64,000 bases of DNA, from NCBI GenBank assembly GCA_002269645.1, contig NIVC01000176.1:682001-746000 (forward strand). Reading direction: 5' to 3'. Shown here piece after piece: positions 1 through 64,000 of this stretch (positions within the stretch are counted from its first letter, which is position 1; the number at the start of each line of letters is the position of its first letter). The translations under genes were made by a program, and so were the position numbers. Origin of the DNA: Macrostomum lignano. Its lineage: Eukaryota. The notes below the pieces were generated by a model. That model ran no database searches. It was given only the letters and a program-made list of their open reading frames with translations, and was not told the DNA's origin.

Positions 1-112
1 TAGAAAGTGTAGATCAAAATAGACTGCCATACCCGAATTCATACATGCGCAACCTCCCTGATATACACCAGCCGCGCGACTTCCCTATGAAAGAAACAAG
101 CAAAATCAAAGT

Positions 113-345
113 AAGGGGATGTGAATTTAAGAGTCAAAATGGAGCCTGAAGCATTGGGTCCCGATTTCTCTACACCAATCCCTTCATTTGGAGCCAAATA
201 GCTCCCGTTATGCCGAAAACCCGACCACTTTAGCACTTGGGGATCTCTGAGGGGAGCTATTTGGCTCCAAATGAAGGGATTGGCATAGAGAAATCGGGAC
301 CCAATGCTTCAGGCTCCATTTTGACTCTTAAATTCACATTCCCTT
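113..345. repeat. Near-perfect inverted repeat (about 94-bp arms 113-206 and 252-345, 45-bp spacer); foldback/MITE-like
   Basis: Arm 2 is the reverse complement of arm 1 with about 3 mismatches (gatgtgaatttaagagtcaaaatggagcctgaagcattgggtcccgatttctct...ccaatcccttcatttggagccaaatagctccc). Confidence 0.8.
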
Positions 346-1627
346 TTAAGTAAACGACAGGAGTAACTATAACTGTATTATTAATGCTAAATGCCTCGTC
401 ATCTAATTAGTACTAGCTACATCTTTTTTAGATAGGCATTTACTAAATCTTAAAGTTATTGCCATCTATGCCAAAGGCCATTATGTTGAAATAATTTGAT
501 TGAACTTTATGAACTTTAAGTAAGAATTTAGGTTTAAAAAATGAGTACTTACTCAATCCATTCCTTATTAACTTCCTCGCCTATTTGTTGTTCTAAGTTT
601 TGGTCTGCCATGCAATAATTCAGAATAAGAAATATCAAATGAGTGCTAGAAAGTAAGCTCTGGCCTGTGGATGCTTTGAAATTATGTAGTAACTTTAACT
701 TTACAATAGCAATATAGCATGCTCATCTTGTCTCTTTTCTCAACTCTTTCTTTTCTTTCTTTTTTTCCTATCTCTCCTTATTTTTTTAGGCTTCTCTTCT
801 CTTTTCTCTTATCATATATGTTCTATCCTCTTTTCTTTTTAATTTCTTTTGGTCTACTATAAGCTAGATTCTCTACTATCTGGCCTTTGAGATAAAAAAG
901 TTTGCTAACCTTATTTTATCTTTATAGCAATACAATGATATATTCTTATCTTATCATATTTTTTTATTGACTTTTGAAATGATTAAAATTTGGTCAAACA
1001 TGATTCAATTTTTAATATTTTAGGTTAAATTAGGGTTTTTATTTTTTTTACTAAGATCCTAGCATTTTAAGATTCAAGAATATGATTAAAATATTTGTTT
1101 AATATATAAGCATATAGAAGTTAGAAAAGATTTTCAGTTTTTAATTGATTTTGGATCCTATCCTATTTATAATCTAGAAAACCCATCACTTTTTTTTAAA
1201 GTTTAAATATTTTTATCTAAAAGATAGGATAAGATCTTTATTTAAGATTTACTCAGTTAGATAGAATTTGAAATATTTTATTATAAAAAATATATTCTTT
1301 CTTGTTTAATCTAATATTCTAATTTATTTTTTGCAGTGTAAAGCTAGGCCTAATATAGCCAATAAATCAAATATTAGATAGGATCCTATGGGTGCCAGTC
1401 GTTTTGTCTGCTGACAGTTTGTCTGCTAAGCAGATGAAAAGTTTTCTCTTTCTAAAACTGTTCATCTGCCGGGAGATGGGGGTGGGGCCGGGTATGTAGA
1501 GTGGGGTGGGGAGCTGCCCAACTCACAACCTTTCATTAACATTTTTAAACTGCTGTAGGGACAGTTAGCCTCTTCAAAATGAATCTCTTCAAAATATGTC
1601 ATCCGTGTCATCTGTAAACATTTAAAC

Positions 1628-1740
1628 AGCTGCAGGTGGATCCGCAGCAGCACTGGCATAGATAGCTGCAGGTGGATCCGCGGCAGCACTGGCGTGGATA
1701 GCTGCAGGTGGATCTGCAGCAGCACTGGCGTAGACAGCAT
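1628..1740. repeat. 36-bp minisatellite, about 3 copies
   Basis: Unit agctgcaggtggatccgcagcagcactggc(a/g)tagat repeated in tandem. Confidence 0.8.
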
Positions 1741-4439
1741 TTTCTGTTCTACTGTTTTTAGTTAAGCTTTCTTATTTTAGGTGATTGTAAAATAGTTTGT
1801 TAAAATGATGAAAGACTGGGCTATACATGCAGCGCTTTATAACAATGTTAATGGACAGAGAAGTTGTCCAGATAGAGGCAACTCCCCAGTCCCCCAGCTC
1901 CCTACCCCACTCCTCATCCCCATCCCATTTCCCAGCAGACGAACAGTTTTAGAAGGAAAGGGCGTTTTGTCTACTCAGCAGATGAACTGTTTTGGCAGAC
2001 AAATGAACTAGAAACCGATCCAATATAGATCAAATATGTTTTAGATTCTAAATCCCATTGATACTAGCTAGGCCTTGGCTAAGGGCTATCTTTAAAAACT
2101 TTAAGTCTTAAGTTAATATTTCAGCAAAAATATATCAATATTACTAGGGCTAGGCCTCTATAAAGAAATATTCTCTCTAATCCAAATTGGCTAAAATTTT
2201 AATTTTACCTAATAACCTAAGTGTAGGCATAGCCTTTCAAACTAGGCATAGCCTTTTAAATGTTTAATTTGTAATTCATAATTAGAAATTAAACAATTAG
2301 ATACTACAGACATAGGCCTAGCATAATTCACAATTGACAATTATAGATGTATAATTATTAATTAATAGACCCTAGTTTTTAGGTAAGGGGTCAAAGCAAT
2401 AAAACAATGAGCAAACAGTACAGAGACAATGCATAAGCTTAGATAGATTGTAAAAAAATGCTGGTGCACACTGTCCTGCTGACCTAGGCCTAGGGCCTAG
2501 CATTTATTTAGAACAAGTAACTTGAACTGAAGTAAGTAGGCCAATAATTATATAAAGTACACAAAAAGCTCATTGATAACTATATTATTTTAATTTTCTT
2601 GGCTATCTGCAATAAAATTGCGTTCTGAGTCTCTTAAAAGTGAAATAGCTTGGACAAGACAAGTTTTAGACCAACCCTTTTAGTTATCCACATATAAGGT
2701 TTACGAAACTGTTAAAAGTCCGGCCTGGAGTTGTTTACTACAGATAACTTAAAACAAACCTATTATTTTTTGCAAATTAAATTTTGTTAAATACTATTTT
2801 CTATCTTTAGGTAATTAAATTATTATTTATTAAAACGATTTTGTTAAATAAAATTTTCCAGTTTTTCATAACATTGTAACTTTAAAAAGCAAATCTTGGA
2901 AGTTTTAAACGAATAATATAATCCAGAAACGCAACTTAAAATGCATGCATGCACTCAATTTTCAGAAAAACAATGGAACTAGGTGCGCAAAATTTAGAAA
3001 ATTTAAAACTAATGCAAATTATTAAGGTACATGTATATGTATGTATGTCATCTGGTATACATTATTAAAACGTCTAACTTGAAGACATGGCAGCTATGTC
3101 TATAATTTAAAAACTTAAATAGAAATAGTAGGCCTCGCCATGTCTCTAATAGTGATTAGGTGTATACTTAGGTCTAGACAGTAGACACGGCTAAGCTGCC
3201 TAATATTTGAGCTTATAGATAAGCCTACAGCAATTGCGTGCCTTTGTATAATAGAGAATGTGTCTCATTCTCACATTGGAGACAATGGCCATCAGGCCAT
3301 GTCAATAAAGTCTGTACTGTAGCACTAGCAGCTGTGTCATTAATATTAAATATAGGCCCTAATACTGAAAGAAATGGAGGGTGGCTGTGTCATTAATATA
3401 GAATCCATTCAACACTGGAGACAGTGGTGGTCTCTTAATTTATGCCAAAATTTAAAGCAACACCAAACGGTACCATGTGTGTTTATATGTCTATAGACAT
3501 AGCATAAGATCCAACATTATATTATAGACATGGCCACTGTTTTTATAAGTACTCCATTATTAAAATACTCCATTAATAAAATATTTTTGCTTAACATTAA
3601 TGATTCTATTCTGTGCACAATTTTTTCAAAAAGTAAAAATCCAATTAACACAAATAACTAAAATAAAACTTTTTTTAATTCTCGCTCTTGTTTATTGTCT
3701 TGAATGATAATAAATAGGCCTAAATACTTGTAATTAGATAAGTAGATACAACTAGGCCTAGTAGATACAACTGCGAAGTAAATACTGAAGAACATGAAAC
3801 TCAATTGCATTTTAAGTTATAAGATAAATATAGGCCTACTGGTTCTAGCCAGTAGCAAATTGCCGATTTATTTAATCTGAGACAGTTTGATTTTTTATTT
3901 TGCCGAATTTGTATTTTTTACTTTACTTTGTATTTTCATTAGTCAATATTATACACATATGTCCTATTATCATATTAGTGACAAAAAACTTATATTTATA
4001 GGCTATTTATAATTTATTGTATAGTCCTTCTGCTGTGCTTCCAATCTAAATATGCTCTCAATTTTAATTTAGGTTTATTATTTTTTGTTTTTATTTAGTT
4101 ATTTTTAGTATATTGGATTGCAACAACTTTTGCTTAGGCCTATTTACAATTATAACAATAGATTCTAAAAGTCACAAATAATATTGCCAATGTTATTTTT
4201 GGCATTAGAATAAAAATCAAACCTGTTTGATAAATAAATCAATTATTTCAATTTTCATAAGGCCTATTATTGGCCTATTTTTTATGCTTACATTAAAATT
4301 CTTTGTCAATTGTATTGAAATGATAAATAACTAATTTATTCAAATATTTGACAAGTACTAATAAAACTAAAAGATAAATAAAAAATATATTTAAAAAAAG
4401 TAGGTTTTAACTATAAGAGTGGGGTTTCTAAGCCTATAA

Positions 4440-4734
4440 TATATATGCCCAACCTCAAAATTTTACCTATCTAGTGCAACTTAGTTTCTCCTAATTATGA
4501 CTTTTCTGCTTTTTTTTCTCATTTTCTTTTTCTTTCTTTCTTTCTCTTTTCTCTCTCTTCTCCCTCCTTTCTTTTCCTTTTTTCTTCCTTTTCTTTCTTT
4601 TCCTTTTTTCTTCCTCTTCTTTCTTTTTCCCCCTAATTATTTATTTTTTGCATTTTGATTTTGCAATTTACCTTGGCCAATAGCCATTTTGCCCATCTGG
4701 TTCAGATAGGTTGGATGGGTATTAGGCATGTATG
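4440..4734. mobile_element. MITE-like repeat, diverged copy 1
   Basis: Shares atgcccaacctcaaaattt...ctagtg..acttag...ccctaattat...CT-rich core...ttaccttggcc...ggttggatg...ggcatgtat with 5881-6221. Confidence 0.5.
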
Positions 4735-5349
4735 GCCTATAATATATATAAAAAAGATACTATTAATAGATAAAAAGAATATTAAGCCTATAATATTAAC
4801 AAGAAGGCTACTACCATAATATAGATGAAAAAGATATTATTATAATATATATTAGAATATTATATTGTACTATACTAAACTTTAAAGTATTATAGAATTT
4901 TTAGCCCAAAAGAAAATTAGATGCTGTTTTTGCTAGCCACAAAAAGGGATAGCTATCTTTTGCCCCTTGGGCTTACACCTAAATTTTTTCCATATTATTA
5001 ATAATAATAAAAAGAATAGATTAAAATTAATTAAAATGATATGAATGGTTTTAATCAATAATTCCTTTGACAAAATTAGGCCTAGCTAAAGAGAAAGGCA
5101 AAAGAGGCTTTATCTCTATATATAGTATAAAATTTGCAATATTAAAATAGCCTATTTGTTTGCTTAGGAAAATTGTTAATGATATACTGATATAATATGA
5201 CATATATGTCTTGTATTTAATTTAAGTTGGATAAATATCTAGAAGATATACATTAAACCTAGCCAGTCTACTCAGCTTTAGATATAAGATTTATATTGTT
5301 CAAGTATTTAAATATTTATTGTATTTAATTTTTTTGTTTTTTTTATTAG

Positions 5350-5698
5350 AGGCAGGGGGTTGTGTGCACCCTGGTGCACTTTAAGTGATATCAACATACA
5401 ACTGGCAAGAGGCATTACTGCCCATTTTGCTGACCCCTGAGCAGGCATACAAGCGAGCGAATACGTATGCAGGCACACTCACACAGGAATGTACAGTGGC
5501 AGCGGCCCTAACTTTATTTATCGTAAGGCATGTACACTTCATTGCGCCTTGGGGGGTTGGCTCTCAAGGCCATTAATTGCACAAGCAGAGCCAAGCCGAG
5601 ATTCCAATTCAGCCCCAAATTAATGTTACTGCACATGGAATCGAGCCTGGGTCGCTGGCACACCAGAGCAGCTGCGCTACCGCTAAGCTACGCTCCCC
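5350..5698 (-). mobile_element. tRNA-derived SINE (family copy 1, with tRNA head)
   Basis: The minus strand starts GGGGAGCGTAGCTTAGCGG (A box)...GGCTCGATTCC (B box). The body (gaggcattactgc...cccctgagcaggca...atacgtatgcag...cactcacacagga.tgtacag...aggcatgtacacttca...gcagagccaagcc) recurs at about 43190-43410. Confidence 0.7.
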
Positions 5699-5880
5699 TA
5701 AGTGTGGTTTCTAAGTTTAGTGGTTTCTAATCAAATTTTTATAAAACCAAAAATCTTAAAAGGCAATAGAAAGACAATATTTTAGCAATTACTTAACTTA
5801 GAACTTGCTAATAAAATAACAAAGTAAAATAAAGAAACCATGTATAAGTTCCAAACTAATAATATAACTATAAACAAAAA

Positions 5881-6221
5881 CATACATGCCCAACCTCAAA
5901 ATTTCACCCGTCTAGTGTGACTTAGTTTTGTCAAGATTTGCAACTTAGTTCCTCTCGATTGCAACTTAGTTCCCCCTAATTATGACCTAATTTTCACTTT
6001 GTATATGACTTTTCTTGCCTTTTTCTCTTTTCTCTTTCTCTTTCTTTCTCCTCTTTCCCCCTCTCTCTTTTCTCCCTCCTTTCTTTTCCTTTTCTCTTCC
6101 TCTCCTTTTTTTCTTCCCCCAATTTTTTTCGTTTTTTTGCATTGATTTTGTTCCTTACCTTGGCCGCTGGCCATTTCACCCATCTAGTTCGGATGGGTTG
6201 GATGCGTGTTGGGCATGTATG
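5881..6221. mobile_element. MITE-like element with 14-bp terminal inverted repeats
   Basis: catacatgcccaac (5881-5894) and gttgggcatgtatg (6208-6221) are exact reverse complements. There is no coding capacity, and a second copy lies at about 4440-4734. Confidence 0.6.
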
Positions 6222-7748
6222 AACAAGAATGAACAAGTGTTGGTTTGGAATTTAGCAAAGAATTATTATATAATAATAGAATCATTATATATTATTTCAT
6301 AAATAATACATACAATTATTTAGTTCTAATTATGAGTAAATTAAGAAGAAATCAAAAAGCATACAATGGATAGCAAATAGATTAAACTTACAGTTTAAAA
6401 TTGAATTTTAAATTTCTTTATAAGAAATTTTGCCAGATTTTATACTTTGAAGTTTATATTGCATTAAAAATAAGCCAAAAAGAAAGTATTTTAAATTGGG
6501 CTTTTACAAGTATTATTAGTTGTTTAACTTATAAAGTAAGAAATACTTTTAACTTTTAAAATGCTTTTTCATTATTTATAATATAAATAAAAACTTGAAA
6601 TATAAAATATTACAAATATTTATTCTTTAACTAAATTTGTATATTTTATATTATAAAATGAACTTTCACTTATGAGAAACTAAATATAGTTAGTATATAA
6701 GCAATCAACTTTTTAAATGACAAAAATGCTCTATTTTTAAAAAAAATTAGGTGTTACTTTATTCATATAATGTCTTTTTATCAAATTATATCCAAACTTT
6801 GATTGCTAAAAAAACTTATAGCTATATATACCAATACTGTTTGTTTTATGTCTACTTGAACTTACTTTAATCATATTCTCTCTCTGAATTTGTTAGATTG
6901 TAGCCACCTATGAAATTTTTGAACTAATTTTGTGTAGTAGATATTTGGACATATGGACTTAACATTACAACAAAGCTAGTTTATATTGTTTTAAAAAAAT
7001 TCTAGGTCGTTTATAATCATTTATACTTAAGACAACCTTATACTATAATGAAGTAGAATGTATACAAAATTTTTGAAGATTCCTTACTCCTTAGTCTACT
7101 CCACAGACATTAAAATAACTAGATAGGTAACTCAGGCATTTATGCTTAGTAAAACAGCTTTCTACATTCATTTTAGTAGCATTATTTGAATTAATAAATT
7201 ATTTGATAAATTTAGAAGCCAAGCTTGGACATTAAAACAACTTGCTAATTGGTTCAGCCATAATGTACATTAGCCATTGAAATGTACAAGGACGATTTAG
7301 GCTAGAACAGATTGCCTTCTAGATTTAGGCTGGAAGGCAATAAAATTGTGGCTATGTGGAAGGGAGTAGTGTGGAAAGGCACAGTTAGAGAGTTTAAGCT
7401 GGGGACCAGAGCTAATAAATAAGCCTTGACTTTAAAAACACATTAAAATGCTTCTGTTTAACTTACTACTGAACTAAAAGTAGCTTTAACACAAATTTTA
7501 CTGAGTGGCCCATCTAGTTATTCTGGTATCTGTGGTCTACCCATGCCGTTCTTGTACATTTAGTGGCTTTGATTGAAAGTTTACTAATAAATTATTTCTT
7601 TTGTAAAAATAACCACTGTAAGTGAGCAATAAAATGACCATTTTATTTTAAATTAACTGCTATCTAATGTATTAAGCTGAGCAAGTCACATACTTAAAAA
7701 ATGACATTTACATGCACCCTGGCAACTACTGCAGCTAGTTGACTCTCA

Positions 7749-10612
7749 ATGGGCCGCAAAGACTATCGCCTGCAGTCGCAGCGGGGTCCGGGTCGCAAAA
7801 CTCGAAAGCAGAAAGACCCCAAGCTGCCGGCTAGTATTGAGACTGAGGTTGATGCAGAGGAGGCTGCCGGCCCGCGTCAGCTGAGCAGTCGGCAGAAGCA
7901 GCGAATGAAACGGCGAGTTGTTAAACAGGCCGCAGTTGCTGCTAAGAAAATGGAGAAGCAAAAGAAAAAGCTCGAACAGCAACGGTCGAATGGCGATAAT
8001 GATGGGTCAGTGTGTGTGCTTTTATTGATTGGCATTAAAACCATGGACTAATTCTGATTGTTTTGCTTGTGCACCTGTAAATTTTGCCTTTATAGAGAAT
8101 AGAAAGACATCTTAAGATCATAAGCATCCCAGACACCTGGGGTTGTCCACTGATTCTAGTAATACAGCCCCACAGACACCTGGGGTGTCCACTGATGCTA
8201 ATAATACAGCCCCACAGACACCTGGGGTGTCCACTGATGCTAATAATACAGCCCCACAGACACCTGGGGTGCCCACTGATGCTAATAATACAGCCCCGCA
8301 GACACCTGGGGTGCCCACTGATGCTAATAATACAGCCCCGCAGACACATGGGGGTGTCCACTGGTTATAATAAAGCCCCGCAGACACCTGGGGGTGTCCA
8401 CTGGTTCTAAAAAAGCCCCGCAGACACCTGGGGGTGTCCACTGGTTTTAATAAAGCCCCGCAGACATCCCGGGGCTCGGGGTGTCCACTGATTGACCTTA
8501 ATTGACCCAACCACGTCAAATCCAACAGTCCACCGAAGCCTCCACGCCCGGATGAAGAAGAGTCTGACGAAGCAGACGAAGACATGGACAGTCTAGACGA
8601 GCTGGAGCAAGCTCAAACGGCCGGAGCCAATAAAAGCAGCAAACGACTGCGACTCGATCTGGATGAAGACGACTCAGCTGAAGAGGAAGGAGGAACTGCT
8701 GGCCGGACTCTGCTAGAAGAAGAAGACGAAGATTTTTTAAACGACGATTTTCCTATCAGTGATGAGGATGCGGACGAGGCTGAGGATCCTGACAGCAGCG
8801 AAGGCGATGAAAAGGAGGCTGCAGATGAGGCTGGCGAAGATGATAACGCCGAAGAGGCTGGCCAGGCTGATGAGGACGAGGCCGCTAAAGCAGCAGATTT
8901 GGAGCAGGTAAGGCTGACTGACTGACTGACTGACTCACTGACTCACTGACTCACTGACGACTGACTCACTGACTCACTGACTCACTGACTCACTGACTCA
9001 CTGACTGACTGACTGACTGACTGACTGACTGACTGACTGACTGACTGACTGACTGACTCACTGACTGACTCACTGACTGACTGACTGACTCACTGACTGA
9101 CTCACTGACTGACTCACTGACTCACTGACTCACTGACTCACTGACTGACTCACTGACTGACTCACTGACTCACTGACTGACTGACTCACTGACTCACTGA
9201 CTCACTGACTGACTCACTGACTGACTCACTGACTCACTGACTCACTGACTGACTGACTCACTGACTGACTCACTGACTCACTGACTCACTGACTCACTGA
9301 CTGACTCACTGACTGACTCACTGACTCACTGACTGACTGACTCACTGACTCACTGACTCACTGACTGACTCACTGACTGACTCACTGACTCACTGACTCA
9401 CTGACTGACTCACTGACTGACTCACTGACTCACTGACTGACTGACTGACTCACTGACTGACTGACTCACTGACTGACTGACTGACTGACTGACTGACTGA
9501 CTGACTCACTGACTGACTGACTGACTCACTGACTGACTCACTCACTGACTCACTGACTCACTGACTCACTGACTCACTGACTCACTGACTGACTCACTGA
9601 CTGACTCACTGACTCACTGACTCACTGACTGACTCACTGACTCACTGACTCACTGACTGACTCACTGACTCACTGACTCACTGACTGACTGACTGACTGA
9701 CTGACTGACTGACTGACTGACTGACTGACTGACTGACTGACTGACTGACTGACTGACTGACTCACTGACTGACTGACTGACTGACTCACTGACTCACTGA
9801 CTGACTCACTGACTCACTGACTCACTGACTGACTCACTGACTCACTGACTCACTGACTCACTGACTGACTGACTGACTGACTGACTGACTGACTCACTGA
9901 CTGACTCACTGACTCACTGACTGACGACTGACTGACTCACCGACTGACTGACTGACTTCAACATTAAAAAAATTCCCAGGCTCCTGCCGATCTCTCCGAG
10001 CTTGATGGCCGCATCGACAGTCTGCTCCAGTTACTAGGCAACTCCGGCGACAGTGTCGAGAAGGCTAAGAAGAAATCCCCAAAAACTGGCGCTAAATTCT
10101 CCCGATCCGACTGTTTGGACCGGCTGTGCAGCCTGCTCTGCATGCGATTCTCCTATAACGCTTTCCTAATGCGCCGCCTGCTGGACCTCTATCCAAAGGA
10201 CATTCTGGACTTTCTACAATCCAACGAAGTCGACAGGCCGTTGACGTTGCGAACCAACGCGTTGAAAACTCGGCGCAAAGATTTGGCACAGGCGCTCATT
10301 TCTCGCGGCGTCAATCTGGACCCGTTTGACAAATGGTCCAAGGTGGGCCTGGTTGTGTACGATTCCCAGGTGCCGCTGGGCGCTACCCCGGAGTACTTGG
10401 CTGGCCACTACATGTTGCAGGGTGCCGCCAGTATGCTGCCAGTGCTGGCCTTGGATCCGAAGTGAGTGCGGCCTGGCTTGCTTTTGTGTCTCTGTCTGCC
10501 TGTCTGTGTGTCTGTCTTTCTGTCTTTCTGTCTGTCTGTGTGTCTGTATCTGTCTGCCTGCCTGTCTGTCTGTCTGTCTGTCTGTCTGTCTGGCTGGCTG
10601 GCTGCCTGTTTA

Positions 10613-10678
<66 letters not shown>

Positions 10679-10776
10679 AGTCAGTCTGTCTGTCTGTCTG
10701 TCAGTCAGTCTGTCTGCTTGTCTGTCAGTCAGTCTCTCTGCTTGTCTGTCTGTCTGTCAGTCAATCTGTCTGCTTG

Positions 10777-10821
<45 letters not shown>

Positions 10822-12619
10822 GGCTGCCTGTCTGTGTGTCTGTCTGTGTGTCTGTCTGCTTGTCTGTGTCTGTCTGCCTGTCTATCTATCTATCTATCCA
10901 ACTATATGGGTATCTTCTATTTCTACAAAGTATTCAAGAAGCAAGCAATGATGACACAAACGGGACGTAATGCTGATTCACTTTAGTGATTGATCGCAAA
11001 AATCTGATGCCTGAGGCTTGCTTTTATTTTAACCAAAGACCCAAAATCTCTAAGATGCTTCTGGGTTCTCTTGTAAGTTCTTTTAGTTTTTGCCAGAGCC
11101 ACGCAGGTGAATTATGAGCCAAAACGGGACGTAATGCTGAGAAACTCACTGACGGAGCTGTAAATCTCATGTCTGAGTCACCGCTGGCTCAGTCAATGCT
11201 GTTGGATGGGACAGTAGGGAACAAGAAACAAGAATTTGCTTTTAGTTGCATCTCAAATTCCTGCTTGAAATGAATCACCCTACCATTCTTTTGATAAGCG
11301 AGTCATTCTTCTATCCTCATTAATCTTTTCTAATGTCTTCTATTCATTTGGGCGAGTCATTAAAAAATCATATTGTTCGACACAGCGTCTCAGGTTTCCT
11401 GGCAGATTTAAGTGCCCCGGATAGTCCTTCTTTGTATTAATGAACCTCGATAAACATTTTGTGTGACAGGTTTGCTTTCTTATCAATATTGTGAACTTGT
11501 ATTATTTTGTCTACGCACTAAATACTCGTGTTTTAAACTGTCCTTTAACCTGCACCCACAGTCCTTTCACCTACAACCAAAATCCTTTAACCTGCACCCA
11601 CAGTCCTTTCACCTACAACCAAAATCCTTTAACCTGCACCCACAGTCCTTTCACCTACAACCAAAATCCTTTAACCTGCACCCACAGTCCTTTCACCTAC
11701 AACCAAAATCCTTTAACCTGCACCCACAGTCCTTTCACCTACAACCAAAATCATTTAACCTGCACCCACAGTCCTTTCACCTACAACCAAAATCCTTTAA
11801 CCTGCACCCACAGTCCTTTCACCTACAACCAAAGTCCTTTAACCTGCACCGATAATCCCTTAAGCTACACCCAAGAGCTTCAGCCTTACTACCATTTTTT
11901 AAATCCTATATTGATCACCCACCTGCAGGCCGCAGGAGAAAGTGCTGGACCTGTGCGCAGCCCCGGGCGGCAAGACCACCTACATAGCAGAGCTGATGCG
12001 CAACACAGGCCTAGTGATGGCCAACGAAGCCAACAAAGAGCGAGCCAAAGCTGTAGTGGGCAATGCGCATCGTCACGGCCTCAATAACATTGTCGTGTGC
12101 GTTGGCGACGGTCGAGAATTTCCTCGTACGATGCACAATTTCGATCGGGTACTGGTTGACGCTCCCTGTACGGGCACTGGAGTCATTGCCAAGGACCCAG
12201 CCGTGAAGGCTAACAAAGAGGAGAAAGACGTGCTGAAGTGCAGTCACCTGCAGAAGCAGCTGCTACTAGCTGGTGTTGATGCCGCTAAGCCTGGCGGAGT
12301 CCTAGTCTACTGCACCTGCAGCGTACTAGTTGAAGAGAACGAGGCCGTAGTTGACTACGCTCTAAGAAAGCGCCAGCTGAAACTGATTGAAACCGGTCTG
12401 GTCATTGGCGAGCCCGCTTTTCGGGCGTTTCGCGACAAGAAATTTCATCCCAACATGACGGCCGCTCGACGAATCACGCCGCATCAGCACAATATGGATG
12501 GATTCTTTGTGGCTAAGCTAGTTAAATTGGCTGGTGGAGAGGCTAAGCCTACTGCTGTTAGTAGTAAGAGTAGTAGTAATAATAGCAAGAAGAAGAATGG
12601 CACTGCTGAAGCTAAGTAA
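7749..12619 (+). CDS. NOP2: NOP2/NSUN1 28S rRNA m5C methyltransferase; join(7749..8005,8529..8907,9980..10461,11929..12619), 602 aa
   Basis: Basic and acidic N-terminus, then RPLTLRTNALKTRRKDLAQALISRGVNLDP, GATPEYLAGHYMLQG, VLDLCAAPGGKTTYIA, FDRVLVDAPCTGTG, VYCTCS and HNMDGFFVAKL (NOP2/Sun family motifs). All introns are GT-AG with matching phases; total 1809 nt, divisible by 3. Confidence 0.95.
8125..8490. repeat. 42-bp minisatellite in NOP2 intron 1
   Basis: Unit cacagacacctggggtgtccactgatgctaataatacagccc. Confidence 0.9.
8914..9957. repeat. Compound (ACTG/ACTC)n microsatellite in NOP2 intron 2
   Basis: About 1 kb of gactgactcact-type tetramers. Confidence 0.95.
10485..10900. repeat. (TCTG)n microsatellite in NOP2 intron 3
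   Basis: Direct reading of the sequence. Confidence 0.95.
10939..11023 (+). ncRNA. Box C/D snoRNA, SNORD82-like (predicted guide for the 18S Am equivalent to human A1678)
   Basis: Terminal stem aagcaagc/gcttgctt, box C ATGATGA (10948-54), guide GGGACGTAAT then G, D' CTGA (10973-76), box D CTGA (11011-14). The guide pairs with conserved 18S AUUACGUCCC, and the D'+5 rule hits the A equivalent to human A1678. Confidence 0.75.
11096..11190 (+). ncRNA. Divergent box C/D snoRNA paralog with the same guide
   Basis: Terminal stem gagcca..ggtga/tcacc..tggctc, imperfect box C ATTATGA (11111-17), identical AAACGGGACGTAATG-CTGA guide plus D' (11122-11140), box D CTGA (11173-76). Confidence 0.6.
11545..11850. 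repeat. 42-bp minisatellite in NOP2 intron 3
   Basis: Unit tttaacctgcacccacagtcctttcacctacaaccaaaatcc, about 7 copies. Confidence 0.9.
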
Positions 12620-13380
12620 CTTTTGGATAGGACAGTCACTCTATCTGTTGCTAATGGTTGATCATTTAATTGATATAATTGATATTATAAGTATTATTAT
12701 AAAACTGACACGCTGAGATTGAAACCTGTTTCGGCCATAGACAAGAGCTTGGAGCCAGTGAAAACTGAGGTTTCAGGTTTTGACCACAGACAAGAGCTTG
12801 GAGCCAAAAATTTTTCGAGATTTAGGGTTTCGGCTATAGACATAATTTTAAAGCCAATTAAAACTGGGGTTTCCGGTTTCGGCCATAGACATTAGCTTGG
12901 AGCCAGAGTTTTGGGTGATTAAATTGAAATAATCAATTGGAATTAATTTCCTCCATTTTTGCGAGTTTAGCGGTAAAAGTAAAGTAAATAAAGTAAAGCA
13001 TATTTTATTGCTGGGTGCATTTTTTCTTGTATTACTACTAAATGAGTAGTGCATTCATGCCGTTTTCATTTTTTCTAGTTACTTGCGGCTGTACAAGCTA
13101 ACAAAAATGTTCATTGAGTAATTTGATTGATCGTTTCAATTGCAAAATGGTAGCTGTGTAAGTTATTTTTGCGCGGATGATAAATATAATCTGCCATTTG
13201 ATTGAGAGTTTCTGTGCTGACATCTGTTGGCTTTCGTTGTTTTACTTTGCTGTGCATATTTCATTGGTAGTGTGAGTAGCTATACTCAGTAGGTAGCTGG
13301 TCTGTCTGTCTGTCTGTATTTATCTATATATCTATCTAACTGTCTGGGTTCTTTTTATCTCTAAAAACAAACGTTTTAAG

Positions 13381-13463
13381 AAGCAAGCAGTGATGACACA
13401 AACGGGACGTAATGCTGATCCATTTTAGTGATTGATCGGAAATCTGATGCCTGATGCTTGCTT
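13381..13463 (+). ncRNA. Box C/D snoRNA, close copy of 10939-11023
   Basis: Stem aagcaagc/gcttgctt, box C GTGATGA (13390-96), same guide, D' 13415-18, D 13451-54. Confidence 0.72.
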
Positions 13464-13519
13464 TTATCCTAAGTCTCTGATGTTCCTGGGTCATTGGGCT
13501 GGATTCTCTGCTGTAACTT

Positions 13520-13985
<466 letters not shown>

Positions 13986-14280
13986 CTTGACAGTAACAGA
14001 TTGCTTATTAAACTAGATCTTGTCCTCAACTATGCGGAAACAAAACATGGCATAGCACAGGTTAAATAATTTTCAAGATTATTTAGTTCTGATCAGGCAT
14101 TATTCTACAGAATTTTTTTAATATATATAATAAGCAATCATAAACTTTTGAATTCATGTCAGTCAATTCTGCAACGCATTGTCCAAGCTTGAGTCCCAGA
14201 GGAGCCAATTTTATTGCCACGAATTTGCGTAATCAGACAATAAATCAAAATAGAATAATTAGTCTCGCAAGCGAACGGCC

Positions 14281-17200
14281 ATGGTCAGAACGGTTGTACG
14301 TCGCGCCTGCGACCCTGTTGTAGTGCAGAAGCTGTGGAACATGGTCGAGTGTAGTCGAGTGAACAAACAGGCAACTACTCTTGATAGGGTGACTCGGGCA
14401 GTGATGAAGGAGCTGTCAGCCAATGAGCAGGAGGCTGCTAAGCACATTGATGACGCGCTGTCTGATGGCCTACTGGAGCGCTACTCTTGGATAGTTGCCA
14501 AAGGCAGTCGCGCCGGCGAGTCTATGGAAGGCGTTCGCATTCCAGAATTTAAAGAGCCAATTGATAAACGATTCGAGCACGATTGGTATTGCTTCCGGTG
14601 TCACAAGCCCGGCGAGGTGCTCGAGTGCACCGAATGCTTCCGGGTTTGGCATCCGGCCTGTCTGCCTGGCAAAGCCGCGCCGACTGAGGGCGTCTTCCTC
14701 TGCCCCACCTGCGTGATGAACTCCAAGGCTGAGTATAAGCGAAAGCAGATTCGCAAACTGCTGGAGTTCGCCACCCACCGGCTTAAGGGCAAGCCATTGT
14801 GGAAAGATTTAGGCAAAATTGGCTACCTGGACGATCAGGGTCGGAATGACTATCTGCTGTTCAAGTACCTGGATTTGAATGTCATCTCCAGGAAGATTAA
14901 GGATGGCAGATACAGGTAAGTCTCTGTTTTTGTGTCTGTCCTAGTGTGTGTCTTAGAGCCTGTCCTAGTGTGTGTCTTAGAGCCTGTCCTAGTGTGTGTC
15001 TTAGAGCCTGTCCTAGTGTGTGTCTTAGAGCCTGTCCTAGTGTGTGTCTTAGAGCCTGTCCTAGTGTGTGTCTTAGAGCCTGTCCTAGTGTGTATCTTAG
15101 AGCCTGTCCTAGTGTGTGTCTTAGAGCCTGTCCTAGTGTGTGTCTTAGAGCCTGTCCTAGTGTGTGTCTTAGAGCCTGTCCTAGTGTGTGTCTTAGAGCC
15201 TGTCCTAGTGTGTATCTTAGAGCCTGTCCTAGTGTGTGTCTTAGAGCCTGTCCTAGTGTGTATCTTAGAGCCTGTCCTAGTGTGTGTCTTAGAGCCTGTC
15301 CTAGTGTGTGTCTTAGAGCCTGTCCTAGTGTGTGTCTTAGAGCCTGTCCTAGTGTGTGTCTTAGAGCCTGTCCTAGTGTGTGTCTTAGAGCCTGTCCTAG
15401 TGTGTATCTTAGAGCCTGTCCTAGTGTGTGTCTTAGAGCCTGTCCTAGTGTGTGTCTTAGAGCCTGTCCTAGTGTGTGTCTTAGAGCCTGTCCTAGTGTG
15501 TGTCTTAGAGCCTGTCCTAGTGTGTGTCTTAGAGCCTGTCCTAGTGTGTGTCTTAGAGCCTGTCCTAGTGTGTGTCTTAGAGCCTGTCCTAGTGTGTATC
15601 TTAGAGCCTGTCCTAGTGTGTGTCTTAGAGCCTGTCCTAGTGTGTATCTTAGAGCCTGTCCTAGTGTGTGTCTTAGAGCCTGTCCTAGTGTGTGTCTTAG
15701 AGCCTGTCCTAGTGTGTGTCTTAGAGCCTGTCCTAGTGTGTGTCTTAGAGCCTGTCCTAGTGTGTGTCTTAGAGCCTGTCCTAGTGTGTATCTTAGAGCC
15801 TGTCCTAGTGTGTGTCTTAGAGCCTGTCCTAGTGTGTGTCTTAGAGCCTGTCCTAGTGTGTGTCTTAGAGCCTGTCCTAGTGTGTGTCTTAGAGCCTGTC
15901 CTAGTGTGTGTCTTAGAGCCTGTCCTAGTGTGTGTCTTAGAGCCTGTCCTAGTGTGTGTCTTAGAGCCTGTCCTAGTGTGTGTCTTAGAGCCTGTCCTAG
16001 TGTGTGTCTTAGAGCCTGTCCTAGTGTGTGTCTTAGAGCCTGTCCTAGTGTGTGTCTTAGAGCCTGTCCTAGTGTGTATCTTAGAGCCTGTCCTAGTGTG
16101 TGTCTTAGAGCCTGTCCTAGTGTGTGTCTTTGAGCCTGTCCTAGTGTGTGTCTTAGAGCCTGTCCTAGTGTGTGTCTTAGAGCCTGTCCTAGTGTGTGTC
16201 TTAGAGCCTGTCCTAGTGTGTGTCTTAGAGCCTGTCCTAGTGTGTGTCTTAGAGCCTGTCCTAGTGTGTGTCTTAGAGCCTGTCCTAGTGTGTGTCTTAG
16301 AGCCTGTCCTAGTGTGTGTCTTAGAGCCTGTCCTAGTGTGTATCTTAGAGCCTGTCCTAGTGTGTGTCTTAGAGCCTGTCCTAGTGTGTCTTAGAGCCTG
16401 TCCTAGTGTGTGTCTAGAGCCTGTCCTAGTGCGTGTCTTAGAGCCTGTCCTAGTGTGTGTCTTAGAGCCTGTCCTAGTGTGTGTCTTAGAGCCTGTCCTA
16501 GTGTGTATCTTAGAGCCTGTCCTAGTGTGTGTCTTAGAGCCTGTCCTAGTGTGTGTCTTAGAGCCTGTCCTAGTGTGTGTCTTAGAGCCTGTCCTAGTGT
16601 GTGTCTAGAGCCTGTCCTAGTGCGTGTCTTAGAGCCTGTCCTAGTGTGTGTCTTAGAGCCTGTCCTAGTGTGTGTCTTAGAGCCTGTCCTAGTGTGTCTG
16701 TCCTAGTTTCTGTCTTAATGTCTGTCCTAGTGCCTGTCCTAGTGTCTGTCCTAGTGCCTTTCCTAGTATGTCTTAGTGTCTATCCTAGTGTCGGTTTTAA
16801 CGTTTATACTCCACAGCCCTGCCTGCAAATATCATAGCTATTTGTGTGTGTCTTTGTGCCTGTCCTAGTGTGTGTCTTAGAGCCTGTCCTATTGTGTGTC
16901 TTAGAGCCTGTCCTAGTGTGTGTCTTAGAGCCTGTCCTAGTGTGTGTCTTAGAGCCTGTCCTAGTGTGTATCTTAGAGCCTGTCCTAGTGTGTGTCTTAG
17001 AGCCTGTCCTAGTGTGTGTCTTAGAGCCTGTCCTAGTGTAGTGTGTGTCTTAGAGCCTGTCCTAGTGTAGTGTGTGTCTTAGAGCCTGTCCTAGTGTAGT
17101 GTGTGTCTTAGAGCCTGTCCTAGTGTAGTGTGTGTCTTAGAGCCTGTCCTAGTGTGTGTCTTAGAGCCTGTCCTAGTGTGTGTCTTAGAGCCTGTCCTAG

Positions 17201-20200
17201 TGTGTATCTTAGAGCCTGTCCTAGTGTGTGTCTTAGAGCCTGTCCTAGTGTGTATCTTAGAGCCTGTCCTAGTGTGTGTCTTAGAGCCTGTCCTAGTGTG
17301 TGTCTAGAGCCTGTCCTAGTGTGTGTCTTAGAGCCTGTCCTAGTGTGTGTCTTAGAGCCTGTCCTAGTGTGTGTCTTAGAGCCTGTCCTAGTGTGTGTCT
17401 TAGAGCCTGTCCTAGTGTGTGTCTTAGAGCCTGTCCTAGTGTGTGTCTTAGAGCCTGTCCTAGTGTGTGTCTAGAGCCTGTCCTAGTGCGTGTCTTAGAG
17501 CCTGTCCTAGTGTGTGTCTTAGAGCCTGTCCTAGTGTGTGTCTTAGAGCCTGTCCTAGTGTGTCTGTCCTAGTTTCTGTCTTAATGTCTGTCCTAGTGCC
17601 TGTCCTAGTGTCTGTCCTAGTGCCTTTCCTAGTATGTCTTAGTGTCTATCCTAGTGTCGGTTTTAACGTTTATACTCCACAGCCCTGCCTGCAAATATCA
17701 TAGCTATTTGTGTGTGTCTTTGTGCCTGTATTTTTTCATAGTCTGACTTAGTAATCAGTTTTTGGCCTGACCCGGAAATAACTTCTAATAAACCAATCCA
17801 GGTCGCTAGAGTCGTTCTTAGTAGACGTGAACACCCTGCTTCACGACGTGTGCGTAATGTACGGCGACCTCAGCAACATGGCCGACCTTGCTCGCGTACT
17901 GCTCAGAGAAATTGAAGTGGAAATCTACGAGATTCGATTGTGCACTAACTGCTACATTAACGCCAAGGCCCGGCCGTCCGAATGGGTCAGCAAGCCTTGC
18001 CGGCCGGCCCACGAGCTGGTCTGGGCCAAGCTTAAAGGCTTCCCGTTCTGGCCGGCCAAAGTGCTGGAGGAGAAGGACACCACTTATGAGGTTCGGACTG
18101 GCCTTTGCTTGAGTGTGCGGCTGCCCCCCCCCCTAGATTCTTCAGTGTGCGGCTGCCCCCCCCCCCCAGATTCTTCAGTGTGCGGCTGCCCCCCCCAGAT
18201 TCTTCAGTGTGCGGCTGCCCCCCCCAGATTTTTCAGTGTGCGGCTGCCCCCCCCCCCCCCCCCCAGATTCTTCAGTGTGCGGCTGCCCCCCCCCAGATTC
18301 TTCAGTGTGCGGCTGCCCCCCCCCCCCCAGATTCTTCAGTATGTGGCTGCCGCCCCCCCCCAGATTCTTCAGTGTGCGGCTGCCCCCCCCCAGATTCTTC
18401 AGTATGTGGCTGCCGCCCCCCCCCCCCCAGATTCTTCAGTGTGCGGCTGCCCCCCCCTCAGATTCTTCAGTATGCGGCTGCCCCCCCCCCAGATTCTTCA
18501 GTGTGCGGCTGCCGCCCCCCCCCCCCCAGATTCTTCAGTGTGCGGCTGCCGCCCCCCCCCCCAGATTCTTCAGTGTGCGGCTGCCCCCCCCCAGATTCTT
18601 CAGTGTGCGGCTGCCCCCCCCCCAGATTCTTCAGTATGTGGCTGCCCCCCCCAGATTCTTCAGTGTGCGGCTGCCCCCCTCAGATTCTTCAGTATGCGGC
18701 TGCCCCCCCCAGATTCTTCAGTGTGCGGCTGCCGCCCCCCCCCCCAGATTCTTCAGTGTGCGGCTGCCGCCCCCCCCTCCCAGATTCTTCAGTGTGCGGC
18801 TGCCCCCCCAGATTCTTCAGTGTGCGGCTGCCCCCCCCCCAGATTCTTCAGTATGCGGCTGCCCCCCCCCCCAGATTCTTCAGTGTGCGGCTGCCCCCCC
18901 CCAGATTCTTCAGTGTGCGGCTGCCCCCCCCCCAGATTCTTCAGTATGTGGCTGCCCCCCCCCAGATTCTTCAGTGTGCGGCTGCCGCCCCCCCCCCCAG
19001 ATTCTTCAGTGTGCGGCTGCCCCCCCTCCAGATTCTTCAGTGTGTGGCTGCCCCTCCCCGATGCTTCAGTGTGTGGCTGCCCCCCTTCCCGATACTTCAG
19101 ATGCTTTTCGAATCTCAAACAAGTAAAACCTCGTAATTTCCAGGTTCGATTCTTCGGCAGCTACCACGAGCGCGCCGCGGTCACCAAGGAGAGCACCAGG
19201 CCGTACGACATCCCGCCCGAGGAGCTGGGCGTTCGCCGGACTCCGGCATTCCAACGGGCCCTAAACGAAGTGCAGAAGCTTCAGAAGCTGGTAGGCGAAG
19301 GCTACTACACCAGCAGCAGCGGCGACTCCGACATGCCGCCTAGCGATGACGATTGGTCGGATGAGCTGTACATCCTGGCCGCGGCTGGTGGCGCCGGCAG
19401 CGGCGGCTCCGCTGCTAGGAAGCGCCGCCCCTCGTCGGCTGTCGACGCTACCGGAGCCAAGAAGGCGGCGCTGACTTCGCCATCATCCGGCGTAGCTGCC
19501 GGCTCGTCCTCCGGCTTGTCGCCGACGCGTCGACCTCCGGCGACAGGGGCAAACTCTGCTAGCAAGTCGAAGCAGAAAAATAAGAAAAAGAAACCGGCCT
19601 CAAAGCGTCGTCGAGCCGCCGCCGCGTCGGGAACAACGTCGGAATCCGATGCCGAGGAAGATGACGATATGGACGACGAGGACTCCATAACTGCCACCGC
19701 CGCCGCAGCCGCAGCTGCGACATCGGCCAAAAACGAGGCAATGTCGGACGCCGATTCAGAATCGTCTGAGTCTCGCGACGAATGGCGCATCCGGGTCGGC
19801 CTGAGTCCAACCGGCAGCGGCAAAAGCGGCAGGAGCGGCACCGGCGTCGGCGCTGGAAGCAGCGTTGCCAGCGGGAAGGCCACGAGAAAGAAGCCAGCTA
19901 CACCTGCGGCGCCGTCTAGCGTGTCCACTGTCGCTACTGGCGCCAAGAAGGCGGCAGCGCCGGCTGCCACAGCGACGTCGAGTCGACGCTCAGCGCCGAC
20001 AGCCTCTTCAGCCTCCGCCGCCGCCGCCGCCTCAACCGCCTCCGCAGCCTCGTCGAAGCTTCGCCGCGGGGCCGGTAGCAGCGGCAGCGGCGCTATCACC
20101 GTTGCCACCGGCGGGGTCGGCGCCGCCATCATGGCGTCTCCAACGGCGTCCGCATCCACCGCAACTTCGTCTCGACGATCGGCTGCCGCGGGCGCTGCTG

Positions 20201-21627
20201 CCAAGCAGAGCAAGCAGCAGCAGCAGAAGAAGCCGCCACCAACTCAGCAGCAGCAGCGCCAGCGCAAGCGGTTGGATTTGAGCAGCACGGACTCCAGCGC
20301 CAGCTCCTCGCCCGGTTCAACCTGCGCTGTAACGTCGAGCATCGTTGAGCCGCGTCAGCAGCAGCACCATCAGCAGCAGCATCAGTCGTCGGGCCAAACG
20401 CAACCGCCGCAGCCCGGTCAGCATCATCAGCAGCAGCAGCCGCATCATTCTGCTGGCGGTGGCGGCGCCTCTGCGGCCGCTTCGGCCGGGGCTGGCGGAG
20501 CCGCTTTGCGTACCCCGAGCCCGGTGAAGATGGTGCACAGGTGAGTGAGGCTTTTGCACTTTTGTTTAGTCCCGACATAATCCTCAGTAATAGTCCCGAT
20601 ATAAGTCCTGAAAATAGTCTCGACATAATGGTCCCAACATAAGTCTTGAATGTTGATCCCAACATAAGTCTTGAATGTTGATCCCAACATAAGTCTTGAA
20701 TGTTGATCCCAACATAAGTCTTGAATGTTGATCCCAACATAAGTCTTGAATGTTGATCCCAACATAAGTCTTGAATGTTGATCCCAACATAAGTCTTGAA
20801 TGTTGATCCCAACATAAGTTCCGAATGTTATTCCTAACATAAGTCCCAAAAATAGTCCCGATATCAGCCTCGACAGAAGTCCCAATAGTGGTCCTGATAT
20901 GAGTCCGGATAATGGTCCCGACAGAAGTCTTGATAATAGTCCCGATAGTAGTCCCAGTAATGGTCCGAACATAAGTCCCAATAATGGTCCCAACATAAGT
21001 CCCAATAATGGTCCCAACATAAGTCCCAATAATGGTCCCAACATAAGTCCCAATAATGGTCCCAACATAAGTCCCAATAATGGTCCCAACATAAGTCCCA
21101 ATAATGGTCCCAACATAAGTCCCAATAATGGTCCCAACATAAGTCCAAATAATGGTCCCGATATACGTCCGGGTAATGGTCCCAACAGAAGTCCCGATAA
21201 CAGTCCCGACACAGTCCCGATTATTAGCCAGCATAATGCATACAGCTCATCCCCTCTTACCCCCCCCCCCAACAGATCCGTGCAAGCCTCCACCCTGGAC
21301 GCCAACGTATTCGAAGAAGCTCTGGCCGCCGAGCGCAAGAAGCTGGAGGAGGCGGTCACGGCAGCTCGTATCCAAGCGGAGGCGCAGACTAAAGCTGAGC
21401 TGGACAAATCCGAGGCGGATTTGCGCGGCGAATTCCAGCGCGAACTAGAGAACATCATGCACCAGCACAGAGAGGCCATTGCTAACACTAAGCGCAGGCA
21501 ATGGTGCTACAATTGCCTAGAAGAGGCCATGTACCATTGCTGTTGGAACACTTCCTATTGCAGCATCAAGTGCCAGCAGGACCACTGGCACAAGGAGCAC
21601 AAACGGGTCTGCCGACGGAAGCGTTGA
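14281..21627 (+). CDS. ZMYND11: ZMYND11/BS69 chromatin reader (N-terminal winged-helix-like, PHD, bromo, PWWP, MYND); join(14281..14915,17802..18090,19144..20540,21276..21627), 890 aa
   Basis: N-terminus resembles ZMYND11 (RRACDP..QKLW...[11 protein letters not shown]). PHD: [32 protein letters not shown]: [20 protein letters not shown]|VRFFG. C-terminal MYND: [40 protein letters not shown]. Splice phases are consistent; total 2673 nt. Confidence 0.93.
14935..17730. repeat. 24-bp minisatellite (about 2.8 kb) in ZMYND11 intron 1, with a higher-order internal duplication
   Basis: Unit cctgtcctagtgtgtgtcttagag. The non-repetitive spacer gtcggttttaacg...gcaaatatcatagc occurs twice (about 16790 and 17655). 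Confidence 0.95.
18100..19100. repeat. About 28-33-bp minisatellite with variable C-run in ZMYND11 intron 2
   Basis: Unit cagattcttcagtgtgcggctg(c)n. Confidence 0.9.
20620..21200. repeat. Related 25-bp and 24-bp minisatellites in ZMYND11 intron 3
   Basis: Units cccaacataagtcttgaatgttgat and cccaataatggtcccaacataagt. Confidence 0.9.
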
Positions 21628-21719
21628 ATTGGGGCACTGGTCCGGTCAGCGATCTGATTATCGTGTAATTGCTGGGTTAGGGATATGTGGGATACAGTGC
21701 GCCCGTATGAATTTGTATA

Positions 21720-22135
21720 TATAATGTACATTGATTGACATTGATCTGCAATGTACATTGATTGACATTGATGTGTGATGTACATTGATTGACATTGATG
21801 TGTGATGTACATTGATTGACAATTGATGTGTGATGTAAATTGATTGACATTGATGTGTGATGTACATTGATTGACATTGATGTGTGATGTAAATTGATTG
21901 ACATTGATGTGTGATGTACATTGATTGACATTGATGTGTGATGTACATTGATTGACATTCATGTGTGATGTACATTGATTGACATTTATGTGTGATGTAC
22001 ATTGATTGACATTTATGTGTGATGTACATTGATTGACATTTATGTGTGATGTACATTGATTGACATTTATGTGTAATGTAAATTGATTGACATTAATATT
22101 GTGATGTACATTGATTGACATTAATGTATGATGTA
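21720..22135. repeat. 27-bp minisatellite just after the ZMYND11 stop
   Basis: Unit tgtgatgtacattgattgacattgatg. Confidence 0.9.
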
Positions 22136-23415
22136 CATTTTAAATGATTACATCATCACGCCAGTTTAGCAGCAGCTGTCGTCATTTGCCAGCAGAAAAA
22201 GAGGCAGTAAGTGAATAATAGAAATAATTCACACTTTTATTGTTAGTATGCATATAGTCTCATGTTTTGATGTATATTTTTACACCTGTGTATTTCTATC
22301 TGCACCTGTTCCCAAATTGGAAATTTTCAATTGATGTCAGCATGCCTTTTATTTAAGGCATTGTCTATACAATTATTTATGTAGCTATCAGATATGCTTC
22401 AAGATTCATCTGTGTCATTTTTTAAACTTGAATTGATCAATTTATTATCAAATTTTTTATAATCTCGTTAGCGTTCTCTGTCTAATTAAATGTGTCTCCA
22501 TGTGTTGTCTTTTATCTACTACGTCTGCACACTTAATTTTATATTGCTACTGTTGCCAGTAGTGTCAAACGCTAGCTGGCGTTGTAAAATTTTACCCATA
22601 GCAAAGAAATGGCACGTTAATGATGCTTTATTTATAATAATTTGCAGCTTTGATTGTTCCTATTTCTGCTGCTTTTTCTGCCTCCTTGTTGCTTGCTGCT
22701 TTGTTTAAAATGAATACCTGATCACTAATACCAGTATAGCACCCAGCTTCTCCTTGAATCCTGTTTTTTAAAATGCTTAATTTGCTTAAATTAAATTCTA
22801 TATAAATGATACATTATGATGCATAAATATCTCATTTTTTGGCAGCTCCTTCTAAGTTTGCTCTGTACTTTGCTAGTAGTGTGTTTTGTTGTTTTTGCGT
22901 TTGAAATCGCCCTGTTAATCAGCCTTTTGATGTTTTATTATATTGTTTTGCATATTATACTACTGCCATTATCCATGCTCTACTAGTAGTACTATGTGTA
23001 GCGCGAGTCCACTACTGGAGCACCAGTAGAAATCTTTTAAAATATCAGCCAGCCGCTTTTTCTGTTTTAAAAATTTACAATTTTATCTGTTTATTTAAAT
23101 CGGTTTTTCCCATCCTTTCAAAATGTACTACTTATAGTAAGTGTGGGGTCTGTTGAACTGCTGCTATTTCTGTCTGACCGCATAACGACAGGTACTACTT
23201 ATGACTGACTTCTTCATTCTGATTCAAATGGTGTGTTTCCCTGTCAATAAGTTTGAAATTATGTTTACTTCTGTCTGTTTGTCTGTGTGTGTCTGTGTGT
23301 GTTTGTGTGTCTTTCTGTCTGTCTGTCTGTCTGTGTGTCTGTCTGTCTGTCTGTCTGTCTGTGTCTATGTGTTTGTGTGTCTGTCTGTCTGTCTGCCTGT
23401 GTCTGTGTGTTTGTG

Positions 23416-23464
<49 letters not shown>

Positions 23465-23513
23465 TTCTGTCTGTCTGTCTGTCTGTGTGTCTGTCTGTGT
23501 CTGTGTGTTTGTG

Positions 23514-23592
<79 letters not shown>

Positions 23593-25280
23593 ATATCGGC
23601 TCTTCTCTTATGCCAGTGCAGTACGAACAGTCTTAGCATAAGATTGTATCTCAGCAAATAAAATTCTATATTGCTTCATTTTATCTAGTTTGGTACTTTG
23701 GTTTGGTACTTGCATAAATTCGTTTTTTATTAAGCCCAATGGCCTACGCAGTACATATAAATTTTATAATTTGCATGCCAGCTTTTTTGAATCGGAATAG
23801 CAATTGTTTTTATTGTAATAAAATACCTGTATAAAAATGTAATTAATTTTTTGTATCAGACTACAATGAGTTATTATACCATCAAACAATGGTGTCATTT
23901 TACTATTCGTCAAAAGTACATTTTTAATGCTCCGTTTTCTCTTTTCTATGTCTGTTGCGTTAAATTCAAACAGACATTTACCTTTTTTTAAATCATACTA
24001 CTGCAACTACTGTCTGTGAGTAGAATGTAGTGAAATTTAGTTTTTTTCCTCTTTAGTCTGTGCATATACGCTTACTACAACCGTGTCAGAAGCAGGTTTT
24101 TTGTTAGTTGCGTTTTAATTATACACCTAGCTAGCTGGAGTAATGAACTGCACAGCGCTCCCCAGTATACACATTTTCCTTTTTATTATCTATTACATAT
24201 TTATGTATGCATATTCGTGTGAAAGTAAATAATATCAATAGTATCACTACTGTCAGTTTTGTGTGCAAAACTAAATTATTATTAGTAAATGAACGCAATA
24301 AACATACTGTCTGTTATTAATCATAAGTGAGCGGCTTGTCATTGTGCCGTCGCATCTTATCTTTGTTTTTTGCTTCTTTGTGACAATTGACAATGTTAGA
24401 AATACAGCATTCACCGCTAGCTCAATATCAGGTCATTCACCACTAGCTCAATATCAGGTCATTCACCACTAGCTCAATATCAGGTCATTCACCGCTAGCT
24501 CAATATCAGGTCATTCACCGCTAGCTCAATATCAGGTCATTCACCGCTAGCTCAATATCAGGTCATTCACCGCTAGCTCAATATCAGGTCATTCACCGCT
24601 AGCTCAATATCAGGTCATTCACCGCTAGCTCAATATCAGGTCATTCACCGCTAGCTCAATATCAGGTCATTCACCGCTAGCTCAATATCAGGTCATTCAC
24701 CGTTAACCCAATATCAGGTCATTCACCACTAGCTAAATATCAGGTCATTCACCGTTAACCCAATATCAGGTCATTCACCACTAGCCCAATATCAGGTGAT
24801 TCACCGCTAGCTAAATATCAGGTCATTCATCGCTAGCCCAGTATCAGGTCATTCAGGGGTGCAGAAAGGGTGATAGGGTCATTAGCTCCCTGTCCAGGTC
24901 ATTAGCTCCCAGCATCAGGTCATTAGCTCTCAGCATCAGGTCATTAGCTCCCTGTCCAGGTCATTAGCTCCCAGCATCAGGTCATTAGCTCTCAGCATCA
25001 GGTCATTAGCTCCCAGCATCAGGTCATTAGCTCCCTGTCCAGGTCATTAGCTCCCAGCATCAGGTCATTAGCTCCCAGCATCAGGTCATTAGCTCTAAGC
25101 ATCAGGTCATTAGCTCTAAGCATCAGGTCGTTAGCTCCCAGCATCAGGTCATTAGCTCTAAGCATCAGGTCATTAGCTCTAAGCATCAGGTCATTAGCTC
25201 CCAGCATCAGGTCATTAGCTCCCAGCATCAGGTCATTAGCTCCCAGCATCAGGTCATTAGCTCCCAGCATCAGGTCATTA

Positions 25281-26582
25281 GGTAAAGTGGCTCGCTTGAT
25301 GAAGAGTAGATAAATAAAGGTAAATATCAACATGAAGTATTATTTGAGTTGCCGATGCATTTCGTCCATTTGCATTAGGACATCGTCAGGGTCTTTTTAT
25401 TGAGAAACAATTTGAACGAATATTCAGTATATATAGATAGTTGAGAGTAACAAGAGTAGTTGAATTGAGTTTTTAATTGATGGTTTAAAACTTGTACATA
25501 GTAATCAATTTTTGATACAGTATTGGTTGGGTAAAGTGCATATCAGTTTCAAGCCAGTCCGGTCATTGACAAATCAGCTAAAAAATTCTGAGTTGACGGC
25601 TAGCCCCACCCATCGCAAGTTGGTTATTTAACGTGGGCTGTTTGGTCTTAATGTACAGGGCTTCTAATAGGCAGAGCATGTGATCTCTATTACAAAAATC
25701 AATAGCCTTTATCATTTCGTGTGGTTCAGCCTCACAACAAGAATTGCAGGTTAGCAGGTGTTCGTTAATAGCAGAGTTTTTTAGCCAGTGCTCTCTGACC
25801 CTCGTGTATAAGTGTCGTTTAGTTTTTCCTATGTAGGAGATGCTCTGGTCCTCAGAGCAAACAAATTTATACACGACACCAGCCGCGAGAGGACGTGGAA
25901 CACTGGATTTCAACTTGCAGACAAACTTAGCAATCTTTTCGGTGCGAAACACAACACGGATTTGAGTGTTTAAGTCTTTACGGAGCAGCTTTTCTAACTT
26001 CTTTTTAAACTCTATAGACTTTGTTCTATAGACTTTGTTCTATCATCTCCTACATAGGAAAAACTAAACGACACTTATACACGAGGGTCAGAGAGCACTG
26101 GCTAAAAAACTCTGCTATTAACGAACACCTGCTAACCTGCAATTCTTGTTGTGAGGCTGAACCACACGAAATGATAAAGGCTATTGATTTTTGTAATAGA
26201 GATCACATGCTCTGCCTATTAGAAGCCCTGTACATTAAGACCAAACAGCCCACGTTAAATAACCAACTTGCGATGGGTGGGGCTAGCCGTCAACTCAGAA
26301 TTTTTTAGCTGATTTGTCAATGACCGGACTGGCTTGAAACTGATATGCACTTTACCCAACCAATACTGTATCAAAAATTGATTACTATGTACAAGTTTTA
26401 AACCATCAATTAAAAACTCAATTCAACTACTCTTGTTACTCTCAACTATCTATATATACTGAATATTCATTCAAATTGTTTCTCAATAAAAAGACCCTGA
26501 CGATGTCCTAATTCAAATGGACGAAATGCATCGGCAACTCAAATAATACTTCATGTTGATATTTACCTTTATTTATCTACTC
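25281..26582. mobile_element. Penelope-like element 3' fragments (GIY-YIG endonuclease plus tail) as an inverted pair: 539-bp arms 25304-25842 and 26044-26582
   Basis: ORFs 25578-25952(-) and 26021-26308(+) encode VVYKF.C...SYIGKTKRHLYTRVREH...SAINEH...LEALYIKTKQPTLN (PLE GIY-YIG). The arms are reverse complements, with at least 2 mismatches seen. tcaggtcatta flanks both sides (apparent 9-11-bp TSD). No RT domain is present. Confidence 0.85.
26497..26532 (+). ncRNA. Minimal hammerhead-ribozyme-like motif in the PLE tail (mirror copy 25354-25389, - strand)
   Basis: CTGACGA-T-GTCC-loop-GGAC-GAAA-TGCA-TC. PLE tails are known to carry minimal hammerheads. Stem I pairing is weak (about 2 bp). Confidence 0.5.
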
Positions 26583-27077
26583 AGGTCATTAGCTCCCAGC
26601 ATCAGGTCATTAGCTCTAAGCATCAGGTCATTAGCTCCCAGCATCAGGTCATTAGCTCTAAGCATCAGGTCATTAGCTCTAAGCATCAGGTCATTAGCTC
26701 CCAGCATCAGGTCATTAGCTCTAAGCATCAGGTCATTAGCTCTAAGCATCAGGTCATTAGCTCTAAGCATCAGGTCATTAGCTCCCAGCATCAGGTCATT
26801 AGCTCTAAGCATCAGGTTATTAGCTCCCAGCATCAGGTAATTAGCTCCCAGCATCAGGTAATTAGCTCCCAGCATCAGGTCATTAGCTCCCAGCATCAGG
26901 TCTCTACAAGCCCCACCTGTTGCATTGCAGCCGCGGTTCCTGTACGCACCACCACTGCCGCCCAACCGTGCTCAACAGTCTCCACCCAACCAATTCTGAT
27001 TGATAGCCAATTACTCTAAACTGTTATTATTAATGCTAGACAAATCAACAAGCAGATTAGCAGATTAAAGCGCGCCA

Positions 27078-30000
27078 ATGGAGTCCCGCCTGAAGAAGCT
27101 GGTAGTTGCCAGGTCCAGACGGCACACTGTGGTGAAACCGCCCGTGTCTGGCAGCGGCAGTGGCGGCGGCGAGGACGGAACTGCCGACGGTGAATCCGAA
27201 AGATGCGCAAGGTGAGTCCAAAACATGAACTTCACTTCAAAATTGACTGCTTTCAACTGTGCTTGCTCTATTTCTCAATCGATATGCAACTTTTCTCCCC
27301 CTTTTTCACAGCGTGCCCAACAGTCGAATGAGCAAGTCCAGTTGCGATTTGAGCGACTTGTCAAAATCCAAGCTGAAAGGCAACAGCTCTGGTGGCGGTG
27401 GCAGTGGCGGAGCTGGCGCAGGCAACGGAGGCGGCGGCGGAGCCAAGGAGCGAAGCTCCTCCCGCGGTAGACTCTTTGTGAGTAGCGGGGTGCTTGACAA
27501 CTCAGGGAGAGGGGTATTTTTTGCGACTGAGCTGAGGTATTGGGTGCAGAGAGGAAGAAAGGGGGCAGAGAGGGAGATGGGGGAGTAGATAGGGAGATAG
27601 AGGAGTAGGGAGGAAGATAGGGGAGTAAGGAGGAAGATAGGGGAGTAGAGAGGAAGATAGGGGAGTAAGGAGGAAGATAGGGGAGTAGAGAGGAAGATAG
27701 GGGGTAGAGAGGTAGATAGGAGAGTGGATAGGGAGATAGGGGATCAGAGAGGGAGTTAGGGGAGCAGAGAGGGAGATAGGGGAGTAGAGAGGGAGAAAGG
27801 GGATTAGTGAGGGAGATAGAAATATAGGCCACTATAAGTAGAACTAAACGCGTTAATTTTCACCTGTATAAAAAGTTTCACATGCTCAGCATCTACTACA
27901 AGTAGGCAGTAAAACATTTGTGCCTATATAATCTGATATTATACTCGTAAAATTGCTTAACCGAGCAGAGTTTCCGCCGGCCATTTCTATCGTCATCGCA
28001 ATCGTCGGCGGCCCTCGCTAGCGGCAACGCCAAGGGCTCCGAATCAGCTGGCGACAGCGGCGGCGGCGGCGGCAGCAGCATTCGGGCTCGGAAACGAAGC
28101 GGCGTGTCGCCTGTCGACTCGACTGCCGCTAACAGTGCCGCTACTGCTGCTAACGCTGCTACGACTGGCTCTGCCACTGGAGGCGACGGCAGCGTCGGTC
28201 GTCGTAGCTCCGGCGGCGGCAGCGGAGGCGGCGGCGGCGGCGGCAATCCGTCGCCTCCATTTGAAGTGCCGCAGGATGCCAGCAGGCGGCTGGCCAAAGC
28301 CATGCGAATTAAGCTGTACCTGCTGCAGCAGCCGGGCCCCAATTCTTTCCTAGTCGGTGACGACAATCTGTCCAGCAAGTACCGGGTGATCATCGGCTCG
28401 CAGACCTGCACGTGCGGCCGGGGTCCCCCCAACTGCGTCCACATCCTGTTTGTTATGCTGCGCGTGTTCAAATTAAAACAAAACAATCCATTGATATGGG
28501 CGCGCGATTTGAAGAACTACGAAGTTGAAGGCCTGTTTCAGAATTATCACGAGCGGGAAAAGGCAAAGTGCAAGAAGCGGCCGAGCTTTAGGGATAGCCG
28601 GTCCACTAATACTTCGGTTGATGAAGTTGTGCAAAAGGACGAATGGTGAGCTGGCTACCCGCTCTGTGGCTGTTATTGTCCTGCTTGGCTCAGCCTCTTC
28701 CGCTCTGAAACGTCAATCCAGCCTCTGTTCTCCATCATCTGCTCAGTCTCTTTTCCATCATTGGCTCAGCCTCTGTTCTCCATCATCAACTCAGCCTCTT
28801 CTCCATCGGCTCAGCCTCTGTTCTCTATCATCTGCTCAGTCTCTTCTCCATCATTGGCTCAGCCTCTTCTCCATCATCGGCCCAGGCTCTGTTCTTCATC
28901 GTCGGCTTAGACTCTGTTTTCCATCATCGACTCAGCCCATTCTCTGTCAGCATCTCAGTCTATCCTTGCTTCATCCTCAACCCAGCATCCTTTCATCATC
29001 ATTGGTTTCTATGTTGCATCATTTCTTAGTTAATATCATTGCTTCTGTCATTGTGAAAACCCTACTAGCTTTGAAATTCCGGTTTCCAAAACTGCAGCTT
29101 CATCGAAGACGAAGACCAAAACACGTGCTCGATTTGTCTGCTAAAAATGACCGTCTCAGACAGCTTGGTCCAGTGCCAGTTCGGCTGCCAGAACTACTTC
29201 CATCATCACTGCCTCATGATCTGTGAGTAGTGTGCCTTTTTTCCTATCTCAGCAGTTGCCCCGAAACCTACACCCGCAACCTAAACCACCCGCAACCTGC
29301 ACCACCCGCAACCTACACCACCCGCAACCTACACCACCCGCAACTTGCACCACCCGCAACCTAAACCACCCGCAACCTAAACCACCCGCAACCTACACCA
29401 CCCGCAACCTACACCCGCAACTTGCACCACCCGCAACCTGCACCACCCGCAACTTGCACCACCCGCAACTTGCACCACCCGCAACTTGCACCACCCGCAA
29501 CCTGCACCACCCGCAACCTGCACCACCCGCAACCTGCACCACCCGCAACCTACACCACCCGCAACCTACACCCGCAACCTACACCACCCGCAACCTACAC
29601 CCGCAACCTACACCACCCGCAACCTACACCATCCGCAACTTGCACCACCCGCAACCTGCACCACCCGCAACTTGCATCACCCGCAACCTGCACCACCCAA
29701 AACCTACCCCACCCGCAACCTGCACCACCCGCAACCTACACCACCCACAACCTACACCCAAAACCTACCCCACCCGCAACCTGCACCACCCAAAACCTAC
29801 CCCACTCACAACCTGCACCACCCGCAACCTACACCACCCACAACCTACACCACCGAAAACCTACCCCACCCAAAACCTACCCCACCCAAAACCTATTTAA
29901 CCCGCAAGTTTGAACACCTGAGACCACCACCAACCCAACCCAACTGCCAAAGCGCCCACTCCAACCAGGAGCAAGCCAGTGGGCAAGCCATTCCCTAATC

Positions 30001-33000
30001 CCCAAGCCGCACCGCCCACCCGCAGGGTTCGAGGAGCGCAACGCGCACGGCGACCCGCTGATCTGCCCGCTGTGCCGCAGCCAGTGGCCGGCCAATCGCA
30101 AAAACCTGTCGGCCGTGTCCGGCGAAATCAATGTCGATTTTGTTGTCGACTCGTTCTCCGACACCGAGTCGATACCGGAGTCGCACAAGGAGACTTCCAA
30201 GTGCTGGATTTCGGTGAGATAAAATTCCATGCAGTCCGAATCGAGTAGTCCCAAACGATCCCGATCCCAAACTAGTCATAAGTCCCAAACTCCAGACACC
30301 AACTCGAGTTCCAAACTTCCGATCCTAACTAGTCACAAGTCCCAACCAATCCCGATCCCAACTAGTCACAAGTCCCAAACGATCCCGATCCCAACTAGTC
30401 ACAAGTCCCAACCAATTCCGATCCCAACTAGTCACAGGTCCCAAACGATCCCTATCCCAACTAGTCACAAGTCCCAACCAATCCCGATCCCAACTAGTCA
30501 CAGGTCCCAAACGATCCCTATCCCAACTAGTCACAAGTCCCAAACTCTCGATCCCAGCTACTCACAAGTCCCAAACTCCCGATCCCAACTAGTCACAATT
30601 CCCAAACTCTCGATCCCAGCTACTCTCGATCCCAGCTACTCACAAGTCCCAAACTCCCGATCCCAACTAGTTACAAGTTCCAAACTCCCGATCCCAACTA
30701 GTTACAAGTTCCAAACTCCCGATCCCAACTAGTCACAAGTCCCAAACTCTCGATCCCAGCTACTCTCGATCCCAGCTACTCACAAGTCCCAAACTCCCGA
30801 TCCCAACTAGTTACAAGTTCCAAACTCCCGATCCCAACTAGTCACAAGTCCCAAACTCCCCATCCCAACTAGTCACAAGTCCCAAACTCTCGATCCCAAC
30901 TAGTCACAAGTCCCAAACTCCCCATCCCAACTAGTCACAAGTCCCAAACTCCCGATCCCAACTAGTCACAAGTCCCAAACTCTCGATCCCAGCTACTCTC
31001 GATCCCAGCTACTCACAAGTCCCAAACTCCCGATCCCAACTAGTTACAAGTTCCAAACTCCCGATCCCAACTAGTCACAAGTCCCAAACTCTCGATCCCA
31101 GCTACTCACAAGTCCCAAACTCCCGATCCCAACTAGTTACAAGTTCCAAACTCCCGATCCCAACTAGTCACAAGTCCCAAACTCCCCATCCCACCCCAAC
31201 CCGCAGGTATTCGGCGATAGCACAGTGAAATTTCTATTCTCAAGCCGAGCCGGTCAACGCGAGCTGGGTTTAAAATTTGTCAACGATCTGGTCGTATCGC
31301 GCCTAATGGAACTGCGCTCGTCCGCGAACCTGGACCTGGACCAGCTGCAGGTGTTTGCCCCAACCATCAGCGTATTGGTGCACGCCTGCAAAGATGAAGA
31401 GTACAAAGTGTTCTACGCCGCCGTGAATCTTATGCGAAATCTGTTTATTCATCTGCCTTGCAATAGGCAGAGCTATACCCGATTGCAGACTAGCGCTAGG
31501 CCTCTAGTTGAGACTCTGCTCAACCGGTGCTCAGACAGGCACCAGCGGGTCACCCAGTTGGCCCTGTTCAATCTGGTCGAATTAGCTAAGAATCACGCCG
31601 GCTGTCTGGCTATTGGCAGCGCTCTCCGACCGAATCCTGTAGCTGCGGCTGTCGCTTCTGTTGCCGGGGGTGGCGGAGGCGGCAGCACCGGCGGTGACGT
31701 CGGCGGGGTTTGCGGCGGCGTCGGCGGCTGTCGAGGTGGCGGAGTGACGCATCCTGGGGTAATGCTTAGCTGCCTATCATATTAAGTTGATAAAATTCGC
31801 TACTTGCCTACTTTTCATTTGATTAAGGTAGTCTATATAGTACATGTAGAATAGTCAATAATATCACTCGCAATGAAAGTTGTGAAAAAGCGAAGCGTCT
31901 ACCTACTCTTTTCAGTAGATTGTCTGCGCAGTGTCCTTTGAATTTACTTACAGCCAAATATTTTCTTCCTTGGTTGGCCGCCTCAGGTGCATACGAGCGT
32001 ATTAAGGTTTAGAATGAACAATCATTTTACTCGATGTACACAACGGACTAAACTCAGCCTGGGAGGCAGGCCCAATCTGGCTCAGCCAATGAGAGAGCAG
32101 TAAGGAGAGAGGTCAAAGTCAGACGGACGAAGCTCAGTCCCGGGGGTGGGGCAGGCCCAATCTGGCTCAGCCAATGAGAGAGCAGTAAGGAGAGAGGTCA
32201 AAGTCAGACGGACGAAGCTCAGTCCCGGGGGTGGGGCAGGCCCAATCTGGCTCAGCCAATGAGAGAGCAGTAAGGAGAGAGGTCAAAAACAGACGGACGA
32301 AGCTCAGCCCAGGGGGTGGGGCAGACCCAATCTGGCTCAGCCAATGAGAGAGCAGTAAGAAAGAGGGCAGTCATCGGCCTGGTTGGGGCGCGAGCCCTTT
32401 TCTCTTTTGCTCGCCATGCACACGCACAGGATTTGGGTGCAGCTTCAAGCAGGATGAATATGCTAATTTATTGATTTTACTGTTATATAAGCAAAAACGC
32501 TTAATTTTGCTACTGAAAAAAGTAGTTTACGAATTAAGATTTAATTAAAGTCAAAATTTGCCTACTTGCAGGAGCCCGGGCCCTGGGGTGTACTCTTCCT
32601 ACTGGAGTGCATCGTGTCCGAATATTGCCTCTCTCGAGTTTCCTGGCAGTGGCTATTAGGCCGTCTGCTTCTACTAGACCGACTTTTGGATTCATTTCCT
32701 GGGCATTTCACTGTGCACGAGACCTCCTGTAAGGCCAGGATAAGACTATTTGGGATCCTGCGGTTTGCTGTCACCGCGCTCAATTCTCAACAGCCTAGGA
32801 TTAGCAAAATGGCTGGCAGAGTGTTTGTGCTAGGCGCTCGTCAGGTTGCTCACCTGTCAGACTGTGCTCAGGAGGCCGAACGACTTGTTAGAAGTATTGA
32901 AGATGCCAGCGTCAGGCAGAAGATGCTGCGCAGGCTGGAGCTCATCCGGAGCGAGTTTAGCGCTGTGTACAGGTGAGATTCGGCTTCTTTGAGACCTAAT

Positions 33001-35970
33001 TGCTGTGTCAGGTTTAGTGTCAGGTGTCAGTGTCAAGTCTAGTGTCAGGTCAAGTGTCAGTTCAAGTGTCAGGTCTAGTGTCAGATGTAGTGTCAGGTCA
33101 CGTGTCTGGTCTGGTGTCAGATCTAGTGTCAGGTCTAGTGTCAGGTTTATTGTCAGATTGAGTGTCAGTTCTAGTGTCAGGTCAAGTGTCAGGTCTAGTA
33201 TAAGTTCTAGTTTCAGGGCTAATGTCAGGTCTATTGTCAAGTCGAGTGTCAGGTCTAGTGTGAGGTTTAGTGTCAGATCTAGTGTCAGGTCTAGTGTCAG
33301 GTCTAGCGTCAGGTCTAGTGTCAGGTCTAGCGTCAGGTTTAGTGTCAGATTGAGTGTCAGTTCTAGTGTCAGGTCAAGTGTCAGGTCTAGTGTAAGGTCT
33401 AGCGTCAGGTTTAGTGTCAGTTCTAGTGTCAGGTCAAGTGTCAGGTCTAGTATAAGTTCTAGTTTCAGGTCTAATGTCAGGTCTATTGTCAAGTCGAGTG
33501 TCAGGTCTAGCGTCAGGTTTAGTATCAAGTCTAGTGTCAGGTCTAGTATCAGTTCTCTAGTAGTGTCCATTCTGGTTTTTAAGGGTCCATCTGAGTATAC
33601 TCGTACATATAAATCAATACTTATATCGTAACCAGCATCACGAGCCAGCTAATCATCACGTGACCACCGCACCGCAGGCACATGAACCATCGTCTAGCAT
33701 TGGGTCAGCCTGAACCAGCCTACGATTTTCCAAGATCCCCAGCCCATCAGCAGCAGCAGCAGCAGCAGAGACAGCGCCAGCACCATCACTCTTCTTCTGC
33801 GGCAACAACAACAACAACGGACACGGCTCCGCCTCTACCGCCTCCGCGAACTGTTAGTCGCCAGAATTCTGCCATTGTGCGCCCTGTGCAGCAGCAGCAG
33901 CAGCAGCAAAAGCAGCAGATGCCGCCTCCGCCGTCGTTTCCGCCGCCTCCTCCGCCTCCGCCACATCCGCAGCAGCAACAGCAGCAGCAAACTCAGCAGT
34001 CGCTGCCACCACCGCCACCGCCACCTCAGCGGCCTTCAACAGCTCCTGTCGGTTCGCTTGTCGATGACTCTTCATCAGAGGCTGATCAGCATCAGCACCA
34101 GCATCAGCAACAGCAGCAAAAGCAGAAACTGAAGCAGAAAAGTCGAACAGAAGAAGACGGTGACACAGATACGGAGGTTGAAGAAGACTTAATCTCGTTT
34201 AGCGCCCAGGTGTGCCGGCATTTCACTAATCAGGATTATACACCTGAGATTTTCTGCGCCAAATCTGGCGGACGTAGGCAGACTGAGCATCGTCAGCAGC
34301 TCATGATGCAGCAGCAGCAGCAACAGCAACAGCAGCAGCAACAGCAGACTTCGACGCCTCAGCCGCTCCCAGATCCGGAGCCTTCGCCGACTCCATCATC
34401 ATCAACCTGCGGCGGCGTGGTTGACGTGGCCTCCCATCATCATCACCATCCGCATCATCACCAGGCCGATAGCAACAACTGGCTCTACGGCTGGAGCGAG
34501 GAACTACCGGTAATACCCGGCTTAACGCCATCGCCTCACCTGGTTACTAAGACGGCCTATTCGGAAGGCGAGCACTGGGTTCGAGGCGCGCAGATTGGCC
34601 TAGGCGCATTCGCCACCTGCTATCAGGCCAGGGACAAGCGGACCGGAGTTCTCATGGCTGTCAAGGAGATCTCATTGGTGCGCAACTGCGATCAGGAGCA
34701 GCACGAAGTTATTGAAGCTGTTCAAGAGGAAGTAGAACTGATGACCCGGCTGAGACACCAGAATCTGGTTCGAATTCTTGGGGCCACCATGACCAGAGAT
34801 CGGTTCTGCATGTTCGTGGAGTGGATGCCCGGTGGCTCCGTGTCTGCCCTGCTCAACCGGTTTGGCCCGTTTAGTGAACCAGTTATATCGTCTTATATTC
34901 AGCAGGCAAGTGGCTTTTTTTTCTTGATTGCTAGTGATTTTTATTGTGTTATCATTGTTGCTAGGCTATGGTTTCCGTTGCTAGGTAATAGTCTCTGTTG
35001 CTAGGCTATGGTTTCCGTTGCTAAGCTGCAGTATCCGTTGCTAGGCTATGGTTTCTGTTGCTAGGCTATGGTTTCCGTTGCTAAGCTGGAGTATCCGTTG
35101 CTAGGCTATTGTTTCCGTTGCTAGGCTATGGTTTTCGTTGCTAAGCTGCAGTATCCGTTGCTAGGCTATTGTTTCCGTTGCTAGGCTATGGTTTCCGTTG
35201 CTAGGCTTTGCTTTTCGTTGCTAGGCTTTGCTTTTCGTTGCTAGGCTTTGCTTTTCGTTGCTAGGCTTTGCTTTTCGTTGCTAGGCTATGGTTTCCTTTT
35301 CTAGGCTACGGTTTCCGTTGCTAAGTAATGGTTTTAGTTGCTTGGCTATCGAACTGTTACTAAGCTAGATTGAGCGTTGCTAGGAAAAAAGTACGGACAC
35401 TGCCAGTACCAACAAGCCAAGCCTGATTCCGCCCCTGTCTCCATCCCCCGCCAGGTGCTACGCGGCCTGGCCTACCTGCACAACCAGCAGATTCTGCACC
35501 GCGACCTCAAAGGCGCCAACCTGCTGGTCAGCAGCAGCGGTCGTCAAGTTCGAATTGCCGATTTCGGCGCGGCCGGCCGATTAGCCAGTCACATGACCGG
35601 GGCTGGCGAGTTCAAAGGTCAACTGCTCGGCACCATCGCCTTCATGGCCCCGGAGGTGCTGCGAGGCGAGAACTACGGCCGCAGCTGCGACATCTGGTCT
35701 GTCGGCTGCGTCATCATCGAGATGGTGACCACCAAGCCGCCTTGGGACATGCCGGATCTCAGCAATCATCTGGCTCTGATCTACCATATCGCCAGCTCCA
35801 GCGACCCTCCGCCTCTGCCGGACAATATGCATCCGGGCCTCCGGGATGTCCTTCTGCGCTGTGTTGACCCCATTCCGTTCAATCGGCCGTCCGCTAAGGA
35901 GCTGCTGCAGCACCCGCTGTTCACTCACTACCCGGCTCTGACTGCCCGGCCTGAGGGGCGGCGAGTTTGA
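27078..35970 (+). CDS. MAP3K1: MAP3K1/MEKK1 (SWIM, RING/PHD, HEAT-like region, Ser/Thr kinase); join(27078..27211,27312..27477,27969..28645,29098..29222,30026..30213,31207..31758,32572..32972,33678..34905,35455..35970), 1328 aa
   Basis: SWIM: [45 protein letters not shown]: [19 protein letters not shown]|[13 protein letters not shown]. Also [15 protein letters not shown]. Kinase: [37 protein letters not shown]. All phases match; total 3987 nt. Intron 8 is GC-AG. Confidence 0.93.
29265..29900. repeat. C/A-rich 13-16-bp minisatellite in MAP3K1 intron 4
   Basis: Core caccacccgcaacct. Confidence 0.9.
30300..31190. repeat. About 30-bp minisatellite in MAP3K1 intron 5
   Basis: Unit ccgatcccaactagtcacaagtcccaaact. 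Confidence 0.9.
32055..32360. repeat. 85-bp tandem repeat (about 3.5 copies) in MAP3K1 intron 6
   Basis: cccaatctggctcagccaatgagagagcag recurs at 32071, 32156, 32241 and 32326. Confidence 0.9.
33005..33560. repeat. 12-bp minisatellite in MAP3K1 intron 7
   Basis: Unit gtcaggtctagt. Confidence 0.9.
34955..35345. repeat. 20-bp minisatellite in MAP3K1 intron 8
   Basis: Unit gttgctaggctatggtttcc. Confidence 0.9.
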
Positions 35971-36119
35971 TTCTGCCTTATTATGCTACTGTTAGTAGGT
36001 AGATAGGAGGGTTTCTGCGTAATCTGTTTAGCTTTTCCACTTCTCATTGTTTATAGTTCTTCGTGCAGTTTATCCCCCGGTTTTTTGTTGCTTTTTATCA
36101 TTGTCTGAGTTGGCCGCCA

Positions 36120-37120
36120 CCTGCCCAGATCCTCCTCGGCTGTTAATCCGCCACCCTCCCAGATTCTCCATGGCTGTTAATCCTCCTCTCTCCCAGATCC
36201 TCATTGGCTGTTAATCCGCCACCCTCTAAATTCTTGGCTGTTAATCCTCCTCCCTCCCAGATCCTCCTCGGCTGTTAATCCGCCACCCTCCCAGATTCTG
36301 CATGGCTGTTAATCCTCCTCTCTCCCAGATCCTCATTGGCTGTTAATCCGCCACCCTCTAAATTCTTGGCTGTTAATCCTCCTCCCTCCCAGATCCTCCT
36401 CGGCTGTTAATCCGCCACCCTCCCAGATTCTGCATGGCTGTTAATCCTCCTCCCTCCCAGATCCTCATTAGCTGTTAATCCTCCTCCCTCCCAGATCCTC
36501 ATTGGCTGTTAATCCTCCTCCCTCCCAGATCCTCATTGGCTGTTAATCCTCCTCCCTTCCAGATCCTCATTGGCTGTTAATCCTCCTCCCTCCCAGATCC
36601 TCATTGGCTGTTAATCCTCCTCCCTCCCAGATTCTCATTGGCTGTTAATCCTCCTCCCTCCCAGATTCTCCATGGCTGTTAATCATCTCCCTCCCAGATT
36701 CTCCATGGCTGTTAATCCTCCTCTCTCCCAGATCCTCATTGGCTGTTAATCTGCCACCCTCTTAATCCTCGGCTGTTAATCCATCACCCTCTTAATCCTC
36801 GGTTGTTAATCTGCCACCCACTAAATCCTCGGTTGTTAATCCATCACCCTCTTAATCCTCGGCTGTTAATCCATCACCCTCTAACTCCTCGGTTGTTAAT
36901 CTGCCACCCACTAAATCCTCGGTTGTTAATCCGCCACCCACTAAATCCTCGGTTGTTAATCCATCACCCTCTAACTCCTCGGTTGTTAATCTGCCACCCA
37001 CTAAATCCTCGGTTGTTAATCCGCCACCCACTAAATCCTCGGTTGTTAATCCATCACCCACTAAATCCTCGGTTGTTAATCTGCCACCCACTAAATCCTC
37101 GGTTGTTAATCCGTCACCCT
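36120..37120. repeat. 30-34-bp minisatellite downstream of the MAP3K1 stop
   Basis: Core ggctgttaatcc. Confidence 0.9.
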
Positions 37121-37929
37121 CCCAGCTCCTGAGGCCAGGCCACTAGTCCAATAACTCACATTACATAAAATTAATTTTTGAATTGCTCAACAATCCAGTT
37201 TTTTTGCTTTTTTTAATTTCCGTTATCAGTGGGTATTTTTCTGTTGTATTTTTATTGTGTTTTTTGCAATTTTATATACTACTTATCAAGTAGAGTAGAG
37301 TGCTCGCCTGCTGATGCGCCCAGGCAGTAGAAAAGCGTGCTACAGCACTCCATCCCGACCGCATTTTTGGAGTCCGGTCGGCTCTTCTGTAACTAAAGTA
37401 CATCATTTTTATGTAAATCATGTAAATACATCCTTTTTACCGCTGCTCTGGCACAGTTTGTTTTTCCATTTTTTATAATCCCTTGCTATCAGTGTCTTTT
37501 TATAACAAAAACATTTTTACTATAAACTGCAGCAATCTGGTTTTTTATAACTGCTATTTATACATGTATTGTACTTATTTATGTATAGTACATGCATTTG
37601 TATAGATCTTTTATGTCAACGAAATACTCCAGCCAGTGTTTAATACTGTAAGTATTCATTTGATAATCTCATGTTTTTTTGTTTTCTCCGATTCAATTTC
37701 TGAGATGTCCTGCTGATTGCAAAATTAATATTTGAGATTGAGACAGCTCACAAACGTTTCTACAGATATTAATTTGTGTTAATTGTACCAGACTTCTGAA
37801 CAAAACACAGCAACAGCTTTTTCTGCTTTATCAGAGTTTGTTTTTAGATGAACACAAACTTTTTGTACACAAATTTGCTTGCTGGAATTGCTATCATTTT
37901 GCTTGCTTCTCTGTGTACTCTCTGAGCAC

Positions 37930-38550
37930 TTCTGTCACTCCTCACTGTCACTCTCTGACCCTATCTGTCACTCTGACTCTATCTGTCACTCTCTGAGCAC
38001 TTCTGTCACTCCTCACTGTCACTCTCTTACCACATCTGTCACTCCTCACTGTCACTCTTTCACCACTCCTGTCACTCCTCACTGTCACTCTCTCACCACT
38101 TCTGTCACTCCTCACTGTCGTCACTCTCTCACCACTTCTGTCACTCCTCACTGTCACTCTCTCACCACATCTGTCACTCCTCACTGTCACTCTTTCACCA
38201 CATCTGGCACTCCTCACTGTCACTCTTTCACCACATCTGGCACTCCTCACTGTCACTCTTTGATCCTATCTGTCGCTCCTCACTGTCACTCTCTGACCAC
38301 ATCTGTAACTCCTTACTGTCACACTCTGGCTCAATCTGTCACTCCTCACTGTCACTCTCTGGCCCTATCTGTCACTCCTCACTGTCAATCTATCTCTGGC
38401 CACATCTGCCACTCTCTGGGACAATCTGTCACTCCTCAGTTACTCTCTAACCTTATCTGTCACTCCTCACTGTCACTCTCCGACTTCATCTGTCTTTCTC
38501 AATGTCACTTTCTGTCCAAATCTGTCACACTGTGACCGAAATCTGTCACT
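37930..38550. repeat. ctgtcact-core minisatellite (related array at 42440-42935)
   Basis: ctgtcactcctcactgtcactct repeats. Confidence 0.85.
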
Positions 38551-39484
38551 CTGTTGATTTCTCAATAAATCTCACTTAAATTCTTATCATTTTTTTCTTT
38601 CTCTGTCTCCCATTCACTGTTTTGCTTATGCTTAGCCTGGCACGCTATAGTTTTTGATGCTACCGTCAGCTGATAGCAATAAAAATAAAACGCATGATTA
38701 CCGTATCATTTTTTCTAGTCCTGTTATTCATTTCCGGTTGCCTTTTTAATAACAGTTTTATTTAATTCTATTATCAAAATGCTTTCATTGTTACTGGTCA
38801 AGTGTTAATCAGTAGTATAGTGCAGACGGCTAGTCAGTTTTTTGTGTTTTTTTTTCAAAACTGAATTTAATATTCGCAATATTGGCAAACGGTTATAGAA
38901 TTGCTTTAAACGTCTTTCCGCGTCTACTTCTGAATGAAAAAATAGCTGATATTTGGTTGTGTTTTAATAATTCAAGTTACTATAATCAATTCCTGATATA
39001 ATCCTTATTTATGTTGTCGCTATCCATTTGTTTTGCCTCAACCAATCTGGCTTAAATTAGTCCAAATCTTCTGGAATCTTCTGTTTCAGCAGTGGTACAT
39101 GCCCAATGTACACTTCTTCCTGTTCGGCCAAGTGTGTTTTTGTACTTTTAAGCGCTTTTTTGATGGGCCAACGTTTATTGTTATTATATTAATATTACTA
39201 TAACCCCGCCTGACTTACTCCAGTTTTTTGGCACCATCGTCATTGATTGCCAATATATTTTACAATTTTTTTTAATTCATAAATTTATCATGCGTGAGAT
39301 TTGTGTTTGCAATGCAAAGCTCGGGGGCCAATGCAAGTTATGGCCGAGTGTAGTAAATATATTATCCTTATATTCTATTCATATCTACTCCCGCCACCTG
39401 CCCGTGCGGCTCTTTATAATGAACACCTCATTGTCTGATTGACTCGACTTCAGCTCTCAGGTCTCTGTGTTTTAGCACACACAC

Positions 39485-39528
39485 TATGTCTGTGTGTGTG
39501 TCTGTGTGTGTGTGTCTGTGTGTCTGAC

Positions 39529-39611
<83 letters not shown>

Positions 39612-39650
39612 GTGTCTGTCTGTCTGTGTGTGTGTGTCTGTGTGTCTGAC

Positions 39651-39729
<79 letters not shown>

Positions 39730-39842
39730 GTGTCTGTCTGTCTGTGTGTGTGTGTGTGTGTGTCTGTGTGTGTGTGTGTGTCTGACTGTCTGTGTGTCTG
39801 TCTGATTGTCTGTGTGTCTGTCTGTCTGTGTGTCTGTCTGTG

Positions 39843-39895
<53 letters not shown>

Positions 39896-39938
39896 TTCTG
39901 TGTGTCTGTCTGTCTGTCTGTCTGTCTGTCTTTCTGTG

Positions 39939-39987
<49 letters not shown>

Positions 39988-40140
39988 TTCTGTGTGTCTG
40001 TCTGTCTGTCTGTCTGTCTGTCTTTCTGTGTGTCTGTCTGTCTGTCTGTCTGTCTGTCTGACTGTCTGTCTGTCTGTCTGACTGTCTGTTTGTCTGACTG
40101 TCTGTCTGTCTGACTGTCTGTTTGTCTGTCTGTCTGTGTC
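39485..40140. repeat. (TCTG)/(TG)n microsatellite
   Basis: Direct reading; a similar tract lies at 23270-23592. Confidence 0.95.
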
Positions 40141-40849
40141 GTGTATCTATTTTAATAGATTCAATTCAGTCATGTATTTATAAACCTGATTTAGGATTTC
40201 TTGGCTTACAGCTACAAGGTAAATATATATAATTTAATATATTATTAAATATATATATTTAATAATATATATTTAATATATAATACGTTGGCCCATGACG
40301 ATTATAATAAATGATTAATATACCCTTGCCCGTAAAGCTGCAGCACACCTGGACTGCGGTACAGCAGCACCGTGGCCTCCTGTTTGCTAACAATCAAATC
40401 AAGAGAGGTTAGAAAGCAGACAAGGCGCCGTTTCTATACCTTGAAGCAGAAAATGAAACAAGTAGCGAACAGAAGTACATTTTTACCTTCTATTGATAGC
40501 TATATGGTGGTCTCCCCGGCCTGCTTGCGGCATTTTGATTAATTAATTTGGCTATACGCAGCCGGGTGCGTTAGCGTTCAAATCGAGTTTAATGAATCAG
40601 CTGGGAAAATCTAATTGCATCTGAGGGTTCAGGTGTTGCTATAGCGAGTCTATGAGGCAAGCAGTCTCTGGTGTTTAACGGTGATAATTAATGCGGTTAT
40701 ATAAGCATCTCCTGCGAGCGAACACCATTTAAAATGGATCGGTTTCTTTAATTAGAAGAAGCTGGACAACTATGATCATGAGGCAGGTATGTCTAAATTT
40801 GTCAATTATGATAGTAAGAAGCGATACTGCATGCTTTTTTTAAGAGTTG

Positions 40850-41935
40850 TAAGCACTAAGGTAGAGAAGAGGCAGATTCTCAAGCACTAAGGTAGAGAAG
40901 AGGCAGATTCTCAAGCACTAAGGTAGAGAAGAGGCAGATTCTCAAGCACTAAGGTAGAGAAGAGGCAGATTCTCAAGCACTGAGTGAGCGGAGAGGCAGA
41001 TTCTCAAGCACTGAGGGAATGGGAGAGGCAGGTTATCAAGCACTGAGTGAATGGGAGAGGCAGATTCTCAAGCACTGAGGGAATGGGAGAGGCAGATTCT
41101 CAAGCACTGAGTGAGCGGAGAGGCAGATTCTCAAGCACTGAGGGAATGGGAGAGGCAGATTCTCAAGCACTGAGGGAATGGGAGAGGCAGATTCTCAAGC
41201 ACTGAGTGAGCGGAGAGGCAGATTCTCAAGCACTGAGGGAATGGGAGAGGCAGATTCTCAAGCACTGAGGGAATGGGAGAGGCAGATTCTCAAGCACTGA
41301 GGGAATGGGAGAGGCAGATTCTCAAGCACTGAGGGAATGGGAGAGGCAGATTGTCAAGCACTGAGTGAGCGGAGAGGCAGATTATCAAGCACTGAGTGAA
41401 TGGGAGAGGCAGATTCTCAAGCACTGAGGGAATGGGGGAGGCAGATTCTCAAGCACTGAGTGAGCGGAGAGGCAGATTCTCAAGCACTGAGGGAATGGGA
41501 GAGGCAGATTCTCAAGCACTGAGTGAGCGGAGAGGCAGATTCTCAAGCACTGAGGGAATGGGAGAGGCAGATTCTCAAGCACTGAGGGAATGGGAGAGGC
41601 AGATTCTCAAGCACTGAGGGAATGGGAGAGGCAGATTCTCAAGCACTGAGGGAATGGGAGAGGCAGATTGTCAAGCACTGAGTGAGCGGAGAGGCAGATT
41701 ATCAAGCACTGAGTGAATGGGAGAGGCAGATTCTCAAGCACTGAGGGAATGGGGGAGGCAGATTCTCAAGCACTGAGTGAGCGGAGAGGCAGATTCTCAA
41801 GCACTGAGGGAATGGGAGAGGCAGATTCTCAAGCACTGAGTGAGCGGAGAGGCAGATTCTCAAGCACTGAGGGAATGGGAGAGGCAGATTCTCAAGCACT
41901 GAGGGAATGGGAGAGGCAGATTATCAAGCACTGGG
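40850..41935. repeat. 31-32-bp minisatellite with a 317-bp higher-order duplication
   Basis: Core gaggcagattctcaagcact. The repeat-derived ORFs 41385-41582 and 41702-41899 are identical and 317 bp apart. Confidence 0.9.
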
Positions 41936-42155
41936 GGTGTTTGAGTACAATAAACTGATTATGATTATATGATTATTATGATCACAGTTCTGTGGATTAT
42001 ATCTCAGTATGAAAATTTCAAGCTACGTGAAATATAGACTAGGAATAAATTTTGGCCATAGACATATGGGAGGAGTCTCTAGGAAATGAAGCTATATCAG
42101 GTCTGCCGAGCTTCTCATATTTTAGTTATCAGCGTCAAGACCACCTCTGTAAAAA

Positions 42156-45100
42156 ATGTCGAACGGCAGCCTTCAGCAGCAAGCCGACAACGACTCTGAG
42201 TACGACTCGCCTGCTCAGACAGTCGACGAGCGGGACTCGAACCCGGACCTGTCGACAAAAGGCGATGGCGACGGCGTCGAGCGACGTCCAGGCGGCACAG
42301 TTCGTCGGCGTATTCGACAGCTGTACCAGTCGTTTCGTCGACGCGGTTCTGCGACGTTGGGTACGGGAGCTGACAAACGGCAGCATGAGGTTTGGGCTTG
42401 TTGAATAATGATCATCATTTTTTTACTGTTCACTGTTTGACTGTCACTCCTTGTCTGTAACACAATCTGTCACTCTTCACTGTCACTCTCTGCACTCATC
42501 TGTCACTCTTCACTGTCACTCTCTGCACTCATCTGTCACTCTTCACTGTCACTCTCTGTACTCATCTGTCACTCTTCACTGTCACTCTTACCCATCTGTC
42601 ACTCCTTACTGCCACTCTCTTACCACATGTGTCACTCCTCAGTGTCACTCTCTGAACTCATCTGTCACTCTTCACTGTCAATCTCTGAACTCATCTGTCA
42701 CTCTTCACTGTCACTCTCTGAACTATCTGTCACTCTTCACTGTCACTCTCTTACTTCATGTGTCACTCTTCACTGTCACTCTCTGAACTCATCTGTCACT
42801 CTTCACTGTCACTCTCTGAACTCATCTGTCACTCTTCACTGTCACTCTCTGAACTCATCTGTCACTCTTCACTGTCACTCTCTTACCCCATCTGTCACTC
42901 TTCACTGTCACTCTTCACTGTCACTCTCTGAACTCATCTGTTTGATTTTCTAATCGATGCTTAGTGCTGAAGGACTATTAATCAATGACATATTGATTGC
43001 CTTTCTCAATGACAATTGTGTAATAGTACATATAGCTAAACACTGGTTCAAGGACTACTAAATTAGACTTCAACCATGACCCCAGGTTTGATTTCTAAGT
43101 GCTTTCAGGCACAGCCAGCAGGCACAGAAAGTGCACATGCCTGACGATTAGAAAGTCAGTACACCCCGTGTGAGCGTGTGTGAGTGTGACGTCACACAAC
43201 CAGCGAGAGGCATTACTGCACATTCCGCAGACTCCCCTGAGCAGGCACACAAGCGTGCGGATACGTATGCAGTCATACGCACTGGCACGCACTCACACAG
43301 GAGTGTACAGCGGCCCTGACTTTATTTAACGATAGGCATGTACACTTCACTGTGCCTCGGGGCTTGGCCCTCAATGGTGTTGATTGCACGAGCAGAGCCA
43401 AGCCTGGCCGCTGACGCATCAGAGGGCTGCGCTAGACCACTAGGCTACGACGGCTCCCCCTTCATCATTTCCATGCTCCAGCTTCCTGCACAGCATCAGC
43501 AGCTGTCTGCGGAGGCGGCGGCCGCTGCGGCGGTGGCAGCTGCCGCGGCAGCAGCGGCTGCACCCAGTCCTTCGACCACAACCCGGCAACAACAGCAGCA
43601 GCAGCAGCAGCGAGGAGGAACCGGAAGCGGAACTGCCACCGGAAGTCGACTTGTAGCCGGCGGAGCGCACCAGTTTGCCTTCGCCAGCCGGCCAACTACG
43701 AATGCCAGCACCTGCGTCAGCTTGAACAACAGCGAGCGGCAGCAGCAGCAACAGTCGAATGTCAACAATGATTTCAGCAGGGGTATGGAATCCGTGCAGC
43801 CAATCATATCTTCAGCTGGGGCTACGGCTGGCGATGCAAACAAAGATGAGGATTTGTACACCGTGCTGACGGTTGATGCTGAGGAACTGAGAAACTGTGA
43901 GTCCAGTTATTGTGCTATCCTGCATAGTCAGAGCTTGTGGAGTTTCGAGCTTGGGAAGTTTCGAGCTTGGGAAGTTTCGAGCTTGGGAAGCTTCAAGCTT
44001 GGGAAGTTTCGAGCTTGGGGAGTTTCGAGCTTGGGAAGTTTCGGTCTTGGGAAGCTTCGGTCTTGGGGAGTTTCGAGCTTGGGGAGTTTCGAGCTTGGGG
44101 AGTTTCGAGCTTGGGAAGTTTCGGTCTTGGGGAGTTTCGAGCTTGGGGAGTTTCGAGCTTGGGGAGTTTCGAGCTTGGGGAGTTTTGAGCTTGGGAAGTT
44201 TCGAGCTTGTGAAAGCGACCCCTACTGTTAGATTACAATCTTTATAGATGTATTGCAGCCTCAGGGTCTTTTGGTAGCTTGGCACCTGCCTCTGTTAGCT
44301 ATTCTAATATTTTTAATTGGCACGAATGAAAATCTTAATTTAGTTTTTATTGCATTATTTAATGAATGGCATCACCTGAATGTTGGAAATCAAAAGAAAA
44401 AGACGTGACCTTTCCTCAGATGCTGTAGCCTTTCTATTTTAGCTAGTTCCTAATCCAACCAATGGATTTTAACTATTAAAAAAATTCAGAATTTTCTTGC
44501 AAAACACGAACAGTAGTAGGAAAGTGGTACCCTCCACCGCCATCGCACCGGATTGGCCGGGGCACCCGGCCAATCAGGCGAGAGGGCCCCCCCAAAGAGG
44601 CCCACCCCCGACCCCAGACCCACCACCGCCGCACCCACCCCCGACCCAACGCCGCCACGCACCCACCCCCGACCCAAACCGGGCCCCCCAAACCGGGCCC
44701 CCTCCTATCCTGCACCCCATCACAAACCAAGGCCCCTCCTGTCCTGCACCCCATCTCATACCAAGGCCCCCTCGTGTCCTACACCCCGTACATCCCATAC
44801 CAAGGCCTCCTTCTATCCTGCACCCCTTCCCAAACCAAGGCCCCTCCTGTCCTGCACCCCATCTCATAACCAAGGCCCCCTCGTGTCTTACACCCCGTAC
44901 ATCCCATACCAAGGCCTGCTCCTATCCTGCACCCCATCCCAAACCAAGGCTCTGCCTGTCCTGTACCCCATCCCATACCAAGGCCCCCTCCTGTCCTGCA
45001 CCCCCGTGCATCCCATAGCAAGGCCCCTTCCTGTCTAGCATCCCATCCCAAACCAAGGCTCCCTCTTATCCTGCACCCCATCCCATATAACACGGTCCTT

Positions 45101-48100
45101 CTATCCTGCACCCCATACCAAGGCCCCCTCCTATCGTGCACCCCATCCCATATAACACGGTCCTTCTATCCAGTACCCTATCCAAAACCAATGCCCCCTC
45201 CTAATTTCTAAACCCCAATCTTATTCCCTGTCTCACCTACCGCTTTTAAGGCTCTAGCCAAGGCAAAACCCGCATTCAATGCTTTGGCTCTACTCTTTTC
45301 TTGCTGTGGCGGGTACAGCGGGAGGTCGTTAGACCTAGACCGCTACTTCTTGGTGGCCAGAGGGCCGCAAGAAGGTCCCGCCACCTCCTGTTGTGTGGGG
45401 TTGGATTCGGGGTTCGGATTGGTTATTGCTATGGAGCGGGAGCTGGTGTTACTTACCAACTCCAGTCATATATAATCTCGCGCACAGCCGGAAGGAAAGC
45501 TCACAGTTTTTGACAGTGAACAAAATGGAGTTCAAGACATTATCGAACAGATTTCGAATCGGCGTCAGGTCGCACTCGAAGTGCATCAGCTTCAGAAAGT
45601 GGTACAAATTTGCCGAAGAGTATCGACCAGGTCTGCCTGGCATGGAGCTCACCGTCCACCAGTTTTGCCACTTGGGCAGCCTGAAGGAACGACTGGAAGA
45701 GTTTGCAAGAAAGTGTATCGACGCGCAATGCCTTCTGGGCGGCAACAGGCAAGTGGTTGTGCAAAATGGCGTAATCACACTCTGGCGCCTTCCAACTGTA
45801 CTCGGACCGCCGGTGCACCTAAGGCATGCCTTACCGCTTCCTACTACACTTTGGCGCGAAGTCGGGGCTCAAAAGCAATGGGTCCTAGACAAAATTGACA
45901 AGCGAGAGCCTCCGGTCGAGCCGCCGATCGGCGATTCATGGTGGATGGGATACCACCCTACGGAATCTGAAGAGTGTGCAGCATGGGCAGCAAAGCTTAC
46001 ATTTGACCAACTGATGCAAGTACCTGACAGGCAGTCGGCAGATTGGGACGACCACTGGGGGGGGGGCCTTCCAAGCAGTTCAGGCTGAATTTAGAAAGAG
46101 ATTTACATTCGAAACTCTGGAAGAGCCACCAACAGCTGGGAAGAACCAACAGCCTTCATTCCACCAGCCACCAATGAAGCGACGCGCAATGCATGAAGCG
46201 ACAACTGGTCATTTCGTCAATTAACTTTTTTTTTAATATAGTTTTGAACCATAGTACTGATCATGCACTGTTGTATATATTGCTTTGTCAATACTGGCCA
46301 TAATATTGCCCCATCATGCTTTGATTCCTGGCGATAATACTGTTTTGTAAATACACGCGACGGGCCTTAATACTGCCCTTCCATTCTTCATAAACTTTTT
46401 TTGTGCTAATACGAGCTTTTAACATGTAATTTTATGCTTTGCAATCCATGGACCTGCCAATAAAATAAAAAAAACGTTTCATTTTCGTAAGCATTGTTGC
46501 ACAAACATAGTCGCATTCGCGTTTATTTTTTCTTATATTTTGTACACAAAAAATACAGAAGTAAAGTTACAGCAAAAATATTATTATTATTACTCGGTGC
46601 ATAGGCAGATCTCACTACTACTGTTATGCCGTAGAGGAGCTCAGTCAGAGTCCAGCAAAGTAGGTTCGGAATCCTTCGGATGCTTGATCTGGTAGCAAAA
46701 TGCGGGAGAGGGCATCAGCTGCAGTCTGAGCCTCAACCACGCTGCGAGCACCAGCTATTATACAGCGATATGAATGAAACAAAATCAACTTTACAGAGGC
46801 AGTAAACTCGAGCACAAGTCCGTTAAACATTTCCGGCTCATAGGTGCCCCGATGCGGCCATTTAGACTTGACTTCCCCCAACCGGAGTGGATGCCGACCC
46901 GCGGGAAAGGCCGTCACAGAGGTAATAGTCTTGATGCGAATCTGGGGCAGACTGGTCAATCGCAAGAAGTCCGCACACAGCTTCACAATCTTCTCCGTCT
47001 CTGCGAGAGCTTCCTCCAGGCTTTTGGCTCCACAGACAGACACTTGTCCGGTCGGATACACCAGCGCGGTTACTCGATGCTGCCCGCTCTTCATCACCAC
47101 TGCCAGTGTTCGAGGATGAACCAGGCGATGGCGGATTGTGTGATACTGAGGCAGATGAAGAGTCAGGAAATTCGCTAGTTGTGGCAGACCCACCCGGGTC
47201 GCCAGGTCGGCTCCTGTCACGATGTTTGTTACGCGAATTGTTGCGACCATCTTTAGACAATCGAGAGAAACGCCAGTGCCTGCTGCAGATCGCTACTTTT
47301 ATAGACCCGTAGCCGCGAGGCCGCAGCCAATCAGCGTACAGCGCCACTTTGGCCAGGGCGCAGGGCAACACGTACTTTGAGGCACTCGGAAAGGCTAGGT
47401 GTGCGAGGTCGTAGACAGGCTGCAGCAGCAGACGCGACAGGAACTGGCACTTGACATCCCCCTTGCTAAATATCGGGCCTTGCAAGTGAGAGATATCGCT
47501 CCAGAGACAAGAGTAGGGTCGGAACCCACTCCTGTCCCAGTCTAGACCGTGCCGCTTATTGGTGAGCCAGTAGCAGGTTCGTCGCTGTCCTCTATCAAAG
47601 AGCTCAAAGCTGTGCGGCGGCTGGTAGTAATAGTAATGAGCCGTCGTTTGACCGCATGCAAACTCAACCCATGCAATTTCCTTAATCACAAAGTCCTCTG
47701 TTTTGTAGAGGTGCGGAAATCCTTCAAAATCAATGACAATCATCTTGGCCACTTGATCCACTTGCCGTATCCTTTCTGAGACTGAGTCTTCTTATAGCCT
47801 TGCAGTCGAGGTTTTTTAGGACTGGACTTTTTTTCCCGAGGCTTTTCCAGCAATTTTGTAGTGTTCAGACCAACTGCAGACAGAGGTACATGATTTTCTT
47901 GAAGACTCGTAACAAACTCATTAATCCCATTCGGTGGCTGAAGGTACTTAGAGTACGTATCTTTAACTATGAAATGCAACAGGTCCACGATATTTGAGTT
48001 GTACAACGGTTTACCATTGACAGAAACTTCATACGTATCATCTATGCTAATCGACTTGCACTTTACGGTTATGAAGCTAATCAATGCCTGCAGACGATGA

Positions 48101-51100
48101 TGCCATTTCTGATTCACCGTCAGATATAAAACCTCCTTCCACTGCGGTTCTTTGTGAATTACTGGAGGCTGTTCTTGGGTCGCACTTGCCTGCAACTGCT
48201 GCACGCAACGCTCGTCCCTAATCTTGCGCAACTGTTTTTCCGCCTCTAGCTCGGGTTCACAGACTGTCTCCATACCCCTCTGATTCACAAGTGCCTCATA
48301 CTGCAACCGGGGTACCAGTATCATTTCCTTGTACATGTCTTTTTATACAGGTGAAAATCAGAGGAAGACAACGAAGGATATGCGGGTGTGAGAGATTGCG
48401 CCGAGCCTCTTTCACACTTTTGCTTTGTGCAACAAGCCGGAGAGTATTTCGATATCGCCTGAGTCTCCGCTTCAAGCTATCTTCACAGCCAACTTTTCCT
48501 GCTAGTAAGTTGATAATACACTCGACCAAAAAGCAAATGGTGCTTTTATTTGCATAGGTAAGTATGCAGCGACGCAAGGATATAGTGCCCTCACAAAAGA
48601 CAGTTATTAGTGCAATGTGTTTATCCATGTTTAACTCAGTGCAGAGACTGAGCCATTCTTATAGATAAACTCGCTGCGGGGCCTCATCGGGGAGAAAATT
48701 GGCTCTCAGGCGCAGTTCATGGGGTGAAGCGGGGTGAAAATCAAGCAGCAGATAGCGCTGATCTCCATCTCGCACCAATCGATCCATCAGTTCTACTAGC
48801 AGAGTGCGCCGTTTGGGAAAGCATTGCTGACTTAAAGCTTGGACCGCAGAGGCGTCTCTGGGGTTGTTGAACAACACAATGTAGGTGCAATTTATGCTAA
48901 TTGTGCGCCACTCTCTGCCTTTGAAAAATAGATTTTGCGTGATGAGAATGACAAAGCAGGGCTTGTGGTGGGCCTCACGGGTGAACAGATGTCGTAGCTC
49001 TCGACTTGCAGCTGCTTCATCCAGTAAATCGTCAATCACAATCAGGTCATGGGGCTGCAGATCCAAATTCGATAATCCTTCACATACTTGCACTCCTAGC
49101 CGCCGCAGAGTCGCGTGGAGTTCCGGCTGCGGGCATCCGTGATACCAAATCATCCGCTTGGGAGGTTGGTCGAACAGAAGCAGTCGTTGGGACAGCAGCC
49201 GCAAACAGAATGTTGATTTTCCCGCTCGAGAAGGGCCCGAAACCATCATGCAGCCTCCCATCCGCAGTCTGGAATCAAACACCTTGCAACTGATTTTTGA
49301 GTCTGAGTATGATTGCATCGTTTTGAGCCACAGCTGCCGGGTGCAAAACCTTGATGAACAAGGCATTATATGACATTCTCTTATGCAGTCGATGGATCAA
49401 GTAAAAAATGCAATACCAGCCGCATAGAGTTGACGAACTGGGCTGAACAGGGACCGTATTCCATTGTAGCACCATCCGCGTCGGTTTAGTTTTCTTTAAC
49501 CAGCTCTTCATATTTTTACTCAAGCCTCCCAAAGAGTTGAAAATTTCACAATGCACTTTACTGGTTACTACTCCAGCAATCCAGTGACCGCACTCATCAT
49601 TCCATGGCTCATACAAAATGAAGCAGCAGGGTCGGCAGGTTGAATCGAAAAATGGTGTCACTGTTCCAACTGTAAAATTTCCGCAATAGGCATCCCGCAC
49701 AGATGTGGGGCAGCGAGAAATGAACGCTTCCAACTCTTCGGAATTCATGCTCTGCGATAATCCAGCAGCACATCTCTCTCTTTAGTGATTTCCATGCATG
49801 AATCATACACGCACAAGCAGATGAGTGTGACTGGCTGTGCGAGAGCGTTGGAAAAGCGAATATCCAGTCGTAGTTGACCCTGCCTATGACCAAACCAGCT
49901 GCCTACTTCATCGCCACTTGGACTAAGGTCAAACGCAAGCAGATAGGCACTATTTCGAAATTCATCAAAGCTTTTGCAATATTTTCCACTGAGACTGCGG
50001 GCAAACTGCAAAAATTCGGATGAGTGCTGCTGCTGTGGTTCTATGGGCTGCCCAGTAATTGGCTCTCCATTGACAAACAGGCTTAAACTATTCAATCCAA
50101 ATGCTTGGAACCAAAACGGGTTGTGGTGCAGAGATCCATTGAAAGCAGTCTGGCTGACCATTCCAAGGAGCACAAATTTTGGCAGCTGACCATGCGTGAT
50201 TGAATCGAGACTCTTGTTTCTTGTCCCAACAGAAAATGTGAATGTCTGAAGCTCTCTTCTATCAAAGTGGTAGAGAGCATTACGCTGTGAGAGCCCCTGT
50301 TCATGTGCGAGAGCCACTGTTGGGTTTACTCGGAGACGCCTCAAAAGCAGAATAGCATTGTCGACTTCAACACGGTATTGAACTCCATTATTGGGTACCA
50401 TCAACGAAAAAGCGCTGCAGTGCCGGGTCAATTTGACCTGCAGGCTGATTTGGTTTAGCAGATACTGCCGGATTGAGAAAATGTCTGAAAACAACGGGCC
50501 GGCATATTGCACAACAGCAGAAGCCTCATGCAATCTCGCACGATTTGTGAATCCATGATTTTGCTCCCCAATGGTGTCACTCTCTCCAGCGGTGTCTGAT
50601 AATAACCTGCGGCCGCCAGTTCTTGAAGCTGGTTGGCATTGCTGCTGGTCAGCACTTGAAGCATTGCTCGATATGGGTAGAGCTGGTCCCCACCACTCAC
50701 AACCCGCTGGTTGAGTTTTACAGTGACATCACGAAACAGGCTGGCAAGCGGGAGATTCGATAGTCCGACATGGGCATCATCTTCATTAGTCAGCTCTGCA
50801 TTGTTTATCACACGAGTTATCCGGCAAGTGACTTGCAGCACTGTGGCGTGCAGATCGGTGTAGTCCTCAGAGGAGGCGTGGCAGTCGAATTCAATCGGTG
50901 CATCAGGAGTCGTGAGACTGCCGATGGGATGAAAGTCCATGAAGTGAGACCTATCCACTCCAATTTCATGCGTCATTGGCTCAAACAGATTGAGCCGTGG
51001 ATTTGTCCGATACATTATGAGAGTGAATCGAGCACTCGGTTGACTGTTTTTAACGGTATCTTGCGCTTTTTTGAGGGCACTGGCTTGCTCTTCTTTGGTT

Positions 51101-54100
51101 TGATTTTTGGCGTTTTCTTATGTTTTTTCTGCGATGGAGGTGGTATGCGGGAAAGGAGAACTGCATTTTCATGAGTCTCAGGGGGCAGTCGAGATAGCAG
51201 CGATGTGGGATATCCGTGCCCATGAGGAAGTTTGAAGCAACTGCCTCGATAAAACTCGGTCACTTGTCGAATGTCCATGACTCACGCAGCTCAAAAGTCA
51301 AGACTGTGGGTCCAAAGAGTAATCGGATAGATTCGATACAGTTGATCGGTCGTAGCCGTATTTGCATGTGTGTTAAGCGGTGGTTTGCTGCTATTGGGAA
51401 GAACAGCTTATTCTTATAGATGAGTTCCGACCGGTGATCCTGCAAAAGACCACCAATATTCAAAGTCTGCAGTGCTGGAGTAAACTGATTTCCAATACGA
51501 TTGAGTGCGATCAGATTAGCGCGGGCTAATCTGATCGCACTCAACAAGCAGCAAATCCGTATTCCAGGCCGGGTTCATGCCAGGTCGTTCAAAGCATCCT
51601 GCCTGCTCGCTATAGGTTGTCTGCGCAGCACCAAAGATTTTCCCCAGCTGGCTGTTTTCTGGAAAGATAAATCTCTCACAGATCCCAGCCATTTGATAGC
51701 ATACATGATGGCTAACTGAATCAAGGGTAAATTTAATTAGATGCACATTTATAGGTGTTTCGCCAATTCCAGACTCATCAAAATCTTTTACAATCAGTAA
51801 AGCATTTACTGCATCAATCAGCTCATTCAAGTCATTGTAGCGCCCAGCTGGAATTTCAGCACATTGCATTGAACCCTCAAGCTGATAAAATAGCGACAAC
51901 GGATGAGGGATGGTGTAGATGCAGTTGATAAAACTGATTCCAAGCAGACCCAACTCATAATCCAAAGCAGAATCCAGCAGCACAGGATGCAGCAGCTCAG
52001 CAGTAAAGTTGGCCGGGTCATCATCGGGGCCGGACATTACCTGAAATCTTTGCCTTTTCATATTTTTCTTAAGTCTTTTTCGTCAATCCAACTGGGTTTT
52101 TCTGAATCGCGCCACTGAACCAAATACCGAATCTTTCCACTCTTCAGCTTCTTAATGTTGAGAACCTTGTCGATGATCCACAGCTTCTTGTTTCCTGTCA
52201 CTTGCTGCATTTCCGGCTCGTAAAACTTGCCTTCCAACTCTTCACCTCGGGCATCGATCAGAGTGTACATGTATGGATAATGCTTGGGGTGGAGGGACTT
52301 GACTTCAAATACTTCCTCACTCCATCCCCTTGTGTATCCCTTGGTGAATGGGTTGGCCAGATTGCGAAGAGAGATTCGCACCATCATTCCTGCCTTGAAC
52401 TTTGGTCTGGAGACCTTTTCACGAGTCTCAGGAAGCTTCCCATCGTAAAGCCGCTGCCAAATTTCCATCTCGTTTGACTTGTCGACATCAACTGGTCGGC
52501 TTTGAATACTCCGATGAATACTCTGGTTGTATGCCTTTGCTAAGGGTTGAAGCACATCGGTCCAGGTTAATGTTGACTTGTGACGGAAGTACCGCCACAT
52601 TCGGGATTTCAGTGTGCGGTTCCATCTCTCAATGACTGCGCATTTCTGGTCACTACTTGATGTGAATGCATGAATTTTGTGGTTTCCGCAGAGGGCTCGG
52701 AACTGGGTGTTACAAAACTCTTTTCCACGGTCGGTCCGAACTGCTCGTGGGCATCGAGGGTGAGCTCAATTTAGGATCGCTTCGAATCCGGCTGCAACCT
52801 CCTCGGCTGTCTTGCGGCGCACCGGCTGAGCCCAGGCAAACTTGCTGAGCACATCAATGCAGCATAAAATATATCGTACGCCGCCATTGTACTTGGCAAA
52901 CGGCAGCATTTCAACAAGGTCCAGTTCCCACTGGTCATCCATGCCCCGCACCACAATCGGTGCTCTCCGAAAGTTTTTGCGTTTATCTCTATGCAGTGTG
53001 TAGACATCTTGGTCTTGGAGCCACGTTTTTACCTTTAATTGTAAAAACTGGAAATTGCTAGCTAGTGGATAAAACTAAAAACCTAAGCTGGAATTTTCTA
53101 AAAAATCATTGGTTTAGAAGTATATCGTATATAAATACCTGCCCTACACTAAACTTGGGTCCGTGCTGTTTGTGCAACTCTCGTTTTAATGCTTGATAGC
53201 CGCCATACCTGCCCGGTCTACTGCAGTCAAAATAAATACCTGGCAGAAGGTTGGAAATTGCCTTTTTCTTTTTCATTTTTCCAAATTTCTAGTACCTATC
53301 ATTTTCTTATGCCAAACACCTGGCTTGAAAAAAAAACTACCCACCCCCACCAGTTTCTGCGGATTTAGCGTTTCTAGCCTCTGTTGTGCACGAAAAATCA
53401 TGCATGTTTGCACAAAATACATACATTTCAATGGGGATTTTTACTCGGACCTGTGCACGAAAAACCTCGACACTTTGCATACTTTCTAACACTGTGCACG
53501 AAAACTTGCATACTTGTGCACAAAATACATGTATTTCAATAGGGATTTTTACGCAAACCTGTGCATGAAAATTGACGGATGTTGTCAAAAAAGTCACGTC
53601 ATATTGCGCACTTTTAATCACTGTGCACGAAAACTTACATACTTGTGGATAAAATACATACATTTCAATGGGGATTTTACCCCAGAGCTGTGCACAAAAA
53701 ATGACTAATTATGGCAAAAATATTCTTGTGAAAGAGCATTTTTCTCTCCTGCAGTGTACCAAATATCATAGAGTAAAGCTTGTATTTATTATTTTTCAAA
53801 ATATAGTATGTTCGTATTAAATTTACATGCATATAGTTAAAAATTAAAGATACGTGAAAAGAATGTTATTGTGAGAAAAAGAGCTTGCTAGTGTCCAGAT
53901 CGCACTGGCCGACACTGGCTTGTCGTCTTGAGAATGTGCACCAGAACTAAATCCCCGTTGAAAATCATCTGGTCGCGGAATGCTGACTTGGCCACAGGCT
54001 TTGAATAAACCAGCCGGTAGTCCACTTGCTTGCGAACATTCTCTAGGGTCTACAGGGAGTTGTTTAGCAGCTTGTTGTCTTTCTTGAACTCATTCTTGGC

Positions 54101-57100
54101 CTTTTGCACGACGCTCCATGCGGTAGATAACAACTTGCGGTTGACACGTCAACACACCGAGTGGCCCTGATTACCCAGCCACTGCCATTGCGTAGGTACT
54201 TCTCTATCCGGTTGAGGATAGTCTGCATGTCGTCAGAGAAGTAGTACTCCTCCTCACTCTGGAGAAGAGAGTGGACCTTGGCAGCAAACCAGGCAGTGTT
54301 CTCGGCGGCGCAGCTGCCATTAATGATGCGCTGCATCAGGACCCCGAGGCGCAGCTGAACTTTGATGGCGGTTCCTGGCTCACGTTGATGCTGGGTGATC
54401 AAGTCAATGAAAGCTTGACGAGTGTTTTCCAAAACATTCATCGGGTCGCCGCATGCACTGGCCCGGTAAAGTTGGGACCTGCCATTAAACGCCTCCTTAA
54501 TCAGTTGAAAATGAATCGTTGGGGAGTCATCTGACTCAAACAGTGCTGGTATCGCAGGACATACCGCATAGTGCTCCTCAATGCCCCCGATTACTGATGA
54601 CTCGCAAAAGTCGCAAGTTATTTGCATTTTCGTTGTATTTTTAATTCAATCTAAAATAAATAAAAAATCTATGGGGCCGAGGTGCTTTATTTATAAAGGG
54701 TACTGGGGCCCTTCTCCCGCAGGGTCCAAACCAAATCGTTCACCAGGGACCTATCGACCAATAGAATCCCTTCTCCACATTACTCGGAAATCACTTCAAA
54801 TGCTTGCTCGACCAATAGAATCCCTTCCCCTCTCTACTAGGAAATTCCAAGCAATCGGGCCCTCTACCGGATCACATTGAAACTCTGTGCTGCGTGTCAC
54901 CACACGCGGTAGGAGGACACTCGCCAATGGACACTCATTCACATCTCGATACCCACCCTTGGACACTCAACCAGACACTCGGCTGCCCGACCCCTCATCT
55001 GGCCTGCTCGACCGGCCTGCCCGACCCCACTCCTGGGCTTGCCCGACCCATTTCTCCTGCCTCCGGTATGGGATGGGGTGCTGGACAGGAAGGGGCCTTA
55101 GTATGGGGTGCAGGATAGAAGGACCGTGTTATATGGGATGGGGTGCAGGACAGGAGGGGGCCCGGTTTGGGCTCGGGGGTGGGTGCGTGGGTTTGGGGTC
55201 GGAGGTAGGTGCGGCAGTGGTGGGTTTGGGGTCGGGGTGGGCGTCTTTGGGGGCCCGGTTTGGGTCGGGGGTGGGTGCGTGGCGGTGGTGGGTTTGGGGT
55301 CGGGGGTGGGTGCGTGGCGGCGTTGGGGTCGGGGGTGGGTGCGTGGCGGTGGTGGGTCTGGGGTCGGGGTGGGCGTCTTTTGGGGGCCCTCTCCCCTCAT
55401 TGGCCGGGTGCCCCGGCCAATCCGGTGCGATGGCGGTGGAGGGTACCACTTTCCTACTACTACGAACTTTTCAAAAAACCCTAATCTGTAGCATTCGAGC
55501 GTATATTTCTAAATGATAAAAATTTAAGAGCTATTTATAGATTTAAAAATCGACTTTTAATTATAATGTACATTGCATACGGGTGGGTGTTCTCAACCAA
55601 TGTACATTTGAGTGTGTACATTGTCCTGCCACGCGGGGTCCGAGTGTGTGTGACCTTGGAAAACCCCCCGGCCCCGGGACGTTTAATCTAAGACCAGTTT
55701 GAATCTGATGTGATAAGTAAGGATCAAGATACACGTGGTTTCCATTCCAAATCGCAGATCTAGCTATAGAAGTCCATGGGATCAGGATACACGTGGTTTC
55801 CATTCAAATCGCAGATCCAGAAACCCACGCATTGGATGGTCTTTCCATTCCAGATTGTCAGGCCTAGAATTTCATGCACGTTATTAAAAAATCCAACAAA
55901 CACAAGTAACGCATAGGCTCAGGGGCTCCGCATTGCAGCCGAAATCTGATCCGGTTTTTCTACCTGCCTGCAAGGCTGCGCTTCTCCATAATGTTTGGTT
56001 TGGAACTAAATATCCATTTTTACATGCCGTATTGATTCTGTCTGGAATTTGATCTGTTTGCCAAACTTGCTCTGCAGACACTTTTTTGGTAGCATTTTTC
56101 TGCGATTGAATGTGGTAGCTTCTGATTGTAACTTTCTGGTGGATCTCTTTATAGAGAATTAAATTCCGATATGTAGTGTAATAGCTATTTTAGAGCAGAA
56201 ATTTCATAGTATTTTCCATTCAAGTAAATTCTTCTAAGACCCTTCAATTTAATAATTGAGAGAAAACTCCCGACTTGAAATTCGACAAAAACTTTTAGTC
56301 TATGGTCGAAACCTCTGCCAATCAAGCCACCATTTCGATCAGCAGAGTATAGAAACATATAAGTGGCCTAGTGGTTAGAGCGTCGGACTCACGACTTGAA
56401 GGTCGGTGGTTCGATTCCCGATCCCACTGGAACAATTAGTGTCCTTGAGGCAAGACACCATGACTCTGCATTGCTTCAGTTCACCCAGCTGTAAAATGGG
56501 TGCCAGCATTAGCTGGGGTAATTCCCCATAGTGGCGACTCCCCAACAGCCGTACTCAGACTTCAGATGCGCCGCGCAATAGCTGCGTCTGAGCTGTCGGT
56601 TGAACATCTGGTCCAATTGGGGCAGGGTGCAATCAATTAGTGGTATTAATTAATAATTTTTATTCCTATCTATGAATAAATCAAAGCTCCCAGGGTCATC
56701 TCGACCAAAAATTGCTATATTTAATTCCCCCCTCCTTCACCCCTCCCGCCACGATCCCCAGTCTACTCGGACGTCTACGTTGTCGCCGAATGCGAAGGCG
56801 TCCAGCTGAAGACCAAGCGGACCAACAAGCTGGAGGACATCCAGACTTCGTTCATTTTCTATCGCAAGCATAGCACCACGAAGCCGATCGAGTTCAAGAT
56901 GTACGCCAGCCATCAGAGCCTCCGACGGCGCGTGCTGATTGGCAAGCTCAGCCTCACGCTGCAGCCTGGCGAGCCGTTCGACGGGATGAGCGTCAGGCGG
57001 AGCATCCGAGAGCGACCGGAGCTGCGTCGGGACGGCGGGTCCGGGCTGCTGTTCAACTTCCTGTCCGGGACGCTGCACACACAGCATCTTTCCGGAGTGT

Positions 57101-57102
57101 GA
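42156..57102 (+). CDS. Low-complexity protein with a C-terminal calpain-5/6 (tra-3)-type C2 domain; join(42156..42389,43482..43896,56762..57102), 329 aa
   Basis: LYTVLTVDAEELRN|FYSDVYVVAECEGVQLKT...SFIFYRKHSTTKPIEFKMY...VLIGKL resembles the CAPN5 C2 domain (YVIIKCEG..IFYRK..PITVQV). Phases 0/0 and 1/1 match; total 990 nt. Intron 2 (12.9 kb) contains the Maverick. Confidence 0.65.
43095..43410 (-). mobile_element. 5'-truncated copy of the SINE at 5350-5698
   Basis: Shared body sequence; the tRNA head is absent. Confidence 0.6.
43945..44210. repeat. 16-bp minisatellite
   Basis: Unit cgagcttgggaagttt. Confidence 0.9.
44512..45200 (+). repeat. Left terminal inverted repeat with C-rich sub-repeat arrays
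   Basis: Reverse complement of the right end, with a different copy number of accaaggccccctcctgtcctgcaccccat-type sub-repeats. Confidence 0.9.
45415..45475 (+). promoter_or_regulatory. Putative promoter of the + strand ORF (reverse CCAAT plus TATA)
   Basis: GATTGG at about 45417-45422; TATATAA at 45469-45475; ATG at 45525. Confidence 0.5.
45525..46088 (+). CDS. Maverick accessory protein (187 aa from ATG 45525), possibly PC4-like ssDNA-binding/coactivator fold
   Basis: LLGGNRQVVVQNGVITLWRLP..GPP...RHALPLPTTLWREV resembles the PC4 pattern (LG..R.V.V....V.IR....G...P.+KGI.L...W..L). The resemblance is by eye only. Downstream AATAAA at 46459. Confidence 0.5.
   Translation: MEFKTLSNRFRIGVRSHSKCISFRKWYKFAEEYRPGLPGMELTVHQFCHLGSLKERLEEFARKCIDAQCLLGGNRQVVVQNGVITLWRLPTVLGPPVHLRHALPLPTTLWREVGAQKQWVLDKIDKREPPVEPPIGDSWWMGYHPTESEECAAWAAKLTFDQLMQVPDRQSADWDDHWGGGLPSSSG
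46645..47250 (-). CDS. TBP: Divergent TATA-box binding protein (TBP-like), Maverick-encoded, 201 aa, intact, no introns
   Basis: Two TBP repeats: VTNIVTGADL..AVVMK..VTALVYPTGQVSVCGAKSLEEA and IRIKTITS..LRL..TYEPEMFNGLV..LILFHS..IIAGARS. These align with canonical QNIVSTVNL/AVIMR/TALIFSSGKMVCTGAKS and YEPELFPGL/LLIFVSGKVVLTGAK. Confidence 0.9.
   Translation of the reverse strand: MVATIRVTNIVTGADLATRVGLPQLANFLTLHLPQYHTIRHRLVHPRTLAVVMKSGQHRVTALVYPTGQVSVCGAKSLEEALAETEKIVKLCADFLRLTSLPQIRIKTITSVTAFPAGRHPLRLGEVKSKWPHRGTYEPEMFNGLVLEFTASVKLILFHSYRCIIAGARSVVEAQTAADALSRILLPDQASEGFRTYFAGL
46862..47743 (-). CDS. DEDD/DnaQ-like exonuclease-fold protein of the type seen in Mavericks; start 47743; the frame stays open 389 nt into the TBP ORF
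   Basis: MIVIDFEGF..FVIKEIAW..HYYYYQPP..F..RRTCYWLT.KRHGLDW..PY..IFSKG..K..L..V.DL..CAL..V..W. The ATG overlaps the upstream TGA (ATGA). Confidence 0.75.
   Translation of the reverse strand: MIVIDFEGFPHLYKTEDFVIKEIAWVEFACGQTTAHYYYYQPPHSFELFDRGQRRTCYWLTNKRHGLDWDRSGFRPYSCLWSDISHLQGPIFSKGDVKCQFLSRLLLQPVYDLAHLAFPSASKYVLPCALAKVALYADWLRPRGYGSIKVAICSRHWRFSRLSKDGRNNSRNKHRDRSRPGDPGGSATTSEFPDSSSASVSHNPPSPGSSSNTGSGDEERAASSNRAGVSDRTSVCLWSQKPGGSSRRDGEDCEAVCGLLAIDQSAPDSHQDYYLCDGLSRGSASTPVGGSQV
47296..47335 (-). promoter_or_regulatory. Putative TBP-like gene promoter: TATAAAAG plus CCAAT box
   Basis: TATAAAAG (47303-47296, - strand) starts 53 nt before the ATG; AGCCAATCAG lies at about 47325-47334. Confidence 0.6.
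47740..48336 (-). CDS. Conserved Maverick hypothetical protein (198 aa)
   Basis: MILVP..Y..L...VSVNGKPLYNSNIVDLL...P.G...F...L.E..VP pattern, typical of Maverick uncharacterised ORFs; located between the ATPase module and the exonuclease. Confidence 0.7.
   Translation of the reverse strand: MYKEMILVPRLQYEALVNQRGMETVCEPELEAEKQLRKIRDERCVQQLQASATQEQPPVIHKEPQWKEVLYLTVNQKWHHRLQALISFITVKCKSISIDDTYEVSVNGKPLYNSNIVDLLHFIVKDTYSKYLQPPNGINEFVTSLQENHVPLSAVGLNTTKLLEKPREKKSSPKKPRLQGYKKTQSQKGYGKWIKWPR
48296..48628 (-). CDS. Conserved small basic Maverick protein (110 aa; putative virion core)
   Basis: RRCILTYA..ICFLVECIINLLAGKV...KRRLRRYRNTLR.VA...SVKEARR.L pattern found in Polinton small proteins. Confidence 0.7.
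   Translation of the reverse strand: MDKHIALITVFCEGTISLRRCILTYANKSTICFLVECIINLLAGKVGCEDSLKRRLRRYRNTLRLVAQSKSVKEARRNLSHPHILRCLPLIFTCIKRHVQGNDTGTPVAV
48659..49318 (-). CDS. FtsK/A32-like DNA-packaging ATPase (likely start 49318)
   Basis: Walker A GPSRAGKST, Walker B LIVIDD, ITQNLF, RTISINCTYIVLFNNPRD, YLLLDF. Confidence 0.93.
   Translation of the reverse strand: MQSYSDSKISCKVFDSRLRMGGCMMVSGPSRAGKSTFCLRLLSQRLLLFDQPPKRMIWYHGCPQPELHATLRRLGVQVCEGLSNLDLQPHDLIVIDDLLDEAAASRELRHLFTREAHHKPCFVILITQNLFFKGREWRTISINCTYIVLFNNPRDASAVQALSQQCFPKRRTLLVELMDRLVRDGDQRYLLLDFHPASPHELRLRANFLPDEAPQRVYL
49275..49748 (-). CDS. Adenain-like cysteine (maturation) protease
   Basis: GHW...FNSLG...VQP..STLCGWYC. The usual FDS Asp is Asn here. 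Confidence 0.9.
   Translation of the reverse strand: MNSEELEAFISRCPTSVRDAYCGNFTVGTVTPFFDSTCRPCCFILYEPWNDECGHWIAGVVTSKVHCEIFNSLGGLSKNMKSWLKKTKPTRMVLQWNTVPVQPSSSTLCGWYCIFYLIHRLHKRMSYNALFIKVLHPAAVAQNDAIILRLKNQLQGV
49745..51015 (-). pseudogene. Major capsid protein (double jelly-roll), 1-nt frameshift at about 50597; about 423 aa if corrected
   Basis: LNLFEP..FHPIGS..PIEF..YTDL..ASLFRDVTVKLNQ..YPYRA..GYY, then a frame change (tat tat ca gac) to DTAG..GPLFSDIF..YLLNQISLQVKL.R..LPKFVLLG..AFNG..NPF.F..AFDLSP..G.LRLDIRF. Confidence 0.9.
51015..51278 (-). CDS. Small basic putative core protein (87 aa)
   Basis: FYRG....HGHG motif then a Lys-rich tail. The stop overlaps the MCP start (TAATG). Confidence 0.6.
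   Translation of the reverse strand: MDIRQVTEFYRGSCFKLPHGHGYPTSLLSRLPPETHENAVLLSRIPPPSQKKHKKTPKIKPKKSKPVPSKKRKIPLKTVNRVLDSLS
51260..52061 (-). pseudogene. Penton / minor capsid protein, frameshifted by a 19-nt inverted duplication at about 51501-51544
   Basis: N part ANFTAEL..V.L..DYELGL.GISF...EIPAGRY.DL..LI...LLVECDQISP. C part NRIGNQFTPALQTL...PI....IRL...GPTVLTFELR. Removing 19 nt restores CDQISPNRIGNQFTPAL. Confidence 0.8.
52058..53276 (-). pseudogene. Retroviral-type (c-int) integrase with chromodomain; join of 53276..53139 and 53032..52058; 106-nt intron; in-frame TGA at 52768-52766
   Basis: Exon 1 IYFDCSRPGRYGGY...GQ joins exon 2 VKTWLQDQDVYTLH. DDE motifs WELDL, RTDRGKEF and VIERWNRTLK. 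C-terminal IDKVL...YLVQWR...SWI chromodomain-like segment. Confidence 0.9.
53384..53705. repeat. Internal triplicated AT-rich module with TGTGCAC(G/A)AAAA motifs
   Basis: tgtgcacgaaaa..ttgtgcacaaaatacatacatttcaatggggatttt recurs from about 53384, 53492 and 53621. Confidence 0.75.
53880..54627 (-). pseudogene. Protein-primed DNA polymerase B remnant: N-terminal domain fused to a decayed motif-B region (large internal deletion)
   Basis: N part EAFNG...IKVQLRL...TAWF...TILNRIEKYLRNGSGW. In another frame from 54100: AKNEFKKDNKLLNNSL*TLENVRKQVDYRLV...IFNGDLVLVH, matching Maverick PolB [30 protein letters not shown].LVAVH. Confidence 0.8.
54688..54820 (-). promoter_or_regulatory. Putative PolB promoter: TATAAATA plus a duplicated CCAAT-containing 19-mer
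   Basis: TATAAATA (54695-54688, - strand) starts 68 nt before ATG 54627; cgaccaatagaatcccttc occurs twice (about 54755 and 54808). Confidence 0.5.
55060..55461 (-). repeat. Right terminal inverted repeat
   Basis: Reverse complement of the left terminus; G-rich on the + strand. Confidence 0.9.
56363..56530 (+). mobile_element. tRNA-derived CORE-type SINE
   Basis: A box TGGCCTAGTGG, B box GGTTCGATTCC, then gtgtccttgaggcaagacac..cttcagttcacccagctgtaaaatggg, resembling the MIR CORE domain. Confidence 0.7.
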
Positions 57103-57214
57103 TAAGGCTTGGAGGAATTGTGTGGCACTGTGTTGCGAAGCAGTTCACCTTTCTGTCTGTTTCATTCATTCGTAGATGTACCTGTAGGTTAATAAGTGCT
57201 GTCGGACAGGCAGA

Positions 57215-57550
57215 CAGACAACAGACACAGACAGACACAGACAGACACAAACAGACACAGACAGACACAGACAGACACAGACAGACACAGACAGACACAG
57301 ACAGACACAAACAGACACAAACAGACACAAACAGACGCAGACAGATACATAGACAGACGCATAGACAGACACACAGACAGACACATAGACACAGACAGAC
57401 ACATAGACAGACACATAGACAGACACAGACAGATACATAGACAGACACAGACAGACACATAGACAGACACACATACAGACACACAGACAGACACAGACAA
57501 ACCCAGACAGACACATAGACAGACTCATACCTCTCAGACAGGCAGACAAG
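57215..57550. repeat. (ACAG/AC)n microsatellite
   Basis: Direct reading of the sequence. Confidence 0.9.
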
Positions 57551-57967
57551 AAGGTTGTCTGTCCGTAGCACCTTGAACGCATCTCTGGACTCTATCCGTA
57601 ATCCCAAACCCCTAAAGAACAAAAGGCATTCAAGAGGGTACCTAGACAGCAATCCATCTTTGTTATTTTGTGACACAGACTGAGTTTTTAGCTTTAGGAG
57701 CCTCCGCTTTCAAGGGTATTCAGTGCTGTCTCCAATTCCTAATTAACTAACTACAGTGAATTTGTAAACACAACTCCTGATGCGACTGAGTCTGCGTGTC
57801 TGAATGCAAACACGTTTGCTCATGCTCAGAGCAAGGCTTCTCATTAGCATCATTTGCTGTTCCTAAACGACTTATGAGATGGCTGAACTTCTTTTTTTAG
57901 TTTGTCTCCGTTTTTGGGCGAAGCCGTGTCTGAAGCCGTGCCGGGCGACACTGACAAACCGTGCGGC

Positions 57968-58162
57968 TTGAGGGTGAGGCAGAGGGTGAGGCAGAGGGTG
58001 AGGCAGAGGGTGAGGCAAAGGTGGGGCAGAGGGTGAGGCAGAGGGTGAGGCAAAGGTGAGGCAGAGGGTGAGGCAGAGGGTGACGCAGAGGGTGAGGCAG
58101 AGGGTGAGGCAGAGGGTGAGGCAGAGGGTGAGGCAGAGGGTGAGGCAGAGGGTGAGGCAGAG
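57968..58162. repeat. 12-bp minisatellite (agagggtgaggc)n
   Basis: Direct reading of the sequence. Confidence 0.9.
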
Positions 58163-58740
58163 GGAAGCGCCGGCTCCCATAGAAGAATCGAGTGGGTAAG
58201 ACAGAGGGCAGCATTTTTCAAAACTTTATTAAACAGAGCAGCGGACAATGAGTCTGTCATCGCAATCGCACGCGAAGGTGTATTCAGCACGCCAGTGAAG
58301 TATGAGACAGACCAGGCCTAAGGGCTACGGTCTGCGATGCTTCACGCCTGCCCCTATATTCAGCAGGTCAAGGCTGGAGAGGGAGGTCTGCACCCGCTAT
58401 TTGCCACTGGCAGCCGCAGACCCCCCCCCCTCACGCTGTTTCACAAGTCGACCCAGGGTACTCGTCCCCGCGTGTGTTCAAGGCAGACCCTAGGGCTGCT
58501 GGACAGACTGGGCTCCGACGCTGGCGACCCATCCAGTGGCTTCGGCCGAATTTGGGTATGCGGGTCTGGCTTGCCAGCCTGCAGGCCGTGGTACTGCTTA
58601 ACGTACCCCCTAATGCCTAAGGTGTTTGACCGTGCCGATGGGCTGGAAGGCCGGGGGGTTGTCCGGTCGCTAGCGGTCCTTTTCTTTTTCTTCTTTCCTC
58701 TTTCTTTTGTGACTCAGCTCACTCCTTCCCGCTTTCAGCT

Positions 58741-60207
58741 ATGGCGTCATCCGCCTCTTTAACCCCCGCTGAAGCCGGGGCCCCGGCAACTCCGGCCGGT
58801 GACTCTGGCACCAGCGCCGCCCCACCGGGGGCAGATGGGCTTGCCGCCGGCTCGGCTGGTGACATGCCCGCACGCGCAACCGGGCCCTCCGCTGAAGCCC
58901 GACGCACCCGCAACCAACGCCGCAACGAGCGGCGACGGCGACTACGGGGTACTGCGGGCCGGCCACCGGCGGAAGGGGAACCTAGGGAGGGCGAGGCTGC
59001 TGTTGGGCCGAAAGGAACCACAGCAACCCCTGCCCCCCAGGATACAACCCCCGCTGGTGAGCCACCCAGTATACCTGCTACAAGCGCGGCCGGGCCTTCG
59101 GGAACCGCCGCCACCAACTACGCCTCAAAGGTCAAGCTCCAACCGGCGGTCATCGTCTTCGGGGAAGAGCAGGACCTCACGGCCGACGAGCTCGACAGTG
59201 CCTGGCGCACCATCGATGCTGCGCTCATCGACCAGCTCCTGGCGGGCCGCCCTGTGAGCGTGGTCAAGTCTGCCAAGACCGACGGCTGCATCTTCATCTG
59301 GTGCAGCTCGGAGGAGAGCAGCCGCAATCTACGCGAGCTTCTGCCAAAGCTGAACTGGCCCAAGAAGCTCGGCAAGCTCGTCTTCGCCAGCGAGGGCGAA
59401 CGACAGAAGACCCAGCGCTTTCGCGTCTGGATCCCGGCCGGCAGTGCCATTAAGTCCGGAGATCAGCTTAGGCAAATATTGCTAAAGCTGCACCCCGACC
59501 TTAAGGTCAACGGGCTCCTACACCACGCCACTTCCCGCAAGGAGAAGGGGGCTACGGTGATCCTAGGGCTCTCTGATGACTGGGCTAAGCGCTTGCCGCC
59601 TAAGTCCACAATTCATATTGGTCTGACTCAGCTGACCATCCTCCGTTGCGAGGAGCGGAAAGCTGATGAAGCCAAGAATGCCAAAGCTTCCGAAACCGGA
59701 ACTGGGGCCCAGGCTCCTCCGGCAAAGAAGCCGAGGCAAACGGCCGATCCTATGCCCGGTAAGGCAGTTCGCGCTGCTGAAACCGGAAATCGCAATCGCA
59801 GACCCGCCAGGAGCACCCGGAGGTCCGGCCTGATCCAGCGCGCGCTGGACCAGGCCAAGAACCTTCGTGCGCATCGTGAGCGGGCCCGCGCTTCTCGCGC
59901 TCCACCCCAACAGCCAGAAGGCCAGACTCTAAGCGGGGAGGCTCCGACCGACTGGTTCGAGTCTGTGACTCACCAGGAGGCTGGCGCCACCCGCATCGAC
60001 CTGACCGACGAGGCAGAGGGGACGGGCAGTGACAGCACCGAAGCACGCAGGAGAGGCGACGGTAACGTCCACGCTGGGCTCACGTCCGCGGAGGACTCCA
60101 CAGCCACCCTAACTGCTGAGGACGCTGAAACTCCCATGGAGGTCTGCGGGTCACCCACCACTGAAAAGGAGGAGGATGACCTGCTCAACGATTCCCCAAC
60201 TGCGTGA
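58741..60207 (+). CDS. ORF1 (gag-like) of the non-LTR retrotransposon, 488 aa
   Basis: Long open frame directly preceding ORF2; no zinc knuckle recognised. Confidence 0.75.
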   Translation: MASSASLTPAEAGAPATPAGDSGTSAAPPGADGLAAGSAGDMPARATGPSAEARRTRNQRRNERRRRLRGTAGRPPAEGEPREGEAAVGPKGTTATPAPQDTTPAGEPPSIPATSAAGPSGTAATNYASKVKLQPAVIVFGEEQDLTADELDSAWRTIDAALIDQLLAGRPVSVVKSAKTDGCIFIWCSSEESSRNLRELLPKLNWPKKLGKLVFASEGERQKTQRFRVWIPAGSAIKSGDQLRQILLKLHPDLKVNGLLHHATSRKEKGATVILGLSDDWAKRLPPKSTIHIGLTQLTILRCEERKADEAKNAKASETGTGAQAPPAKKPRQTADPMPGKAVRAAETGNRNRRPARSTRRSGLIQRALDQAKNLRAHRERARASRAPPQQPEGQTLSGEAPTDWFESVTHQEAGATRIDLTDEAEGTGSDSTEARRRGDGNVHAGLTSAEDSTATLTAEDAETPMEVCGSPTTEKEEDDLLNDSPTA

Positions 60208-60209
60208 TA

Positions 60210-63200
60210 ATGATCAGCAACCAGGGAATCCATTGCCTGCAGATTAATCTGCAGCACTGCGTCGCAGCCTCGGTCAACCTTATGCGTTACGCCGAGCTCG
60301 ACAAGCCGGGGCTCATCCTCGTCCAGGAACCCTGGACTCTCAGAGGTAAGCCTCAAAACGCCCCTGCTGGCTACAATTGTTTTTATACTTACCCTCGCGA
60401 GGCCAACCAGCCTCCCAGAGCTTGCATCTTTGCGAGCAAAACGCTCAGTGCGTGGCTCAGATCGGACCTGTCCAACAGGGACATCTGCGTCATCCAATCC
60501 GAGGACCTTCTTCCTGGGAAGACCACCCTCATTGCCTCGGTTTACCTACCAGGCGATGCTGCGGTCGTCCCCAGAGCCCTCGCTACGCTGGTAGAGCTCT
60601 GCTCTGCCAAAAACTACGAGCTCATGGTTGCCGGCGACATCAACGCCCACCACACTCACTGGGGCAGCACTGGCATTAATCAGAGAGGCGAAGACCTCCT
60701 AGCCTACGTTGCCTCTACGACCCTCGAGTTCTGCAACTCTGGGTCCACCCCTACCTTTGACAACGGACGGTGGTCGGAGGTGATCGACGCTACGCTCGCA
60801 ACGCCCAGACTCTACCAGAGTATTGGGGCGTGGCGGGTGCTTCCAGTGTCCTCACTATCGGATCACAAGTTCATCTCCTTCAACCTAATGGCCGCGCGTA
60901 GCGCAACTCGTGTTATGTGGAGACGGAACGCCAGAAATACTGATTGGGAAACCTTCGGGCTCGCCCTGAAGGAATTCCATCGGTCTCCTGGCCAACCATT
61001 CACGATCACGTCGTGCCGAGAGGCGGATGAGTGCGCGACTGTTTTGACAGAGACGCTAACCGCCGCCTTTGAGGCGTCCTGCCCTTTAAAAGCCTATAAA
61101 GGGAAAAAATCGGCGCCGTGGTGGAATCCCGAGCTCGGCAACCTCCGTCGCAGGGCTAAGAGACTCCACCGCAGAGCAACTAAAACTAAGAGCCCTGCAG
61201 ACCAAACCGCCTATCATGAAGCAATTCATGAGTTTAAAAGGCAGGTTAGGAATGCAAAGGCTCAAAAATGGCGACAATACTGTGAGGAGCTAGAGGGCTC
61301 ACGCCCCACCTCCAGAGTTGTGAAAGCGCTCACGCTGGACAAAATGTCTAAGCTCTCCTCGGTCAAACGCACCGACGGTACGTCCACGGACAACCCAGGG
61401 GAAACGCTTGATGTAATGCTCACTGCGTTTTTCCCTAACGAGCCAGCTAACCAGACCACTCCGGATCACTCGGAGGGAGGTCACGCGCTGGCTGCATCTA
61501 TCATCACGGAGGACCGCATTGTGAGAGCGGCAAATTCCTTCAAGCCTTTCAAAGCCCCAGGACCCGACGGCATTGTACCGGCCCTTCTAAGAGAGGCGGT
61601 TAAATGCCCAGGCTTCCTGCGCAAACTTTGCAGCCTTCTTCGGGCATGCATCACGCTTGGTTATGTCCCGCAGGCATGGACCGAGGCAAAGGTGATCTTT
61701 ATCCCTAAGCCAGGCCGCCCGGACTACCATTCTATCAAATCCTTCAGACCGATCAGCTTGACCTCCTCCCTGGTCAAGCTGATGGAGAGACTGGTGCTTT
61801 GGCGCCTTCTCTCTGTTGAGCTGAAGAACAAACCTCTCAGCGAGAACCAGCACGCTTTTCGGGCGGGTCGCTCCACTGAAAGCGCGCTGCACGTCCTGGT
61901 CGATAAACTCGAGAAGGCCGTGCTTGGTAGTGGCTTTGCTCTGGGGATCTTCCTGGACATCATTGGCGCCTTCGATAACGTCCTCTTTGAGGCGTTCCGA
62001 AGAGCTCTTTGTGAGAGGCTAACGCACTCACATCTCACCAGATGGATCATGTACATGATCAGCCATCGCACGGCCACCGCCAGTCTGCTGGGCTACCAGA
62101 GGACGGTCCCCGTCTGCAAAGGTAGCCCGCAAGGTGGGGTGCTGTCTCCAGTTCTCTGGAATATGGTCATCGATGAGCTCCTCCGGGATGTTCGGCCTGA
62201 CCCCATTCTGAAAGTTGGATATGCGGACGATGTCACCGCGGTGGCATCTGGTCCGTCCCCTGATACCCTCAGGGACCTTCTTCAGAACTTCATCTACGCT
62301 GCTGAGCAATGGGCGGACCGCTGTGGTTTAAGGCTCTCTGAGACTAAGACCGCAGCGATCATGTTCACCAGCAGGACCAAGTGGCAGATTCGGCCGCTCA
62401 CGCTTTACGGAAGGGAAATCCCCTTCTGCAAGCAGACTAAATGTCTGGGTATTACCCTGGACCACAGGCTGAACTGGTCTCCCCACGTTCAAACAAAAGC
62501 CAAAAAGGCCTTCGCAGTCCTCGCGCAATTGCGCAGGGCCGTCGGCACCACCTGGGGGCTCACCCCCAAGCGCCTCTGGTGGATCTACACTGCAATGGTT
62601 AGGCCCGCTATCTCGTATGGCGGCCTGATCTGGGCTAGCGCCCTGCAGATAAAGACCTGTCTAGAGGCTCTCAGGAGAGCGCAAGGGCGCGCTTGTCGCA
62701 CGATCATGAGCGCCCCTCCGTCTGCTCCTTACGATGGCCTCAACGCCTTCCTCAACATTCCTCCGCTGGACATCTTTGTCCGCAGGGAAGCGGCTAAGAC
62801 TGCCCGCCGTCTAGCTGACGCTGGCATTCGAATCCAGCCCCATAGGGCCATGGCTAAGCGCAAGCTTCTGCCCCACGCTGACCTCTGCCTCAAGGACTTG
62901 AGAGACAGCGGCGGGCTCCACGTCCTATCTGACGGCGAACCCCGCACTCTCAACCTCTTTCAGCGCTACAAGGTCACCATCCCCTCTAGGGATGCTGCCA
63001 ATGACCACTGGAATTTCCAGGAGGTCCATTGCTACACGGACGGATCCATCAAAGACGGTCGCGCCGGCTTTGGGGTCTGCATCATCATCAACGGCCGCGT
63101 AATTGCCACGCATGCCCAGCACACTGGTAGACTCTCCACAGTCTTCCAGAACGAAGTCCTTGCCATCAGCTCTTGCGCTGCAGAGCTAAACGCCAAGGTT

Positions 63201-63913
63201 ACGAGAGGAAAGACTATTGTCATCCACTCCGACAGCCAAGCGGCCTTACAGGCCCTTTGCCACACCACAACGAACTCCCGGACAGTCGCCGACTGCGCCC
63301 GGCAGCTCAACCTCCTGGCCAGAAGCAATACTGTCAGGCTGAAGTGGATCCCAGGGCACGCAGGGTTTCCGGGGAACGAGCTGGCAGACACCCTCGCCAA
63401 GAGGGGCGGCTCTGGCTCTTTTTTCGGCCCTGCCCCCTGGTCCCTATGCCCTTGACAGTCATCAATCGTCAGATCGACGACTGGGCTGACTCCCTCCACA
63501 GGGACAGATGGGCGGGCACCCAAAACTGCCGGCAATCTCGTGCCGCGGTTCCTTGCCCGTCTCACAGGCTCAGAAACATCCTTCTGAACCAGAATCGGAA
63601 GGATATTCGAGCCCTTGTCATGACCCTTACCGGCCATGGCTACCTCGCCAGGCACTGCTTCCTCCGAGGCGACCTCGAGAGCGAAATTTGCCCCTTTTGC
63701 GAGTGCGACAATGAAGATGCTCAGCACTTTGTCTGTCACTGCCCTTTCTTTAACAGAGACCGGCTACGCTACCTCGGGCCGAACCCGTCCATTGACGAGG
63801 TTTGCCAGCCCGACAGCATCCCACGGCTCATCCAGTTCCTTCGGGCGACTAGACGAGCCAGTTTCTTCCCAACGGAAGATCACGCTGCAGGACGGACCGG
63901 CGGACCACCCTGA
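60210..63913 (+). CDS. ORF2 polyprotein: APE endonuclease, reverse transcriptase, RNase H, CCHC; single 1-nt frameshift in the C-run 63433-63437
   Basis: APE: QINLQH, VQEPW, SVYLP, GDINAHH..WGS, SDH. RT: FRPISLTS, QGGVLSP, YADD. RNase H: YTDGS, E, SDSQAAL, WIPGHAG..GNE.AD. After the shift: LTGHG..CPFC..EDAQHFVCHC. Confidence 0.92.
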
Positions 63914-64000
63914 CCGGCCCCACGCCTCTGCCTGTCTGCGGGCCTTCAGGGGCTAGCGGAATGGGCGACCCTCGCCTCCCCGCTGTGTCTACGGACCACC

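What the first reader, a model, noticed from the sequence alone, without database searches (positions are those of the whole stretch)
46645..47250. A Maverick/Polinton that encodes its own intact, divergent TATA-binding protein
Seen: a stop-free, intronless 201-aa ORF with both TBP repeats, lying inside the TIR/TSD-bounded element. By eye against canonical TBP (yeast numbering), N69 (NIV), the TFIIB-contacting YEPE stirrup, F190 and F207 are kept. F99 is replaced by L/T, F116 by Y, N159 by T, P191 by N, T124 by C and T215 by A. Established: TBP homologs occur in giant viruses (Nucleocytoviricota), and the standard Maverick gene set (PolB, integrase, ATPase, protease, capsids) has no TBP; I do not recall TBP being described as Maverick cargo. 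Inference: an element-encoded initiation factor with altered DNA specificity that could redirect Pol II to element promoters or act as a TFIIB decoy. It stays intact while PolB, integrase, MCP and penton are all broken, which is compatible with selection or host co-option but could be chance.
Basis: partly seen in the sequence, partly recalled or inferred. Interest (0 to 1): 0.92.

Follow-up and report, generated by a model that had tools for sequence, protein, structure and literature searches.

The report
Polinton TBP with matching promoter box
A virus-like Polinton transposon of a flatworm carries, as a stable gene of its lineage, its own altered TATA-binding protein, and most of its particle-building genes sit behind a TATA-like box with an unusual start, which suggests the element brings its own key for switching those genes on.

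Summary
The ORF is real: two PF00352 repeats, a TBP fold, inside a 10,950-bp element with TIRs and a 6-bp target duplication. It is not host co-option or a one-off. About 160 TBP-like places occur in this genome (probably Macrostomum lignano) in two Polinton families only 35% identical, at the same gene position, under purifying selection (median dN/dS 0.23). That this copy looks intact is unremarkable, and its tail is frame-changed. A TAAGA(A) box lies 30-150 nt before 7 of 11 genes here and 6 of 8 in family B, beyond codon chance. Its first two positions are relaxed, which fits the loss of Pro191. A second Polinton lineage shows no TBP (0 of 57 places) and keeps TATAAGC. Best reading (0.55): a viral TBP that reads element promoters, like herpesvirus ORF24 but keeping the TFIIB stirrup. 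Binding, expression and timing are untested, and family B's TBP gene itself has the box. TBP cargo is not new: Starrett 2021 lists it in a figure legend, and this scan noted Polinton TBPs on two other genomes, one with a box. I found no paper describing the TBP-box pair.

The parts
46645..47250 (-). Element-encoded TBP, 201 aa, no N-terminal tail; last 9 residues frame-changed relative to sister copies
47296..47303 (-). Canonical TATAAAAG 53 nt before the TBP ATG; in the same column as the CTTAAGAA box of family B (by-eye alignment of the exonuclease codons)
44506..44511 (+). Left target-site duplication ACGAAC
44512..45200 (.). Left TIR (AGTAGTAG end; core 44512-44680; internal tandem repeats; inner edge approximate)
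45469..45476 (+). Canonical TATATAAT 56 nt before the PC4-like gene
45525..46088 (+). PC4-like gene (PF02229 weak here, E 0.01; the family B homologue passes the cut-off, E 2e-8)
46862..47743 (-). Exonuclease-like ORF (DEDD-type label recalled, no Pfam hit); its frame stays open 128 codons into TBP
47789..47796 (-). Box TATAAGAA, TAAGA at -51 from the exonuclease-like ATG
47740..48336 (-). Conserved 198-aa ORF of unknown function, no box
48296..48628 (-). Conserved 110-aa ORF of unknown function
48656..48663 (-). Box TATAAGAA, -33 from the 110-aa ORF (overlaps the ATPase stop codon)
48659..49318 (-). Packaging ATPase, unbroken (start by homology to family B; first ATG at 49366)
49378..49385 (-). 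Box CATAAGAG, -65 from the ATPase; different reading frame from the family B box
49275..49748 (-). Cysteine protease (PF02902 weak, E 0.009), no box
49745..51015 (-). Putative major capsid protein, in two frames (broken near 50.4-50.7 kb); identity inferred from size, position and strong conservation, not confirmed by a tool
51115..51122 (-). Box CATAAGAA, -105 from the putative MCP
51015..51278 (-). Small basic, putative core protein (label inferred)
51411..51418 (-). Box TATAAGAA, -138 from the core ORF
51281..52061 (-). Putative minor capsid/penton, broken near 51.5 kb; identity inferred
52149..52156 (-). Box ATTAAGAA, -93 from the putative penton (a second TAAGAA at -10)
52058..53276 (-). 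rve integrase with chromodomain, broken in several places
53304..53311 (-). Box CATAAGAA, -33 from the integrase ATG, non-coding
53850..54627 (-). pPolB remnant: N-terminal part and a C-terminal piece, most of the gene absent (lower edge approximate)
54688..54695 (-). Canonical TATAAATA, -68 from PolB
55065..55461 (.). Right TIR (core 55291-55461)
55462..55467 (+). Right target-site duplication ACGAAC

Best explanation
The ORF is a viral TBP of a Polinton lineage. Host TBP/TFIID transcribes the genes with ordinary TATA boxes (PolB, PC4 and, in family A, TBP). The element's TBP then binds the NNTAAGAA box in front of the capsid, core, ATPase, integrase and neighbouring genes, a box that host TBP should bind poorly because it mostly lacks T-A at its start. 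Through its kept YEPE stirrup it recruits host TFIIB and Pol II. Shown here: fold, lineage-wide synteny, purifying selection, a conserved but altered DNA face, the box and its enrichment, and a TBP-less lineage with an unrelaxed box. Inferred: binding of TBP to the box, TFIIB recruitment, that the box is a promoter, and any early-to-late timing.
For: Same position (exonuclease-like ORF then TBP, downstream of the ATPase) in 18 of 19 family B loci, whose TBP is 33-36% identical to the window's. TBP-like match within 8 kb of 26 of 28 family A and 89 of 98 family B ATPase places. Median dN/dS 0.23 over 63 pairs, like protease 0.22 and exonuclease 0.18. DNA-face columns invariant across 11 element TBPs: 12 of 32, against 18 of 141 other columns, p 0.002; shared non-host residues include Q68T, F116Y, T124C, Q158K, N159T, V203K; E186/E188, F190, F207 kept. 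TAAGA is the top 5-mer upstream of genes in family A (7 of 11) and in two family B loci (6 of 8 each). With protein sequences fixed and synonymous codons redrawn, P = 0.0014 in family A and 0.001-0.009 in three family B loci (TAAGAA: 0.0002-0.0004). The same five orthologues carry it in both families, and the ATPase box lies in different reading frames. Only 4 of 19 boxes begin TA; P191, which enforces T at position 1 (PMC1636458, PMC12529657, passages), is N, S or T in all 11 element TBPs. A second lineage has no TBP-like match within 25 kb at 0 of 57 ATPase places, and 11 of its 13 gene-proximal TAAGC boxes begin TA, mostly 43-54 nt before the ATG (read).
Against: A TAAG-core box also exists in the lineage without detectable TBP, so the core does not need the element's TBP; that contrast is one lineage against one, only 5.9 kb of each of four elements was read, and the genome searches score only 150 candidates. 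In family B the TBP gene itself has the box in 16 of 16 loci, which does not fit a clean early-to-late switch. Protease and the 198-aa ORF lack the box in both families, and the integrase and exonuclease-like genes, which are not capsid genes, have it. Distances vary (33-147 nt), more than in lineage 2. Family-wise p of the unbiased k-mer scan is only 0.05-0.06 at the better word length and 0.09-0.32 at the other, and the -160..-20 window was chosen after seeing the data. The 10:0 strand bias is partly codon content (AAGAAA is 9:0). F99 is lost in family A, R196 is acidic there, and wild-type TBP already tolerates G at position 6 (PMC1636458). The register of the box on the TATA element is ambiguous by two bases.
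Confidence: 0.55

Rival explanations
1. The TBP is a decoy or general booster: it titrates TFIIB, NC2, Mot1 or TAF1 away from host TBP, or supplies extra TBP activity. The TAAG box is an older Polinton promoter or start-site element read by host factors or another element protein.
For: The acidic stirrup E186-P187-E188 is invariant in all 11 element TBPs while F99 is lost and several DNA contacts are changed. The TAAG core is shared with the lineage in which no TBP was found. TAAG is also the baculovirus late start motif (recalled, no call).
Against: A pure decoy would not need a DNA face that is more conserved than the rest of the protein between families 35% identical. The box's first positions differ between lineages in the direction predicted by loss of P191. 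The family A canonical TATA and the family B box occupy the same column before TBP.
Confidence: 0.25
2. The TBP binds the box but does not activate Pol II through TFIIB: it represses, recruits another polymerase system, or acts only with an element partner such as PC4 or one of the conserved unknown ORFs, as herpesvirus ORF24 does within a complex.
For: Family B's TBP gene carries the box, as an autoregulated gene would. The basic helix-2 residues are partly lost in family A (K133L, K145D). Both families carry a PC4-like gene. ORF24 needs ORF34 and Rpb1 to bind promoters (PMC12529657, passages).
Against: The TFIIB stirrup, which ORF24 lacks (PMC12529657), is invariant here. There is no extra domain to bind a polymerase (185-201 aa).
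Confidence: 0.15
3. Neutral retrocopy of host TBP carried by chance, or a single copy co-opted by the host.
For: Intronless, but so is the core of host TBP. The AU test does not reject placing the element TBPs with host TBP (p 0.10).
Against: 26% identity to host TBP, 162 distinct places, conserved synteny, dN/dS 0.13-0.49 in all 63 pairs, close relatives in other assemblies, and this copy has a frame-changed tail.
Confidence: 0.03

Closest known systems
Polintons / Mavericks / adintoviruses (Starrett et al. 2021, PMC8502044: passages, section 3.4 whole, one supplement searched; figure not visible)
   Same: TIRs with AG ends, 6-bp target duplication, pPolB, rve integrase, packaging ATPase, cysteine protease, putative capsids. 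The Fig. [quoted passage not shown]
   Different: There TBP is a legend label in a section on non-animal datasets, with no analysis in the passages read. Here it is a lineage-wide, selected gene of an animal Polinton with a candidate cognate box.
Beta/gamma-herpesvirus vTBP: KSHV ORF24 with the TATTWAA late box (PMC12529657, passages)
   Same: Viral TBP fold, polar substitutions at V122, T124 and V161, a TATA-variant box before structural genes, host Pol II assumed.
   Different: ORF24 is a large multi-domain protein that binds Rpb1 directly, lacks the TFIIB acidic residues, keeps all four phenylalanines and the proline, and works in a six-protein complex. This protein is a bare core that keeps the stirrup and has lost P191 and F99.
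Cellular TBP and TRF2 (PF00352; host genes L041, L042)
   Same: Two-repeat saddle; N69, V71, T112, L114, F190, F207 and the YEPE stirrup.
   Different: 26% identity to host TBP, 22% to TRF2; no N-terminal tail; lineage-specific DNA-face changes; separate long-branch clade.
TBPs of Nucleocytoviricota and mirusviruses
   Same: Virus-borne TBP fold; best BFVD match is the Heterosigma akashiwo virus TBP (E 6e-12, 17% identity).
   Different: Those viruses mostly encode their own RNA polymerase (recalled); no polymerase subunit was seen in the element stretches read. No close kinship in the trees, which held no named giant-virus TBP.

Membership tests
TBP family (PF00352) | Two TBP repeats above the curated cut-off | tested here: met
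   65.1 bits vs 22.9, two stretches
TBP family (PF00352) | Saddle fold | tested here: met
   AF2 pLDDT 82.8; Foldseek TM 0.6-0.7 to TBPs
Canonical eukaryotic TBP | Four intercalating Phe (F99, F116, F190, F207) and both central Asn (N69, N159) | tested here: not met
   F99 lost, F116Y, N159T
Canonical eukaryotic TBP | TFIIB stirrup E186/E188 | tested here: met
   invariant in 11 of 11 element TBPs
Canonical eukaryotic TBP | Binds and bends TATA DNA and supports initiation | not testable with these tools
   needs biochemistry
TRF2/TBPL1 | Groups with TRF2 | tested here: not met
   host TRF2 groups with P0015, apart from the element clade
Polinton/Maverick | Long TIRs with AG termini and 6-bp target duplication | tested here: met
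Polinton/Maverick | Protein-primed PolB and rve integrase | tested here: met
   PF03175 E 7e-14 in family B, remnant in the window; PF00665 E 1e-5, below cut-off on pieces
Polinton/Maverick | Packaging ATPase and cysteine protease | tested here: met
   P-loop ATPase and weak PF02902
Polinton/Maverick | Double jelly-roll major capsid and penton | tested here: inconclusive
   no Pfam, PHROG or PDB hit; single-sequence model failed, pLDDT 31
Herpesvirus vTBP (ORF24/UL87/BcRF1) | Rpb1-binding N-terminal domain and extended C-terminal domain | tested here: not met
   185-201 aa bare core
Herpesvirus vTBP (works like) | TATA-variant box before structural genes | tested here: met
   2 of the tested genes lack it in both families
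Herpesvirus vTBP (works like) | Box-dependent late transcription needing the viral TBP | not testable with these tools
   no start sites, timing or binding data

The most novel reading that the evidence does not exclude
Some animal Polintons run a one-gene private transcription system: a captured TBP whose 5'-half contacts were rewired, letting the ancestral host-readable TATAAGC box drift to NNTAAGAA. This is a minimal, TFIIB-compatible counterpart of the herpesvirus late complex, and, if the scan's unchecked notes on other genomes hold, it recurs with a different box in other lineages, giving a natural series of TBP-DNA specificity variants.
Probability: 0.45. Interest if true: 0.85.

Novelty: new variant of a known kind. 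Interest (0 to 1): 0.68.

Why it matters
How Polintons, which have no RNA polymerase, order their gene expression and turn on capsid genes is an open question, and animal Polinton particles have not been observed (PMC8097293, abstract in listing). A selected TBP plus a candidate box makes that question testable with one small protein and 8-bp oligonucleotides. Two lineages in one genome, one with TBP and a relaxed box and one without, give a built-in control. The protein is also a natural altered-specificity TBP that keeps the TFIIB surface.

Tried and rejected
Host co-option or special retention of this copy: rejected. Expression: no RNA holder listed on record; four runs guessed as RNA, all contigs, cover parts of the element including TBP at low depth and may contain DNA, so no evidence either way. 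Context of relatives in other species: viral-contig scans with A1 and P0139 found nothing; the scan with A2 gave one TBP in a tailed prokaryotic-type virus contig, unrelated; A3 could not be searched; the metagenome scan gave one false match antisense to a bacterial gene. So the neighbourhoods of P0002-P0005, P0010, P0038, P0165, P0166 and of the short tailless TBPs are unknown. Origin of the gene: unresolved, long branches, quick trees only. Capsid fold: failed. Protein Atlas: TBP clusters only for the TBP; nothing at 0.9 or above for the PC4-like protein. Orthology of the 110-aa ORF and penton with lineage 2: no significant pairwise match. TAAG as a splice site: considered and set aside because no G precedes the T and no pyrimidine tract lies upstream; not tested with reads. 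CCAAT as an early marker: 3 of 3 canonical-TATA genes against 2 of 7 box genes by eye, too weak. The rest of lineage-2 elements was not read, so absence of TBP there rests on coordinate-only searches. Complex prediction was not used: no host TFIIB was in hand and it cannot model DNA. A structural paper on TATA variants, id recalled, is not held.

Full report
OBSERVATION. The minus-strand ORF 46645-47250 encodes 201 residues without a stop. It matches PF00352 in two stretches (E 5.1e-18, 65.1 bits, cut-off 22.9) and 35 TBP sequences of the PDB among 39 listed. An AF2 model from a 12-sequence alignment is confident (pLDDT 82.8) and its Foldseek PDB matches are TBPs down to rank 44. It lies in a 10,950-bp element (44512-55461) with AGTAGTAG ends, TIRs and the target duplication ACGAAC. 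The element holds remnants of pPolB and rve integrase, an ATPase, a protease, putative capsid genes and a PC4-like gene. The capsid labels are inferred: no library named them and the fold failed. Its argument from intactness is not: six other short genes here are unbroken, and this copy's last 9 residues are frame-changed relative to 19 of 19 sister copies.

A LINEAGE GENE. A search of the window's genome (764 Mb; near-identical proteins are labelled Macrostomum lignano in UniRef and NCBI) gave 151 matches from 150 of 200 candidates scored. Three searches together list 162 distinct element-type places (counted); these are lower bounds. They form family A (like the window; 13 gap-free copies average 98.2% identity) and family B (33-36% protein identity). 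Of 20 stretches fetched, one was family A; 18 of the 19 family B stretches show the exonuclease-like ORF and ATPase upstream of TBP, and 16 also the putative MCP, in the window's order, with ATPase about 45% and MCP about 40% identical. A TBP-like match lies within 8 kb of 26 of 28 family A and 89 of 98 family B ATPase places. Among 12 family B copies (7 near-duplicate or broken loci of the 19 left out) dN/dS has median 0.23, range 0.13-0.49, over 63 pairs with dS above 0.05; protease 0.22, exonuclease 0.18, ATPase 0.09, MCP 0.07. Within family A pN/pS is 0.44 (23 against 19 variants), as expected of a mix of selected and post-insertion changes. Relatives at 60-63% (P0002, P0003) and family B-like ones (P0005, P0010, P0165, P0166) occur on short contigs of other assemblies; their context could not be read. 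Element TBPs form one long-branch clade (SH-aLRT 98 and 99; quick trees) on the eukaryote side, apart from host TBP (26% identity) and TRF2. The AU test does not reject joining them to host TBP (p 0.10), so the donor is open, but a recent neutral retrocopy is excluded.

THE DNA FACE. With my list of 32 DNA-facing positions (recalled, overlapping Table 1 of PMC12529657), 12 are invariant across 11 element TBPs against 18 of 141 other columns (p 0.002; the rows are related and strand positions are conserved for other reasons too). Kept: N69, V71, T112, L114, F190, F207 and the stirrup E186-P187-E188. Changed in common: Q68T, F116Y, V122S/T, T124C, Q158K, N159T, V161T/S, V203K, P191N/S/T. The surface is therefore under selection for something other than the host's specificity. 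[quoted passage not shown]

A CANDIDATE BOX. I first saw TAAGA upstream of genes, before consulting the scan's notes. In an unbiased scan of -160..-20 windows it is the top 5-mer in family A (7 of 11 genes; family-wise p 0.05) and in two family B loci (6 of 8 each; TAAGAA family-wise p 0.057). The window was chosen after seeing the data. Because many sites lie in lysine-rich ends of the upstream gene, I fixed the proteins and redrew synonymous codons: P = 0.0014 for family A and 0.0086, 0.0084, 0.001 for three family B loci, and 0.0002-0.0004 for TAAGAA (family B loci are not independent of each other). Core, MCP, ATPase, 110-aa ORF and exonuclease-like genes carry it in both families; protease and the 198-aa ORF in neither. 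The ATPase box is in different reading frames in the two families, and the integrase box is non-coding. PolB, PC4 and family A TBP have canonical TATA boxes at -68, -56 and -53; the one family B PC4 gene seen has CCAAT plus TATATAAG. Before TBP, family A's TATAAAAG and family B's CTTAAGAA fall in the same column of the exonuclease codons, which suggests the box is a TATA variant with positions 1-2 relaxed: 4 of 19 boxes begin TA. Against a simple switch, family B's TBP gene has the box in 16 of 16 loci.

A NATURAL CONTROL. The genome holds a second Polinton lineage (ATPase 34-39% to the window, different gene order). None of its 57 ATPase places has a TBP-like match within 25 kb, and an HMM found none in four 5.9-kb stretches. 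Its genes carry TATAAGC, mostly 43-54 nt before the ATG; 11 of 13 gene-proximal TAAGC sites begin TA. Wild-type TBP accommodates G at position 6 (PMC1636458), so host TBP could read that box. The contrast fits co-variation of TBP and box. It is one lineage against one, the elements were not read end to end, and it also shows that a TAAG-core box exists without this TBP, which feeds the decoy rival.

MECHANISM. Most likely (0.55) the protein is a viral TBP that binds NNTAAGAA and hands host TFIIB and Pol II to element promoters. Rivals: decoy or booster with a box read by others (0.25); box binder that represses or needs partners (0.15); neutral or co-opted copy (0.03). Expression data were uninformative.

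WHAT IS KNOWN. Starrett et al. [quoted passage not shown] KSHV ORF24 with its TATTWAA box is the closest working analogy (PMC12529657, passages), but membership fails: no polymerase-binding domain, and the stirrup is kept. Term searches inside PMC11161782, PMC10748475 and 10.64898/2026.10.13.758929 found no TBP or TATA; PMC12220804, PMC11640650 and PMC10675990 mention TATA only in other contexts (passages; the last lists TBPs in putative mirusvirus-derived elements). Eight library searches (listings and abstract starts) showed no paper on a Polinton TBP with a cognate box; subscription journals and Repbase are not covered. This scan noted Polinton TBPs on two other genomes (e1-7879962, with a TATAAAC box never before TBP itself; e1-7352920). 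These are unchecked notes on other DNA; the first agrees with my reading for family A and differs from what family B shows.

VERDICT. Real, selected, element-borne TBP with a statistically supported candidate promoter box and a TBP-less control lineage; mechanism inferred. New variant of a known kind; interest 0.68.

Noticed in passing
window 46862-47250 and L021-L040: The exonuclease-like frame stays open for 128 codons (family A) and 106-110 codons (7 family B loci) over the first TBP repeat, in the same frame; P 0.03 and 0.002-0.009 against synonymous redraws. Possibly an overprinted extension under selection.
   Followed up: partly
L021-L040, TBP genes: Family B TBPs have median dS 0.39 in the first repeat and 2.0 in the second, with equal dN/dS near 0.15: recombination near the middle of the gene, or constraint from the overlapping frame.
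   Followed up: partly
L045-L048: A second Polinton lineage with a tight TATAAGC box about 45-55 nt before genes, a pX-like domain (PF05829) in one ORF and a dUTPase in one family. The box itself was not found described in my searches.
   Followed up: partly
window 45525-46088; L032:8586-9113: Both TBP-bearing families also carry a PC4 coactivator-like gene behind a canonical TATA box; its position relative to PolB and TBP differs between the families.
   Followed up: partly
P0139, P0078, P0067, P0060, P0091, P0040, P0057, P0031, P0014: Short tailless divergent TBPs from unnamed assemblies; three share the N159T and V161T changes. Candidates for TBPs of other mobile elements; context not obtained.
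   Followed up: partly
G000 C70, C713, C1301 and C350, C3090, C3513: Host TBP and TRF2-like genes each appear at three places with equal or nearly equal scores, and their cores are intronless.
   Followed up: no
window 58741-63455: A LINE-type element with a 488-aa ORF1 and an unbroken 1081-aa endonuclease-RT-RNase H ORF.
   Followed up: no
window 25304-26582: A perfect 539-nt inverted repeat with a 201-nt spacer, flanked on both sides by the same 21-nt tandem array.
   Followed up: no
window 46528-46537 (-): An orphan TATAAGAA box just downstream of TBP, present in most sister copies, with no consistent ORF behind it.
   Followed up: partly
L044:9983-10531: An archaeal-type TBP gene in a 33.6-kb tailed-virus-like contig of IMG/VR, next to a restriction-modification-like gene.
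   Followed up: no

Follow-up and report, generated by a model that had tools for sequence, protein, structure and literature searches.

Mavericks/Polintons (adintoviruses) are characterised by TIRs, a protein-primed PolB, an rve integrase, a packaging ATPase, a protease, capsid proteins and a core gene bearing pX, and the elements described here resemble them in these features, for PolB by way of sister copy L069 and lineage B. A figure legend in Starrett et al. 2021 (PMC8502044) gives TBP-like genes in related MELD viruses, and the word "promoter" is absent from the accessible part of that paper. In the openly accessible literature covered, nothing was found on animal Maverick promoters, their TATA boxes or a TBP regulon. 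Virophages and PLVs, which in the accessible literature have promoter motifs in common with giant viruses, offer a parallel: a common motif precedes the structural genes of a polinton-like element. In contrast, the Maverick motif is TATA-like, and its candidate reader is encoded by the element itself.

A further precedent, drawn from the accessible parts of two papers, is KSHV ORF24 with its TATTWAA late promoters (PMC12529657, PMC6541308). ORF24 and the Maverick protein are both virus-coded, have a TBP fold with an altered DNA face, and accompany a modified TATA box that is the sole clear promoter element of structural genes. ORF24, however, is a large protein in a six-member complex, with four intact phenylalanines and no TFIIB-contact acids, whereas the Maverick TBP, at about 190 aa, consists of the bare core, with F99 lost, Y at F116 and the E188-equivalent kept. 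Other members of an ORF24-type complex were not found in the Maverick elements, and the motif is TAAG-type rather than the TATT motif that, with an ORF24-type protein and its partners, defines the herpesvirus vPIC.

The window, the whole 64,000-nt stretch of Macrostomum lignano DNA analysed here, contains a 10,950-bp element at 44512..55461, assigned to lineage A, whose TIRs open with AGTAGTAG. The 6-bp target duplication ACGAAC flanks it (44506-44511 and 55462-55467); these features, together with the rve integrase, packaging ATPase, protease and major capsid protein, identify it as a Maverick/Polinton. Lineage A has at least 30 copies in the genome (G000), with identities of 94-100%. A chimeric origin of the element's right arm was considered and rejected; the arm is the common form, from which only copies L069 and L111 depart. 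Three further divergent Maverick lineages (B, C and D) occur in the M. lignano genome. Compared with known Mavericks, the distinguishing features are the presence of four lineages in one genome, each with a divergent TBP-like gene (tentative in D), and a split of promoter-like boxes into two classes.

Genes and boxes of the window element

The genes of the element are, with one exception, encoded on the reverse strand:

45525..46088, + strand: orfA, PC4-like (PF02229, E 0.01)
46645..47250, - strand: divergent TBP with altered DNA-contact residues (PF00352, E 5e-18)
46862..47743, - strand: exo, conserved Maverick ORF, putative exonuclease by label (no Pfam match)
47740..48336, - strand: o198, conserved Maverick ORF
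48296..48628, - strand: core-gene homologue (ORF 48628), by homology to the pX-bearing core gene
48659..49318, - strand: packaging ATPase
49275..49748, - strand: cysteine protease, without an upstream box (PF02902, E 0.009)
49745..51015, - strand: major capsid protein gene, in two frames in the window copy
51015..51278, - strand: o87, small basic ORF; by synteny, it precedes the capsid gene in lineages A-D
51516..52061, - strand: putative penton/minor-capsid-like ORF, labelled by synteny; longer in copy L069
52058..53007, - strand: integrase with chromodomain, fragmented in the window copy
54064..54627, - strand: N-terminal stub of PolB, with 51% identity to the ORF preceding the PolB domain in L069

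Several assignments lean on relatives. The lineage-B homologue of orfA is 30% identical and matches PF02229 at E 2e-9; a core-gene relative in L051 matches adenovirus pX/mu (PF05829, E 2e-5); and the integrase is 53% identical to an ORF in L034 that matches PF00665 at E 5e-14. PolB is represented in the window by its N-terminal stub only, and PF03175 is matched both in L069, a sister copy, and in lineage B. The reading frame of exo overlaps that of TBP by 389 nt.

The boxes upstream of these genes are as follows:

45469..45476, + strand: canonical box TATATAAT, 56 nt upstream of orfA
47296..47303, - strand: canonical box TATAAAAG, 53 nt upstream of the TBP ATG at 47250, within exo
47789..47796, - strand: box TATAAGAA, 53 nt upstream of the exo ATG at 47743
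48656..48663, - strand: variant box TATAAGAA, 35 nt upstream of the core gene (48628), including the ATPase stop codon
49363..49385, - strand: two candidate ATPase boxes, upstream of the ATPase start at 49318
51115..51122, - strand: variant box CATAAGAA, 107 nt upstream of the major capsid ATG, within o87
51411..51418, - strand: variant box TATAAGAA, 140 nt upstream of o87 (ORF 51278)
52066..52073, - strand: variant box CTTAAGAA, within the final codons of the integrase; the lineage-B box is identical
54688..54695, - strand: canonical box TATAAATA, 68 nt upstream of the PolB stub (54627)

An earlier note on this DNA had described TATAA boxes at a fixed 52-54 nt before the TBP, exo, ATPase and orfA starts, with further boxes before PolB and the small ORF at 48628. 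The sites at TBP, exo, PolB and ORF 48628 are present at the distances it gave, as is the ATPase box (TATAATGC, 49370-49363, at -52). For orfA, TATAATCT does lie 54 nt before 45525, but the box is better taken as TATATAAT. The ATPase TATAATG has no lineage-B counterpart at the same position, and a second candidate at -67 (CATAAGAG, 49385-49378) is, by sequence, the better match to the family motif. Three boxes were correctly placed inside upstream coding sequence, at exo codon 147, o198 codon 181 and protease codon 127. The reported CCAAT boxes are also present, with ATTGG (reverse CCAAT) preceding the TBP box by 28 nt, the orfA box by 51 nt and the PolB box by 67/121 nt; CCAAT also occurs 39 nt before the box at 48663. 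No box had been seen before the capsid, penton, protease or core ORFs. This is true of literal TATAA alone, and the protease has no upstream box in the window, but variant boxes precede capsid and penton, and the core gene is the boxed ORF 48628 itself.

Box positions can be compared between copies and lineages. In lineage B, CTTAAGAA occupies the exo codon that matches the window's TBP box, and o87 has TTTAAGAA 149 nt upstream. Homologues of exo, both those of lineage B and those of TBP-less elements, have a box 46-60 nt upstream. The penton-like ORF has CTTAAGAA 12 nt upstream of its first ATG and 36 nt upstream of its second, and ORF 48336 (o198) has TATAAAAA 11 nt upstream, a box absent from the earlier note. 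The terminal stretch carrying orfA's TATATAAT instead precedes PolB in copy L069, and in subfamily A' an arm homologous to the PolB-box arm precedes orfA.

Enrichment, spacing and conservation of the boxes

The window null consisted of 1500 shuffles in which proteins were preserved (synonymous codons) and non-coding runs were shuffled. TATAA lies 30-75 nt upstream of 6/11 starts (shuffle mean 1.42, p=0.0007, uncorrected for motif choice), and the best 3-nt window holds four of the 11 (mean 1.22, p=0.0007, likewise uncorrected), so the predicted clustering beyond shuffled sequence was borne out. The fixed spacing was not: variant boxes lie 30-158 nt upstream (27 boxes, four loci and the window), with 16/27 at 44-56 nt.

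Across lineages, enrichment is carried by longer motifs; TAAG alone is not enriched. TTAAGAA is among the top two 7-mers in all four lineage-B blocks (7-9 observed vs 0.5-0.7 expected, with 0-1 occurrences on the opposite strand), and TATAAGC is the top 7-mer or near it in four of six lineage-C blocks. In synonymous-shuffle tests, YWTAAG[AC] occurs 30-60 nt before 5/10 and 5/9 starts in B1 and B2, before 3/7, 4/8, 2/9 and 3/9 starts in C1, C3, C4 and C5, and before 2/9 starts in the window (shuffle means 0.14-0.57; p 0.0005-0.04).

Sister copies retain the boxes of TBP (29/29), exo (27/28), ATPase (26/26), orfA (26/27) and core (25/26), as had been expected; these counts are of covering, near-identical copies including the window's own, and the test is weak because no more than 20% of positions are variable. 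The capsid box CATAAGAA is retained in 23/24 covering copies. In lineage C, despite saturation at synonymous sites (identical codons, 28-46%), TATAAGC still precedes the capsid gene in 6/6 loci. Boxes are also retained despite shifts of frame or stop position. The boxes are constrained as DNA and are most likely core promoters: the sense-strand enrichment before starts and the DNA-level conservation of Pol II TATA core promoters are both observed. An initiator consensus is not enriched downstream of flatworm boxes (5/41 vs 6.4 by shuffle). In 6/27 cases, the stretch from box to ATG contains a splice-acceptor-like site (shuffle 1.4, p=0.002). The presumed RNA data comprised four runs, as contigs only, and clusters of starts or ends are absent from those contigs.

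Two box classes and a divergent TBP

The non-canonical box is lineage-specific, being YWTAAGAA in A and B and TATAAGCW in C. Virion and packaging genes of the three lineages comprise 32 with the non-canonical box, two with a canonical box or both and 12 boxless (32/34 boxed genes non-canonical), and regulatory genes (PolB, PC4, A's TBP and the like) comprise four, 12 and one, respectively (12/16 boxed genes with host-type TATA), in a post hoc count for which motif classes were set after inspection, homologous genes were counted repeatedly across lineages and several gene-class assignments are inferred. Exceptions are the window's exo, which is classed as regulatory and has a variant box, and the lineage-B TBP gene, which has only CTTAAGAA upstream (72-81 nt, measured from TAAG). 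For TBP in C and D, unclear starts prevent the assignment of a box; in L056, TATATAAA lies 184 nt upstream, and four others lack both classes near the first ATG. The split runs against the earlier proposal of a single class marking non-capsid genes. In A, B and C it is virion and packaging genes that carry the distinctive box, and the four boxes grouped in that proposal mix the two classes, those of TBP and orfA being host-type.

Host promoters are canonical at 10/12 HSP20 loci and 2/4 histone H4 loci; one HSP20 locus carries both CTTAAGAA (-158) and TATAAGCA (-254), and a second carries CTTAAGCG (-201). Lineages C and D were rejected as TBP-less controls, C because of its own very divergent TBP and D because a TBP is probably present; D has canonical TATAAATA before all six virion genes despite its TBP-like ORF. 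Elements of other hosts that are TBP-less by HMM are L113 (TIR-bounded), L117, L120 and L123. Of eight boxed virion genes in L113, L117 and L123, seven have canonical boxes (TATAAA type), and L113 has a single TATAAGCA before one gene. No TBP-less Maverick was found in the M. lignano genome, so this comparison does not separate effects of host from those of TBP. YA[GT]T, the arthropod initiator, lies 28-35 nt past 10/12 boxes of L117, L120 and L123 (shuffle 2.1, p=0.0002), evidence in favour of a TATA role for such sites in these insect-type elements.

The element TBP is modelled with the two-repeat saddle fold of the TBP family (AlphaFold2 pLDDT 89.7; TM about 0.7 to the TBP fold) and shares only about 25% identity with host TBP. 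All 11 element-type TBPs carry F116Y, N159T/S and V161T, with T124 and T215 changed (yeast numbering), at positions that, together with F99, are conserved in 134-144 of 149 matches, mostly cellular. As in cellular TBPs (PF00352), F190 and F207 are retained, N69 is retained in A and B, and the E188-equivalent, the acidic TFIIB-contact residue before F190, is invariant. F99 is lost, where the alignment is uncertain, and the family's set of four intercalating phenylalanines and two asparagines is incomplete; without F99, the protein might bind DNA poorly. P191, which according to the accessible part of PMC12529657 favours T as the first base of the box, is missing from A and B, where boxes frequently begin with C; lineage C has both P191 and a main box beginning with T. 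Between diverged copies, where measurable, dN/dS is about 0.16-0.24, indicating purifying selection, and between A and its 85% subfamily it is about 0.8. The lineage-D TBP-like ORF has profile E values of 5e-8 to 1e-3 and no Pfam match. Element TBPs separate from cellular TBPs in the tree, and a single origin is unproven because of long branches. A homologue search returned only 2-3 close proteins, without genomic context; a profile including host TBP was dominated by cellular TBPs, and viral contigs searched with TBP, capsid and ATPase alignments yielded little.

Candidate readers of the variant box

By analogy with herpesvirus ORF24 and TATT, the variant box is, somewhat more probably than not, a late promoter read by the element TBP. 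Counting against this are the canonical boxes of lineage D, the lack of an initiator consensus after flatworm boxes, the boxes CTTAAGAA, TATAAGCA and CTTAAGCG at two host HSP20 loci, the single TATAAGCA of L113, the variant boxes of the window's exo and of TBP in B, the acceptor-like sites, the loss of F99 and the dN/dS of about 0.8. Host TBP or TRF might instead read all boxes, with the variants as weak TATA and the element TBP acting otherwise, for example as a decoy, by TFIIB titration or in host shut-off. TATA-type boxes before genes of TBP-less Mavericks, the canonical boxes of lineage D, the single TATAAGCA of L113 and the loss of F99 and N159 are all compatible with this account, which is nevertheless unlikely: CTTAAGAA fits TATAWAW in no register and yet is fixed before most B genes, host boxes are canonical, and mixed boxes would be predicted, as in L113 and the insect-type elements, rather than one 8-mer per lineage. 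Quite improbable is a virophage-like dependence in which TAAG would be the initiator for an RNA polymerase supplied by a large DNA virus as helper. TAAG is an initiator in baculovirus late promoters, and here it is an invariant core of the variant boxes of A, B and C ahead of structural genes, with no initiator about 30 nt downstream in flatworm boxes; the accessible virophage literature also has promoters common to virophages and helpers. Against such dependence, the same genes have TATAAA in D and in TBP-less elements, an initiator-like motif follows at +30 in the insect-type ones, TAAG by itself shows no enrichment, and we know of no helper virus for these Mavericks.

Trans-splicing occurs in flatworms, and the variant box could be an RNA-processing signal (branch or leader trans-splicing) that splits a long transcript into single-gene mRNAs. 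The box is strand-specific, the genes are tightly packed and the acceptor-like sites exceed expectation, but 21/27 boxes have no such site, and the shuffle null disrupts natural pyrimidine runs. The box also alternates with true TATA boxes at homologous sites and mismatches the branch consensus yUnAy, making this a very improbable account. Least probable of all is the earlier note's own interpretation of one TATAA class at fixed spacing as an autoregulated, non-capsid regulon of the element TBP. It draws on the clustering of four starts and on the variant box of the B TBP gene; it conflicts with the range of spacing, with the box before capsid, penton and core in all lineages, and with the host-type boxes of A's TBP, PC4 and PolB. 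What survives is the element TBP as a plausible reader of a box class. Autoregulation is unlikely in the window lineage because its TBP box is canonical, and is possible in lineage B.

The class split suggests a built-in early-to-late gene switch, for which we infer transcription starts, element-TBP binding and timing. The boxes would be minimal Pol II core promoters of two classes, embedded in upstream genes. Host TBP would act early through host-type TATA boxes, some with CCAAT, on regulatory and terminal genes, namely PolB, PC4 and either TBP or exo, the gene next upstream of it. The element TBP would then recognise the variant box of its lineage and switch on a late class comprising the core, penton, capsid, ATPase and integrase genes. 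More tentatively, each lineage's captured TBP may have co-evolved with its own box as a private code, giving several orthogonal TBP/promoter pairs within a single genome, a one-protein early-to-late switch and a minimal, independent parallel to the late transcription of herpesviruses.

The per-gene box list provides exact sites for mapping starts and tells candidate early genes from late ones. Shifts in TBP specificity could be studied on these natural TBPs, whose altered base contacts are paired with altered boxes in several lineages. Should the element TBP prove to be the reader, a protein of 190 aa would stand in for the six-member complex of herpesviruses, and the private code, if true, would speak for a timed virion programme kept by these Mavericks.

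The Maverick of the window and its close copies

The window contains a Maverick/Polinton, a member of the Mavericks, whose TIRs begin AGTAGTAG and whose target duplication is 6 bp. Its genes and the other features of the window are as follows.

44512-55461: Maverick/Polinton
minus strand, within the Maverick: PolB stub, integrase (in pieces), penton-like ORF, o87, major capsid gene (two frames), protease, ATPase, core gene, o198, exo, TBP
minus strand, within the Maverick: TBP gene, PF00352, E 5e-18
plus strand, within the Maverick: PC4-like ORF (orfA)
11996-12619: RsmB-type methyltransferase ORF
14281-14919: PHD ORF
17857-20544: PWWP ORF
25304-26582: perfect inverted repeat, 539 nt, spacer 201 nt; it could be a MITE-like element or have arisen during assembly
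31306-35970: exons of a host protein kinase, probably MAP3K-like, with a TOG/HEAT-like piece
58741-63913: non-LTR retrotransposon encoding endonuclease, RT and RNase H

At least 30 copies of this Maverick (lineage A), 94-100% identical, are present in its own genome. In the copies compared by coordinates (G000, the host genome), the gap from the ATPase block to the PolB-side arm (window 53700-55000) is roughly as short as the window's, so lineage A may spread largely without a whole PolB. The terminal promoter arms of PC4 and PolB (window 45388-45511 and 54680-54935) are swapped between these two genes in some copies (L069, L111, L046-L048): a second orfA arm stands at the opposite end in L069 (before PolB) and in L111, and the PolB arm is found before orfA in A', an 85% subfamily of A.

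TATA boxes in the window and in divergent lineages

An earlier note described TATAA boxes 52-54 nt upstream of four Maverick start codons; all six of its boxes, their distances and the reverse CCAAT boxes are correct, and the clustering exceeds a shuffle control (4 of 11 starts within one 3-nt window, p=0.0007 in 1500 protein-keeping shuffles, uncorrected for motif choice). The feature is real, but it must be reframed. Across the window and four other loci, variant boxes lie at distances of 30-158 nt, with 16 of 27 at 44-56 nt; the supposedly fixed spacing is therefore a local cluster inside a broader range. The proposed lack of boxes before capsid-type genes fails in substance, as YWTAAGA boxes lie upstream of o87, a small basic ORF (140 nt), the capsid gene (107 nt), the penton-like ORF (12 or 36 nt) and the ATPase (67 nt), which has two candidate boxes in the window. 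The ORF starting at 48628 is a core-gene homologue. The boxes noted for TBP, orfA and PolB are of the host type, or canonical; that of exo, a conserved ORF and candidate exonuclease, is variant (YWTAAGAA) in lineage A and canonical in lineage B. Close sister copies keep the boxes and are too alike for this to be proof of conservation.

Three further Maverick lineages of the host genome, B, C and D, were found by protein searches; about 20, 10 and 8 copies were taken from the many listed, and statistics were computed on one per subfamily. Lineage B has the same gene order (TBP 34-36%, ATPase 45% identity) and carries CTTAAGAA or TTTAAGAA upstream of TBP, core, ATPase, capsid, o87, penton and integrase. 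Lineage C (ATPase 33-36%) carries TATAAGCW upstream of penton, core, capsid and small basic ORFs, and the box of lineage D is TATAAATA. The lineage boxes are top or near-top enriched 7-mers in 4/4 B blocks and 4/6 C blocks, and the strand opposite the B boxes is almost devoid of them. Against synonymous shuffles, six B and C loci reach p=0.0005-0.008, TATAAATA in D p=0.0007 and the window p=0.04. The box within the gene preceding capsid is retained in all six C loci, where identical residues use identical codons in just 28-46% of cases, and in B2 and C the reading frame of the box shifts while the box itself is kept; the constraint therefore acts on DNA. One lineage-B copy has an LTR retrotransposon inside it, and a lineage-D copy has a P-element-like transposase next to it (L066, L094).

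When the genes of A, B1, B2, C1, C3 and C5 are sorted by box type, virion, packaging and integrase genes have non-canonical boxes only in 32 cases, canonical or both in 2, and none in 12. PolB, PC4, TBP, exo, dUTPase and one unknown ORF have 4 non-canonical, 12 canonical and 1 without a box (Fisher p=1e-6, a value that makes the contrast look stronger than it is, since motifs were defined post hoc, homologues counted repeatedly and unknown ORFs classed by inference). Host promoters are canonical at 10 of 12 HSP20 loci and 2 of 4 H4 loci; variant 8-mers also occur far upstream at two HSP20 loci.

The element TBP

AlphaFold2 confidently models the element TBP as a TBP saddle (pLDDT 89.7; Foldseek E 4e-13, TM about 0.7), with 25% identity to host TBP. 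Diverged B and C copies show purifying selection (dN/dS 0.16-0.24 where unsaturated), and A versus A' gives about 0.8; the TBP gene partly overlaps exo. F190 and F207 are retained throughout the 11 element-type TBPs (two of unknown context), which have in common F116Y, N159T/S, V161T and altered residues at T124 and T215; F99 is missing from all eight that span that position. In PMC12529657 these positions are listed among TBP DNA contacts, and P191 is said to favour T at box position 1. P191 is absent in A and B and retained in C, paralleling C- versus T-starting boxes across these three lineages; D neither conflicts with this rule nor adds support. An acidic residue two positions ahead of F190 is invariant in element TBPs, and is compatible with TFIIB recruitment.

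The open frame of exo runs on through 323-389 nt of the TBP gene, with the same frame offset in A and B, whose TBPs are just 35% identical (window 46862-47250; L031, L034, L038, L041). Lineage C (L051-L064, L107) has dUTPase and deoxynucleoside kinase genes, the latter overlapping or fused with the TBP frame. In the host, an intronless TBP occurs along with a TRF2-like gene and a third, partial TBP-family match (L070, L071, L072).

Proposed regulation and Mavericks of other hosts

The most likely reading, held with somewhat better than even confidence, is a two-step one: host TBP would first drive the terminal and regulatory promoters, which are canonical, after which the element TBP would read the variant box and turn on the virion genes. 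Because the TBP gene of B has a variant box only, positive feedback may operate in that lineage, perhaps set off by transcription running on from exo's canonical promoter. The proposed two-step logic works like KSHV ORF24/TATTWAA (PMC12529657, PMC6541308), although the Maverick itself is no member of that system. TBP-like genes of related viruses are named in a figure legend of Starrett et al. (PMC8502044; bioRxiv 697771). A literature search confined to main texts turned up no study of TATA boxes in Mavericks.

That host factors alone account for the boxes is unlikely but the strongest competitor to this two-step reading. It is improbable that TAAG is the initiator of a helper virus. An RNA-processing signal, to which acceptor-like sites in 6 of 27 cases (1.4 expected) lend something, is more doubtful still, and slightly behind it comes the original proposal of a non-capsid class forming the regulon of the element TBP, possibly autoregulated, given the virion-gene boxes and the broad distances. 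The RNA data consisted solely of contigs and favour none of these readings.

Among Mavericks of other hosts lacking TBP by HMM, L113 is bounded by TIRs, and a profile search of it found no TBP; L117, L120 and L123 are possibly incomplete. The boxes of these elements are heterogeneous TATAAA types; among the virion genes of L113, L117 and L123, 7 have a canonical box, 1 a variant and 10 none. TATAAA boxes also lie 34-63 nt upstream of ATPase, exo and other genes in L117, L120, L123 and L091. Of 12 boxes in the insect-type elements, 10 are followed by YA[GT]T at +28-35 (shuffle 2.1; first spotted by eye, in related loci), the expected spacing for a TATA box plus initiator. Lineage D, with a tentative TBP yet a canonical box, does not cleanly fit a pairing of TBP with the variant box. 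Given TATAAA boxes and initiator-like spacing in TBP-less elements, one TATA promoter per gene looks general among animal Mavericks; what is peculiar to the TBP-bearing lineages is a fixed, mostly non-canonical 8-mer.
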